Below, piece after piece: positions 1-64,000 of a stretch of DNA of 64,000 bases; positions within the stretch are counted from its first letter, which is position 1, and every line of letters begins with the position of its first letter. This DNA is from Mobula hypostoma. Lineage: Eukaryota. The stretch covers positions 106,146,001 to 106,210,000 of the forward strand of contig NC_086097.1 in assembly GCF_963921235.1 (NCBI RefSeq). Reading direction: 5' to 3'. A program made the position numbers and the translations under genes. Below the pieces are notes generated by a model, which searched no databases, was not told the origin of the DNA, and saw only the letters and a list, made by a program, of their open reading frames with translations.

Positions 1-469
1 CGTGGTTCCCTTATCTGGTCTGCTGGTCAACTGTAATAAACACTATTTCCCTTTTAAATGACTTTTCCTAATTATATTACACAGAATGGTGGAGCAGATA
101 TGAAGAGCTGGATGGCCTATCCTTGCTCTTATTATTTTCATATGTAATATTTTAATATCAATATTCAACCTTGTTGTTTTGAAAATATTGAATGGTTCCT
201 TGATAAGGTAAGAACTCACAACCTACCACATTATGATCTTTCATCTATTGTCTACCTGCACTACTATTTCTGTAGTTGTTACACTTCATTCTGCATTATG
301 CTATTGCTTTACTGTGTACTACCTCAATGCACTGTATAACGATTTGATCTGTATGAATAGTATGTAAGTCAAGCTTTTCACTGTCTGTTGGCACTATCTA
401 TGTATCCTTTTCCAGCCCTACAACCAAATGAAAACTCTCCTCTTCATGCCAATCCTCCAAGAGGACCAC

Positions 470-865
470 AACTTTGTCATGGTCTGGAGGCTTGCATGCC
501 TCAATGACCCAGAGAGCTACTGTATGTTGGTTGGAGTCAGGGCTTTATGCTGTGGCTCTTGGTAGGGTCACCCACTACAAACAGGTCAAAGGGTAGAGGC
601 CAGACTAAGAGTGGTTCACCGGTCATCCTGGTTCGGGGTTTCAGCTCAGGGCTAACAACCCTGATTGGTAAAACAAAATTGTTATGGAAACAGCAATGAA
701 GAATCTTTCTACATCTGAGTGCGATGGTATTTCCGAGTCTCCACCTGCATGATTGACAGTACTGCAAACCGAGAGGAAGCTCCTGACGTGATGAAGCCCT
801 GAACACCGGCAGAGATGGAGGAGCTTCACTGTTGCCCGAAATGCCAGCAGTGTAACAGGCAATCT
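470..865 (+). mobile_element. RTE (Expander/Rex3-like) derived short non-autonomous element: RTE-like 5' UTR joined to an RTE-like 3' end
   Basis: Contains 5' UTR-like motifs 'ggtagggtcaccca..aaacaggtc..ccagactaag' and 'gggctaacaaccct..taaaac', followed by 'agagatggaggagcttc..gttgcc'. No ORF. Family assignment is from recall; boundaries approximate. Confidence 0.45.
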
Positions 866-2034
866 GCTGCTGCGGCTTCATGCCAACAGCTCCAGAATTC
901 TCTTCCTAAAGTTTTCCTTCTTTTTACCTCATGCTCCTTTTAGATTGTTCCTTACTCTGTTTCTTTGACTAAGCTTTTTGTAAATTGTCCTTTTGTCTTT
1001 TTGTGGCCTTTTATTAAATATTTCCAGATGGCGTTCTTAAGAAAAGTTTAAAGTAACTTCACCATTTAGTATCGAAGTTGTTGGATACAACTTTTTAAAA
1101 AACCTTCCACAGCCTTTTGTATCCTTTTGCTCCCAAGCATCAATCAATCCCTGTCTGTAGTTCAGGCCAGTCTGTTTCAAATTTTCCTCTGAAACTACTT
1201 TGTAATTAGTTGATCCAAAGCCATACCTGAACAACTTGGAGAAAATCAATGAAGAATTGTGTCTATCTCTGTAACACTTCTTCAAAGTTCAGCAAGAACT
1301 TATGTTTTGTCCCAAGACTACATACTCCATGGCTGCCTTAAACATTTCCTGATTACCTGATACTGTAGGTGTAATACCATAGAGTGAAACTGGTTCTATC
1401 TCCATGGGATAGGTAGGCCATTTCATGATTTAATTAACAGTTACTTAAACTGCTGCTGAAATCAGCAGAGAATAGTTTGCAGTTTAGAATTTATGTAAGT
1501 GAAAACAGTTACCTGAGCTCTCCCATTTAAACTGCAGGAATATCCACATTTCATTATGCACTGGAAAAAAAATGTACACCTTCCTACCTGTATTCTTATG
1601 TTTCTCAAACTGCGATTTCTAACTCACAGTCATCTCCTTTCAAGATTTATGCATTCAACCTAAGAATTTCGTGTTCCAAACCATCATTGCAACCCTCTTG
1701 TTCTGCTGCGAAAAATTCTGAAATTGGCCATGGAGACATTTAAAATAGCTTTTGTGACAATTTAAACAGAGAATCATGCACTAAAATATTACCAGTGTGG
1801 TTCCCAAGGGGTCCCACTCAATTAGACACAGCTTCTTTGGGCTTCAGGTCCATATGCACTTTTTACTCCTGTACTAATTGCTGCGATTGGTTAGCCAGAT
1901 TGTGTAGCAGCAGTACACCACTATGACATCTATTCACCCATTGGCATCTACTTCAGAGTAAGCACAAACTGATGCAGGTTATGGAGTTACATTTTGAAAA
2001 GACAGTGGCATCTGATGATTCACAGCTATCTGCA

Positions 2035-2212
2035 CATAGAAACATAGAAAGCCTACAGCACAATACAGGCCCTTCGGCCCACAAAGCTGTGCCAAACATG
2101 TCCTTACCTTAGAAATTAGCTAGGGTTACTCATAGCCCTCTATTTTTCTAAGCTCCATGTACCTGTCCAGGAGTCTCTTAAAAGACCCCATTGTATCCTC
2201 CTCCGCCACCGT
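2035..2212 (-). mobile_element. CR1 LINE 3' end fragment
   Basis: (ACATAGAA)n tail followed by 'acagcacaatacaggcccttcggccc', like the other CR1 3' UTRs in the window. Confidence 0.6.
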
Positions 2213-2595
2213 TATTAGGTTAGAATATCACATTTGAAGCATCATCGATTAATCTATTGCTTACCTTACACAATTTAATTTATGCAGTTTATTTTGCTTA
2301 TTCATGTGTAATCCATCTGTAGATTGTATCCTTACTTTCCTAAGTTACTGTGTTCTCTGTACTACAGAACTTCACTCACTTGGTCGGAGAAATGTTGCCT
2401 TGTTTAATGGTATACATATAATTAAATGACAGACTGAGAACTCCCCTTATTGATGAATGTGTCCTGCTTATTAATGAGGAACCTTTTGGATCAATAAGTG
2501 CGGTTAATGCACCAGGGGAAGACAACGTTGTTGTCAAATCCCACTGCCCAAGGCATCACCAGTTTCTCACTGGAATCACAGTATAGGTGAAAGCT

Positions 2596-2885
2596 ACACA
2601 CATCAAAGTTGCTGGTGAACGCAGCAGGCCAGGCAGCAACTCTAGGAAGAGGTACAGTCGACGTTTCGGGCCGAGACCCTTCATCAGGACTAACTGAAAG
2701 AAGAGCTAGTAAGAGATTTGAAAGTGGGAGGGGAAGGGGAGATCCAAAATGATAGGAGAAGACAGGAGGTCCCCCTAGGTCCCTCTAAGAGGTACCTGTT
2801 CCTCAAGATGCTGCCTGGCTTGCTGCGTTCACCAGCAACTTTTATGTGTATGACTTGAAATTCCTGCATTTGCAGATTTCCTCGT
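2596..2885. mobile_element. Short PLE insertion made of two inverted 3'-terminal segments
   Basis: 15-bp TSD GTATAGGTGAAAGCT at 2581-2595 and 2886-2900. Both arms match the PLE terminus at 3102-3300, in opposite orientations. Confidence 0.85.
2655..2692 (-). ncRNA. Minimal type I hammerhead ribozyme motif (PLE-associated)
   Basis: Minus strand reads TAGTC-CTGATGA-A-GGGT-CTCG-GCCC-GAAAC-GTC-GACTG: both core boxes, stem I, stem II and the GUC triplet. Confidence 0.75.
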
Positions 2886-3197
2886 GTATAGGTGAAAGCT
2901 TTTTTTTCTGTAGATATTATGTCTTCCCCACCCCAACAACACCAACAACCCAATATTGGAAAGACTTTGTGGTGAGAATATTTGCGCTGGACACTTTGCG
3001 AGATGTTTAGCAGTCTGCAATCACTCCTGAAGCTGCCTACTCAGGTCAGTGAGTGTCCTGTTATAAACAGTGAGAAATGCAACCAATTAGAACATAGAGT
3101 AAACAACAGGAATTCTGCAGATGCTGGAAATTCAAGCAACACACATCAAAGTTGCTGGTGAATGCAGCAGGCCAGGCAGCATCTCTAGGAAGAGGTA

Positions 3198-3235
3198 CAG
3201 TCGACGTTTCAGGCCGAGACCCTTCATCAGAACTA
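3198..3235 (-). ncRNA. Minimal hammerhead ribozyme motif (PLE 3' terminus)
   Basis: Minus strand reads TAGTT-CTGATGA-AGGGTCTCGGCCT-GAAAC-GTC-GACTG. Confidence 0.7.
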
Positions 3236-3529
3236 ACTGAAGGAAGAGTTAGTAAGAGATTTGAAAGTGGGAGGGGGAGGGGGAGATCAAAATGATAGGA
3301 GAAGACAGGAGGGGGAGGGATGGAGCCAAGAGCTGGACAGGTGATTGGCAAAGGGGATATGAGAGGATCATGGGACAGGAGGTCCGGGGAGAAAGACAAG
3401 TGGGGGGGGAACCAGAGGATGGGCAAGGGGTATAGTCAGAGGGACAGAGGGAGGAAAAGGAGAGTGAGAGAAAGAATGTGTGTATATAAATAAATAATAG
3501 ATGGGGTACGACGGGGAGGTGGGGCATTA

Positions 3530-5270
3530 GAAAAGTCGATGTTCATGCCATCAGGTTGGAGGCTACCCAGACGGAATATAAGGTGTTGTTCCTCCAACCT
3601 GAGTGTGGCTTCATCTTTACAGTAGAGGAGGCCATGGATAGACATGTCAGAATGGGAATGGGATGTGGAATTAAAATGTGTGGCCACTGGGAGATCCTGC
3701 TTTCTCTGCTGGACAGAGCGTAGGTGTTCAGCAAAGCGGTCTTCCAGTCTGCGTCGGGTCTCGCCAATATATAAAAGGTCACATCGGGAGCACCAGACGC
3801 AGTATATCACCCCAGCCGACTCACAGGTGAAGTGTCGCCTCACCTGGAGGACTGTCTGGGGCCCTGAATGGTGGTAAGGGAGGAAGTGTAAGGGCATGTG
3901 TAGCACTTGTTCCGCTTACAAGGGTAAGTGCCAGGAGGGAGATCAGTGGGGAGGGACGGGGGAGATGAATGGACAAGGGAGTCGCGTAGGGAGCGATCCC
4001 TGCGGAAAGCAGAGACGGGGGGAGGGAAAGATGTGCTTAGTGGTGGGATCCCGTTGGAGGTGGCGGAAGTTACGGAGAATAATATGTTGGACCCGGAGGC
4101 TGGTGGGGTGGTAGGTGAGGACCAGGGGAACCCTATTCCTAGTGGGGTGGCGGGAGGATGGAGTGAGAGCAGATGTGCGTGAAATGGGGGAGATGCGTTT
4201 GAGAGCAGAGTTGATAGTGGAGGAAGGGAAGCCCCTTTCTTTAAAAAACGAGGACACCTCCCTCATCCTGGAATGAAAAGCCTCATTCTGAGAGCAGATG
4301 CGGCGGAGACGGAGGGATTGCGAGAAGGGGATGGCATTTTTGCAAGAGTCAGGGTGAGAAGAGGGATAGTCCAGATAGCTGTGAGAGTCAGTAGGCTTAT
4401 AGTAGACATCAGTGGATAAACTGTCTCCAGAGACAAAGACAGAAAGATCCAGAAAGGGGAGGGCGGTGTCAGAAATAAACTTGAGGGCAGGGTGAAAGTT
4501 GGAGGCAAAGTTAATAAAGTCAACGAGCTCAGCATGCGTGCCGGAAGCAGCGCCAATGCAGTCGTCGATGTAGCGAAGGAAAAGTGGGGGACAGATACCA
4601 GAATAGGCACGGAACATAGATTGTTCCACAAAGCCAACAAAAAGGCAGGCATAGCTGGGACCCATACGGGTGCCCATGGCTACACCTTTAGCTTGGAGGA
4701 AGTGGGAGGAGCCAAAGGAGAAATTATTAAGAGTAAGGACTAATTCCGCTAGACGGAGCAGAGTGGTGGTAGAGGGGAACTGATTGGGTCTGGAATCCAA
4801 AAAGAAGCGGAGAGCTTTGAGACCTTCCTGATGGGGGATGGAAGTATATAGGGACTGGACATCCATGGTTAAATAAAGCGGTGGGGGCCAGGGAACTTAA
4901 AATCATCGAAAAGTTCAAGAGCGTGAGAAGTGTCACGAACATAGGTAGTAAAGGATTGAACAAGGGGGGATAAAACCGTGTCGAGATATGCAGAAATGAG
5001 TTCGGTGGGGCAGGAGCAAGCTGAGACAATAGATCTGCCAGGACAGGCAGGTTTGTGGATCTTGGGTAGGAGGTAGAAACGGGAAGTGCGGGGTGTGGGA
5101 ACTATAAGGTTGGTAGCAGTGGATGGGAGATCCCCTGAGCGGATAAAGTCGTTGATGGTGTGGGAGACAATGGCCTGGTGCTCCTTAGTGGGGTCACGAT
5201 CGAGGGGTAAATAAGAGGAGGTATCCGCGAATTGTCACTGTGCCTCGGCAAGGTAGAGGTCAGTACGCCA
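3530..5270 (-). pseudogene. Frameshifted PLE polyprotein (RT and GIY-YIG)
   Basis: ORF 3943-4866 has MDVQSLYTSIP, GVAMGTRMGPSYA, RYIDD and VYYKPTD; ORF 3436-3906 has VIYCVWCSRCDLLYIGET..RFAEH. Confidence 0.9.
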
Positions 5271-5386
5271 GTACATAGAGTACATCCCTGGTTGACTTGC
5301 ATGATGTTGGTAAATTTCACCTTTGAGCTCCGGTGTTCAGAGAAAAGCCAGAAATGAACGTTGCATGGAAAGTGATGTTATGGCAT

Positions 5387-5920
5387 CACTCAGTGGCCAC
5401 TTTATTAGGCACAGGAATGGAAGCTGGTGTCGTCTTCTGCTGCTGTAGCCCATCCACTTCAAGGTTCGACATTTTGTACATTCAGAGACGCTCTTCTGCA
5501 CACCATTGTTGTAACACATGGTTATTTACTGTTGCCTGCCTGTCAGTTTGAACCAGTCTGGCCATTCTCCTCTGACCTGTCTCATTTATAAGGCATTTTT
5601 GCCCACAGAAGTGCTGCTCACTGGATATTCTTTGATTTTTGTACTATTCTCTGTAAACTCAGGAGATTGTTGTTGTGAAAATCCCAGGATATCAGCAGTT
5701 TCTGAGATAATCAAACCATCCTGTCTGGCACCAACAGTCACTTCACCATCAAAGTCACTCAGATCACATTTCTTTCTCATTCTGATGCTAGGTTTGAACA
5801 ACAACTGAACTTCTTGACCACGTCTGCCTCTTTTATGTATTGAGTTGCTGCCACACAATTAACTGTTTAGATATTTGCATTAACTATTAAGAGTACAGGT
5901 GTACCTAATAATGTGGCCAC
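5387..5920 (-). mobile_element. Tc1/mariner internally deleted derivative, copy 1
   Basis: TIRs cagtggccactttattagg / cctaataatgtggccac; minus-strand remnant KKCDLSDFDGEVTVGARQDGLIISETADILGFS resembles the Tc1 N-terminal HTH. Confidence 0.8.
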
Positions 5921-6964
5921 ATGAATAGTGTGAGAAATTACTGTGTGATGAATTTTATGCAGTCAGACTTGACCCCATGGATCATGATGGAAGTGGCCAG
6001 TCCAGTTTCACAAACAGTATAACTTCATCTGGAAATTAATACTAGTGTGATCAATTTCAGCTAAAACTAATCTTTGTGAGTCATGTCTAAATGACAATTT
6101 CTGACGGACACAGTTCACCAGTCACTGTATCCATACTTCCAATTTATTCCAAGAATAATTTCTATTAGCAGAAAAATTGTCAAAGGCACAGAGTGAGAAC
6201 GCCAGATTTATGTCAGAAATAATACCAATAAAAAGACTGATGAACTGTCAGTATATGCACTTTCCAAAGTCTTCATCTAAAATATATTCATTTCTTTCAC
6301 ATAATAGAGTGCCATAGTGAGCAATTTATATGTATAGACAATAGTAACTTTAAAAAATAATGCTTGCAATCAAAGATTTTTAGAACATTCACAAAATAAT
6401 GCCAATAATTTCAAAACTTGACACAGATTTTCCTTTTCCTTTCTATCTGTCTCTTTTCGAAATAAAGAGATTGGGTGGTGTGATGCATTGCATTAAGTAA
6501 ATGCCAGGAAGATGAGATAGTGATACACATAACAATGGAGATCAAAAACAGCTGTGATGAGCAGGTCATAACAATTCCATTTATCCACAATCTGATTACA
6601 AAGAATTCAATTGAATTCTAATGACAAGATATAAATGAAATCCCACATCCTTAATGATGCAATATCCCTACCCACTGTCAGTACTGTGATTGGGCAGTCA
6701 TGTGCTCTTCAGAAAATGCTTGGAATCTGACACAAGGATAAAGATTAAAATCCCTGCTCTTTTGATCCATATCAGAACCGTCTATCTTTGCTGTGATGTT
6801 TGCTTTGTTGATAAAAAGTTTTAAACAATCTTACTACTAATATTTAATTCTTGAATTCCACACAAAAAAACAAAACAAATATATCTCAAGTATTCATTTG
6901 TGGCAATGAATTCTGTTATTTCAATTGTACATATTGATTCTGATAATCCTTATTTTGAATGATA

Positions 6965-7595
6965 CAATCAGTGGCCACCTTATTATGCACAAGAGTGTAC
7001 CTAATAAAGTGGCCATATGAGGAACCAGGCGTGGCCTTCTGCTACATGAACTTCAAGGTTCGACATGATGTATGTTCAGAGATGCTCTTTTGCACAACGC
7101 TGTTGTGATGTGTGGTTATTTAAGTCACTGTTGCCTTTCTGTCAGCTTGAACCTGTCTGGCCGTTCCCCTCTGACCTCTCTCATTAAAGAGGCATTTTTA
7201 GCCACAGAATTGCTGCTCACTGGATGTTTTTTGATTTTCGCACCATTCTTTGTAAGTTTTAGAACAGGAGTTCCCAACCTTTTTTTAAATGCCGTAGACC
7301 AATACCAATGAGCAAGAGGTCTGTGGATCTCAGGCTGGGAACCCCTGCTCTAGAGATTGTTGTGCATAAAAATCCCAGGAGATCAGCAGTTTCTGAGATT
7401 CTCAAACCACCCTGTCTGATGCCAATAATCATTCCACAGTCAAAGTCACTGAGATCACATTGGCTTTGAACAATTGAACCTCTTGCTACGTCTGCATGCT
7501 TTTATGTATTGAGTTGCTGCCATACAATTGACTGATTAGATATTTGTATTAACAAGCAGGATTACAGGTGCACCTAATAAAGTAGCCACTGAGGG
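6965..7595 (-). mobile_element. Tc1/mariner internally deleted derivative, copy 2
   Basis: Flanked by TA at 6963-6964 and 7596-7597, same TIRs, colinear with copy 1. Confidence 0.8.
7265..7347. mobile_element. 83-bp hAT-type MITE nested in Tc1 copy 2
   Basis: TIRs CAGGAGTTCCCAACCT / AGGCTGGGAACCCCTG; degenerate 8-bp TSD ttttagaa/ctctagag; absent from Tc1 copy 1. Confidence 0.75.
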
Positions 7596-7910
7596 TACAT
7601 TGACACAGAAGGAGACCAGTCAACCCATTGGATTCTTGCCATCTCCCAGGGAAGCAATTCTACTCATCCTGATCCCCCTGCCACACATGCCCATCAATTG
7701 CCCATCTTTTTGCCATTAAGGGTAGATTTTCAGTAGCCAATTAACATACCCGCATGGATTTGGAATGTGAGGTGAAACCAGAGCTCCTGACATAAGCCTG
7801 TATAGTCAGAGAGAATGAGCAACACCAAACACACATCACATTGAAAGAGAATTGAACAGTCGTCCCTGGAAATGGGAGAGAACAGCCTTAACTGCTGCAT
7901 CACTGTACTG
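7590..7910 (-). mobile_element. Degraded tRNA-derived SINE (V-SINE/HE1-like)
   Basis: 'ttggaatgtgaggtgaaaccagagc' central domain and 'gaattgaac' B-box remnant, shared with the other SINE copies. Confidence 0.5.
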
Positions 7911-8269
7911 TTCTCATCAGAGCAAAGTGTAAATGGAAGGAAGTTGTTCCCATTAGTGGATGACTCAAGGACAGGGGCCACACATTTGAAATATAAAAAG
8001 AAATACAAGGACCTTCATGGTTTTCAAGGAACTGAAAATATGCCCTTATATTTGGCAAATACCTGGACAATCCAGGTTAAAATATTGCTGGCATTAACTC
8101 TATCTCCACTCCACATTGACATGAAATCATACAATTGATGTGGCGCTGAGGAGACGATTCAAGAATCTATTCCACTAGTCCAATTCCCTTGTTTTGTAAT
8201 TATTCTCAGGTGCCAGTCCAATTTCAGGTTTACTATACACTGTCAGGATAGATCTATAGAGTCTCTCAA

Positions 8270-10843
8270 AAGCAGAGGTGGAGGAGTATGTAGCATGATC
8301 AACTCTTCCTGGTGCACAAACATATCAGTGCTGTCCCAGTTCTGCTCACCAGACCTAGAATATCTAGTAGTTAAGTGCCGTTCTTTTTACCTACCACAGG
8401 AGTTCTCTGGGGTCATTTTGGTAGCAGTTTAAATTCTACCTCCAGCCAATGTCAAGGAGGCTTTAGATGATCTGAGTAATGTGATCAACATCCACGAAAC
8501 AGTGCACCCTAACGCCTTCACCATAGTTTCAGGCCAGTCTGAAAAAATCACTAAGCAATTACCATCAACAGATCACTTGCAATACCAGAGGAAACAACAC
8601 ACTGGACCATTGTTACACCGCCATCAAGAATGCCTACTGTGCTATTCCACACCTTCACTTCAGGAAGTCTGATCACCTGGCTGTACTTCTACTCCCTGAG
8701 TATAGGCAGAGACTGAAGACGGCAGCACCAGTAGTGAGGTCCAAGAAGGTGTGGACAAGGGAAGCACAGGAGCGCCTACAGGCCTGCTTTGAATCAGTGG
8801 TCTGGACTATATTCAGGGATTCATCTTCGAATCTGGTTGAGTATACTGCAGTTGTTACTGACTTTACTAAAACCTGTGTGGATGAGTGTGTGCCCATAAA
8901 GACTTACTGTACATTCCCAAACCAAAAGCCATGGATGAACCAGGAGGTACGTCGTCTGCTGAAGGCCAGGTCTGTGGCATTCAAGTCTGGAGACCCAGGC
9001 CTGTACCTGAAAACCAGGTATGATTTGCGGAGGTCTGTTTCAAGGGTGAAGAGACAATTTCGAATGAGGTTGGAGGCGACATCGGATGCACGGCAACTCT
9101 GGCAGAGTTTGCAGGACATTACTTCCTACAAAGCGAAATCCAACAGCATGATGCTTCACTACCAGATCAACTCAACGCCTTCTATGCCCGCTTTGAAAGG
9201 GAGCACATAACTACAGCTGTGAAGATCCCTGCTGCATCTGATGACACTGTGATCTCTGTCTCAGAGGCCAATGTTAGGCTGTCTTTAAAGACAGTGAACC
9301 CCCGCAAGGCAGGAGGTCCAGATGGAGTACTTTGTAATGCCCTGAAAACCTGTGCCAACCAACTAGTGGGAGCATTCAAGGACATTTTCAACCTCTAACT
9401 GCTACAGGCGGAAGTTCTCACTTGCGTCAAAAAGGCAATAATTATACCAGTGCCTAAGAAGAATAATGCGAGCTGTCTTAATGTCTATCACCTGGTAGCA
9501 CTCACATCAACAGTAATGAAATGGTTTGAGAGGTTGGCCACGACTAGACTGAACTCCTGTCTCAGCATGGACCTGGACCCATTGCAATTTGCCTATTGCC
9601 ACAATAGGTCAACGGCAGGCGCAATCTTAGTGGCTCTCCACATGGCTTTAGACCATGTGGACAACACAAACACCTATGTCAGGATGCTGTTCATTGACTA
9701 TAGCTCAGCATTTAATACCATAATTCCCACTATCCTGATTGAGAAGTTGCAGAACCTGGGCCTCTGTACCTTCCTCTGCAACTAGATACTCAACTTCCTA
9801 ACTGGAAGACCACAATCTGTGCGGATTGGTGATATCCTTGCTGACGATCAACACTGGTGCACCTCATGGGTGTGTGCTTAGCCCACTGCTCTACTCTCTA
9901 TATACGCATGATTGTGTGGCTAGGCACAGCTCAAGTACCATCTATAAATTTGCTGATGATACAACCATTGTAGGTAGAATCCCAGGTAGTGACGAGATGG
10001 CAGAGAGGGGAGGAGTGAGATAGTCAACTAGCACAGCACGCAGCAACAACCTGGCACTCAACGTCAGGAAGACAAAAGAGCTGATTGTGAACTTCAGGAA
10101 GGGTAAGACCAAGGAACATATACCAATCCTCATAGAGGAATCAGAACTGGAGAGAGTGAGCAGTTTCAAATTCCTGGGTGTCAAGATCTCCTGTGGATCT
10201 AACCTAGTCCCAACATATCAATGTAGTCATAAAGAAAGCAAGACAGTGACTATACTTCATTAGGAGTTTGAGAGATTTGGCATGTCAACAAATACACTCC
10301 GTGGGGAGCATTCTGACAGGCTGCATCACTGTCTGGTATCAAGGGGCTACTGCACAGGACAGAAAGAAGCTGCAGAGAGTTGTAAATCTAGTCAGCTCCA
10401 TCTTGGGTGCCAGCCTACAAAGTAGCCAGAACATCTTCAGGGAGCGGTGTCTCAGAAAGGCAGCATCCATTATTAAGGACCTCCAGCACTCAGGGCATGC
10501 CCTTTTCTCACTGTTACCATCAGGTAGGAGGTACAGAAGCCTGAAGGCACACACTCAGCGATTCAGTTACAGCTTCTTCCCCTCTACCATCCGATTCCTA
10601 AGTGGACACTGAACCCTTGTACACTACCTCACATTTTTTTTAATATACAGTATTTCTGATTTTTGCACATTTTAAAATCTATTCAATATACATATAATGT
10701 AATTGATTTACTTATTTATTTAATATTATTATTTCATTTATTTATTTTTTCTTTTCTGTATTATGCATTGCATTGAACTGCTGCTGCTAAGTTAACAAAT
10801 TTCATGTCACATGTGAAAATAAACCTGATTCTGATTCTGATTC
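8270..10843 (+). mobile_element. Rex1/Babar-clade LINE, 5'-truncated and frameshifted
   Basis: APE remnant (VKCRSFYLPQEFS); RT fragments ([45 protein letters not shown]); C-terminus LPSGRRYRS..SFFP; AATAAA plus (CTGATT)n tail at 10818-10843. Confidence 0.9.
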
Positions 10844-11319
10844 CCTTTGGAAAGCTCTGATTGATACTGTACCCACCAATCCTACAGGCAAGGACTTCCA
10901 GATCATCACTACCTTCTGCATGAAGAAGTTTCTCCTCACATCTCCTGCTCATACCTTTTAGCTGAATTTTTAAGACTGTGCCCCAGTAAATTACTGTGGG
11001 TATGCTAAACCAGAAGGTCCTGAATCCGTGGAATTCATGACCACAGATGGCAGTGGAAGCGAAGTCATTGGGTATATATAAAGTAGAGGATGGTAGGTTC
11101 TTGATTAGTAAGGGCATCAAAGTTCACAGGGAGAAGGCAGGAGATGGGGCTGAGAGGGATAATAAATCAGCCATGATAAATATGGAGGAGCAAACTCAAT
11201 GGTTTTTCGTTAATTTACTTTTCAGCTGGTTCAACACAACATTGTGGGCTGAAGGGCCTGTTCCTGAGCTGTACTGTGCTATGTTCATACTGTTCATTAC
11301 ATGAATTCATTACAACAGT

Positions 11320-12050
11320 CCATTGAGGTAGTTCAAGGTAAAATAATAGGATAAAAAGTTACCGTTACAGAGAACGTGCAAGACTGGACAGTAAGGTGCA
11401 AGGTAGATTGTGAGGTCAAAAGTCTGTCTTATTGTTTCGGGAAATGTTCAATAGCCTTATAGCAGCAGGACAGAAGCTGCTCCTGAGATGGTGGTACATA
11501 GTTTCATGCTTTAGTATCTTCTGCTTGATAGGAATTGGGGAGAAGAGAGGATTTGAGGTGCATGGAGACTTTGATGATGCTGGCTGCTTTACTGATTGTA
11601 ATAAATAAGTGTAGGCAAGAATCTATGGAGGGGAGGCTGTTTTCCATGATGTGCTGAGCTGTTTCCACAACTCTGCAGTTGCTAGAGGTTACAGGGAGAA
11701 CATTTCGCATATCAAGCCATCTATGATGCATCCAGATAGGATGTTTTCTATGGTTCATCAATAAGAATTGGCGAGGGTCAAAGGGGACATGCCAAATTTC
11801 TTCAGCCTTCTGAAAATGTAGAGTTGGTGAGCTTTCTTGGCCATGGCATCAATATAGTTGGTGATATTCATTCCTAAGAACATGACCCTCTCGACTTCAG
11901 CACTGCTAATGTAGATAAGAGTATGTCCTTCCTAAAGTCACTGATTAGCTCTTTTGTTTTGCTGACTTTGAGGGAAAGATTGTTGCCATGACACCATATT
12001 AACTTACTGTATCCCAACTCTTTGTTATTTGAGAATCAGCCCACTATGAT
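11320..12050 (-). mobile_element. Old Rex1/Babar-like 3' fragment
   Basis: Minus-strand remnant KAASIIK and a 3' UTR resembling that of 8270-10843; heavily decayed. Confidence 0.55.
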
Positions 12051-12061
12051 AATTGTGGACT

Positions 12062-12765
12062 TCAGGAAGCTGCAGGCTGACACTCCTCACTGCACAGGCA
12101 TGGCTCTTCTGCGGAGAGAGTTAAGAGCACCAAGTTTCTGGGAGTACACATAAAGGACAATCTCACCCGATCCCTCAACATCAACTCTTTAGAAAAAGAA
12201 AGCACAGCAGTGTCTCCACTTCCTGAGGAGACTGAGGAGGATGAGGCTACCCCCATGTAATTACTCTAATCAGTTTTTACAGGATCACCATTGAGAGTGT
12301 CCTAACCAGCTGCATCACTGTCTGGTACGGCAATTGCAAAGCATCTGACTGCAATTCCCTACAAGGGATTGTGAGGACTACTGAAAGGATAATCGGGACC
12401 AGTCTTCCAACTATCAGAGACATTTATCTGGAGCGCTGCATACGCAGGTCCTCTAGCATTGTCAATGATCCTTCCCATCTGTCTAACAAGAACTGTTAGG
12501 ATGGGAGACAGCTTCTTCCCACAGGCTGTAAGACTACCGAACTCCCTGCCATCACCTGGATCTCACCAACACTCGGCAATTCAGCAGCAATTTCTTCCCC
12601 TCCACCATCAGATTTGTGAATGGTCCATGAACCAATGAACACTACCTCGTTATTCATCTTTTGCACTAATTAATTATTTATTGTTTTTTTTTGTCTTGCA
12701 TTGTTGCAAAACAACAAATTTCATGACATATGTCAATGATAATAAACCTGATTTTGAATTCTGAT
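12062..12765 (+). mobile_element. Rex1/Babar-like 3' fragments
   Basis: Remnants 'aagtttctgggagtacac', 'accattgagagtgtcctaaccagctgcatcactgtctggtacgg' and an aataaacctgatt tail. Confidence 0.6.
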
Positions 12766-13261
12766 CTTGCAAGTGGTTTAGGTCATTGGCTACATTTTTG
12801 AATGCCATTTCCCACCAAATGTAACAATGAGTTATCATTGATTAATGAACATTATTCTAATCAATCACTTAACAATAGTCAGATTCATTCTAAGCATCCA
12901 CAGGTTCAAGTAATTCTCTGTGGTGACAGGTAGCAGAGAAACTGTATTTGCAAAGCTGTACAAAGAGAAAGCGCAGATCTTCAGGCCCTCAATACTCTGT
13001 CAACAGTAGGAGCAAGCTTCCTTTACCTCCTTCTCTCCTCAGAGGCAGAAAGCCTCCTAGGTAACACCTCTGCCACCAGTAAGAGTCGGCCCAGAATCAG
13101 AATCAGGTTTATGATCACTAACATATGTGAAATTTGTTGTTATGTTGCAGCAGTACAGTGCAATAAAAAAACTATAAGTTACAAAAGGAAATATAAAGCA
13201 AATGTTCAAAAACAGAGACAAATGGTGAGGTAGCGTTCATAGATGAGATTAGATTAGATTA

Positions 13262-15346
13262 TGTAACGCTCAGCTATATTGGCTCGTATTTATCTCGGGG
13301 TAACCCCGTGCACCGCCCACCTTCTCTCCGGTTACGTCGATTGCTGTACAACTGCCACCTGATTCAGCTTCAAACATCAATCATCAGCCAGCACACAATG
13401 TACGTTTTACCAATTACACTTTATAGATATTACTAAATCTATGAGATTAATAGAAATTCAATACAAAAAAAGGAATGGAAAAGGCGCCAGACTTATCAAT
13501 TTCTTCATGCACACGTTGGAGCTCAGGGACCTCTTTGGGACCACTCGGACCCCGTCGACTCGCAGCTCAGGACCACTCAGAGTGATCAACCTGAGCTTTC
13601 CCTCATGTCCGTCGTCCTCACAGTCTCTCTTCCGACTCCCCGCCCGGAGTGATCAACCTGAGCCTTCCCTCATGTCCGTCGTCCTCACAGTCTCTCCTCC
13701 GACTCCCCACCCGGAGTGATCAACCTGAGCTTTCCCGCAGGTCCGTCGTCCTCACGGTCTCACCTCCGACTCCCCGCCAAAACCCAGTACGTCCGTCGTC
13801 CTCACGGTCTCTCCTCCGACTCCCCACCCGGAGTGATCAACCTGAGCCTTCCCTCATGTCCGTTGTCCTCACGGTCTCTCCTCCGACTCCCCACCCGGAG
13901 TGATCAACCTGAGCCTTCCCTCATGTCCGTTGTCCTCACAGTCTCTCCTCCGACTCCCCACCCGGAGTGATCAACCTGAGCCTTCCCTCATGTCCGTCGT
14001 CCTCACAGTCTCTCCTCCGACTCCCCACCCGGAGTGGTCAACCTGAGCTTTCCCACAGGTCCGTCGTCCTCACGGTCTCTCCTCTGACTCCCCGCCCGGA
14101 GCGATCAACCTGAGCTTTCCCGCAAGTCCATTGTCCTCACGGTCTCTCCTCCGACTCCCCGCCAAAACCCAGTACGTCCGTCGTCCTCACGCTCTCTCCT
14201 CCGACTCCCCGCCCGGAGTGATCAACCTGAGCTTTCCCGCAAGTCCATCGTCCTCACGGTCTCTCCTCCGACTCCCCGCCAAAACCCAGTACGTCCGTCG
14301 TCCTCACGGTCTCTCCTCCGACTCCCCGCCCGGAGTGATCAACCTGAGCCTTCCCTCATGTCCGTCGTCCTCACAGTCTCTCCTCCGACTCCCCACCCGG
14401 AGTGATCAACCTGAGCTTTCCCGCAGGTCCGTCGCCCTCACGGTCTCTCCTCTGACTCCCCGCCCGGAGCGATCAACCTGAGCTTTCCCGCAAGTCCATC
14501 GTCCTCACGGTCTCTCCTCCGACTCCCCGCCCGGAGTGATCAACCTGAGCCTTCCCTCATGTCCGTCGTCCTCACAGTCTCTCCTCCGACTCCCCACCCG
14601 GAGTGATCAACCTGAGCTTTCCCGCAGGTCCGTCGTCCTCACAGTCTCTCCTCCGACTCCCCACCCGGAGTGATCAACCTGAGCTTTCCCGCAGGTCCGT
14701 CGTCCTCACGGTCTCTCCTCTGACTCCCCGCCCGGAGCGATCAACCTGAGCTTTCCCGCAAGTCCATCGTCCTCACGGTCTCTCCGACTCCCCGCCAAAA
14801 CCCAGTACGTCCGTCGTCCTCACGGTCTCTCCTCCGACTCCCTGCCCGGAGTGATCAACCTGAGCCTTCCCTCATGTCCGTCGTCCTCACAGTCTCTCCT
14901 CCGACTCCCCACCCGGAGTGATCAACCTGAGCCTTCCCTCATGTCCGTCGTCCTCACAGTCTCTCCTCCGACTCCCCACCCGGAGTGGTCAACCTGAGCT
15001 TTCCCGCAGGTCCGTCGTCCTCACAGTCTCTCCTCCGACTCCCCACCCGGAGTGATCAACCTGAGCTTTCCCGCAGGTCCGTCGTCCTCACGGTCTCTCC
15101 TCCGACTCCCCGCCAAAACCCAGTACGTCCGTCATCCTCACGGTCTCTCCTCCGACTCCCCGCCAAAACCCCCTGGTTCCCAACCATATGAGACCCCAAG
15201 AAAGAATAACATGGACACCCATTGGCTCATAGTACATCTGCTATCTGTTATAACCCAAGCAAAGTGCTAGTTAGAGACTTTCTCAGCATTTAACATAACA
15301 AAGAAGCCATTTTAATTTTAACATAACAAAGAAGAAACCCCTTACA
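13262..15346 (-). repeat. 3' LTR (2085 bp)
   Basis: TGTAAC...CTTACA on the plus strand; colinear with 23090-23922 except for the expanded array. Confidence 0.92.
13581..15168. repeat. GC-rich minisatellite inside the LTR: about 20 x 67-bp units plus 5 x 50-bp variant units
   Basis: Unit ccggagtgatcaacctgagctttcccgcaggtccgtcgtcctcacggtctctcctccgactccccgc (period 67, e.g. 13646 to 13713); the variant unit starts caaaacccagtac. Confidence 0.95.
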
Positions 15347-15356
15347 CTCTCCCCCC
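15347..15356 (-). other. Polypurine tract
   Basis: Minus strand GGGGGGAGAG immediately before the TG of the 3' LTR. Confidence 0.85.
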
Positions 15357-15368
15357 AGCAAATAAAAG

Positions 15369-18300
15369 TCATGCCCTCACGACATTAACAGAGTTCACCA
15401 TTGCTCCTTGCAAAACACAAAACCCAACCCAGGTGCATAAAGCAGTGACATAACTTCCCAGGGCAGTAGAGATCACACCCTGTTCTCCCGGTGCTGTGTA
15501 GGTCAACCTCTCCTGGGAGTGCTTACTTCTCTGAGACCTCTGTACCTCCTCTGCTGACTCTTCCGGTTCAGACACCCCAGGTGACACCCCGGGCCTACCT
15601 ATCGGACCCTCACCCTCATTGGGACCTTTCGGCACCTGTGAGCCCTCTGTCTTGGTTTCTGGTTCCACCCTCTCTTCCCTCAATGCCGGCTGTATTTCAG
15701 ACGGCTCCTCAACACTCTCCCTCCTCTCCCCTTACTCAGTGGGGGAAGGGCCAGGGGCCTCTTCTTCTGGCGCCAGGGAATTAGCGAACGGAAACAGGTG
15801 CCACACGTCTGAATCATCGTCTTCCGATGATGTATCCCTTTTCGGGGTGGGGACCAGTCCTGTCTCTTTTGCAAAGGGCTCTTCCCTCGCCCCGCGCCCT
15901 CGCAGAGTCCCCACACTAGCCATAAATTCCCATTCGGGCTCTCGGTCTACCTGCACCTCTCGACCCAGAGGCAACAGGTGGTTCCAATGGAATACCTTGA
16001 CAGGCCCCTTCCCATCCTCTGGTCTCACCCGGCAAACAGGGAGATTTGGCATCTGGCTCTCCACCACATAGGGGGTGGCCGCCCACTAATCCGCCAACGT
16101 GCTTACCAGGTAGTCCTGAATTCCGGATAAGGACCCGGTCTCCCGGCAATAGCTGGACGAACTTTACTTTCTGATCATATCTCTTCTTATTCCTCTGATT
16201 CTGCTTGGTGGCCGCCGCCTCAGCCAACTCGTATGCCCTTTTCAACTCTCTCCTCGTATCAGACACATACTTCAGACATGGCTTCGAAGGTAATTCAGCC
16301 GTTTCAGTCCCAAAACACGGATCAACGGGCAACCTTGCTTCCCGCCCGAACATCAGATAATAGGGCGAGTACCCCGTAGCGTCATTGCGAGTACAATTGT
16401 AACAGTGAACCAAATGGCCGATGTGCTACTCCACTTACTCTTCTGACCAATCTCCAGAGTGCCGAGCATGTCCAGCAGGGTCTGGTTAAACCTCTCGGGC
16501 TGAGGATCACCCTGCGGGTGATAGGGTGTGGTCCTGGATTTCTCAACCCCAAGCATACCCAGTAATTCATGGATAAGCCTGCTCTCAAAGTCCTGTCCCT
16601 GATCACTATGGATCCGCCGGGAGAGGCCATAATGAACAAAGTACTTCTCCCATAACACCTTCACCACTGTAGTCGCTTTCTGGTCCTTAGTGGGAAATGC
16701 CTGCGCGTATCTAGTGTAGTGATCCGTGATGACTAAGACATTCGCGGTGCTGCTGGTGTCTGGCTCAATAGACAGGAAATCCATACACACCAGGTCCATG
16801 GGTCCCGCACTCTGCAAGTGGGACAACGGGGCCGCCTGCGCAGGCAAGGTCTTCCTCCGGATGCAGCGACTGCATTTCTTACAGTATTCTTCAACCTCCC
16901 CCCTCATCCAGGGCCAGTAAAACCGGTCCTTGAGTAATCCATAGGTCTTTTCCACCCCCAAGTGCCAGGAATCATCATGTAGCGCCTGGAGCACAGTCTT
17001 CCGATGCTTCTCAGGCATGACCAGCTGCCAGTACCGGGGGTGGTCCGGGGCGACGTGACCCGGTACAAGACTTGGTTCTTCAGCTTCAACCAAGGGCACT
17101 CCTTCAGTAGTAGGGGCACTGAGGCGTGCTTCACCTTCTCCACCTGAGCCATATCCCTCTTTCTAACTGCGTACCAGATAGTGCCAGTGCTCGGGTCATC
17201 CCGCTGAGCCGCCCCCACTTCCTGGGGGCTCAACTCCAGCAACTGCTGTTCCTTGGAGCAGTCAAATTACAGTACACAGTGGGTAACGCATCATCATCTG
17301 CCCCCAATTGATCCACTGTCCGATCCGGCCCCATCGGGGCTCCTGCTTCAGCGTCGTTCACAAATTGACACATGGCCTTCACTCCCGGGGCAGGGACACT
17401 CTCCCACTCCTCAGCCGTGCCCGACCCCTCATGCGCCCGACGAGATAGAGCATCTGCATCGATGTTCCGACTCCTGGCCGGTACTTCAGGCTGAACTCAT
17501 AGACAGAAAAGGCCGCTAACCACCGGTGCCCAGTAGCGTCCAGCTTTGCCGAGGTCAGGATATAAGTGAGAGGGTTGTTGTCAGTTCTCACCTCAATCTT
17601 GGCCCCGTATAGATAGTCGCTCAAGTTGTCCACCACCGCCCATTTCAACGCCAGGAACTCCAACTTGTGAGTGGGATAGTTTCTCTCAGATGGTGACAAG
17701 CTTCGGCTAACAAACCCACTGGCCTCAATCCGTTGCCCTGTTCCTGGTACAGGACAGCCCCCAGACTCTCGCAACTGGTATGTGTAGCACATATGGCTTC
17801 TGGGGATCAGCAAAAGCCAACACCGGGGACTGAGTCAGCGCCCTTTTCAGAGATTAAAACGCCTCCTCACATTGAGCATCCCACCTCGATCCAAAAGGCT
17901 CCGCCGGGTTCAAGTATCCTCCTGCCTCCGGCCCTCGGTCTCCCTTCCTTTTCTTCCCCACAGGTGGATAGCCACACAACAGCTGGTTCAATGGGTGACT
18001 CATTTTAGTGTATACTTTCACGAATCGCCGGTAATACCCACAGAGCCCCAAAAACGAGCGCAGGGCGCTCACCTTCTGGGGTCTTGGCCAGGTGGTCACC
18101 GCGGCTATCTGAGCCGGATCAGTGGCCACTCCATTTCACAAAATTATGTGTCCAAGGTCCAAGATAGTGGACCGACGGCTTACAGAACTGGCATTTATCC
18201 AGGGAAAGTTTCAACCCTTCCTCCTTCAGCGGACTCAGCACCTTCAGCAGCCGCTCCTCATGTTCCTCCAAAGTAGATCCGAACACTATCAGGTCATCCA

Positions 18301-19813
18301 GATACACCAACACCTCCATCAGGTTCATATCCCCCACCGTCCTCTCCATGAACCACTGGAAGGTGGCTGGGGCCCCCGATATACCTTGGGGCATTCGTTT
18401 GAACTGAAAAAATCCCAGGAGGCAGATAAAGGCCGTCTTCTCTTTAGCGGCCTCACTCATCGGAATCTGGTAATACCCACTCCGCAAATCCAATACACTA
18501 AATCACTGCGCCCCACTTAAACAGGCCAATGCGTCTTCCACCCTCAGGACCACTGGTCGGGGACAGTGAGCCGGTTCAGGGTCCTATAGTCCACGCACAT
18601 GCATACCTTCCCATTTTACTTCCTAACCACTACCATGGGGGACGCATAGGGGCTCCGGGACTCCTTAATAATCCCTGCATCCTTCAACTGCGCACATCTT
18701 CCACATCTGCTGGGGCCAACTGCCGCGACCTTTCTCTAAATGGTGTGTCATTTGTCACATGGATAGTGTGACGAGTGCTCTTGGAACAACCCACATCAAA
18801 CTCGCCCTGAGAAAAGACATCCCCTAGTTTCAGCATCTCCTCCACCAGCCTGCTCTTATACTCCGGCGGTACAGGAGAGTCTTTAAAATTAAAGGCCTCC
18901 TCGGTCAGCCGCCCCCTGTTCTCCAATAGTTTTCCTCCAGTGGGCCTCAGGGGGGCACTAGGCATCACCATCTCCGGGAACAAGTGTGCAAGGGGCATCG
19001 CGCGCTTAAAGGTGATCTCCCTCTCCGTTGTGTTTCTTACAATCACCCCCATCCGGCGTGCTTGTACAACTGAGGGCCTCTGCAATTCAGATCTCACCAG
19101 CACCCCAGCCGGGAAATGGGACTCCCTTTCAAGGTCTTCCGGGGTGTCTACTAACAGGGCCTCACCCACCGGTACTCTGGGGAATCTGGGGGCCCCATCA
19201 CTAGTGCCACCTCCCCGGGCCGAGATCACTTTAGGCCTCGCCTGAGTACACCACACCGTCCCTCGCTTGAACTCAGGATCCAGCCCTGGGGGTCACCCAC
19301 TTCTTCGAACACCGCTCGAAATACTGGGTGTACCGAGAGGGTCTCCAGAAAGTTCTCCCCCGCCTTCTCCTTACAGGCTCCCAGGAGCCGTTGCACCAGA
19401 GGGGAGTTAGTCCCCACCAGCAGGGCAGTGCCAGTAGTTTCCACCGGGTCCGGACAAACCAACACCAACGTCTCAAGGGCTTCTGACACTCCCACATCGC
19501 CCTCCGAGAATTCCAATCTCACTGACAGGTACCCATTGTATGGGTAATCACCATCACTTATATCCCAAATCTCCAGTACATTAAGCGGGGTTACTGGCAA
19601 ATGCTTTAAATATTTGTTGTAGAATGACCAGTACAATAAAGTAACCTGCGATCCTGTGTCAAGGATGGTTCTTGCAAAGATTCCCTCTATCTGTAGAGAC
19701 ACGCTGGAACGGAGTCCAACCAGTCCATCCGGAATAAGGGCTTGTGCTTTTGGGGGTCCCATGGCTGATTTCTGGGAACATGTTCCTCCTGAGACTCCAG
19801 TCCGTTCCCTCAC
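15369..19813 (-). pseudogene. pol: Gypsy pol (PR-RT-RNase H-IN), multiply frameshifted
   Basis: ILDTGSQVT (PR); DLRSGYYQI, MPQG, YLDD (RT); RNYPTHKLEFLALKWAV, TDNNPL (RH); H..H..CSRC, SDQG..FES, PERFN (IN). Confidence 0.92.
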
Positions 19814-19879
19814 TAAGTCTCTCCTAAGTTTCCCGACACTGCTCCCTTCTTAGTGGCTGGGGGCTTTCCTTCTGCGGGG

Positions 19880-21151
19880 CATCTTGTCTCTCACAATCCC
19901 TCCGAAAGTGACCCGCTTCCCCACAGCTGTAGCACACCCCCGGCCACTCACATTCCCACCGGAAATGCCCCTCTTTCCCACAGTTACAGCACATGCTACC
20001 CGTCACCCCTCTCCTCCTGGGACGCCTCCCACTCCCAACCCACGGTGCGGGCCGTCCCCTGGAGGGGGTACTCTCCCTGTCCATCCCCTCAAGCGGGACC
20101 CCCCCAGGACCCCTTGGATTTCTCGGTTCTCAACCCAGCTACCGCCTCCTGAACCGCTGAGGACCGTCCCTAGTGGCCCACACCCCTTTTCCGGCCTAAC
20201 GCGCCCGAATGATGGAGGGGGCTCCTTTTATAGGACTGCCAGAGACTCCAAGCCACCTTGTCCTCCTCCAGGGAACCAGTAAATATCTGACTCATCCTCA
20301 ACCTCACCACTTCATCTGCCTTCACTACCCCTCGGCGCCAACAACGCAGTAAGCATTCTCTCCAGCCGAAAACTGTATTCTGAGAGCTTTTCCCTCTACC
20401 CTGCCCCATGTGGTGAAACTCCGCTAAAAGTTCCCAGGGATCTCCTGACATCCCAAACGCTCCCTCCAAGGCTTCCAGATACTCCGCCAGGGAAGCTGAG
20501 GGCCATTCTGCCCTCAGCTCGTGGACTACACTGGCTGCCCCTCCCCTCAAACTTTCCACCAATCGCTGACTCTTTTCCTCATCTGAACCTGGCCACGCCT
20601 CTAACAACGGGGACGTATTCTCAATCCATACCTCGTAGTCCTCCTCCCCTTCCAGGGTGGGCATGGCTCCTGAGAAAATTCTCAGCTTCGGGCAGGGCCC
20701 CTCGACCCTTCTCACCAGGGAGGTAATGGCGGCCGCTAACTCGGAGGTCTCACCTCCAGCTGGGGGACGGGGCCTGGCCAAGCCTTCCCACTCTAATCCT
20801 CCACCACTGGCTACTGGCACCTCCCCTGGGATCTCATCTAGCTCCTCCTTCGGCATCTCCTCACTTTCTTCCTCCGGGTGGGTGTGGAGACCCCATGGTC
20901 CCGTCTCCCCCTGTACGCTGACCATTGCTGGCAGTTCCAACGTCATGACATCAGCACTCGTACGAACCAACACCCAGCTAGATTCCACTTCTTTACCACA
21001 TCTTCTAGCTACCAGTTCTAGCTGCCCTATACCTTTAATCAAACTCAACCTTCACACTAGTACATCTCCTGAAATGCGGAAATCCACCGCACTTAACACA
21101 CACGCCTGATCACTGGTACTCACACCAACTTAAAATCTTATCTCAATCCAT
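19880..21151 (-). pseudogene. gag: Gypsy gag, PNMA-like capsid with two CCHC knuckles
   Basis: KLRIFSG..EEDYEVW..LVESLRGGA..YLEALEGAFG; knuckles CNCGKEGHFRWEC and CYSCGEAGHFRRDC; probable ATG at 21151, with stops and frameshifts. Confidence 0.85.
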
Positions 21152-21165
21152 CTTCGCACTACTTA

Positions 21166-23027
21166 ACAATAGACAATAGACAATAAGTGCAGGAGTAGGC
21201 CATTCGGCCCTTCGAGCCAGCACCACCATTCACTATGATCATGGCTGATCGATCCACAATCAGTATCCAGTTCCTGCCTTATCCCAATAAACTTTGATTC
21301 CACTATCTTTAAGAGCTCTATCCATCTCTTTCTTGAAAGCATCTAGAGACTTGGCCTCCACAGCCTTCTGGGACAGAGTATTCCATATATCCACCACTCT
21401 CTGGGTGAAAAAGCTTTTCCTCAACTCTGTTCTAAATGGCCTACCCCTTATTCTTAAACTGTGGCCTCTGGTTCTGGACTCACCCATCAGCGGGAACATG
21501 CTTCCTGCCTGCAGCATATCCAATCCCTTAATAATCTTATATGTTTCAATAAGATCCCCTCTCAGCCTTCTAAATTCCAGAGTATACAAGCCCAGTCGCT
21601 CCAATCTTTCGACATATGACAGTCCCGCCATTCTGGGAATTAACCTTGTGAACCTACGCTGCACTCCCTCAATAGCAAGAATGTCCTTCCTCAAATTTGG
21701 AGACCAAAACTGCACACAGTACTCCAGGTGTGGTCTCACCAGGGCCCTGTACAGCTGCAGAAGGACGTCTTTGCTCTTATACTCAAATTCCCTTGTTATG
21801 AAGGCCAGCATGCCATTAGCTTTCTTCGCTGCCTGCTGTACTTGCATGCTTGCTTTCAGTGACTAATGTACAAGAACACCTAGATCTCGTTGTACTTCCC
21901 CTTTTCCTAACTTGACTCCATTTAGATAATAATCTGCCTTCCCGTTCTTACCACCAAAGTGGATAACCTCACATTTGTCCACATTAAACTGCATCTGCCA
22001 TGCATTTGCCCACTCACCGAGCCTGTCCAAGTCACCCTGCATTCTCATAACATCCTCCTCACATTTCACACTGCCACCCAGCTTTGTGTCATCGGCAAAT
22101 TTGCTAATGTTACTTTTAATTCCCTCATCTAAATCATTAATATATATTGTAAACAGCTGCGGTCCCAGCACTGAACCCTGTGGTACCCCACTGGTCACCG
22201 CCTGCCATTCCGAAAGGGACCCGTTAATCGCTACTCTTTGCTTTCTGTCAGCCAGCCAATTTTCAGTCTATTTCAGTACTCTGCCCCCAATACCATGTGC
22301 CCTAATTTTGCCCACTAATCTCCTATGTGGGACTTTATCAAAGGCTTTCTGAAAGTCCAGGTACACTACATCCACTGGCTCTCCCTTGCCCATTTTTATA
22401 GTTACATCCTCAAAAAATTCCAGAAGATTAGTCAAGCACGATTTCCCCTTCGTAACTCCATGCTGACTTGGACCGATCCTGTTACTGCTATCCAGATGTG
22501 TCGTAATTTCATCTTTTATAATTGACTCCAGCATCTTTCCCACCACCGACGTCAGGCTAACCGGTCTATAATTCCCTGTTTTCTCTCTTCCTCCCTTCTT
22601 GAAGAGAGAGACAACATTAGCCACCCTCCAATCCACAGGAACTGATCCTGAATCTATAGAACATTGGAAAATGATTACCAATGTGTCCACGATTTCTAAA
22701 GCCACCTCCTTAAGTACCCTGGGATGCAGACCATCAGGTCCCAGGGACTTATCAGCCTTCGGACCCAACAGTCTATCCAACACCATTTCCTGCCTAATAT
22801 AAATTTCCTTTAGTTCATCCATTACCCTAGGTCCTTTGGCCACTATTATATCTGGGAGATTGTTTGTGTCTTCCCTAGTGAAGACAGATCCAAAGTACCT
22901 GTTCAACTCATCTGCCATTTCCTTGTTCCCCATAATAAATTCACCCGATTCTGTCTTCAAGGGCCCAATTTTGGTCTTTATTTTTTTCCTTTTCACATAC
23001 CTAAAGAAGCTTTTACTATCCTCTTTT
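21166..23027 (-). mobile_element. 5'-truncated CR1 LINE inserted in the Gypsy leader
   Basis: NYRPVSLTSVVGK, YLDFQKAFDKVPH, GVPQGSVLGP, KFADDT, RGHSLRIRG; (ATTGTCT)n tail at 21166-21185. Confidence 0.93.
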
Positions 23028-23067
23028 AAATTGGCGTGGCGACTTATACAGATTTACTGAAAATCCA

Positions 23068-23085
23068 ATCCCGGACGAGCCCCCA
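23068..23085 (-). other. Primer-binding site complementary to tRNA-Pro
   Basis: Minus strand TGGGGGCTCGTCCGGGAT, 4 nt downstream of the 5' LTR; identical to the canonical 18-nt Pro PBS. Confidence 0.92.
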
Positions 23086-23089
23086 CTAA

Positions 23090-23922
23090 TGTAATGCTCA
23101 GCTATATTGGCTCGTATTTATCTAGGGTAAACCCCGTCTGCCGCCACCTTGTCTCCCGGTTATGTCGGTTGCTGTACAACTGCCACCTAATTCAGCTTCA
23201 AACATCAATCATCAGCCAGCACACAATGTACGTTTTACCAATTACACCTTATAGATATTACTAGGTCTATGAGATTAATAGAAGTTCAATACAAAAAAAG
23301 GAATGGAAAAGGTGCCAGACTTATCAAAGTTCAATTTCTTCGTGCACACGTTGGAGCTCAGGGACCTCTTTGGGACCACTCGGACCCCGTCGACTCGCAG
23401 CTCAGGACCACCCAAAGTGATCAACCTGAGCTTTCCCGCAGGTCCGTCGTCCTCACGGTCTCTCCTCCGACTTCCCGCCCGGAGTGATCAACCTGAGCTT
23501 TCCCGTACATCCGTCGTCCTCACGGTCTCTCCTCCGACTCCCCGCCCGGAGTGATCAACCTGAGCTTTCCCGCAGGTCCGTCGCCCTCACGGTCTCTCCT
23601 CCGACTCCCCGCCCGGAGTGATCAACCCGAGCTTTCCCGCAAATCCGTCGTCCTCACGGTCTCCCCTCCGACTCCCCGCCATAAGCCCCTGGTTCCCAGC
23701 CATATGTGACAGCATATCACCCCAAGAAAGAATAACATGGACACCCATTGGCTCATAGTACATCTGCTATCTGTTATAACGCAAGCAAAGTGCAAGCTAG
23801 AGACTTTTCAGCATTTAACATAACATAGAAGCCATTTTAATTCATATACGCAGCAGCTTAAAATATTAACATAACAAAGAAGCCATTTTAATTTTAACAT
23901 AACAAAGAAGAAACCCCTTACA
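23090..23922 (-). repeat. 5' LTR (833 bp) with 4 x 67-bp units
   Basis: TGTAAT...CTTACA on the plus strand; array at 23416-23680. Confidence 0.92.
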
Positions 23923-24737
23923 ATTAGATTCAACTTTATTGTCATTGTGCCGAGTACAGATACAAAGCCAATGAAATGCAGTTAGCATCTGACCAGAAAT
24001 GCAAAGAATAGTGTTATTTATAAAATAACTGTGAATAAAAAGTAAATGTTACAGCACACAAATATAAAAGTACTGATTCAATACAATATGGGTGTAATAC
24101 TGCTTAGCGCTGTGATTTGAGGTTCAGCAGGGTCACAGCCTCAGGGAAGAAGCTCTTCCTGTGCCTGCTGGTGCGGGAGCAGAGGCTCCTGTAGCGCCTA
24201 CTGGATGGGAGGAGAGTAAAAAGTCCATAGTTAGGGTGAGATGCATCCTTGTTAATGCTTTTCGCCCTGCCCAGGCCGCATTTATGGTAGATGTTCTCAA
24301 TGGTGGGCAATTGGGTGCCGATAATCCGCTGGGGATTTTCACCACCTGCTGGATTGCTTTGCGGCCTGATATGGGACAATGGCCATACCATACTGAGATG
24401 CAGTTGGTGAGTATGCTCTCACTGGTACAGTGGTAAAAGTCCATCGGTATCCTGGACAGAGGTGAGCTTTCTTGATGCTCCGCAGGAAGTAAAGGTGCTG
24501 TTGCGCCTTTTTGATCAGGATGGAGGAGTTCAGGGACCAGGTGAGATTCTCAGAAATGTGGACACCCAAGGAACTTGAAGCTTGATACACACACCACTAC
24601 AGCTCCGTTGATGTAGATGGGGACAGGAGTGTGGTTCCTAACATGCCTGAAGTCCTCAATCAACTCCTTGGTCTTCTGGGTGTTAAGGGCCAGGTTATTG
24701 TTGTCACACCACGCAGCCAGGTGCTGGACCTCGTTGA
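23923..24737 (-). mobile_element. Rex1/Babar 3' fragment whose (AGATT)n tail was hit by the Gypsy element
   Basis: LGVHISENLTWS, LLPSSRRYRS..SFFPEAV; the tail continues at 13245-13261. Confidence 0.8.
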
Positions 24738-24744
24738 CAGTTCA

Positions 24745-25085
24745 TTGATAGGTTCATTGACCGTTCAGAAATCTGATGGCAGTGGGGAAGAAACTTTTCC
24801 TAAAATGTTGATTGTGGACCTTCAGACTCCCTGACAGTAATAATGAGAAAAGGACATGTCCTGGGTGGTGGAAGCCCTTAATGACAGAGGCATCCCCTTT
24901 TGAAGATGTGCTTGATGGTGGGGAGGCTAGTGTCCATGATGGAGCTGGCTGAGTCTACAACCCCTTGAAGCTTGTTCCGATCTTCTGCAGTGGTGCTTCC
25001 ATACCAGACGGTGGTGCAACCAGTTAGAAAGCTCTCCATGCTACATCTGTAGAAATCTGCTGGAATCTTTGGTGCTATACCAATT
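24745..25085 (-). mobile_element. Older Rex1/Babar fragment; its 3' end lies at 13094-13244
   Basis: 'gaggtagcgttcat' (13227-13240) joins 'ggttcattgaccgttcagaaatctgatggc' (24751 onward), as in the uninterrupted relative at 32700-32750. Confidence 0.65.
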
Positions 25086-25369
25086 CTGAGGTCAATACAG
25101 AAAGTTTAATCCCTGGGCTATGGCTGAAAGACTGCTCAGCTTTTGCAGAATCGCCAAGGTAAAATTGTATCTCAGAATCTCTCTCTTAGTCACATATCTG
25201 CATTGTCTTGTATTCATTGCAACAGGTCCCAGTTTCCTCCTGCTTCCACAAGCATTGCAACTCTCACTCCCCGTCATCACATACATTCCCCATAGCAATT
25301 GCCATGGCATACACAATTTCTAAGCCCCACTGCAGAATGTCAATTACATTCCTTTCGCATATCATTTGT

Positions 25370-26100
25370 GAAAGAAGGCTCCAAGTCAAGGGTGTACAGC
25401 ATAGGCTCACGATCAAGCATACTTTCTTCAGCCAATGATTGGTGTGTCAAGGCTGACCTGGACAGGAAAGGCAGTTTTCCGGAGCAAATAGCTTTCACAA
25501 CATTGCGTCCAGATATAATCGTATGGTCTGACAGCAGTAGAGAAGCGGTTATTGGTGAACTCACAGTCCCCTGGGAAGATAACATCGATGAAGCCCATAA
25601 GCGCAAGTTAACCAAATATGCAGAGTTAAGATCAGAGTGCAGAGACAGAGGGTGGAAGGTCTCATGCTATCCATTCGAAGTAGGCTGCCGTGGGTTTATT
25701 GTGTTCACTCTCCAGAAGTAGCTGCGTGACCTTGGCTTCACTAGAAGAGAGATCAAGTCAACCAGCAGGGCTGTAGCTGAGGCAGCAGAGAAAGGATCAG
25801 CATGGGTGTGGACCAAGTATGTCCAGAGGGGCAGATAGTCAGACAGTGTATACATATCTTGCAAACCCTTCAGTAGTTGCATAGACACCTGAAGAGTAGA
25901 CTATCTGTTGGATGGAAATGACCAACAACTCTGATAGAGGCAGATGCCAAGTTTTTAAGCTCACCAGTGGGAGGTGGTGCTTTAGCACTGCTGGCCCACC
26001 ACCTCGAGGGAGTCTTGATCAGAAGCGGGCCGAAACTCCTGAAGACAGGTGGCAGATCAACTGATGATCCCACTGGTGATAGCACAGGACAGTTAACATC
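25370..26100 (+). mobile_element. 3' end of a HERO/NeSL-like (R2 group) non-LTR retrotransposon with restriction-like endonuclease
   Basis: TTLRPDIIVWS..ELTVPWEDNIDEAHKRKLTKY..GW..FEVGCRGF, one in-frame stop, then ..AEAAEKGSAWVW; followed by a structured 3' UTR. Confidence 0.85.
25999..26074 (+). ncRNA. Candidate non-circularly permuted hammerhead-like RNA with k-turn
   Basis: GGGAGT(26008-26013)/ACTCCT(26035-26040); GUC 26012-26014; TTGATC(26015-26020)/GATCAA(26055-26060); GAAA 26032-26035; CTGATGA 26061-26067; k-turn CGA/GAA-GA-C. Stem II is weak. Confidence 0.6.
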
Positions 26101-26261
26101 TTAGTCCATGTGTATTTTGTAACTCTGTATAGTATAACATCATCCCAAAAGGCTGCCAAAGAGGTGGTTGTGCTCATCTATCTACCTTGCTTTGCAGAAG
26201 TAAATATGCTGGGCAGACCAGTGGCAATGGTAAAGATTTTGCCCAGTGTTTTGTTACACTT

Positions 26262-26680
26262 AAAGATTAGCTTCCACTTGTACATCAAAACACACAGTGA
26301 AACACATCGTTGGTGTCAAATCAAATCAGCGAGGATTGTGTTAGGCAGCCTGTAAATGTTCCATTTCTAGCGCTAAGATCACATGACTGCAACTTACTAA
26401 ACCTAACCATACATCTTTGGAATGTGGGAGGAAACCAGAGCATCTGGAGGAAACCGGAGCACCTGGAGGAAACACGAGCACCCGGAGGAAACTGGAGCAC
26501 CGGGAGGAAACACGAGCACCCGGAGGAAACACGAGCACCCGGAGGAAACTGGAGCACCTGGAAGAAACCTACGGGGTCAAGGGAAGAATGTACAAACTTG
26601 TTACAGACAGCAGTGGGAATTGAACCTCGATCTTACAGCTGGCGCTGTAATAGTTTTACAATAACCATTGTGATACCACT
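26262..26680 (-). mobile_element. tRNA-derived V-SINE-like element with an internal 19-bp tandem expansion
   Basis: B-box remnant 'gggaattgaacc'; central domain; about 7.5 x ggaggaaacNNgagcacc at 26427-26569. Confidence 0.75.
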
Positions 26681-27271
26681 TGATACTTAACTCCCTTTAT
26701 TTGTTTGTTCATTGGTTCTATCACGGCCAAATGCGCTGCACGTTAAACTGCTGGGGTTTGTTCTCACTTCACAATAACAACTGAATATTATTGACTCTCT
26801 TCCAATATGAAAGGAACACACTGTGTTCTTGAAGATGCAACATTCCCAGCAGCTTGTTCTAACAAATGTCAGGTAAGAGAATGCATCAAATATATCATGA
26901 GAGGATTGAATAGAGAAGCAATCTTAATATGGGTTTCCTGGATTGTGTTGCTCATAGACAAGATGGAGATCTAGTCGTTGCTATAGCAAATGAAATGGGT
27001 CAATGGCAGCCTCCTTGCTAAATGTGCCTCATTCTTTGATTGTCAGTTAATCTGATAATGTTGTGCTCCCAAAGATCCACGGAGGATTTGTCCCCCTGTA
27101 CAGGTATCTCCTTCTCTTTCTTCTCTCAGCTGCATAATTTCTTTAATATTACCTCTTTTTCGTTGTTCCCAAAGTCACAGCATCAATTACAAGTTACAAA
27201 TACTAATAAAGCTTTTTTCAAAAATATAATCAGCCAAAATCATCAAAAACAATATTTACTTGAGGCAAAAT

Positions 27272-27570
27272 TGGGGCACAGTAGCACAGCAAATTGCACA
27301 ATTGCTTTACAGAGCCAGCAATCACTGATCGGGGTTCGATTTCCATCACTGTTGTTCTTCCCGTGAGCACGTGGCTTTCCTCCAGGTGCCCCACGTTCCA
27401 AAGATGTACAGTTAGGGTCAGAGTTTGTGATTTGTAGACATGCTATGTTAGCAACACTTGCGGGCTGCACCCAGTACAATCCTTGGGCTATATTGGTTGT
27501 TGACACAAAACAATGTATTTCACTGTATGGCTTGACATACACATGACATATAAAGCTAATCTTTAGATTT
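27272..27570 (+). mobile_element. V-SINE-like element
   Basis: 'ggggcacagtagcacag' A-box-like start, 'gggttcgatttcc' B-box, 'tccaaagatgtacagttaggg', and 'taaagctaatcttt' tail. Confidence 0.7.
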
Positions 27571-27573
27571 TAA

Positions 27574-27790
27574 GCAACACACATCAAAGTTGCTGGTGAA
27601 CGCAGCAGGCCAGGCAGCATCTCTAGGAAGAGGTACAGTCGACGTTTCAGGCCGAGATTCTGATGAAGGATCTTGGCCTGAAACGTCGACTGTACCTCTT
27701 CCTAGAGATGCTGCCTGGCCTGCTGCGTTCACCAGCAACTTTGATGTGTGTTGCTTGAATTTCCAGCATCTGCAGAATTCCTGTTGTTTA
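27574..27790. mobile_element. 217-bp fold-back PLE insertion containing a hammerhead core
   Basis: TSD CTTTAGATTTTAA (27561-27573 and 27791-27803); arms 27574-27658 and 27670-27754 are near-perfect inverted repeats; CTGATGA at 27660, GAAACGTC at 27680. Confidence 0.9.
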
Positions 27791-29463
27791 CTTTAGATTT
27801 TAACCTTTTTTAATACAATAAGTAGCCAAATAAAAGACCAGATTATTCCAAGGGGACAATGTAGCTGAAAGAGTTGTTTAAATCATCAAATGAAGTATCT
27901 TGAGGGTCCTTTTCTGTTACGTTTATCATATGGCTGGCAAATGTTTTGAAAGCATCCAAAAGCCACTTACTAAAGTTCACAGTTCAAAGTACTTTTAAAT
28001 TATGAAGGTATGTATACAGTATACAACCCTGAGATATGTCTTCCTGTAGGCAGCAATGAAACAAAGAAACACCACTGAAGCTATTTAGAGAAAAATCCCA
28101 CACAACAAGACCATCAAACACCTAACACGCAAAAACAGAACAAATTGTGCAAACAGCAAAAAAATGAGCAAATAAGGAGAATAAGTTCAAATGAGCGAAT
28201 AAGTTCAGGAGAAGTATATTTAAAAGTAGAAGAGTATCTAGTAGTCTTGTGAGCTGTCTACATGATCTCACTGTCAGTCACTGGTGCCATCTTGCAGGAT
28301 TTAAATATTCTAATCATCATTTTTTAAACATGGACAATTTCAGAGGAGTCTAAGCCTATTCTAGACTGGAACACACATGTACTTTTAAGTAAATGTCATA
28401 CACCTGTTGAATAAGTGTAATGCAATCAAACTTTTAGAAAAATGAATCTTTCTCTCTCAATATGCTAACCAAATGTTTAGATTCATGGCCTTCATTGATC
28501 CTACAGATAATCTTGCATTCTTAATTCTTTTCAACATACTTTGGATCTCAGCCTTCTCAAACTCCATTTCACACCATCCGATCTGACTCTGGAAAGACCA
28601 AATTTTTTCCTCTACATTACAGTTTGCATACGTCAATGATGCATCATCACCCATGGGGGCACTTTATGCTTTAAATTAGAGGTCGCTAACCCGTTGATCG
28701 CGATTGACCGGTCGATCTTTGAGACTTTCCCAGTAGATCCCGAAAAGAATCAAAAATAAATACACAAATACTGTTGTAATGTGAGCATTATAAAAATAAA
28801 TAATTAGGATAATAGTAATATAGCAATACTTTCGCTACTGAAAGCTGTTTATAAACAGAGATTGTTTTTGGGTTGCGGGGTTTTAGTTCTGTTCTTTCTG
28901 CCCAGTGTGCATGTGTGTAGCTCTCCCGCCATGCACCACGTTTTCAGCATAGCCTGTGCTGCATTAAAGTGACCAATTAGATTAGATAAGAGTACAGACT
29001 GTTGCAAACATCAATATACGGCACTCGCTCGTGATATCCTGATAGTATGGTGGAGGCTCCACGAAATAAGGTCCATCCAGAATGGGAAGAGGAATTTCTA
29101 TTTACCTTGGTGAAAGACAAGTGTGTATGTATGTTGGCCACCAAACACAAGCACTGACTAAAAGAGGGAATCTGGAGCGGCACCACAACACCAACCACCA
29201 GAAATTTAAAGACACCTACCCCCAAAGAGCGGAATTTGTGCCAGGAAAGCTGAGGAGCTGAAATCTGGGTTGAAGGCCCAGCAATCGTTTTTCACAAAAC
29301 AAGACTGCTGTTGAAGCATCATTTCGTGTAGGTCACCTTTTGGCTAAACTCAAGAAGCCTTTTACAGATGGCAATTTATTCAAGGAAGCAATGGCCATTA
29401 TCACAGAGACTGTTTTTAATGATTTTAAAAACAAAAACGGCATCACAACCACAATACATAATA

Positions 29464-30203
29464 ACAGGAATTCTGCAGATGCTGGAAATTCAAGCAACAT
29501 ACATCAAAGTTGCTGGTGAACGCAGCAGGCCAAGCAGCATCTATAGGAAGAGGCGCAGTCGACGTTTCAGGCCGAGACCCTTCGTCAGGACTAACTGAAG
29601 GAAGAGTGAGTAAGGGATTTGAAAGCTGGAGGGGGAGGGGGAGATGCAAAATGATAGGAGAAGACAGGAGGGGGAGGGATAGACCCGAGAGCTGGACAGG
29701 TGATAGGCAAAAGGGGATACGAGAGGATCATGGGACAGGAGGTCCGGGAAGAAAGACAGGGGGGGAGGGTGACCCAGAGGATGGGCAAGAGGTATATTCA
29801 GAGGGACAGAGGGAGAAAAAGGAGAGTGAGAGAAAGAATGTGTGCATAAAAATGAGTAACAGATGGGGTACGAGGGGGAGGTGGGGCCTTAGCAGAAGTT
29901 AAAGAAGTCGATGTTCATGCCATCAGGTTGGAGGCTACCCAGACGGAATATAAGGTGTTGTTCCTCCAACCTGAGTGTGGCTTCATCTTTACAGTAGAGG
30001 AGGCCATGGATAGACATGTCAGAATGGGAATGGGATGTGGAATTAAAATGTGTGGCCACTGGGAGATCCTGCTTTCTCTGGCGGACAGAGCGTAGATGTT
30101 CAGCAAAGCCTGATGAAGGATCTTGGCCTGAAACGTCGACTGTACCTCTTCCTAGAGATGCTGCTTGGCCTGCTGCGTTCACCAGCAACTTTGATGTATG
30201 TTG
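29464..30203 (-). mobile_element. 5'-truncated PLE with inverted 5' arm, nested in the hAT transposase
   Basis: TSD CCACAATACATAATA (29449-29463 and 30204-30218); GIY-YIG C-terminus FAEHL..VATHF; inverted arm at 30109-30203. Confidence 0.9.
29556..29593 (-). ncRNA. Minimal hammerhead ribozyme motif
   Basis: Minus strand reads TAGTC-CTGACGA-AGGGTCTCGGCCT-GAAAC-GTC-GACTG. Confidence 0.72.
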
Positions 30204-32537
30204 CCACAATACATAATACACCACTTGGCCCTGCAACAGTGCCAAGGAAGGTAGAGTCACTGTCAGAGTTTGTGGATTGATTTGTCACTCTGTGATTATT
30301 TTTCACTACAGTTCGATGAATCCCTGGATGTAATGCAAACAGCTCAGCTTGCTGTAGTTTTCAGAATGGCTTTCCAGGATTTTACAACAAAGGAGGACTT
30401 CCTCACTCTTTTGCAATTAAAGGAGAGAACGAGAGGTGAGGATATTTACAATGAATTTAAAAAATACGTCCGTGAAAATGACATCTCCATTCATAAACTG
30501 GTGGCAATTACAACTGATGGGGCCCCAGCAATGCGCGGTGTGCGCGTTGGTTTTATAGCACTAAAAGTCAGTGCCTACTTCAGGTCAACTTATCTATGTG
30601 AAATTGCATGTTCACAGCTGAAAATTATTAAATCTAAGTACAGGAGCTGTCTTACTGACAGACACCTCACAGACTGTCTCAAACTGGCTGTCTGTAGTTA
30701 TGAGCCAAATTTCAGGGAACTAGCAGAAGTATTCAGCCCCAGTCATCACACTGAGTGGAACAGTTAATTTTTATTCATTTATTTTTCGTGTTGAAATAAA
30801 ATTAAATAATGAAACTTAGAATTAAAGGTGTGAAGTATTGTGATATTCTTAAAGAAAGACAGCTATGGCCTGTTTGATATGCTAGTTGCAGTGTTTCCTT
30901 GTTTGAATTAATTTGACAAATGTATTTTGTGTAATTCAAATACAATTAGCCCAAATAAAAGGCCTTAAATTGGAAGTAAAAACTGAGCTGTTTTTTCTCT
31001 AAACGATTTAGTAGGTAGATCTTGCCTTTCACTGAGGTCGAGGTAGGGGATCTTGAGCTTAAAAAGGTTGGTGACCACGACTTTAAATGAATCCTTGAAA
31101 CTTTTCCTTTCTATAGCAATGGCAAGTATTACTTGAAATATGATAAGATTGGGGATTTCTTAAAAACCAAATAAAATAAAAGAATGAAAACCAAAAAAAT
31201 TTGTAAAAATTCCTTAATTTGAGGATGTTACGAGGAAGCAGGTTCACCGGTTTGGTGACTAAGACATACACTAATTATGAATAAGCACTTGAACCATTTA
31301 TTTACAAATAGTAAAACATTCAATTAAGCATCTAAGTCACCCTAAGTAAAATTCAACAAACAGACACTTAGCTATGAGTGCATAGGGACTCCCCAATATT
31401 TGCAGCATAATTTCCCAATAGTTGTTTAACACTGGATACGACCTCAGCCTGAAATGGGCCCTGGGGATGAAGGAAAAGATGCCGAGCCTCCCGCACATAC
31501 TATTCCTATACCCCTGAGATGCCTGAAATCAGACACTGGGGCCCTGGTACACAGAGCAACCAACAGGAAGGAGCTGCTGCTTCCTTCAAATGAGCCACTT
31601 GATGACCAGCACAGTAGAAGTGGCTTTTGACCGACAACTAACCCCTACGTGACAGAGAAAATAGAAGATTTCAAATTACATGTTACTCTGCAATATGAAG
31701 AACCAACAAACAGCAAAATTTCATTCAAAATGACACAGGTGGTGTATGACAACATTTTGTGGTCAGCTCACAAACCTACTAGTTCTATCTCTTTGAATTA
31801 AATACAGATTTAAAATGCTCCTAAACATGGATACAGCTTGCAAAGTGAGTTGTTCCTTGTCCCCTTCACAACAAAAAGTGAAGTAAACGTATGCTTTAAG
31901 TAGGAGGATTTGCCAATACATGCGTATTACAAGTTCAAATTGGCTATTGACGATTACTACCACACAGATTTATCGTCATTGAACAAACAAATGAACCCAT
32001 TGTCAATCACCTCTTCTCCACAGTGATTGCTTTTATTGTTGGTGAAACTCATTTGCTGGATGCTGTACTGCCATTTAATCTCAATGTGTTCATCACTTAT
32101 GTTTTATGTAGCTTGCAAACTTCTTCTTCAGTGAAAGCAGAGAGATTGTTGAAATCCTCCTGCAAAGTACCTGATAAAAGCATGAAGGTCCTTTACATTT
32201 CCTCAAAACAATACTGGAATTAAAGAGAAACAAAAGGCCAGCTGCTTGAGAAAAACACTCACCAAACAGCCCTGCTACAGCACACTACACATTATTCAAC
32301 TATCGTGCTTCACGTTTTAGTAATTTTTTTCTGTTATATGTTAACTAAAAGCGTGTTTGTTCAATAACAAATCTAGCTGAGAGGTTTATAAATCAGTGAG
32401 ATTATTAGATAATGGAAAGATTTAAAGATCTTTCCATTTATATTTCTTTTTTGTAGGAAGTCTCCAATATTTGCATTGAATATTATCATCTCCATAGACA
32501 TGCTTCATTTTTTGCAGAATATCTTTCACAACTTGCA

Positions 32538-32900
32538 TCAGAATCAGGTTTAACATCACCAGCATATGTCGTGAAATTAGTTGTCTTTGCAGCAACAGTA
32601 CAATGCAATACATAATAATAAAAAAACATCAATTTCAGTAAGTATATATATTAGATGGTTAAATAAGTAGTGCAGAAATAAAAAATAATAAAAAAGTAGC
32701 GAGGTAGTGTTCACAGGTTCTATGTCCATTCAGAAATCAGATGGCTGAAGGGAAGAAGTTGTTCCAGAATAGTAGAGTCTGTGTCTTCAGGCTTCGGTAC
32801 CTCCTTCCTGATGGTTTCAATGAGAAAAAGCCATGTCCTGGGTGATGAGGGTCCTCAGTGATGGATGTCACCTTTTTGAGTCATCGCTCCTTGAAGACGT
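32538..32900 (-). mobile_element. Rex1/Babar 3' end
   Basis: 'atcagaatcaggttt' tail and a 3' UTR homologous to 10440-10843. Confidence 0.7.
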
Positions 32901-33072
32901 ATAAGATTTGATGTGACTAATTAAAACACATGATTACATTTGACAAAAGGATATGGATCATGTTGTAGAGAATGACTGCGGTAGGTCATTGAGATATGCT
33001 GTGAATATGCAGTAACAAGAGCTTTTTGGTGTGTATGTGTGAGTGTGAGTGTGTACGCATTTGTCCTTTGGC

Positions 33073-33251
33073 AACAGGAAGTCACAAATAACACTAGGCT
33101 CCTAAATATTTAAAGGGAGAAGAGGCAGTTCCAGAGAGACAACAGCTCTACAGCATCTGAGAATTAACAGAAAGTCACAAATAACACTAGGCTCCTATAT
33201 ATTTAAAGGGAGAAGAGGCAGTTCTAGAGAGACAACAGCTCTGAGAATTAA
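33073..33251. repeat. Two-copy tandem duplication, period about 93 bp
   Basis: 'aagtcacaaataacactaggctcct..gagagacaacagctct..gagaattaa' occurs twice. Confidence 0.9.
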
Positions 33252-33434
33252 GTGGATAAGAACGGAAAACACCACAAGAAGGAAGAATCGAGGAGAAGGT
33301 GATAATATGTCAAACGCCAACACTTTAAAGTGGGAGCTGATTGTTGAGATTTGTTTCTGAATGTACTGTCATGAAATCAGTGTGCTCAGACTAACACACT
33401 GGTTGAACTCAGCAGCTCAGACAGCATCTATGGA

Positions 33435-33798
33435 GTCATAGTCATAGTCATACATTATTGATCCCGGGGGAAATTGGTTTTTGTTACAGTTGCACCATAA
33501 ATAATAAATAGTAATAAAACCATAAATAGTTAAATAGTAATATGTAAATTATGCCAGGAAATAAGTCCCGGACCAGCCTATTGACTCAGGGTGTCTGACC
33601 CTCCAAGGGAGGAGCTGTAAAGTTTGATGGCCACAGGCAGGAATGACTTCCTATGACGCTCTGTGTTGCATCTCGGTGGAATGAGTCTCTGGCTGAATGT
33701 ACTCCTGTGCCCACCCAGTACATTATGTAGTGGATGGGAGACATTGTCCAAGATGGCATGCAACTTCGACAGCATCCTCTTTTCAGACATCACCGTCA
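33435..33798 (-). mobile_element. Rex1-like 3' fragment inserted into an old PLE terminus
   Basis: ILDNVSHPLH..RCNTERHRKSFLPVAIKLY; (GTCATA)n tail; the flanks rejoin to a PLE end ('cagcatctatggag'..'gacgtttcaggctgagaccc'). Confidence 0.75.
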
Positions 33799-34247
33799 GA
33801 TGACGTTTCAGGCTGAGACCCTTCATCGGGACGCAGTGTTTCAGAACTATAAGTTTGGTTGACAATAGGACAAAGATGCAGATTGTATTACAGAAAGCAA
33901 AGTGGAGGCTTGGGTGTTTAAAGGATTGGGAATTGAAACAGTTTGGTGTATTCCAAGGATAGAAGAGTGTTAACAACTGGTGTGTAAGAGGGAAAAGGTA
34001 ATACAGAATGATGTATATTACAGGTCAGGGGTCGGGGATGAGTTCATTACAGGTTGGGGAAGATTATGGGGCAGAAGTCAAAAGGGGTGATTATATCACA
34101 GGAGATAAAAAGGAAAGGGTGGGCAGGATATGGTTAAGACTGTGTAGTTTATTGCACTAAAATGTCACAGTTTTGGTTGTTTCATTCAGGTCAAGTCAGA
34201 TAACGCATGTCCCACAATAGAAGGGTAAAACAATAGAAGTAGGTGAG

Positions 34248-37200
34248 CAACACACACAAAACATGCTGGTGAATGAAGCAGACCAGGCAGCATCTCTAGG
34301 AAGAGGTACAGTCCACGTTTTGGGCCGAGACCCTTTGTCAGGACTAACTGAAAGAAGAGATAGTAAGAGATTTGAAAGTGGGAGGGGGAGGGGAGATCCA
34401 AAATGATAGGAGAAGACAGGAGGGGGAGGGATGGAGCTAAGAGCTGGAAAGTTGATTGCGCCCGCCATTGATCTCGCTGGCTCCAGCAACCCAGGGCATA
34501 TTCAAAACCCGGACTCCAGCACTATCAATGTGGGCTCCAATGACCATGGACACCTTCAAAGTGATTGCGCAACCTCCAACTGTGACTCTAGCCTTGAACT
34601 CCAGGCCAAGTCTTCACGTGCTGCTACTGTGACTCCCGTCTCCCCTTCCCCCACCACCACTCTGCAATCCCGTCTCCCTCAGATCCCACAGTCAACTCCT
34701 GGGCCCTCAGAGGCTCCATCTTCCTCTCACGCAACTCTCCCCTCCCCCCTCTGATCCTAACTTTCAAGACTCCAGCCTTGAACTCCAGGCTGGGTCTTCA
34801 CATGCTGCTGTTGTGACTCCTGACTCCCCTTCCCCCACCACCACTCTGCAATCCTGTCTCCCTCACATCCCACCATCTACTCCTGGGCCCTCTGCGGCTC
34901 CTTCTTCTTCTCACCCCAACCCTCCTCTCTCCACTGACACCACCAGCCTCCCCCCTCTGATCGCAGCTCTCATCCGTGCTGGGTCTTTACGATCCCCTCC
35001 AACCTTCAACTCTCTGAGGCAGAGCGCTCTGTCCTCAGTGAGGGCCTTACTCTCTCCCCCTTCACCCACACCTCAGCAAGTTCCGCGTTCGCCATGTCGC
35101 TGAACTCTTCTTCCACCGGCTGCGTCTTCAAGCCTACTTCTTCGGCAAGGACTCTTCCACCTCCACCGATGACCCCTTCTCCCGTCTTCAACCCTCCTCT
35201 TCTTCATGGACACCCACCTCTAGTCTTCTGCCTGCTCTGGATCTCTTTATTGCTAACTGTCAACGGGACATCAACCGTCTCAACTTCTCCACACCTTGTT
35301 CCCATTGCAACCTCACTCCTTCCGAACGCTCTGCTCTCCACTCCCTCCGCACAAATCCTAACACTATAAAACCCGCCAATAAGGGGGGGTGCTGTTGTTG
35401 TCTGGCGTACTGACCTGTACCTTGCCGAAGCACAATGACAACTCGCGGAAACCTCCTCTTATTTCCCCTCAATCATAACCCCACTAAGGAACACCAGGCC
35501 ATTGTCTCCCACACCATCACCACTTTTATCAGCTCAGGGGATCTCCCATTCACTGCTACCAACCTTATCGTTCCCACACCCCGCACTTCCCGTTTCTACC
35601 TCCTACCCAAGATCCACAAACCTGCCTGTCCAGATAGACCCGTTGTCTCAGCTTGCTCTGCCCCACCGAACTCATTTCTGCATACACTGTTTTATCCCCC
35701 CCTTGTTCAATCCCTTGTCTGTGACACTTCTCATGCTCTGAATTTTTTCAATGATTTTAAGTTACCTGGCCCCCACCGCTTTATTTTCACCATGGATGTC
35801 CAGTCCCTATATACCTCCATCCCCCACCAGGAAATGTCTCAAAGCTCCCCACTTCTTTTTGGATTCCAGACCTAACCAGTTCCCCTCTACTACCACTCTG
35901 CTCCGTCTGGCGGAGTTAGTCCTTACTCTTAATAATTTCTCCTTTGGCTCCTCCCACTTCATCCAAACTAAAGGTGTAGCCATGGGCACCCGTATGGGTC
36001 CCAGCTATGCGTGCCTTTTTGATGGTTTTGTGGAACAATCCATATTTCAAGCCTATACTGGGATCTGTCCCCCACTTTTCCTTCACTACATCGACAACTG
36101 CATTGGTGCTGCTTCCTGCACGCATGCTGAGCTCGTTGACTTCATTAACTTTGCCTCCAACTTTCACCCTGCCCTCAAGTTTAGCTGGTCCATTTCCAAC
36201 ACCTCCCTCCCCTTTCTTCATCTTTCTGTCTCTATCTCTGGAGACAGCTTATCTACTGATGTCTACTATAAGCCTACAGACTCTCACAGCTACCTGGGCT
36301 ATTCCTCTTCCCACCCTGTCTCTTGCAAAAATGCCACCCCCTTCTCGCAATTCCTCTGTCTCCGCCGCATCTGCTCGCAGGGTGAGGCTTTTCATTCCAG
36401 GACAGAGGAGATGTCTTCTTTTTTTGAAGAAAGGGGCCTCCCTTCCTCCACCATCAACTCTGTTCTCAAACGCATCTCTCCCATTTCACGCACATCTGCT
36501 CTCACCCCATTCTCCCGCCACCCCACTAGGAATAGGGTTCCCCTTGTCCTCACCTACCACCCCACCAGCCTCCGGGTCCAACATATAATTCTCCGTAACT
36601 TCTGCCACCTCCAACGGGATCCCACCACTAGGCACATCTTTCCCTCTCCCCCACCCCCGCCCCCCGCTTTCTGCAGGGATCACTCCCTACGCAACTCCCT
36701 TGTTCATTCGTCCCCCCTCATTCCTTTCCACCGATCTCCCTCCCGGCACTTATCCTTGTAAGCAGAACAAGTGCTACACATGCCCTTACACTTCCTCCCT
36801 CACCACCATTCAGAGCCCCAGACAGTCCTTCCAGGTGAGGCTACACTTCACCTGTGAGTCGGCTGGGGTGATATACTGCGTCCGGTGCTCCCGATGTGGC
36901 CTTCTATACATTGGCGAGACCCAACGCAGACTGGGAGACTGTTTCGCTGAACACCTACGCTCTGTCCGCCAGAGAAAGCAGGATCTCCCAGTGGCCACAC
37001 ATTTTAATTCCACGTCCCATTCCCATTCTGATATGTCTATCCACGGCCTCCTCTACTGCCAAGATGAAGCCACACTCAGGTTGGAGGAACAACACCTTAT
37101 AATCCGTCTGGGTAGCCTCCAATCTGATGGCATGAACATTGACTTCTCTAACTTCTGTTAATGCCCCCACCTCCCCTTCGTACCCCATCCGTTATTTATT

Positions 37201-37601
37201 TATTTATTATGATTATATATTTAAAAAATTTCTCTCTCTTTTTTCTCCTTCTGTCGCTCTCACTATACTCCTTGCCCATCCTCTGGGCTTCCCTTCCCCT
37301 TTCTTTCTCCCTAGGCCTCCCGTCCCATGATCTTCTCCCTTCTCCAGCCTCATATCCCTTTTGCCAATCAACTTTCCAGCTCTTAGCTCCATCCCTTCCC
37401 TTCCTGTATTCTCTTATCATTTCAGATCTCCCCCACCCCCTCCCACTTTCAAATCTCTTACTATCTCTTCTTTCAGTTAGTCCTGACGAAGGGTCTCGAC
37501 CCGAAACGTCGACTGTAACTCTTCCTATAGATGCTGCCTGGCCTGCTGCGTTCACCAGCATTTTTTGTGTGTGTAATTTCCAGCATCTGCAGATTTCCTC
37601 G
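34248..37601 (+). mobile_element. Long Neptune-type PLE with inverted 5' arm (34248-34457)
   Basis: TSD AGTAGGTGAG (34238-34247 and 37602-37611); RT (LPKIHK, MDVQSLYTSIP, YIDN), Cys-rich linker CKQNKCYTC and GIY-YIG; frameshifted. Confidence 0.92.
37478..37515 (+). ncRNA. Minimal hammerhead ribozyme motif (best-paired copy)
   Basis: TAGTC-CTGACGA-A-GGGT-CTCG-ACCC-GAAAC-GTC-GACTG; predicted cut after C37510. Confidence 0.78.
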
Positions 37602-37899
37602 AGTAGGTGAGACTGACTGGCTTGTCACCATAACTTCATTCAATAGCCTATGACACCAAGGATTTGAAAAAACTGAAGTGAGTGGACACAAGAATAAAAG
37701 CTTACTAGTGCCCAGATTCAAATCTACCACACAGCAAATGGCTATGGTTGTGTGAAGTCGATAACTATCGACTTAAGATCGGCTGCAGGAGTTGCTCAGG
37801 TGAGCAACCAAGAACTATTTTCAATCCTTCAGCAATGACCAACCCTCAACCCCAAAGCTGAAAGTGGTTCCACCGACTGAAATTTGTCGTGTTAAACCA

Positions 37900-38190
37900 T
37901 TTGCAACCTGTGCTGGTGACCATCGATTGGGGTTTAATTCCCACTGCGGCCGCAAGGATTTCGTACCTTCTTGCCATGACTATGTAGATTTCTCCAGGTG
38001 CTCTGGTTTCCTCCCAGATCCCAAAGATGGATGGTTAGGGTTAGTGACCTGTGGGCATCCTATGTTGCCACCTGAAGCATGATGAGGATCGTGCCCAGCA
38101 CAATCCTGGCTGATTTGATTTGACGCAAATAATGCATTTCTTTGTACGTTTCGATTGTACAATGTACAACTGAAGCTAATCTTTCTCTTC
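37900..38190 (+). mobile_element. V-SINE-like element
   Basis: 'gggtttaattccc' B-box, 'ggtgctctggtttcctccca' domain and 'aagctaatcttt' tail. Confidence 0.65.
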
Positions 38191-39989
38191 TTTCTTTCTA
38201 GTGAGAATGGTCCGTGCCTGCATTTCACAATATCTCAGCAAAAGGTAGGCTTGAATCAATGAGTCACAAAAGAGACTCATGGGGATGTCAAGCAATGACG
38301 AACTTCGACAGAAAAAACAATTTCTTTTTGCTATTTGATTGCATAAGAATTACCTACTATCCTACTGTCCAATCACATCAACACAGAAAATGCTGGAAAA
38401 TCTAAGGAAGACAAAAAACTTATTATTTCAGATTGAAGATTCTGCATTAGAATGATGAGTTTTTCAGCACCTTCTGTTTTACTTAAGATTTCTAGCACCT
38501 GCAGAGTTTTTTTGATTTCCAGGCATATGGATTATAATGTTGAAGAAGGTTCACAGGTTTGGTGGGTGAGACAGAAAAAAATGACTGTGAATGAGTATTT
38601 TAATAATTTATTTACAAACTGTAAAAAATCAACCAACCATTTAAGTTTCCCCAAACTACAGAACTAAATATTCAACCAAGATAGTTAAAAGTGCACATGG
38701 AGCATACCTTCCCAACAGTTCCCAGGTCTTGAGAAAGAGAGAGAATCTTTTGCATGTACATGTACTCCCGAGGTGCTTGAATCTAGACATTTGGTACCAT
38801 GGCATGCAAGCCAACCAATGGGAACAGCAGCTACAGTTTTTAACAGTTCATGACAGAAGCAGGTTTGAACAAGCAGATAAGCCTCACAGGACATGTATAC
38901 AAGAAGCATGTGAGAGAACTGTAGGATACAGAGGGATTAGTAGGTTACTCTATCAGGAAGAGAGGGATAGGATTGGTTGGGTAGGAAACAGCCGAAACAA
39001 AGAATGCTGAAAAAAATGATAGGAATCCACCTGGTCAGAAAAACTATTTCTCACAGCAATGAGGTGAATATCAAGGGGGTAGAGGTTTATTGTAATTAAT
39101 ACAAAGTTTAAAAAGTAGCTGAGGAAGAAATTTTTTGCTACAGATCTGGAAGTCACTGTCTGCATTGTTGGTAGAAGCAGGATCAAGTACGTGGATGAGT
39201 ACTTACATTCAATAGACCAAGAGCTAGGAAAAGAAATGAGCTAAATAACTCTTATTTGCTGATGTGGATACAATGGACCAAATAGCCATCTCCGTGGATG
39301 TATGTCTCTGTGTTATCCAGATCAACCATCCAGGCACATAATTTTCCTCTTCTGCTTTAGTTTAGTTAGATGCAATAGTGACTGAAAGCAAACACCACCA
39401 GGCTCAGGGACAGCTTCTGTCCCACTGAACTCAGACTCTTGAATGGATTCTTGTATGATAAGAAGGACCTCTTGACCTTGCAATTTACCTCGTAATGCAC
39501 TTCGTTTACCTGCAGTGCACTTTCTCTGTAACTTTTACACTTTTATTCTGAATAGTTATTATTTTACCTAGTACTATCTCATTGCATTGAGTAATGATCT
39601 GATCTGTATTTACAGTATGCAGGACAGTTTTTCTTTCATACTGTTCATACAGATCAATTACACAGCATCTTGGTACATGTGACAATAATTTACTAGTATC
39701 AATACCAATATCAAGAGTGCAACTAATTTCCAGTTCAAATGTAGACACCAAGAGTGCCCTGGTTGTGCCTATGCTGAACAAATTTCTATCGTTTTATAAT
39801 AATAATTAGCATTTACTTTTTTACTGGTAAGGGAAATGTTTCCAATACAAAGGAGATTTAGTTTGTAATAAAAAGCATTTCACAATGTGACACAAGACAC
39901 AAACCTGTCATTGTAGATTTTTTCTTCTCTGAAGGATGCAATAAAATCTGGGAATGTTCCTAAATCTGGGAAAAGAAGTGACTCTTACA

Positions 39990-40356
39990 GATGTACAGTT
40001 AGGGTTAGTGAGTTGTAGGCATGTTACGTTGGTGACAGAGGCTTAGTGACACTTGCGGGCTGCCCCCAGCACATCCCTGATACAGTGTGGAGTAGGCCCT
40101 TCTGACCCTTTAACCTACCCATTAACCTACCAACCGATATATCTTTGGACTGTGGGAGGAAACTGGAGCACTCACAGTAAACTGGAGCACCCGCAGGAAA
40201 CCCACATGATCTCGGGGAGAATGTACACACTCCTTACAGGAAGCAGAGGGAATTGAACCCAGGTCGCTGGGACTGTAAAGTGTTGTGCTAACCACTATGC
40301 TACCGTGCCACCCCATGTTTTGATGTTTTGGTGTACATGTGACTAATTAAGCTAAT
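39990..40356. mobile_element. SINE (minus, about 40080-40315) nested in a SINE 3' part (plus)
   Basis: Plus-strand SINE body is interrupted by a minus copy that starts with 'ggggtggcacggtagcatagtgg'. Confidence 0.6.
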
Positions 40357-43119
40357 GTAAAATTGTAATCTTGCACAATTTGAAACTAAATAAAACTCAA
40401 GTCCTGTTCCAGGTAGTATGTTTCACTTTCTTTAATATTCAGGTTTTTCCCTTCTTTCCCATGATTTCAAATTTTTACCTCACTGTTGGAGTACTGGTCA
40501 AATATTTTTCATTATCTGCAAAAATAATTTGAAAACTGATTGAAGATAATGAAGCAGTGGGAGATCTAATCTGTATCCTGTGTTTGATGTTGTGACTCGC
40601 TCAGAGATCTTCTCCATTTCAAGCAAAATGTTTCCTGAAATAGCTTATCATATAGATAGCTCAAGGCAGCAAGGAATTCTTATTAGGGCCCACTCACAAC
40701 TGTCAATGTTTGGCCGTTGAAATTAAAGTTAGCCTCAAACTTCCTTGAGTTTGAAGCCAAATCCATCAGGTTTTTCTACTGCCAAGATTCATTTCCAGTA
40801 ATGGAACCCAGTTCAGCACAGCTTCTCCAGATCCAGTGTAGATTTCAATGGTCGATCACACACTTAGCAATAATTAGGTCAGGCTTTTAAATTAGGCTGC
40901 TTTAATGTTTTTAATTTTAAGTGAATTTTATGTGCTTTTGTGAACTATATTTTATATCCTTTAAATTACATTTATTTGCTTTAATTCTAATAGTTGTTAA
41001 ATGTCTCTGAATGATAAGGATATTTAAAATTTTTTAAAATCTAATTAGAAGCTTTAGAATTGATAAAACCCATCCTCCAGATACCAAATGCACTTCAGAG
41101 GCAGGTTTCTACATTCTGTTGCCTGAGATCCAGTCACAGTTTGACTCAAAGCTACAGAGGCCAACAAGGCAAGGCTCAGTCAGGTTAGCTGAAATTAGTA
41201 TTGGCCGAGAGCATGGAAGCACTATCTAGCAATGCAATATTTGAATCACGTAGCTGTTAACAACCTCAGAGTTAGTCTGCAAATTCAATAGCAATTGTTT
41301 TTCTCAGGGATTCAGCTTTCTCCTCCAAGTTTTGCAGAAGTGCAATGTAAGTACCAACCTCCCTGCCACTAGATGGAACTAAATATACATCAGAACACAA
41401 CCTATCAGCTCCACAACAATCCTGCTCTGTGTAAGATAATTTTTTTTAAGTTATCCCCACATCTTAACCGGTTGTGAATGTGAGGTTAATGTATTTAGAA
41501 GTGGCATAACCAAATCAAGAAGTAAATATTAAAGGGTTCACTCCGAGCTTTTCAGAGCAAACGCTCAGCTGGTCTTTGCCAGGTGTGCACTTGTGGAGCA
41601 GGCTCGTACAGCCAAAAGGCCTAATTCTGCTCCTACATCCTATGTCTTATTCTCTATGGAATATGTTGATGTATCATCTGTTTGAAATGCTCTCTGAATA
41701 TGCCAGATTTAGACTGGTACAGAAGGGAAAAAAATATTTCTTGGGAAAATTAGTTGTTCTGGTCAGAGTATTAAAACAGTTACAAAAGTACATTCTCGTC
41801 CTAATATTTTTCTTCTTGTCAGGCAGCACTTTGGAGTCAAGACCAATTTGTCTCCACTCCAGTCCTGTGGGTGATGAGATCGAGATGGAGCCACAGACTG
41901 ACATAAGTGAGGCAGGAGGTGTTTTACAGAGGAGGAAGGAGTACATGTTGTTTGAGAGCTGGTCTGCTCCTTCTGCCATTTTTACTTGATTTTCTCAAAA
42001 TCCTTTTGAAGGGACTTGAGATGTTTGACTTCAATGTGGTCCTTCTCAGTTTCAAATACTTACAGCTCAGTATTGCAGTTTTTTTTTGGACACTTTAAGA
42101 AATCCTCAAAACAGTTTCATTGTGTTTGGTTGAGACGGAGGTGTGGGCTAAGTACGTGATTATGAATTGGTCTTTGGTAAGTGGGTAATATGGTCTGCTC
42201 TTTGATACTATCTGAGCGCAATTATAGCCTTGATGCAGGGGATGTTGGCTTGGACTGGTGACAATACTGACAATAGACTTGCAGGATTCTGTGACAACAG
42301 CATTTGGGAGATCTTTGATGTGCCTGGTGTAAATAGTGTATGTCCTGAAATTATACTTGGATTAGAAGCTTCATTACTGCTCCAGATGGAAAAAGAAGAT
42401 CTGCAGACAATTGAAGGCCAAAATCCAACAAGATACACTTGATCTGAAGAACCAATGGTGGTGGAAAGAATACAGTAGGTCTACCAGCAAGGTGATAACC
42501 ATTCCATGCAGTGGTTCTTCAGCACTGTCAAGACAATCAAAGGCACAATTTTCTAAGAACCCAATTTATGCTGAGAGCCAAAAGCAAAGATCATATCAGT
42601 ACAGAGAAGCACTCAGTGCTGGCTGAAAGAACCTCTTCAAATACAGTAATTCCTCAAATGAGACGTTGCTCTCGACACAAATGTCCTTGACTTCATCTCA
42701 CAGCACACTATCCAGTCCAGTCTCATTACCACCCCTGTTCAATAGGCTGAAAAGACCATATACCAGCTGAAAAACAACATGGCCTCTGGAACAGATGGCA
42801 TTTCTGTTTAAGTCCTAAAACTTGGCAGAAAGGGTCATCTGACCCACAGTCACAACCTTATCTCCTTTATCTGTGGAGAGCAGAGCATGCCAGTTGACCT
42901 CAGAAATGCTGTCGTTGTGAAATTCTTCATAAACAACATGGCACAGTTCAGGGCCTTCAAACCAAGGCGGCACCGGAAAGTGGTGACTCCAAATTCGGTT
43001 TGGAAGGAATCATTGAATATTCCCAAATAGACCTACTACAGCTGAAATTCACAGTCACAGCCATGCAGACTTCAGTAAGCAAACTCATTTTTTTTTTAAA
43101 ATCTATCGATCCTCAAAAT

Positions 43120-44695
43120 CAGCAGACTGTAGACTGCAGCGGAGGGAATGAGGAAAGCATGCAGGTCTGCAAGTAAGCTTGAAATGCAGAACCCCTAGCC
43201 CCCAACTTCCTACTATCCTGCCAGTGAATGTACAGTCTCTGGAAGATAAAATTGAAGACCCCAGAGCAAGATTGAAGTATCAACGGGACATCAGGGTCTG
43301 CTGTGTACTTTTCTTCATGGAAAAATGGCTCACCCTCACCATTGCCATTTGAAGGTTTCAACATCCGCTGCAAAGACAGAACAGCTGAGTCTTTTAAGAC
43401 AGGGGAGGGGAAGAGTGTTTCATGATAGACTCATTGTGGCAGCTGTGCCTCAGTCCTGATCACATGACCTGGAAGTTCCAGTGGTTAAGGGTTGTCCATT
43501 TCATCTCCCGAGGGAGTTTTCTGCTGTCATCCTGGTAGTGGTGTATATTCTACCCGAAGCTAACGTCAGTCAGACAGACGCTGAAGGAGTTGAACACCAT
43601 GATCAGCAGTCAGGAAACAGTGCACCCTGATGCCTTCCCTATCATTGCAGGGAATTTCAACCAGGCCTGCTTGAGGAAGTCTCTGATCAACTACCTCCAA
43701 CATATCACCTATGGAACCAAAGGAGCCAACATACTTTCAACCCCACTGTCATACCACCATCAAGAATGCTTACTGTGCCATCCCATGCCCGCACTTCGGA
43801 AAGTCTGATCACCTGGCTGTACTACTTCTGGTGTACAGGCAGAGACTGAGGACTGCAGTACCAGTGGTGAGGACTACAAAGGTATGGTCGAAGGAGGTGG
43901 AAGAGCACTTACTATTTTGAATCGGTAGACTGGACAATATTCAGGGATTCATCTTCACATCTAACTGAATACTTTACATTTGTCACCGACCATCAAAGCC
44001 TGTGTGGATGAGTGAGTGCCTTCGAGGACATACTGGACATACCCAAACCAAAAGCAGTGGATGAACGAGGAGATTCACAGTCTACTGAGGGCTAGGTCTG
44101 TGGCATTCAAGACTGGTGATCTCAAACTATACACAGAAGCCAGATACAACCTATGGAAGGCTCTTTTAAGAGTGAAAAAAACAATTTTAATTGAAGTTAA
44201 AGATGGAATTGGATGCACATCAACTCTGGTAGAGTTTGCAGACTTCCTACAATGTGAAACCTAACATCATGAATATCTGCAATGCTTCACTCCCAGATGA
44301 GCTCAATACCGTTTATACATATTTTGAAAGGGAGAATAAAACTATCCCTGCAGCATCTTGTAACCCTGTGATTTCTGCCTTGGAGGCTGACGTCAAAACG
44401 TCTTTCAAGAGGGTGAACCCTCTCAAGGCGTCAGGTCCCGATGCTGTACCTGGTAGGGCACTGAAAACCTGTGCCAAGTAACTGGCAGGAGTGTTCATGG
44501 ACATCGTCAATCTCTCACTACTGCAGCCAAGGTTCCAAGGTTCCCACCTGCATCAAAAGGGCAACAATCATACCAATGCTCAAGGAGAGCAGAGTGAGCT
44601 CTACAGGGATGCCATAGGTCTACAGTGGATGCAATCTCAATAGCTCTCCATTCAGCCTTGGATCACCTGGTCAATAGTATTAGCTACATCCGTGC
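43120..44695 (+). mobile_element. Rex1/Babar LINE fragment (APE and start of RT)
   Basis: IIAGNFNQACL, PHFGKSDHLAVLL, YPNQKQWMN, KASGPDAVPGRALKTCA; homologous to 8300-9700. Confidence 0.85.
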
Positions 44696-44699
44696 TGCC

Positions 44700-45750
44700 A
44701 AGTTTCCATTGATCCCATGCCTGAATGAACTTTCCATGGGAAAGTTTGTAAAATGCCTTGCTAAATCCACATCGACCTCTCTACCTTCATCAAATTGATT
44801 TTGTCACCTCCTCACAAGAAACACAATCGGGCTCGAGAGGCATGATTTGCCCCTCATAAGGCTATACTGACTATCCCCAAAAGAACTATGCTTCTTCAAA
44901 TGCTTGTAAATACTCTCCCTGAGAATCCTCTCCACTAGTTTTCCCATCACTGACATAAGACTCACTGATCTATAATTCCAGGGATTATCCATATTATCTT
45001 CCTTGAACAATGGAAAAATATTTACTCTCCTCCATTCCTCTGGTATTACTTCTGTGGCTTGGGAGGACACAAAGATTATTGTCAACCCCCCCCCCCCGCC
45101 AAAACAATCTCTTTACTCGCTTCCCATCTGGGGTATATCCCATCTCAGTGTATCCTAATTTTTTTCAGAACACTGCCTCTTTCTGAACCTCGACATGCAA
45201 CCTCGGTAGCCTGATCTAAACTAATCTCAAATTCGTAAAAATACCCCTTGCCCTGGTGAATACTGAAGCAAAGTATTCACTAAGGTCCTCCCTACCTTGT
45301 CTGCCTCCAGGATCATGTTTTCCACTTTATCCCTGAGCAGTTCCATCTTGCTCTAGTCACCCTTCTGTTCTTTGTATAAATGTAAAACACTTTGGTGTTT
45401 TCCTTAACCCTACTTGCCAAGGACTTCTCATGTCTCCTTCTAGCTCTGGCTACCCTATAACTCTCAAGAGCCCTGTCTGATTTTTGCTTCTTAAACCTTA
45501 AGAATGTTTCCTTCATCCTCTTGTCTAAATGTTCCGCCTCTCGTATCAACCATGGTTCCTTCACCCTACCATTCTTTCCCGATCCAAATCTATCTAAAAC
45601 TCCATGCACATGGACCCTAAACAACTTCCACTTTTCTGCTGAGAATGTCTGTTACTAATTTGTGTTCCCAAGTTCCTGCTTAAATCCATTGTAATTAACC
45701 CTCCCTTAAATCATACTTTCCCTTATTGTTTGCTCCAGTCCTTGTCCGTG
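44700..45750 (-). mobile_element. Degraded CR1 fragment
   Basis: PEEWRRVNIFPLFK, NYRSVSLMSVMGK, GKSCL. Confidence 0.75.
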
Positions 45751-46214
45751 GTCAGGGAGTTAAAGACAGATAAATTCGATTGGTGGTAACTATATCTGTG
45801 ACTTTGTCTGAGGGTAAGTCAAAGTCAACACCAAGAATTTCCAGTGTGTGTTTGACCCTTGAGATGTTGTCTTTACTGAGAGAAATACAAGCAGCTGCAT
45901 CAACTGCGAGACCAATTGCGCAGAATCCCTCTTAAATTCATCCACATGTTGATACGCAAGCCATGATCCAAACTAATAGGTCTGCCATAGGGTTGAGCAA
46001 GGATTATGACTCCAATTCTTATCCCAAATTTCCTAACAGTGATATTCCACTTTCCCTCTAAAAAACTTCAGAACAGACTGTATCTAATCAACAGGGCAAA
46101 TGGGAAACTGTTCAACCTTGAACAGCTTTTCTCCAGCACTATTCAAGGTCAAACCAACCTCAGTCATTTCACTGAAGTACACAGACAGTTTCCACTGCAA
46201 CTGTAAGAGGTGTA

Positions 46215-46578
46215 ACACCTGTCCCAATACCTTCCCCTTCCTCTCCATCTAGTTCTTCCTGGTGAGGCAGAGGTTCATATGAAACTCTTCTACTCTTGAC
46301 CATTGCTTCTGTCCTATTGATGTGGCCTTTCTACATTGCTGAGACTAAGTGCAGACTAGGTAGCTGACTTGCTGACCACCTGTACTCCATCCGTCATGGT
46401 CACCGGGAACTCCTGGTTGCAAGCCATTTTAATTCCCTTCCCATTTCCAGACTAACATTCTGTTATTATCCTTTTCCAGTATCAGGATGATGCAAACATG
46501 AACTAGAAGAACAGCACCTCATATTCTGTCTGAGTAGTCTACAGCCTAATAGTATGAACGTTCTTCAACTTCAGGTAA
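46215..46578 (+). mobile_element. Old PLE GIY-YIG fragment
   Basis: Homologous to 36780-37150 ('ctacattgctgagac', 'gccattttaattcc', 'gaacagcacctcatattctgtct'). Confidence 0.7.
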
Positions 46579-47614
46579 CCCAATCTACCTCTGTCACACT
46601 CTCTCTCTTTCTGAGATCCTCCACACAAACCCTTCTTTCCTAGTGACCACAGCTCCAGACTGCCATCACTCAGTTTCTTTCCAGCATCTACTCCATCTGC
46701 CCACACTTCTCCTATCTGTTGCTAAATGGGTCCACAGACATTCGTTGACAGAAACTATCAAATGGCCACAGTCCCCAATTTAGAGTCCTCGACATGCGGA
46801 ATAATGACAGTGAAGCATTAATAATGTTTCAGACAACTTTAGGATTTCAGCCATGTCAATTTTAAAGTGGAATCCCAGAAGCTGCTGTCACATTTGTCTG
46901 CTTAGAAACAGGCTGACACTTGTCAGCAGCACGCGTTGAAGTCCTCTTGGATTCAACATGGAAGAGGAAATTAAATACTCCAAATGATCTCCAATTAAAA
47001 TTAATTACAAGAGTAACCAGGCTTTGAGAAGGTACAAGAACTTTCCTCACCCTCCAACTCCATTCTTTTAAGTTAAAAGTTAAGGCAAGAGCCTCAAGCT
47101 GGAAAGGGTTACAAGTTAAAACATTCTTTAGGCTAATAATTTTAAAATACTCTGAAGTTTTCTTACATTTTATATCTCTATTGGCTAGGTAACTTTATAT
47201 TTGTAAGTTATTTAAAGTTGTTTCAGAATGCTTGTAAATTTCTAAAATAACTAAGGTTTCTTAAAGGAATTAAAACAAATAACTTCCATTTTCTTGATCC
47301 CTAAAGTTTAGAAATGTCCTGAAGTGTCTTTTAACATTCACGATTTAGCTGTCAGCCTCTGTTACCGATCAGTAGATGAAGAAGATGAAGTAGATGAAGT
47401 CTCACATGATACTCCTTACAGCCCTTTCAGCATGGAGCAAATAATCTACTGGAGGAACTCAGAGGATTGAGGAGCATTTGTGGAAGAGAATGACCTGTTG
47501 ACATTTTGGATCAAAACTTTGCATCAGGCCTCACTGCTGACAACATTCTCACTGGTTTCTGGCAATTCCCACTGGGAGGTGCATCAATTCCTCTTATTTA
47601 TCAGGAATTCCTCT

Positions 47615-48256
47615 ATTCTGGCATTTATAGCGAGAGGATTCGAGTACAGGAGCAGGGAGGTACTACTGCAGTTGTACAAGGCCTTGGTGAGACCACACCT
47701 GGAGTATTGTGTGCAGTTTTGGTCCCCTAATCTGAGGAAAGACATCCTTGCCATAGAGGGAGTACAAAGAAGGTTCACCAGATTGATTCCTGGGATGGCA
47801 GGACTTTCATATGAAGAAAGACTGGATGAACTGGGCTTGTACTCGTTGGAATTTAGAAGATTGAGGGGGGATCTGATTGAAACGTATAAAATCCTAAAGG
47901 GATTGGACAGGCTAGATGCAGGAAGATTGTTCCCGATGTTGGGGAAGTCCAGAACGAGGGGTCACAGTTTGAGGATAAAGGGGAAGCCTTTTAGGACTGA
48001 GATTAGGAAAAACTTCTTCACACAGAGAGTGGTGAATCTGTGGAATTCTCTGCCACAGGAAACAGTTGAGGCCAGTTCATTGGCTATATTTAAGAGGGAG
48101 TTAGATATGGCCCTTGTGGCTACGGGGATCAGGGGGTATGGAGGGAAGGCTGGTGCAGGGTTCTGAGTTGGATGAGCAGCCATGATCATAATAAATGGCG
48201 GTGCAGGCTTGAAGGGCCGAATGGCCTACTTCTGCACCTATTTTCTATGTTTCTAT
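47615..48256 (+). mobile_element. Young 5'-truncated CR1 3' end
   Basis: Open frame LYKALVRPHLEYCVQFWSP..RGHSLRIKG; 3' UTR 'gggccgaatggcctact' and (TTTCTATG)n tail. Confidence 0.92.
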
Positions 48257-48984
48257 ACCACATGTTAGTGAGGCAAGAAAGCAGTACAGTTGAATATGTG
48301 GCTAAGGAGGTGGTTTAGGAGAGAGCAAGGGAGGGCTGCAGGAACATGGATCTCTGAACTATTTCATGGCAGGCAAGACTTGTCAAAAAAGCATGGCTTA
48401 TACCTCAACTGGAAGGCTACCAATATACCAATATTATTTCAAGGCTGTTTGCCAGTGCTGCTCAGGATGGTTTAACTAGTATGGTGGGTTGGGTAGGAAC
48501 CAGAGGGGCAGTTAAGCAAGTAGAGGGATTGAGGGGAAGGTAATGCTTAGGTCAAGTTAGTCTGAAAGGGAAGGATATGCAAGACCAGGTTTATGAACAT
48601 GTGAAGCTGAAGTGTATTTATTTCAAAGAAAGAAGTATTAGGAGTAAGGGAGATAAGCATAGAGCCCTGAACTGTAATGGTTTAGAAGTATAGATTAGTA
48701 AGTTTGCAGATGACATGAAGGTTGATGTTGTTGTGGATACAGTAGAACAGGACATTGATAAGATGCAGAGCTGGGCTGAGAAGCGGTAGATAGAGTTCAA
48801 TCTGGAAACATTTAATGTTTACATATTGGAAGGGAGATCTTGAATGTAGGGTTAATGACAAGATTCGTGGCAATGAGAAGGAACAGGGAGGAATTTTGGG
48901 CTCCACATCCATAGATCCCTCTAAGTAGTTCAAAAGGTCAGCACACCATTGTAGGCTAAGTGCCCATTCTGTGCTGTACTGTTC

Positions 48985-49576
48985 TATGTTCACCCTAAAC
49001 TTATGCTCTCTAGTTCTAGTATCACTAACTTCAGGGATAATAAAAGCTTGCATGTAATTTTGCACCCCGCTATAAGATCTCCCCTCATTCTCCTACGCTC
49101 CAGGGAATAATCTCCTGACCTTTTCAACCTTTCCTTATAAATCAGGTCCTCAAGTTCCAACAATAGGCTTGTAATTCTCTCTGTACTCTTTCAATCTTAT
49201 TTATATTTTTCCTGTAGGTAGCTGACCAGAACTGCAAACATTATTTCAAATTCAGCCTCACCAACTATTATACAACTTCAACATAACATCTCAACTCATT
49301 GCTCTGATTTATGACGGCCAATGTGCCAAAAGCTCTTTTGATGACTCATCTACTTGTGACTGTACTTACAAGTAATTATGGATCTGTATTCCCAGATCTC
49401 TTTGTTCTACCACACATCTCAGTGCCCTACCATTTATTGTGCAAGTCCTACCTTTCCCTGGTCTGTCCTGCCAAAAGTCAACATCTTACACTTGTTTGCA
49501 ATTTTTTTATATAGCTGCAGCATGACTTCCTTACTCTCACACTCAACATTGTTATCAATGAAAGCAATATGGCTTC
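48985..49576 (-). mobile_element. Degraded CR1 fragments; the last one continues at 60400 onward
   Basis: 'gatctcccctcattctccta', 'ccagaactgcaaaca'; the flank 'atatggcttc' rejoins 'tttaccaccctatccac' after the LTR element. Confidence 0.65.
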
Positions 49577-51246
49577 TGTTACGGACCAACAACAATAGAT
49601 GTAGAATGGAGTCGGGGAATTATTGCAAAACAATTAAATTTATTAACATTTACACAGAAATATAGAAAATTAAACAAATGACTAATTTAAACAGAAGTTA
49701 ACGGTGTTATGCGTCTATGGTTCCCAAACAGTCAAACTTAGAAACAATTCTTAACTTAGTCTTACTCAAGCACAGTCTGCGAGTGGCAGTTTAGAAAGTC
49801 CAGGTGATTCATGAAATATGTGAGAGGAGAGACTTGTATATTCACAATGCAACGAAGAGACGATCTTGGAGATTCACAATGCGGCGGAGAGGCCATCTTG
49901 AAGAAACAGTTACCGGAGTTTGCAGCCGTGGCGTATCTTTTTTGAAGAGTCCACGAAGAGCGAGATTTTATAGAGTAACTGATATGGAATGTCCCTTTCA
50001 CCAAAGTGGTCACCACACAATACCCGAGACCATGCAGGGGTTAACCAAAAGTGTGTGCCACAATCAATGTATGGGTTATACGAAATGTCAGTCACATTCG
50101 AAATGCAGAGAGTGCTGCCGGCTAACCAATCCTTTGGGTTTGTTCAAAGCCTGCAATCTTCACTCTCACTCTCCCTTCCCGTCGATTCCTTAACGACTCC
50201 TTACCGAGTGTCTCCCTAATGAGCGACTGCCTACTAAACTGAACTCTTTGCCCTTAATATGAGTTATTAAGAGATCACATTCCTGTAAAATTAAACTCCA
50301 GTTCAGCAACCTTCTCTTTTTGTTTTTCAGTTTACTCAAAAATACCAATGGGTTATGATCGATGTAAACCACGAGTGGTTTCAGAGTTGTGCCAACATAC
50401 ACATCAAAATGCTGTGAAGCCAAAATAAGGGATAATAATTCCTTTTCTGTGGTTGAAGAATTTCTCTGGTGTCCATTGAATTTCTTGGAAAAGTAAGCCA
50501 CAGGATGGTCAACATCATCATAATTATCCCTTTGGAGTAACACTGCTCCTGCAGCCGCATCACTGGCATCCACATCTAGGGAAAGTGGCTTTTCAAAGTC
50601 AGGTGACCTGAGCACAGGTTGGTGACATAAGATAGCTTTCAACTTACCAAATGTCTCCTGACAAGGCTCTTTCCAAACAAACTTTTCACCTTTTCTCAGG
50701 AGGTTAGTTAATGGGAGTGCAATCTCAGCACAGTTCTTACAGAACTTGCGATAGTACACTACCATTCCCAAGAATCTTCTGAGAGCCTTTTTACCTGTTG
50801 GAGTGGGAACCTCCGAAATTGCTTGAACTTTTGCTTGTACAGGAGCCAACCTGCCTTGACCTACAACGTAACCAAGATAGGTCACAGTGGCATAGCCAAA
50901 TTCACTTTTAGCTATCATGTGAGACTACTGTAGTTCTTTTTGTAACATCTGGAAATAAATCCCTAAATTTCATAATTAACTGCTTCATTTGCTGCCGCTG
51001 CTGTGGCTTCAAATGAGCCAATTTCTCATCAATATTTTCTAAAATTGTCGAATTTGTTCATCTGGTGGAAATAATGTTCGGTTTAAAATAGGTCTCAGCT
51101 GGATCAGCTACCAAGTTCCCAGGGAGGTCAGACTCATTGTTACTGACAACAACAGTCACAGCGGCAGATTGTTTTTCATAATATGGTTTTAGCACATTTA
51201 TATGCCAAAGCTGCGTTGGCATTTGTCGATCTGTTGTTTTTACCAC

Positions 51247-52444
51247 TGTTACGTACACACAACCTTGGGGAAAGTACCGGTTACATGCACACAACACTGC
51301 AAAAGTATCAGCAGCAATAGAACACACCTGGAGTCTGTTTTTGATGTTTAAATCCATTATCTTTATTAGTAACTACTACATTTAGTAACTTAACCAGGTG
51401 ATCAAAAGTTAGCAGGGTGATGCATATATAGGTGTATAGATAAAGATCCCAAACTTATTCGAGCTCAGGTGGTAAGAGTTACAGTCTTATGATGGTATGT
51501 AAGAAAGTTCAGTTCAATCCTCAGGTTAACTAATGCGAGATATTTGTAATCCAAAGGCGAACGTTGTGAGAAGGCAATTACGTCGATATTCCACAGGTTC
51601 CATGACAGCAATACAAAATAACAATAGCAGTAGGTTTTATCTCTGAAGTTGTTCCACTCCACACACAAAGTATCACCAACAGTAGCTTATCACAAAGGGG
51701 ACCATCTTCCAGGGAACCACCACCCGGGCAAGGGTAGACACATCAGTAGCTTCCACAAGGTTACCCCAAACACACAACATGATAGCCACTTATCCAGTTC
51801 CACGACATACAAAATAACTCCAACAGTGATTTGCCACAGGGGTGCCTTTCTCAGTGAACTACCACACCCAGACAAAGGGTAAACACACACGTGGTATTCA
51901 CAAAGGTTTTCCCCTCACCAGAGAACCCACTCCTGTGGATTAACTATGTGACAATCGCACGCTCGTATCTGAATGGAATCAAACTCACCCTTATGGGCTA
52001 CTTGGAGAGAGTCCAAACAGCGATCTCTTTATCACTAGGTTTCTTCTGTTTCAAACCTTTCTCTCCCCCCTCTTTCTCTGCAATCTTCTTCTAGTCGATT
52101 ATCAATACTCTGGATCAATCTCAACTCACCTCTTTTGGGTTACTGAAAGCTTAAACCAGCGACCTCACTCACTGGTGTCTTTAATTGATTGAAACCATCT
52201 CGACTCTGAGCATGTGTCTCTCTATGTGTGTCTGTGAGAGGATCATCTGACCTTGCTTATTCAAAACAAGCCGCGAGAAACCATAAACATTCATTGTCCA
52301 TCAAACAACTCCACCTCTCTCACCGTAGTAACCAAGCAATTTTGTAGTCAGTAGAAATCCAACAGTGTTCAAAAGTCAGTCTCATTCTCTCAGCATTTTA
52401 AAGTGACAGTCCACAGAAAAAATGAACCCTCGGGGTATACAACA
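51247..52444. mobile_element. Solo LTR of another family inserted in the integrase C-terminus
   Basis: TGTT..AACA ends, TSD CCAC, and the integrase reads through (DYVV|VKTTD..HINVLKPY) when it is removed. Confidence 0.85.
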
Positions 52445-54189
52445 CCACATAATCCACATTATTAACTTTAGATATAATCTTGTAAGGTCCATGAAATGTA
52501 GCTTGCAAAGAGTTCATTCGCACAGGGAAAACCAACACCTCATCTCCTGGCTTGAATGACCTTATTCTAGCTTCCTGGTCATACCAAGTTTTCATTCTTT
52601 CCTGAGCAGATTTCAGATTTTCCCTTGCTAAGACGCAATCTTTTTGCAATCTTTCCTTAAATTTTAAGATATAATCCAGCAAGTTAGTATGTAGTTCTTT
52701 GTTAACCTACTGTTATTATAACAATGCCAAAGGTCCTCGGACCCGGTGCCCAAACACAAGTTCAAAGGGACTAAAGCCTAGGGACTCCTGCACTGACTCC
52801 CTTACTGCAAACAAAAGCAAATGAACTCCCTCATCCCAATCCTTCACATTTTCAACACAGAATGTCCTAATCAAGGTTTGAGGGTGGAATGGAACCTTTC
52901 TAAGGACCCCTGTGATTCTGGATGGTACACAGATGATGTAATTTGTTTGGCTCCCAGGTTATAAACTACTTGCTGGAATAATCCTGACATAAAATTACTT
53001 CCTTGATCAGACTGAATTTCTTTAGGCAAAGCAAATAAGGTAAAAAACTTTATGAGAGGCTTCGGCACAGTTTTAGCTTTTATATTCCTGAGAGGTATTG
53101 CTTCTGGAAACCTAGATGTGTACACATTATGGTCAGCAAATATTGATGGCCAGCTTTAGTCTTCGGCAATGGGTCAACACAATCCACAAATTATTTAGAA
53201 AAGGGCTTGCCAAATGCAGGAATAGGTTGCAGTGGGGCCACTGGGGTGACTTAATTAAGTTTACCCACAACCTGACAAGTGTGACAAGTTCGGCAAAATG
53301 TTGCCACATCTTTCTTCAACCCAGGCCAGAAGAAGTGTTTAGAAATCTTTGTTCTACCACACATCTCAGTGCCCTACCATTTATTGTGCAAGTCCTACCT
53401 TTCCCTGGTCTGTCCTGCCAAAAGTCAACATCTTACACTTGTTTGCAATTTTTTTATATAGCTGCAGCATGACTTCCTTACTCTCACACTCAACATTGTT
53501 ATCAATGAAAGCAATATGGCTTCTGTTACGGACCAACAACAATAGATGTAGAATGGAGTCGGGGAATTATTGCAAAACAATTAAATTTATTAACATTTAC
53601 ACAGAAATATAGAAAATTAAACAAATGACTAATTTAAACAGAAGTTAACGGTGTTATGCGTCTATGGTTCCCAAACAGTCAAACTTAGAAACAATTCTTA
53701 ACTTAGTCTTACTCAAGCACAGTCTGCGAGTGGCAGTTTAGAAAGTCCAGGTGATTCATGAAATATGTGAGAGGAGAGACTTGTATATTCACAATGCAAC
53801 GAAGAGACGATCTTGGAGATTCACAATGCGGCGGAGAGGCCATCTTGAAGAAACAGTTACCGGAGTTTGCAGCCGTGGAGTATCTTTTTTGAAGAGTCCA
53901 CGAAGAGCGAGATTTTATAGAGTAACTGATATGGAATGTCCCTTTCACCAAAGTGGTCACCACACAATACCCGAGACCATGCAGGGGTTAACCAAAAGTG
54001 TGTGCCACAATCAATGTATGGGTTATACGAAATGTCAGTCACATTCGAAATGCAGAGAGTGCTGCCGGCTAACCAATCCTTTGGGTTTGTTCAAAGCCTG
54101 CAATCTTCACTCTCACTCTCCCTTCCCGTCGATTCCTTAACGACTCCTTACCGAGTGTCTCCCTAATGAGCGACTGCCTACTAAACTGA

Positions 54190-57100
54190 ACTCTTTGCCC
54201 TTAATATGAGTTATTAAGAGATCACATTCCTGTAAAATTAAACTCCAGTTCAGCAACCTTCTCTTTTTGTTTTTCAGTTTACTCAAAAATACCAATGGGT
54301 TATGATCGATGTAAACCACGAGTGGTTTCAGAGTTGTGCCAACATACACATCAAAATGCTGTGAAGCCAAAATAAGGGATAATAATTCCTTTTCTGTGGT
54401 TGAAGAATTTCTCTGGTGTCCATTGAATTTCTTGGAAAAGTAAGCCACAGGATGGTCAACATCATCATAATTATCCCTTTGGAGTAACACTGCTCCTGCA
54501 GCCGCATCACTGGCATCCACATCTAGGGAAAGTGGCTTTTCAAAGTCAGGTGACCTGAGCACAGGTTGGTGACATAAGATAGCTTTCAACTTACCAAATG
54601 TCTCCTGACAAGGCTCTTTCCAAACAAACTTTTCACCTTTTCTCAGGAGGTTAGTTAATGGGAGTGCAATCTCAGCACAGTTCTTACAGAACTTGCGATA
54701 GTACACTACCATTCCCAAGAATCTTCTGAGAGCCTTTTTACCTGTTGGAGTGGGAACCTCCGAAATTGCTTGAACTTTTGCTTGTACAGGAGCCAACCTG
54801 CCTTGACCTACAACGTAACCAAGATAGGTCACAGTGGCATAGCCAAATTCACTTTTAGCTATCATGTGAGACTACTGTAGTTCTTTTTGTAACATCTGGA
54901 AATAAATCCCTAAATTTCATAATTAACTGCTTCATTTGCTGCCGCTGCTGTGGCTTCAAATGAGCCAATTTCTCATCAATATTTTCTAAAATTGTCGAAT
55001 TTGTTCATCTGGTGGAAATAATGTTCGGTTTAAAATAGGTCTCAGCTGGATCAGCTACCAAGTTCCCAGGGAGGTCAGACTCATTGTTACTGACAACAAC
55101 AGTCACAGCGGCAGATTGTTTTTCATAATATGGTTTTAGCACATTTATATGCCAAAGCTGCGTTGGCATTTGTCGATCTGTTGTTTTTACCACTGTTACG
55201 TACACACAACCTTGGGGAAAGTACCGGTTACATGCACACAACACTGCAAAAGTATCAGCAGCAATAGAACACACCTGGAGTCTGTTTTTGATGTTTAAAT
55301 CCATTATCTTTATTAGTAACTACTACATTTAGTAACTTAACCAGGTGATCAAAAGTTAGCAGGGTGATGCATATATAGGTGTATAGATAAAGATCCCAAA
55401 CTTATTCGAGCTCAGGTGGTAAGAGTTACAGTCTTATGATGGTATGTAAGAAAGTTCAGTTCAATCCTCAGGTTAACTAATGCGAGATATTTGTAATCCA
55501 AAGGCGAACGTTGTGAGAAGGCAATTACGTCGATATTCCACAGGTTCCATGACAGCAATACAAAATAACAATAGCAGTAGGTTTTATCTCTGAAGTTGTT
55601 CCACTCCACACACAAAGTATCACCAACAGTAGCTTATCACAAAGGGGACCATCTTCCAGGGAACCACCACCCGGGCAAGGGTAGACACATCAGTAGCTTC
55701 CACAAGGTTACCCCAAACACACAACATGATAGCCACTTATCCAGTTCCACGACATACAAAATAACTCCAACAGTGATTTGCCACAGGGGTGCCTTTCTCA
55801 GTGAACTACCACACCCAGACAAAGGGTAAACACACACGTGGTATTCACAAAGGTTTTCCCCTCACCAGAGAACCCACTCCTGTGGATTAACTATGTGACA
55901 ATCGCACGCTCGTATCTGAATGGAATCAAACTCACCCTTATGGGCTACTTGGAGAGAGTCCAAACAGCGATCTCTTTATCACTAGGTTTCTTCTGTTTCA
56001 AACCTTTCTCTCCCCCCTCTTTCTCTGCAATCTTCTTCTAGTCGATTATCAATACTCTGGATCAATCTCAACTCACCTCTTTTGGGTTACTGAAAGCTTA
56101 AACCAGCGACCTCACTCACTGGTGTCTTTAATTGATTGAAACCATCTCGACTCTGAGCATGTGTCTCTCTATGTGTGTCTGTGAGAGGATCATCTGACCT
56201 TGCTTATTCAAAACAAGCCGCGAGAAACCATAAACATTCATTGTCCATCAAACAACTCCACCTCTCTCACCGTAGTAACCAAGCAATTTTGTAGTCAGTA
56301 GAAATCCAACAGTGTTCAAAAGTCAGTCTCATTCTCTCAGCATTTTAAAGTGACAGTCCACAGAAAAAATGAACCCTCGGGGTATACAACACCACATAAT
56401 CCACATTATTAACTTTAGATATAATCTTGTAAGGTCCATGAAATGTAGCTTGCAAAGAGTTCATTCGCACAGGGAAAACCAACACCTCATCTCCTGGCTT
56501 GAATGACCTTATTCTAGCTTCCTGGTCATACCAAGTTTTCATTCTTTCCTGAGCAGATTTCAGATTTTCCCTTGCTAAGACGCAATCTTTTTGCAATCTT
56601 TCCTTAAATTTTAAGATATAATCCAGCAAGTTAGTATGTAGTTCTTTGTTAACCTACTGTTATTATAACAATGCCAAAGGTCCTCGGACCCGGTGCCCAA
56701 ACACAAGTTCAAAGGGACTAAAGCCTAGGGACTCCTGCACTGACTCCCTTACTGCAAACAAAAGCAAATGAACTCCCTCATCCCAATCCTTCACATTTTC
56801 AACACAGAATGTCCTAATCAAGGTTTGAGGGTGGAATGGAACCTTTCTAAGGACCCCTGTGATTCTGGATGGTACACAGATGATGTAATTTGTTTGGCTC
56901 CCAGGTTATAAACTACTTGCTGGAATAATCCTGACATAAAATTACTTCCTTGATCAGACTGAATTTCTTTAGGCAAAGCAAATAAGGTAAAAAACTTTAT
57001 GAGAGGCTTCGGCACAGTTTTAGCTTTTATATTCCTGAGAGGTATTGCTTCTGGAAACCTAGATGTGTACACATTATGGTCAGCAAATATTGATGGCCAG

Positions 57101-58980
57101 CTTTAGTCTTCGGCAATGGGTCAACACAATCCACAAATTATTTAGAAAAGGGCTTGCCAAATGCAGGAATAGGTTGCAGTGGGGCCACTGGGGTGACTTA
57201 ATTAAGTTTACCCACAACCTGACAAGTGTGACAAGTTCGGCAAAATGTTGCCACATCTTTCTTCAACCCAGGCCAGAAGAAGTGTTTAGAAATCTTGTTC
57301 ACAGTTTTATTCACACCAAGATGGCCACCCAAGGGCACACTACGAGCCAAAGTTAAAATCTCATTCCTATAGACTTTAGGAACTACTACCTGGTGAACAA
57401 CTGACCAATTCTCACTTGCCAGAATCTCAGGTGGTCTCCACTTCCTCATTAACACTCCACTCTTGAAATAAAACCCTACTGACACTTTATCAATCTCCTC
57501 ACCTGAGAGAGCTTTTTCTCTTAAAGCTTCAATCTCAGGGTCTCTGCTCTGTTCTGCTATAAACTCCTTCCTAGACAGAGAAAAATCTCTATGGTCAGAT
57601 CTACTACAAGAATCTTGGTCAAACAAGGAAGGTAGGAAAGATACTGACAAATCATCAAGATCTGAGTCCTGATTTGAGCTATCATGGGTAGCAGAACCAT
57701 GCTATACCAAACCATCTGCATTGGCAGACTTTTTTGCCATAGCTTGGGTTACTGCACAGGAGGGATAAATGTTAGAATCTATCTTTGGATCATCAGTGAT
57801 TGGCTTAGTTGAAAGCTGCACTGCAGGAACAACTTTTCCACCTGCTAGGTCATTCCCTAACAACAAGGAAACACCATCCACTGGTAATCTGGGTCGTAGT
57901 CCTATTTTAACAGGTCCTGAGACTAACCTTAACTTCAAGATTATCTTGTGCAGAGGTACAGAAACAACATTACACCCAATACCTTGAACAAGATTTACCT
58001 CACCAATGGCAGTCTTATCACTTAACTTTAGAACACTGTCTAACATAAGTGACTGAGAAGCCCCGGTATCCTTAAGAATCTTTACTAGTACTGGGGTAGA
58101 CCCTTCATTTACTGAAACAACTCCCTCTGACATAAAAGGATCGAAGCCTTTCCTAACTCGGTCAGACCTCTCAGACCCTGACAGAACTTCATCAGACTGT
58201 TCAGAACCCTGTGGGTTTATGGGTGTTTCAAAGTGTTGGACACAGGCGTCTGGAACTGCCTCCTTTTCCTTCTTCTTCAGACGGAAACAGTTAGCCATAA
58301 CAGGACCAGATTTCCCACAATAGTGACAAATAGGACCAAAATGCTTTTCCTTTACTTACTTCCCTTCATCCCTACCTTTTTCACTTATCCCCGATTTAAT
58401 TTCTAGTTTACTCTGACTATCCGTGCTACTATTTTTGGAAGGTTTTACTTGGGGTAATTTTAACTCTGTGGGTTAGGGCAAACTCATCTGCTAATTTAGC
58501 AGACTCTCACAACGTGGTAGCCTTTATGTCATTAGGGACCTTTATATCATTAGGATTTATCAACCTCAGCCTCATTAAATGGAGGAACCAATTTAATTTC
58601 CTGACTGGCAATAAATGGTACTACCTGTTTCCTAGAACCAGAAGCCTGATTCTCAAGCCTCATCCTCTGCATCTGTAACTCATACTGCCTCTGTTTCTCT
58701 CTGTCCTCAGCCTCTAATTTAAGTTTCTTGAACGCTATCTGTTCCAGCTGTAACTGGATCACCTCTTTACTTACAGGAAACTTCTGTAACACCCTCTCAT
58801 CAAATTCCCCTTTAGTTATATGGTACTCAGCTATTTTCCTTCAGAAACTCAGGCTTTGTCATAGTCGGCTTTATCTCAGTAAGCTCTTGCTCTTTAGCAA
58901 TTTCCAGCACCTCATCCTTATTGGCTTTTGCTAATGCCTCAGGAGTTGGCAATGCTAGAAATTCCCCAATATACATTGCT
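54190..58980 (-). pseudogene. pol: Gmr1-type gag-pol remnants
   Basis: KLVPPFNEAEVD (gag); KDTGASQSL (PR); GGHLGVNKT..CRTCHTC and SDQGSNF (IN); YLGYVVG, DVDASD, EKELL, DHNPL (end of RT and RH); the RT core is deleted. Confidence 0.9.
55194..56391. mobile_element. Duplicate of the solo LTR
   Basis: Copy of 51247-52444 at +3947. Confidence 0.85.
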
Positions 58981-59916
58981 GCTGATTTCCACACACAAAC
59001 CAATTAAACAAAAGGAATTGGGTATTTCCCTTTTTCCAATTAGATCGATAATTAACCAATAAGCTCCAAGTTCTGATCGTAGACGTGCGCCCAATTTTTA
59101 TGTTACAGACCAGCAACAATAGATGTAGAATGAAGTCGGGGAATTATTGCAAAACAACTAAATTTATTAACATTTACGCAGAAATATAGAAAATTAAACA
59201 AACAACTAACTTAAACAGAAGTTAACGATGTTATGCGTCTATAATTCCCAAACAGTCAAACTTAGAAACAATTCTTAACTTAGTGTTACTCAAGCACATT
59301 CTTAGAGTGGCAGTTTAGAAAGTTCAGGTGATTCATGAAATATGTGAGAGGAGAGACTTGTATATTCACAACGCAACAAAGAGACGATCTTGGAGATTCA
59401 CAATACGGCAGAGAGGCGACCTTGAAGAAACAGTTGCCAGAGTTTGCAGCCGTGGAGTACCTTTTTTGAAGAGTTCAAGAAGAGCGAGATTTCACAGAGT
59501 AACTGACAGGGAATGTCCCTTTCACCGAAATGGTCACCACACAACACCCGAGACCATGCAGGGGTTAACCAAAAGTGTATGCCGCAATCAATGTATGGAT
59601 TATACGAAATGTCAGTCACATTCGAAATGCACAGAGTGCTGCTGGCTAACCCAATCCTTTAATCCTTAATTCTGCAATCTTCACTCTCATTCTCCCTTCC
59701 CATCGATTCCTTAACGACTGCTTACCGAGCGACTCCCTAATGAGCGACTGCCCACTAAATGACTGCGACTCTTTTCAAACCGTCAGAGAAATCATGTGAC
59801 TCTCACAGAAACAAAGTCATGGAGTCCCAGTAAACCACGTGGTGCCCCCAGGAATCGAAACTACAAGCTTCTAGCAAAACAAGACTATAGGTACATCGCA
59901 CTTAGTAAATAAAACT

Positions 59917-60353
59917 AATAGACAATAGACAATAGGTGCAGAAGTAGGCCATTCGGCCCTTTGAGCCAGCACCACCGTTCACTGTGATCATGGCTGATCA
60001 TCCACAATCAGCACCCTGTTCCTGCCTTCTCCCCATATCCTTTGACTCCGCTATCTTTAAGAGCTCTATCTAACTCTTTCGTGAAAGAATCCAGAGAATT
60101 GGCCTCCACTGCCTTCTGAGGCAGAGCATTCCACAGATCCACAACCCTCTGTGTGAAAAAGTTTTTCCTCAACTCCATTCTAAATGGTCTACCCCTTATT
60201 CTTAAACTGTGGCCTCTGGTTCTGGACTTCCTCAATATCAGGAACATGTTTCCTGCCCCTGGCGTGTCCAATCCCTTAATAATCTTATATGTTTCAATCA
60301 GATCCCCTCTCATCCTTCTAAATTCCAGTGTATACAAGTCCAGTCATTCCAAT
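59917..60353 (-). mobile_element. CR1 3' end inserted in the 5' LTR of the Gmr1-type element
   Basis: RRMRGDLIETYKII..RGHSLRIRG; same (ATTGTCT)n tail as 21166. Confidence 0.9.
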
Positions 60354-60399
60354 AATATCACGTGACATCCAGAGGAATTGAAACTGTGGATCCATAACA

Positions 60400-62760
60400 C
60401 TTCTTTACCACCCTATCCACTTGAGTAGCCATTTCAGTGATTTATGGACAAGTTCCCTCTGTAACTCAATTCTATTAAAGTGTTTACAATCAACTCTATA
60501 TTTTCTCCTTTTAGTTGACCTCTCAAAGTGCAACACCTCATACTTGCCTGGATTAAATTCCAACTGCCGCTTCTCTTCCCATATCTGTGTCTGATCTATA
60601 GTCCAATGTATTCTTTAATAGTTCTTTGCACTGTCCACAATTCCAACAATTTTAGCATCATTCACAAATTTTCTAATTCATCCAAATACAATTTTTATCC
60701 AAATCATTGATAGATTTCATGAATAACTGAGTCTCAGCACTGATCCTTGTGGAACATCACTAGTCACAGATCTCTGTCAGAATAACACTCTTTCACTCTG
60801 CCTCTCTGTCTTTCATGGACAAGCCAGTTGCAAATCCAAACCTTCAATTTACCCTGCATCTCATGCACCTTTATCTTCTGAGCCAACCTACCATCTAACT
60901 ACAAGCAAAAATCCTTATCCTTGAGTGGGCCTACCCCCTCCTTAGTTATCCTCTTTTTCTTAATACAAGTATAAAATGCCTTGGGATTATCCTTGACCCT
61001 GCTCAATAAGCACATTTTATGGCTTCTTTTGGCTTTCCTAATTTTCCTCCTATCTTTATATTCCACAAGGGCCTAGTCTGATTTTATCTTTCTAAACTTT
61101 ACATATGCTTTCTTTACCTTCCTGACTAAATTTAGGACCTCCGGAGTCAGCCGAGATTCCGTACCTTACCATCCTTGTCCTTACAATTTACTGTATCCTG
61201 TTAATCCTGATGGTTTTTCTGATAATCCTGATGGCACAGATGGTTTTTCAACAACTCCCATGGATGTGTATGACAGCAGCTGCTCCATCTACACCCCTTA
61301 GCTCCTGTCTGCCCACTCCCAATTTTGTACCTCTTTCAAGATCTCATTTTATCCGCAAGCATAATTATTTTAAAAATGAATCAGTTGTGGTCAGGATTCC
61401 GAAAATGTTCACCCGCTATCGTCTGTCACCTGGCTCATCTCCCACTCCTGTTTGTTGCAGGAGTGATATCTCCATTTCCCTCGTTAGCAAGAGAGAACCT
61501 GTCTGAGATGTTCAAAGTGTTGGGATGGACTCTAGATTATGGTCTCTTTGGGGGCATTGTTATTACTTGCATGGTGGGGTGGTGGGGGGGGTGCGGTTGA
61601 AGCTTTTGCTGATACTTGTGTCGGGGAGGGGAGCTTTTGGGTTCTATTTGTGTATTTTTCTATTTTGTGGATGTCTGTGAAGAGTGAGAATTTCAGATGT
61701 ATGCTGTATACATTCTCTGATATTAAGCTGAGCCATTCCATCAAGGCTGATTTATTATCCCTCTTAATCCCCTTCTCCTGCTTTCTCCCCATAACCTTTG
61801 ACGCTTTTACTAATCAAGAAGCTTTAAATATACCCAATGACCTGGCCTCCGCAGCTGTCTATGGCAATGTATTCCACAGATTCACAAGCAATTGCCTAAA
61901 GATGTTCCTCCTATTCTATATTCTAAAAGTACGTTTTTGTACAATGAAGCTTTGCGCTCTGGTCCTAGACTTCCCCAGTATTGGAAACATTCTCTCCATG
62001 TCCACTCTTCTTAGGCCTTTCAAAATTCAATAGTTTTCAATGAGATCCCCCCCCTTATTCTTTTAAACTCCAGTGAATACAGGCCCAGGAACATCAAACA
62101 CTTCTCATACGTGACTCCTTTCATTCCTGAAAACATTCTTGTAAACTCCAATGTTAGCATATTTTTTCATAGATAAGGGGCGCAAAACTGCTCACAATAC
62201 TCTAAGGGCTTAGAAAACCTCAGCATTACATCCTTGTTTTTATATTCTAGTCCTCTCGAAATGAATGCTAACATTGCATTTGCCTTCTATACCATCGACT
62301 CAACTTGCAAGAAAATCCTTCAGGAATCCTATACAAGGACTCTCTGACTACGACAACCCAGTTGATTGTGCACCTGTCCATAATCTGTCCACATATTTGT
62401 AGCTCTTAGTGGCTATTTGGAGGCCTACAGAGCAATTGCACCTATCCCATTTCCGAGGTCCAACCAAATTGTGCCTGTGAATGAGCCCTTCAGTATGTTT
62501 TCTCTTAGTAGTGCTGTGACATTCACCTTTATCAGAAGTGAAACCCTTTCTCCTCTTTTATCCCCTCTCTTTCACATCTAAAGCGACAAAACCCGGAAAA
62601 TGTCGAACAGCTTGACACAACCAGGTTTCTGGAGAGGCAATACCACATTTACATGTACTTACCAGGCTGTAAGTTCATCCTCCTTACTCCTGTTGTTGAA
62701 ATAAACATTTCTTACCCTCAACCTTACCATTTATAGTCCTGCTGGTGTGGTTTCTACCCC
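60400..62760 (-). mobile_element. Mosaic of degraded CR1 fragments, with a Rex1-like tail at about 61480-61725
   Basis: 'cagcactgatccttgtggaacatcactagt' (GVPQGSVL, antisense) and 'gagatccccccccttattcttttaaactccag'. Confidence 0.6.
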
Positions 62761-62807
62761 CGCCACTGTTCCATGCTTTATCAAAGTCAGCTACAAAACA
62801 GATAGCA

Positions 62808-62940
62808 ACACAAAGAGATTCTGCAGCTGCTGGAACCTTGAGCAACACACACACAGAATTCTGGAGGAACTCAGGAATTCAGTCAGCATCTCTGGAGGGG
62901 AATAAACAGCTTTAGTTTCAGGCTGTGACCCTTATTCTGA
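62808..62940 (-). mobile_element. Old PLE 3'-terminal remnant
   Basis: 'ttctgcagctgctgga..gagcaacacacac..cagcatctctgg..gtttcaggctgtgaccctt', similar to 3110-3225; hammerhead core decayed. Confidence 0.6.
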
Positions 62941-64000
62941 TGCATTTTCCATGTATTACAAAACAGGCCATAATTGTTGCTTACTTCTGTGGCTGGCCAC
63001 ACACTACAGATTGCGCTCAGGTTCTGACAGACACATCTGCTGGGCCTCTCAGTTTACTAGACACAAACGTTAACAAAAGATCCCTTGGTTACAAATTCTG
63101 GTAAGCATATCATCTTTGCCATGGTCAATGCCGGTGAGGATGAGAGATTAGCAAGGTCACTTTCCCAATAATACATTCCCATTGCACTCATGTGGCTATT
63201 ACTGCACCTGCAGTCAATCCATTTCAGCTCTGGAAAGGACCCCATTCTATTCATGTGCAGGAAGAGGAGTCTCCAAGTACTTGCAAGCTGAAAATCTCAC
63301 TCAGAACCTCAGTGTTGATGCCAAAGTTCAGGAGTGCTGCACTCATTTCTGTATCTCCACACTGATTTATTAAACTACATGCTACCGGAAAGCGAAAGAG
63401 TGATTCTCAAGTCACAATTTCCAGAGTGTCAATAACTGTGCTGGTCTGCTGCAATGGGCATTCCACATTCTAGAGGATAGTGAAATTTATACACAGATAC
63501 ATTTGAGATTTCATTGTTGAGGTGGGGAGCACCAGGAAGTAAAGGAAGCATTTAATGCAGTAAGCGCCTTGCTCATCAGAGCAGAGGACGTCAACGTTCC
63601 GATGTTTGGTGAGAGATTCAGTTAGTCCACAGTAACTGAGAACTGAATGGAAATCTCAGTGCCTCTCACTCACAATTTCCAACAAAAAATGGTTCACAAC
63701 TATTGATAAACAAGTGCATTTGCTTGCAATAAGCCCCTGACCTTCCTAAGCACACCTTACAGTGACTTTTTTGTCTGTCAGAAAATATGTGAAATCAATT
63801 ATTTTTGCACAGAGGCATGTAACATTGATCCAACACTTCAGCATTCTGTTAAACAGCATGTACATCTGCATGTGTCACTACAAATCTTTATCCGACCTAT
63901 TCCTGACATTCCTCAATGGGCCAATCCCTGTAACTTCAGCAGAGATAGAAGAAAGATGTCTGATCAATGTTTTGAAAGCTAGGACACTCTTAACTGCCAT

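What the first reader, a model, noticed from the sequence alone, without database searches (positions are those of the whole stretch)
25999..26074. Hammerhead core in a scrambled, pseudoknotted order with a canonical k-turn, in the 3' UTR of a HERO-like retrotransposon
Seen: about 170 nt after the endonuclease ORF, the plus strand reads GGGAG-UC|UUGAUC..GGGCC-GAAA-CUCCU..GAUCAA-CUGAUGA-UCCC. GAAA leads into a 6-bp stem III that pairs with the strand ending in the GUC triplet. The 6 nt after GUC pair perfectly with the 6 nt before CUGAUGA (stem I). The strand order is [III'-UH-I],[II'-GAAA-III],[I'-CUGAUGA-II], which is not hammerhead type I, II or III and forces stem I to be a pseudoknot. Stem III continues into a textbook k-turn: 3-nt GAA bulge at 26041-26043, tandem G.A/A.G, C.C, then CCACCU/AGGUGG. 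Established: k-turns kink helices sharply. Natural non-circular hammerhead permutations have, as I recall, been reported by the Weinberg lab; whether this family is covered needs checking. Inference: the k-turn folds the 3' strand back to assemble a self-cleaving RNA, or a protein-binding mimic, that defines the retrotransposon RNA 3' end. Weak point: stem II is only GGG/CCC with mismatches next to the core.
Basis: partly seen in the sequence, partly recalled or inferred. Interest (0 to 1): 0.92.

Follow-up and report, generated by a model that had tools for sequence, protein, structure and literature searches.

The report
New-topology hammerhead ribozyme in retrotransposon tail
The 3' untranslated tail of an R2-like jumping gene carries a complete, widely conserved hammerhead-ribozyme core wired in a strand order and junction type not described before, which gives a testable new ribozyme architecture and a possible RNA-processing step for these elements.

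Summary
The motif is real, at the stated coordinates, and not chance. A relaxed descriptor hits once in the window and about 0.1 times per shuffled window.

It recurs on the coding strand after the endonuclease ORF of distant relatives (34-78% protein identity). It is in 56 of 80 metagenome loci by covariance model and about 60 with the descriptor.

All hammerhead core positions are conserved. N7 is free and H17 is C, U or A (G once in 56). Six helices covary: 39 of 41 pairs are compensatory and 94.5% of cells pair, against 36-44% when slid.

He was wrong about stem II:
- Real stem II is 25993-97 with 26027-31.
- His UCCC belongs to a new helix, P1, that starts directly after A9.
- P1, hairpin Pa, stem II and the core form a perfect four-way junction.
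- So this is not the published type SGC or any other of the six published orders.

The predicted cut (C26014|U26015) does not set the element's DNA 3' end, which is 26126. In relatives the motif often lies between head-to-tail units.

Self-cleavage is inferred, not shown.

The parts
25296..25838 (+). C-terminal zinc-knuckle and restriction-like endonuclease part of the retrotransposon ORF. This copy is 5'-truncated near 25380 and has a frameshift near 25715. The stop is TAG 25836-38.
   Evidence: RVT_1 and zf-RVT in a fuller copy; relatives; fold like R2 proteins, best E 1.9e-8
25961..25972 (+). P1, 5' strand. It pairs with 26068-26079. The RNA enters and leaves the motif through this helix.
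   Evidence: 7 of 7 pairs in 41 of 55 loci; 7.8% in the swapped control; 10 of 10 counted pairs compensatory
25973..25992 (+). Hairpin Pa (25973-80 with 25985-92), flush between P1 and stem II
   Evidence: 7 of 7 pairs compensatory in A4; flush on both sides in 34 of 49 loci
25993..25997 (+). Stem II, 10.x strand (GGCCC; G10.1 = 25993). It pairs with 26027-26031.
   Evidence: 100% of cells paired, 3 of 5 pairs compensatory; G10.1 in 53 of 56
25999..26007 (+). NC-helix 5' strand (25999-26004), C26005, and the non-bulged k-turn strand G2n 26006 and A1n 26007
   Evidence: A1n 52 of 55; G2n 44 of 56; 6 of 6 NC pairs compensatory
26008..26014 (+). Stem III 3' strand (26008-13; U16.1 = 26013) and the cleavage-site nucleotide C17 = 26014. 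The predicted scission lies between 26014 and 26015.
   Evidence: U16.1 56 of 56; H17 C23, U21, A11, G1
26015..26020 (+). Stem I 3' strand (UUGAUC). It pairs with 26055-60.
   Evidence: 6 of 6 pairs compensatory, 95.9% paired; this stem was not part of the covariance model
26021..26026 (+). Linker from the far end of stem I to the far end of stem II. It is A-rich in relatives (for example UUAAA). The window copy has G at 26022 where the family has T.
26027..26040 (+). Stem II 11.x strand (26027-31; C11.1 = 26031), then G12 A13 A14 (26032-34), then the stem III 5' strand (26035-40; A15.1 = 26035)
   Evidence: G12, A13, A14 and A15.1 each 55 of 55
26041..26052 (+). k-turn bulged strand: loop GAA 26041-43, G1b 26044, A2b 26045, C26046; then the NC-helix 3' strand 26047-52
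   Evidence: G1b 41 of 48; A2b 45 of 48
26055..26067 (+). Stem I 5' strand (26055-60) and C3-A9 = CUGAUGA (26061-67)
   Evidence: C3 51/54, U4 54/54, G5 54/54, A6 53/54, N7 free, G8 53/54, A9 53/54
26068..26079 (+). P1, 3' strand. It starts directly after A9.
   Evidence: no spacer after A9 in 45 of 49 loci
26082..26126 (+). Tail: hairpin Pb (26082-90 with 26104-13), a UGUAU word, then the element's 3' end at 26126 with no poly(A)
   Evidence: copies diverge after ...GTAACTCT; TGTAT after a hairpin in 30 of 52 loci against 8.7% in shuffles

Best explanation
Window 25961-26079 is one member of a widespread, conserved RNA domain in the 3' UTR of R2-like non-LTR retrotransposons (those with a restriction-like endonuclease). 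The domain is a complete hammerhead ribozyme with a new wiring.

Stems I, II and III surround the canonical core, but the core is carried on four strands, in this order:
1. the stem II 10.x strand,
2. the stem III 3' strand, then U, then H17, then the stem I 3' strand,
3. the stem II 11.x strand, then GAA, then the stem III 5' strand,
4. the stem I 5' strand, then CUGAnGA.

The backbone between A9 and G10.1 is replaced by a perfect four-way junction. A9 runs into helix P1, through which the RNA enters and leaves. P1 abuts hairpin Pa, and Pa abuts G10.1. If P1 stacks on Pa and stem II stacks on the core and stem III, A9 and G10.1 can keep their usual stacked positions. Stem III continues through a k-turn into helix NC, which folds back so that 2-3 nt can reach stem I.

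Shown here: the sequence, the conservation, the covariation and the genomic arrangement.

Inferred: the RNA cuts itself between C26014 and U26015. The two products would stay held together by about 29 bp (P1, II, NC and III). The same domain together with the tail hairpin is probably what the reverse transcriptase recognises.

In relatives the domain often lies between head-to-tail units. The most likely use of cleavage is therefore to process read-through or multimeric transcripts at unit junctions. It does not set the DNA 3' end.
For: Occurrence:
- Descriptor hits on the + strand lie 61-232 nt after the end of the ORF match in 44 of the 47 loci with a compact hit (of 80 loci); the other three lie at 459, 610 and 717 nt.
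- The covariance model R1 finds 57 matches, all on the + strand. These are the window plus 56 of 80 loci.
- A scan of all six block orders on both strands gives SGC on the + strand in 38 loci, other orders in 2 loci, and nothing on the minus strand.

Core, in 56 distinct sequences:
- G12, A13, A14 and A15.1 are each 55 of 55. U16.1 is 56 of 56.
- C3 is 51/54, U4 54/54, G5 54/54, A6 53/54, G8 53/54 and A9 53/54.
- N7 is U31, A12, C9, G2. H17 is C23, U21, A11, G1.
- G10.1 is 53/56. C11.1 is 46/54, with U in 5 more.

Covariation:
- On a MAFFT-only alignment of 20 sequences, 92.1% of cells pair against 34-45% when the partner is slid, and 34 of 41 pairs are compensatory.
- On 56 sequences, 94.5% pair against 36-44%, and 39 of 41 pairs are compensatory. 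Stems I and II were not in the model.

Junction and stability:
- Pa is flush on both sides in 34 of 49 loci, and P1 starts at A9+1 in 45 of 49.
- Rough energy of the comparative fold is about -60 kcal/mol against -53.9 for the nested minimum-energy fold.

Conservation in close relatives: the consensus of three other organisms is unchanged over 25965-26118 except at 26022, while the ORF differs by 6-10%.

Genomic setting: 13 of 38 loci have the next unit's ORF on the same strand and 0 on the other. Repeat periods are 3.66-3.83 kb, and 4 of 5 downstream ORFs hold RVT_1.

Possible in vivo trace: one metagenome contig (L136) ends exactly at H17.

Precedent: active published type-SGC ribozymes tolerate an extra U between A9 and G10.1.
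Against: - No cleavage assay was run and no raw RNA reads were available. No listed run is on record as RNA, and all runs laid were contigs.
- An interruption of the A9-G10.1 backbone by helices has no precedent. Eckert et al. state that no insertion longer than one or two nucleotides is known there, so activity could be low or absent.
- 0 of 40 genomic copies that hold the last 112 nt begin at 26015, so retrotransposed templates were read across the site.
- In the window's own genome the family is dispersed, with one motif per copy. Multimer processing cannot be its use there.
- In the window family a competing 9-bp hairpin (25971-79 with 25997-26005) is part of the nested minimum-energy fold.
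- 10 of the loci with at least 250 nt after the ORF lack the motif.
- The contig end at H17 is a single case: 1 of the 3 contigs that end inside the motif. Whether it comes from RNA or DNA is unknown.
Confidence: 0.7

Rival explanations
1. The domain has the hammerhead fold but does not cut. It serves only as the structured handle that the element's reverse transcriptase, and perhaps a k-turn-binding protein, recognises to start target-primed reverse transcription, as the pseudoknotted 3' UTR element of R2 does.
For: It lies 46 nt before the element's 3' end. The whole last 150 nt, loops included, is unchanged in three other organisms. R2Tg protein binds a small conserved pseudoknotted element in its 3' UTR (PMC12222951, passages seen). 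The endonuclease domain folds like R2. Copies are read through the site. The break in the A9-G10.1 backbone may cripple catalysis.
Against: Every catalytic nucleotide is kept over protein divergence down to 34% identity, while N7 is free and position 17 takes C, U or A but G only once in 56. That is the pattern of active hammerheads. A plain protein-binding fold has no known need for it. The two roles do not exclude each other.
Confidence: 0.22
2. One reading: a three-strand type-SGC hammerhead whose stem II is GGG (26027-29) with CCC (26069-71), cutting to define the 3' end of the element's RNA.
For: The letters allow three G-C pairs. The order of the cleavage-site, GAAA and CUGAnGA strands is that of type SGC.
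Against: In relatives the strand after CUGAnGA covaries with the far-upstream P1 strand in 10 of 10 pairs. The strand before GAAA covaries with the segment at 25993-97. The published SGC descriptor (CUGAUGAG or CUGAUGAUG, then stem II) is not met. Copies end at 26126, not 26014.
Confidence: 0.03
3. Chance resemblance inside an otherwise ordinary structured 3' UTR.
For: Rfam has no match. The scan covers very many windows, so rare chance motifs are expected somewhere.
Against: The window has 1 hit against 0.1 per shuffled window. The same motif recurs in 56-60 of 80 distant loci, only on the coding strand and only after the ORF, with 39 of 41 pairs compensatory.
Confidence: 0.01

Closest known systems
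Type-SGC (HRIMA-1) and type-CSG/GCS hammerhead ribozymes, the non-circular permutations of Eckert, Friedrich, Weinberg and Weinberg, NAR 2023 (PMC10085705). I read sections 7, 13, 14, 15 and 18 and supplement parts 1 and 8, and ran a term search of the supplement.
   Same: Same core. The cleavage-site, GAAA and CUGAnGA strands come in the same cyclic order. Stems cross as pseudoknots. A short linker joins stem I to stem II. Something is tolerated between A9 and G10.1 (an extra U in the published ones).
   Different: In the published types CUGAnGA runs straight into stem II, and a fourth helix ties stems I and II together. Here stem II's 10.x strand is detached and lies first. A four-way junction (P1, Pa) sits between A9 and G10.1, the RNA ends leave through P1, and stem III carries a k-turn. 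The published ones come from soil metatranscriptomes and sit with hairpin ribozymes. These lie in animal-type retrotransposon DNA. The supplement holds 0 occurrences of the window's CUGAUGAUC or GGGCCGAAAC words.
Minimal type I hammerheads of Penelope-like elements and retrozymes (Cervera and de la Pena 2014, PMC4209133, search listing only; Craig et al. 2021, PMC8557442, passages)
   Same: A hammerhead in the non-coding end of a retroelement that is often found in head-to-tail or partial tandems. Its suggested use is to cut tandem precursor RNAs.
   Different: Those are ordinary type I three-way junctions, often without helix III, in elements with a GIY-YIG endonuclease. Here the element has an R2-like restriction-like endonuclease, a full helix III and a new topology.
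R2 retrotransposon RNA elements: the 5' HDV-like ribozyme (recalled, and cited in PMC13725137) and the pseudoknotted 3' UTR element bound by R2 protein (PMC12222951, passages)
   Same: The same superfamily of elements by endonuclease fold. A structured, conserved, pseudoknotted RNA near the 3' end. A self-cleaving ribozyme used to free the element's RNA from a co-transcript.
   Different: R2's ribozyme is HDV-like and lies at the 5' end, and its 3' element is not a ribozyme. Here one domain in the 3' UTR appears to combine both features.
k-turn (Kt-7 type; consensus recalled, not taken from a call)
   Same: A C stem, a 3-nt bulge (GAA in the window), tandem G.A/A.G, then an NC stem. The signature G and A residues are conserved.
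   Different: The 3b.3n position is C.C in the window. G2n is replaced in 12 of 56 relatives. Kinking and protein binding were not tested.

Membership tests
Hammerhead ribozyme | Conserved C3 U4 G5 A6 N7 G8 A9 with N7 free | tested here: met
   51/54, 54/54, 54/54 and 53/54; N7 is U31, A12, C9, G2; then 53/54 and 53/54.
Hammerhead ribozyme | Conserved G12 A13 A14, the A15.1-U16.1 pair, and H17 not G | tested here: met
   55/55 for each of G12, A13, A14 and A15.1; U16.1 56/56; H17 is C23, U21, A11, G1.
Hammerhead ribozyme | Stems I, II and III abut the core and are kept by compensatory change; G10.1-C11.1 closes stem II | tested here: met
   stem I 6/6, stem II 4/5 and stem III 5/6 pairs compensatory in A4. 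G10.1 is 53/56. C11.1 is 46/54, plus 5 U.
Hammerhead ribozyme | Three-way junction with an unbroken strand from A9 into stem II | tested here: not met
   A9 runs into P1. Pa and P1 lie between A9 and G10.1, giving a four-way junction.
Hammerhead ribozyme | Site-specific self-cleavage 3' of H17, giving 2',3'-cyclic phosphate and 5'-OH ends | not testable with these tools
   Only a hint: contig L136 ends exactly at H17.
Type-SGC hammerhead (Eckert et al. 2023) | Blocks S, G and C in that order, each uninterrupted. The descriptor is h5 III, UH, h5 I, 0-8 nt, h5 II, CGAAA, h3 III, 0-15 nt, h3 I, CUGAUGA(U)G, h3 II. | tested here: not met
   The window meets every element up to CUGAUGAU, but C follows instead of G and no stem II strand follows. 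Contiguous stem II is 0 bp. The real 10.x strand lies upstream of block S.
Type-SGC hammerhead (Eckert et al. 2023) | A helix joining the free sides of stems I and II | tested here: inconclusive
   No such conserved helix was seen. Its place is taken by NC pairing with the segment upstream of stem III.
k-turn | C stem, 3-nt bulge, tandem sheared G.A/A.G, NC stem | tested here: met
   Sequence. A1n 52/55, G2n 44/56, G1b 41/48, A2b 45/48. NC helix 6/6 pairs compensatory. Geometry was not testable.
R2-superfamily (restriction-like endonuclease) non-LTR retrotransposon | RT followed by a zinc knuckle and a PD-(D/E)xK endonuclease | tested here: met
   RVT_1 and zf-RVT. The RPD...E...K columns are invariant. 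The model has pLDDT 83.3. The best folds are R2Tg, R2Pm and R2Bm, with E from 1.9e-8 to 2e-6.
HERO clade | Placement within HERO in an RT phylogeny with reference elements | not tested
   No reference HERO sequences were on hand. The named relatives are from a brittle star, amphioxus, bivalves and fishes.
Penelope-like element minimal hammerhead | Type I hammerhead in the pLTR of an element with a GIY-YIG endonuclease | tested here: not met
   No GIY-YIG domain was found. The endonuclease fold is R2-like. The topology is not type I.

The most novel reading that the evidence does not exclude
In tandem arrays the hammerhead cuts at both ends of a unit. The unit-length RNA then carries the two halves of the ribozyme at its ends. 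These halves re-pair (P1, II, NC and III, about 29 bp) and are re-ligated by the ribozyme or by a cellular ligase into a circular RNA. The reverse transcriptase copies this circle from a fixed internal start after the tail hairpin. That would make these elements an autonomous counterpart of retrozymes that carries a restriction-like endonuclease, and rolling reverse transcription would explain the head-to-tail arrays.
Probability: 0.12. Interest if true: 0.95.

Novelty: new variant of a known kind. Interest (0 to 1): 0.9.

Why it matters
If these RNAs cut, the hammerhead core tolerates being carried on four strands, with a four-way junction in place of the A9-G10.1 backbone. That breaks the stated assumption that the three sequence blocks cannot be interrupted, and it enlarges the space in which ribozymes must be searched for.

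It would also be the first hammerhead tied to R2-like (restriction-like endonuclease) non-LTR retrotransposons. These elements are now being engineered for gene insertion, and their 3' UTR RNA is the handle for the reverse transcriptase.

The result gives more than 50 natural, covarying sequences for direct biochemical and structural tests. It also raises a testable link between ribozyme cutting, tandem arrays and template choice.

I found no report of it. Subscription journals are not covered by that library.

Tried and rejected
- Rfam, at gathering threshold and at E-value threshold, on the window and on 20 loci: no family.
- Nested minimum-energy fold. It finds P1 and stem I, but it puts a family-specific hairpin (25971-79 with 25997-26005) where the comparative data place Pa, II and NC. 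I rejected it as the conserved structure.
- Covariation within the host genome. The top copies are 95-100% alike and star-like. A search for the other organisms' 3' end word gave one diverged copy among 30 loci. There are no useful subfamilies.
- The look-up of sequencing runs: no RNA holder listed. The contigs of four coded runs laid cannot show RNA ends. One run (X15) covered only 6 of 30 bins.
- Reading the motif as a C/D-box-like k-turn made from CUGAUGA and P1. The bulged strand lacks the GA (reasoned), so I rejected it.
- Reading P1 as stem II of an ordinary type II hammerhead. No GAA follows its 5' strand, so I rejected it.
- The partner-swap control for stem II is weak: 5 of 5 pairs in 18% of swaps, because the strands are alike between loci. 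I relied on pair types and slid controls instead.
- Viral contigs: no relative.
- Profile search of PDB sequences: no R2 hit. The kinship showed only by fold.
- The search of earlier findings by sequence: nothing. By words: only hammerheads of Penelope-like elements.
- Contigs starting at the cleavage site: none.
- The careful tree did not finish. The quick tree was used for spread only.
Full report
**1. Observation**

I wrote a relaxed descriptor for it. It asks for the strand order cleavage-site strand, then GAAA strand, then CUGAnGA strand. It also asks for stem I of at least 4 bp and stem III of at least 4 bp including A15.1-U16.1, with H17 not G. Stem II is not demanded.
- It hits exactly once in both strands of the 64-kb window, at the finding, with stems I and III of 6 bp each.
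- It hits 0.1 times per window in 40 block shuffles.
- Rfam 15 reports nothing, at the gathering threshold or at E up to 10.

**2. The element**

The plus strand upstream encodes the C-terminal part of a retrotransposon protein, with RPD...E...K endonuclease motifs and a stop at 25836-38. The window copy is 5'-truncated.
- A fuller copy has RVT_1 and zf-RVT.
- An AlphaFold model of the last 262 residues (pLDDT 83.3) is most like R2 retrotransposon proteins: R2Tg E 1.9e-8, R2Pm 1.7e-7, R2Bm 2e-6. No GIY-YIG domain was seen.
- So this is an R2-superfamily non-LTR retrotransposon, not a Penelope-like element. The label HERO was not tested.

The family is abundant in the 3.48-Gb host genome. The first look gave 1634 candidates, and the 40 that were scored are 97-100% alike. 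In the 15 of 30 fetched loci that held my exact anchor on the stored strand, copies share sequence up to window 26126 (...GTAACTCT). After that they have unrelated flanks and no poly(A).

**3. Close relatives**

I laid contigs of four coded runs from other organisms. One run (X15) covered only 6 of 30 bins.
- In the other three, many well-supported differences fall in the ORF and the proximal UTR. For example, one piece has 24 differences in 411 nt.
- Between 25965 and 26118 the only well-supported difference is at 26022, where the window copy itself departs from its family. A 130-nt piece over 25971-26100 has 2 differences.
- 149 less-supported differences were not shown by the tool.
- The last 150 nt are therefore the most constrained part of the element. 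They hold too little variation for a covariation test.

**4. Distant relatives**

The C-terminal domain has relatives at 34-78% identity. The named ones come from a brittle star, amphioxus, bivalves and fishes. A profile scan of metagenome contigs found 520 relatives and kept the best 80.
- My descriptor hits 47 of these 80 loci with a compact motif. All hits are on the coding strand. In 44 of the 47 the hit lies 61-232 nt after the end of the ORF match.
- Several further loci carry the motif with one stem mismatch or one core mutation.
- A covariance model built from a MAFFT alignment of 20 sequences, using only P1, Pa, NC and III as structure, finds 57 matches at E up to 0.01. All are on the + strand. 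They are the window (once) and 56 of 80 loci.
- Four or five more loci have descriptor hits only (L117, L120, L151, L168 and perhaps L172).
- 9 loci have too little sequence after the ORF. 10 loci with at least 250 nt after the ORF lack the motif.
- A scan of all six block orders on both strands, with stems of at least 5 bp, gives SGC on the + strand in 38 loci, other orders in 2 loci, and nothing on the minus strand.
- On a quick tree of the protein domain, motif-bearing loci are spread over all major branches (quick method, used for spread only).

**5. The structure**

In window coordinates:

| Element | Position |
|---|---|
| P1 | 25961-72 with 26068-79 |
| Hairpin Pa | 25973-80 with 25985-92 |
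| Stem II | 25993-97 with 26027-31 |
| Helix NC | 25999-26004 with 26047-52 |
| k-turn | G2n 26006, A1n 26007, bulge 26041-43, G1b 26044, A2b 26045 |
| Stem III | 26008-13 with 26035-40 |
| Cleavage-site nucleotide | C26014 |
| Stem I | 26015-20 with 26055-60 |
| G12 A13 A14 | 26032-34 |
| C3 to A9 | 26061-67 |

Pair counts on the two alignments:

| Measure | MAFFT-only alignment, 20 sequences | Model-made alignment, 56 distinct sequences |
|---|---|---|
| Cells forming a standard pair | 92.1% | 94.5% |
| Same, with partner slid 1-3 columns | 34-45% | 36-44% |
| Pairs with changes on both sides | 34 of 41 | 39 of 41 |
| Covariation score | 0.696 | 0.805 |
| Score with partner slid | 0.07-0.13 | 0.07-0.12 |
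| Shuffles reaching the observed score | 0 of 500 | 0 of 500 |

The model-made alignment leans towards P1, Pa, NC and III. It does not lean towards stems I and II, which were not in the model. On it, stem I is 95.9% paired with 6 of 6 pairs compensatory. Stem II is 91-94% paired with 4 of 5 pairs compensatory.

These counts are per sequence, not per event. The sequences are related, but the tree shows deep splits.

**6. The core (56 distinct sequences)**

| Position | Count |
|---|---|
| G12, A13, A14, A15.1 | 55 of 55 each |
| U16.1 | 56 of 56 |
| G16.2 | 55 of 56 |
| C3 | 51 of 54 |
| U4, G5 | 54 of 54 each |
| A6, G8, A9 | 53 of 54 each |
| N7 | U31, A12, C9, G2 |
| H17 | C23, U21, A11, G1 |
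| G10.1 | 53 of 56 |
| C11.1 | 46 of 54, plus U in 5 |

A free N7 and a position 17 that takes anything but G are the signature of hammerheads. The few departures sit in single copies, such as L118/L121, L153, L166, L182 and L194, and may be decay.

**7. What is new in the wiring**

The cleavage-site, GAAA and CUGAnGA strands come in the cyclic order of the non-circular permutations published in 2023 (PMC10085705). The published descriptor is not met, however.
- CUGAUGAU is followed by C, and no stem II strand follows.
- The 10.x strand of stem II is a separate fourth strand that lies first.
- A9 runs straight into P1, with no spacer in 45 of 49 loci.
- Pa is flush with both P1 and stem II in 34 of 49 loci. 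P1, Pa, stem II and the core thus form a perfect four-way junction.

[quoted passage not shown] Their tested, active SGC ribozymes do have an extra U at this very spot.

My inference is that P1 stacks on Pa and stem II stacks on the core and stem III. The A9/G10.1 stack would then be kept while the backbones cross over.

The rough energy of the comparative fold is -45.5 kcal/mol for P1, Pa, NC and III. Stem II adds about -9 to -10.5 and stem I about -4.5. That is not worse than the nested minimum of -53.9. Pseudoknot penalties are ignored in this estimate.

**8. k-turn and tail**

The k-turn signature is conserved: A1n 52/55, G2n 44/56, G1b 41/48, A2b 45/48. The NC helix covaries in 6 of 6 pairs.

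After P1 comes a hairpin followed by UGUAU. This is seen in 30 of 52 loci against 8.7% of shuffles. In the window the hairpin is 26082-90 with 26104-13, and the element ends 13 nt later.

**9. Bearing on function**

- The predicted cut is 112 nt before the DNA 3' end, so it does not define that end.
- Of 40 copies that hold the last 112 nt, 15 were already known to extend upstream. Of the other 25, 22 continue through all 70 nt upstream and 3 are truncated at about 25959-25974. None begins at 26015.
- After a cut, the two products would still share about 29 bp.
- In 13 of 38 metagenome loci with at least 400 nt after the motif, the N-terminal part of another unit's ORF follows on the same strand, starting 54-625 nt later. 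In none does it follow on the other strand.
- 4 of 5 such downstream ORFs hold RVT_1.
- Self-similarity gives repeat periods of 3661-3831 nt. One contig holds two adjacent units that are only 67% alike.
- So the motif often sits at unit junctions, as hammerheads do in Penelope-like elements (PMC8557442). This points to processing of read-through or multimeric RNA.
- The window's own family is dispersed, so that cannot be the motif's only role there. Recognition by the reverse transcriptase, as for the R2 3' UTR element (PMC12222951), is the likely companion role.
- One contig (L136, held whole) ends exactly at H17. That is 1 of the 3 contigs that end inside the motif. It is a hint only, and whether the contig comes from RNA or DNA is unknown.

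**10. Prior knowledge**

Full-text searches and passages of a November 2026 paper that reviews ribozymes in retrotransposons (PMC13725137) gave no report of a hammerhead in this kind of element or of this topology. The 2023 paper's supplement holds none of the window's words. Subscription journals are outside the library. Earlier notes of this scan concern only hammerheads of Penelope-like elements.

**11. Verdict**

It is wrong on stem II and on what the cut would do. Self-cleavage is likely (about 0.7) but not shown.

Noticed in passing
window 25971-25979 with 25997-26005: In the window's family a 9-bp hairpin competes with Pa, stem II and NC and is part of the nested minimum-energy fold. 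It is not conserved in distant relatives. It could be a family-specific off-switch, or it could be chance.
   Followed up: partly
L136 (whole contig), last base: A metagenome contig that carries a relative ends exactly at the predicted cleavage-site nucleotide H17 (...GGGAGUC). This is 1 of the 3 contigs that end inside the motif.
   Followed up: partly
L137 and L132 (one 9.1-kb contig); L154, L155, L161: Relatives stand head to tail with periods of about 3.66-3.83 kb. In one contig two adjacent units with open ORFs are only 67% alike, which suggests insertion next to resident copies rather than simple duplication.
   Followed up: partly
window 26008 (copies L092, L097, L102, L104, L105, L107, L113): 7 of 25 extra copies have A instead of G at 26008. 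This would turn the G.U pair at the far end of stem III into A-U. It may mark a subfamily.
   Followed up: no
window 26119-26126: The last 7-8 letters of the element differ between the host genome (...TAACTCT) and three other organisms, where loose ends read CAATTC after 26118. The 150 nt before them are unchanged.
   Followed up: partly
window 20170-23053, minus strand: A different LINE reverse transcriptase ORF, broken into pieces of 293, 200, 134 and 261 aa, lies upstream on the other strand.
   Followed up: no
window 23282-23758, plus strand: Several overlapping frames repeat the same peptide-like unit (...SDQPELSR.SVVLTVSPPT.RPE). This points to a tandem DNA repeat of roughly 67 bases.
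   Followed up: no
L102, L111, L116 (host genome copies): Three 5'-truncated copies begin at about 25959-25974, right at the 5' edge of the structured domain.
   Followed up: no

Follow-up and report, generated by a model that had tools for sequence, protein, structure and literature searches.

The window analysed here, the whole 64-kb stretch of Mobula hypostoma DNA, carries at 37479-37514 on the forward strand a complete minimal type I hammerhead motif. We read it, with a probability of about 0.7, as belonging to the pseudo-LTR of an abundant Neptune-type Penelope-like element (PLE) and as what would be a latent ribozyme, here probably the dead passenger of a broken insertion; the reading extends to the behaviour of the element's RNA template as suggested by the ends of its copies. 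All parts of the motif are located by direct reading of the bases at 37478, the place given in the original prediction:

37479-37482, forward strand: 5' strand of helix I, preceded by T37478
37483-37489, forward strand: core CTGACGA, followed by a bulged A at 37490
37491-37494 and 37499-37502, forward strand: the two strands of helix II (4 bp)
37503-37506, forward strand: GAAA of the core
37510, forward strand: C17, with the predicted cut between C37510 and G37511
37511-37514, forward strand: 3' strand of helix I (4 bp)
37511-37601, forward strand: predicted stem-loop downstream of the cut, holding the short end and the approximately 34-nt tail, the two likely reverse transcription start sites by comparison with the available text of PMC11167929

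The core CUGANGA...GAAA...UH and helices I and II are all present. An unpaired base (A37490) lies between positions 9 and 10.1, which is also the majority state in families A, B and C (labels of this analysis), and the palindrome ACGT at 15.2/16.2 replaces helix III, as had been proposed. This copy has the G10.1-C11.1 pair, the majority state in families B and C. The assignment to the PLE minimal hammerheads is borne out by the complete set of core nucleotides, the bulge before helix II, the palindromic remnant of helix III, the location in the pseudo-LTR of an element encoding reverse transcriptase (RT) and a GIY-YIG endonuclease, and the persistence of the motif across three families whose flanks differ.

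Conservation was assessed in 197 copies chosen by a downstream anchor, of which 137 have a recognisable core and 76 also keep the upstream flank (40 of family A, 10 of B and 26 of C). In ungapped comparison the majority letters of the three families agree at 32 of the 36 motif positions, every catalytic one included, compared with 0 of 8 positions in the upstream flank and 3 of 15 downstream, and the core is therefore more conserved than its surroundings across the three families, in line with the original prediction. The differences between families fall in loop 2, N7 and 11.1, and individual copies decay at core CpG sites as at other positions. Because these close relatives show no two-sided compensatory change in the helices, the hammerhead structure rests on motif identity; nor is folding energy by itself evidence for the motif, since it folds no better than shuffled sequences (z of -0.1 to -1.8). 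U11.1 is found in 28 of the 40 family-A copies, and 27 of 33 complete family-A motifs carry G.U at 10.1/11.1, the form of the youngest subfamily; this pair is described as a highly conserved G-C in the available text of PMC4209133. The U.G/U-A exchange once noted in stem II does not represent covariation: U-A at 10.4/11.4 occurs in a single one of 40 family-A copies, that at 37478, and in one of the first 100 genome matches, and is a private substitution.

Eight places in the window match the motif with three or fewer mismatches, compared with none in 100 shuffles, and these are the same eight listed in the original prediction. Seven copies with full context trace back to five insertions, all distinguished by a target-site duplication of their own, and four of the five are arranged head-to-head:

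2596-2885: head-to-head insertion with a 15-bp target duplication; the minus arm has a complete hammerhead (2655-2692) and the short end
2792-2885, forward strand: plus arm of the same insertion, beginning just past the cut and tailed
3102-5272, reverse strand: separate 5'-truncated PLE insertion with a complete hammerhead (3198-3235) and a 10-bp target duplication
27574-27790: head-to-head insertion with a 13-bp target duplication; the plus arm runs from the core (27660) and lacks helix I
29464-30204, both strands: head-to-head insertion with a 14-bp target duplication; the minus arm has a GIY-YIG end and a complete hammerhead (29556-29593) of the youngest subfamily, and the plus arm starts at the core (30110)
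33802-33832, reverse strand: 31-bp scrap of the motif, standing alone between unrelated flanks
34248-34458, reverse strand: inverted tail-less pseudo-LTR arm with a decayed hammerhead (34309-34346), part of the same insertion as the next
34460-37601, forward strand: 5'-truncated, frameshifted Neptune-type PLE, 88% identical to the intact element L181, with remains of the RT, Cys linker and GIY-YIG; in order, the ORF remains (GIY-YIG to 37161), the 3' UTR, the hammerhead and the tailed end
62860-62945, reverse strand: decayed copy of the older related family C, bounds approximate

The insertion carrying the 37478 motif thus spans 34248-37601 and is flanked by a 10-bp duplication (34238-34247 and 37602-37611). 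Six cores had been called intact, and four of them are complete (2663 and 3206 on the reverse strand, 29564 on the reverse strand and 37483 on the forward strand), but the forward-strand copies at 27660 and 30110 are not: both are truncated at the start of the core and lack the 5' strand of helix I, both have an A.C mismatch in helix II, and the predicted pairing of both helices is 0.00-0.01. The two copies described as decayed, near 33800 and 34309, are so, the former being the 33802-33832 scrap and the latter (34317, reverse strand) having G8, G12 and C17 changed. The decayed family-C copy near 62,900 on the reverse strand was absent from that list.

We note that the arms at 27660-27684 and 30110-30134, which belong to separate insertions 2.4 kb apart and both start at the core, share two substitutions in helix II and its loop, reflecting either a shared source RNA or local conversion. 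A search of the window against Rfam gives no hammerhead match. Long hairpins arise from head-to-head PLE insertions and are scored as microRNA precursors, though under the Rfam thresholds, and the sub-threshold matches on the inverted insertion at 27.6 kb (27619-27709) are hairpin artefacts of this kind rather than a microRNA. Among the other features of the window, an old GIY-YIG remnant of 68% identity lies on the opposite strand at 46319-46578, and no hammerhead is recognised beside it. A gypsy-like LTR element, labelled by the look of its frames, occupies 13261-23920; an array of approximately 67-bp units (13573-15171) is expanded in its left repeat and short in its right repeat, and a LINE fragment lies within it at about 21.2-23.1 kb. 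A second element of gypsy-like LTR type, whose 666-bp repeats lie at 49574, 53521 and 59098, contains a 3.95-kb stretch tandemly repeated at 49399-57300 with 99.95% identity, through either a very recent duplication or an assembly artefact.

The host element is best seen in L181 (contig C18, 40.007-40.011 Mb), a full-length copy with an intact 1,016-aa ORF between two pseudo-LTRs, whose identical hammerheads are 3,514 nt apart. Its ORF matches RVT_1 (E 3.8e-5) and GIY-YIG (E 0.004), both below the Pfam cut-offs, and frames in the window also match RT and GIY-YIG in Pfam, with GIY-YIG above the cut-off in 3439-3915. The RT and C-terminal GIY-YIG in a single ORF are the Neptune-type arrangement, the hammerhead lies in the pseudo-LTRs that flank this ORF, and the first ATG is about 140 nt past the cut. 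The endonuclease is preceded by a CX4CX2C linker, which fits the CX2-5CxxC definition in the available text of PMC8557442. By comparison with that text, the order of RT, linker and GIY-YIG would fit Neptune or Nematis and not Poseidon; the linker and the presumed vertebrate host are the features that would favour Neptune over Nematis. The 64-kb stretch itself is found in runs of eight organisms, with word shares of 0.36-0.79. An inverted pseudo-LTR with a one-sided tail is also present, in that 15 of 16 head-to-head pairs join one tailed and one tail-less arm. The Neptune clade as described in the accessible text of Craig et al. 2021 (PMC8557442) has the same C-terminal GIY-YIG, linker and DKG motif, as well as partial tandems, an inverted 5' pseudo-LTR and a one-sided tail of 30-40 bp.

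The family is very abundant. A 28-nt core has 56,264 exact occurrences in 3.48 Gb, compared with none for the reversed control, and 46,275 of these also carry the 5' strand of helix I; the strand split (28,067/28,197) is uninformative on strand bias within introns. A 1.65-Mb sample, made up of the window with its flanks plus blocks taken from 14 further contigs, holds 74 family-A copies that extend to the cut; 33 of them are complete, about 20 per Mb. The proposal of a very high genome-wide density therefore stands, but the six copies per 64 kb from which it was drawn (94 per Mb) overstate the intact copies about fivefold; exact cores occur genome-wide at approximately 1 per 62 kb, about a quarter of the density in the window, which has four. 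The available texts give about 4,000 hammerheads in coelacanth and 9,000 in Xenopus (PMC4209133), and 126,247 type I motifs in axolotl (PMC7229834); with 13-16 exact copies per Mb this genome is among the densest hammerhead loads in that literature.

The 3' ends of the copies are of two kinds. Of 82 copies, 41 end at +60 to +72 relative to the cut and 40 at about +100 to +104, although 12 of the latter read as +87, where the reference sequence ended. The cut had been placed 90-100 nt from the element end, and it is 91 nt away in the 37478 copy, but family-wide there are two ends. These correspond to the known PLE tail, as in the available texts of PMC8557442 and PMC11167929. Reverse transcription would begin downstream of the cut, at a distance of approximately 65 or 100 nt, and then cross the motif; we infer from this that in every core-bearing copy the motif was uncut or re-ligated when crossed. 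Genome-wide, the cut gives 1,172 candidate 5' ends and the following base 1,003, a slight excess at best, and in the sample 2 of 43 ends lie there (P 0.32); a 5'-end peak at the cut is thus rejected. Some cut RNA may have been copied, as 7 of 15 inspected loci truly begin at or beside the cut, three of them sharing one junction. These three (L259, L260 and L261) are independent head-to-head insertions in which an arm ending at -31 is followed by one extra base and then by the other arm starting at the predicted cut (+1), a structure that could represent one uncut and one cut RNA.

The 5' ends accumulate elsewhere. About a fifth of core-bearing copies start 28-35 nt upstream of the cut, with a peak at -31/-32 on the 5' strand of helix I, and of the 43 ends sampled from -62 to +12, 14 fall within -33 to -28 (P 4e-6 against a uniform distribution). 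Extending the match upstream leaves 52,506 copies at -30, 50,400 at -31, 46,275 at -32, 43,970 at -33 and 39,833 at -35, which are stepwise losses of 4.0% at -31, 8.2% at -32 and 5.0% at -33 (where two letters are allowed), compared with 1.2% per position over three positions downstream. The excess corresponds to about 11,900 copies, an upper figure since these losses take in subfamily variants and other families. Of 30 inspected loci chosen for a G at -32, 27 start at -31; ten of these are inverted arms and eight have a target duplication within 2 nt, and contigs of two related organisms have joints at the same places. The copied RNA was probably mostly uncut and often started at -31/-32, because the ends pile up there and form no clear peak at the cut.

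Our preferred explanation is that a minority of templates had a discrete RNA 5' end at -31/-32, either a start site or a protected end. A cap-derived G signature is weak or absent at these ends: the base before the end is G in 1,461 of 4,125 cases at -31 (35%, where about 31% is expected) and, among purine-flanked ends at -32, in 1,230 of 2,305 (53%, where about 44% is expected). Most templates did not start at helix I, since of 12 direct 5' pseudo-LTRs just two do so (at -29/-30), and six extend 82 to over 653 nt further upstream. In two insertions, L055 and L057, a piece starting at -32 is joined inside the ORF of a piece starting at -29/-30, a structure that a template jump off an RNA end would produce. 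A start on helix I would differ from Drosophila virilis Penelope, where helix I marks the end of a 75-nt intron and transcription starts 46 nt ahead of that intron (available texts of PMC2377424 and PMC4209133).

The favoured scenario for the element is as follows. The lone motif would be trapped in a rod by pairing between its core and the ACGT region. In approximately a fifth of templates the RNA would have its 5' end at -31/-32, likeliest a transcription start or a protected RNA end, where reverse transcription would run off. In the full-length unit, a cut in the 5' motif would take off a short leader, about 140 nt ahead of the ORF start, and one in the 3' motif would take off the reverse transcription start site, so that strong ribozyme activity would be self-defeating. 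A bolder version, which we hold tentatively and at somewhat under even odds, has the RNA start on the 5' strand of helix I, with reverse transcription that initiates in the 5' pseudo-LTR running off after 100-135 nt and scattering approximately 10,000 mini insertions, and with a rare cut acting as a leader-removal switch and not as part of template production; the hammerhead would then be the 5'-terminal structure of the transcript, and the mini insertions would consist of hammerhead and tail.

Alternatively, the pile-up could be an RT stop or a joining hot spot at the base of the rod, through fold-back of RNA and cDNA or through microhomology in helix I. We consider this doubtful, though it has several points of agreement: the predicted rod has its base exactly where the peak lies, 5' pseudo-LTRs and solo copies end there in similar proportions, and several junctions have 1-4 nt of microhomology. 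The cDNA hairpin is, however, weak (-2.6 to -5.4 kcal/mol), a block by RNA structure would be expected near +5, at the entry to the helix, and the pieces of L055 and L057 both start at -29 to -32, as a template jump predicts.

Splicing is an improbable source of the pile-up. A pyrimidine tract followed by AG lies upstream, as in the splice acceptor of Drosophila Penelope, so that the ends might mark spliced RNA; the tract and YAG lie at helix I in all three families, and according to the available text of PMC4209133 the D. virilis intron runs up to the 5' end of helix I. Against this, 27 loci starting at -31 have no common upstream exon, 2 of the 54 core-bearing copies whose upstream side is foreign join element sequence directly, neither at a GT donor, and the joints listed from contigs of related organisms include no GT..AG joint. 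Spliced-circle joints were also looked for among those 54 copies, with none found, and the splice-acceptor reading is rejected for the data examined. The discrete RNA end is thus favoured because the cDNA hairpin is weak, splicing has left no trace and two insertions contain two pieces that start there.

Circular templates bear on the same ends. In the model of Cervera and De la Pena, tandem precursors are cut to unit-length RNAs and ligated into circles, which would be the main template, with the motif as the re-ligated junction. This accounts for templates that are continuous across the cut and for copies longer than one unit, which exist here, and one rare variant is shared by both pseudo-LTRs of L181, occurring in these two repeats alone, where 65 copies have the common form. 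Linear read-through of tandems explains the long copies equally well, however, and a circle has no 5' end, which leaves the pile-up at -31/-32 unexplained; we regard circles as an unlikely main template. Of 37 arm pairs, 22 share a four-site type, compared with 19% expected. At another locus, L188, the segment from about +4 to +63 is repeated in a short tandem array that lacks the hammerhead core.

Predicted folding bears on whether such a motif would cleave. A lone motif is predicted to form the rod, pairing the core with the ACGT region, at -12.6 kcal/mol compared with -8.4 kcal/mol for the hammerhead helices alone, and two copies are predicted to form an extended duplex (-35.3) rather than a double hammerhead (-15.7); these predictions ignore tertiary contacts and protein. 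The statement that PLE hammerheads cleave as dimers is too strong: in the available text of Cervera and De la Pena 2014 (PMC4209133) monomers have no activity and dimers low activity only. In that of Frangieh et al. 2024 (PMC11167929) cleavage occurs only with protein, insertion did not need cleavage and no RNA-seq reads end at the cut. We regard the motif as a likely latent ribozyme, whose cutting would require a dimer or the element's protein.

The possibility had also been raised that such motifs cleave host pre-mRNAs; in its strong form, they would cut efficiently wherever they are transcribed, sense intronic copies included. At least 46,275 copies carry the core with the 5' strand of helix I, family sequence occurs in contigs of runs guessed to be RNA (contigs that show no ends, strand or level, with one such run, X17, probably DNA), and the palindromic helix III could let any two copies pair in trans. 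But the monomer is predicted to be an inactive rod and two copies an extended duplex, and among 100 consecutive exact copies a same-strand partner lies within 1 kb of two and within 5 kb of six, while 14 have a head-to-head neighbour within 1 kb. The same-strand pair in the window (2663/3206), 543 nt apart, consists of two insertions, and the inverted arm between them is predicted to sequester one motif; folding does not predict a natural dimer from this pair. The G.U at 10.1/11.1 in 27 of 33 motifs departs from the conserved G-C of PMC4209133 (available text), and core CpG positions decay like others. Efficient cutting in vivo is thus very unlikely, and cleavage of host pre-mRNAs looks rare at most, because the lone motif is a predicted rod, same-strand partners are few and the published activity is weak. 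It would matter if true and has little support.

The closest counterparts are the minimal hammerheads of PMC4209133, which in its available text are likewise type I motifs in pseudo-LTRs with a short helix I, a bulge before helix II and palindromic 15.2/16.2, mostly in solo truncated copies with some close opposite-strand pairs and several families per genome. They differ in that there are at least 46,000 exact copies here compared with 4,000 (coelacanth) and 9,000 (Xenopus), in the helix II of only 4 bp with G.U at 10.1/11.1 in the youngest subfamily, and in the pile-up of 5' ends at helix I, of which that text makes no mention; cartilaginous fishes are not among the hosts it names. Poseidon PAc of Anolis carolinensis (available text of PMC11167929) also has a hammerhead upstream of two internal reverse transcription start sites that give an optional tail, and uncut RNA as its dominant template, but it has no Cys linker and begins its ORF within helix II, whereas here the first ATG is about 140 nt past the cut and the sense strand of the ends is rich in GT. 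Non-LTR retrozymes, which derive from PLE pseudo-LTRs, also give very many type I hammerheads per genome (available texts of PMC7229834 and bioRxiv 10.64898/2026.07.22.740005, the latter a 2026 survey that took in one chondrichthyan). They are tandem arrays of 170-400 nt units, in contrast to the dispersed, target-duplicated ends of an autonomous element seen here; assignment to them is rejected in view of the lack of tandem arrays, the 2 in 100 same-strand neighbours within 1 kb and the separate insertions in the window.

In the literature covered, to which subscription papers, Repbase/Dfam, the supplements of PMC4209133 and the 2026 preprint, and figures do not belong, we found no published report of hammerheads in sharks or rays. 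Nor did we find one of 5' ends at the hammerhead, for which coverage likewise lies outside subscription papers, Repbase/Dfam, Lunse et al., supplements and figures, and the 5'-end pile-up is the sole part for which no precedent was found within this coverage. The motif type has been known since 2014 (PMC4209133, available text). Thousands of head-to-head PLE hairpins could give double-stranded RNA. Tens of thousands of near-identical insertions in this genome record where reverse transcription started and stopped, and the ends of the templates, mostly uncut and often at the 5' edge of the ribozyme, bear directly on the choice among circle, tandem-precursor and 5'-switch models.
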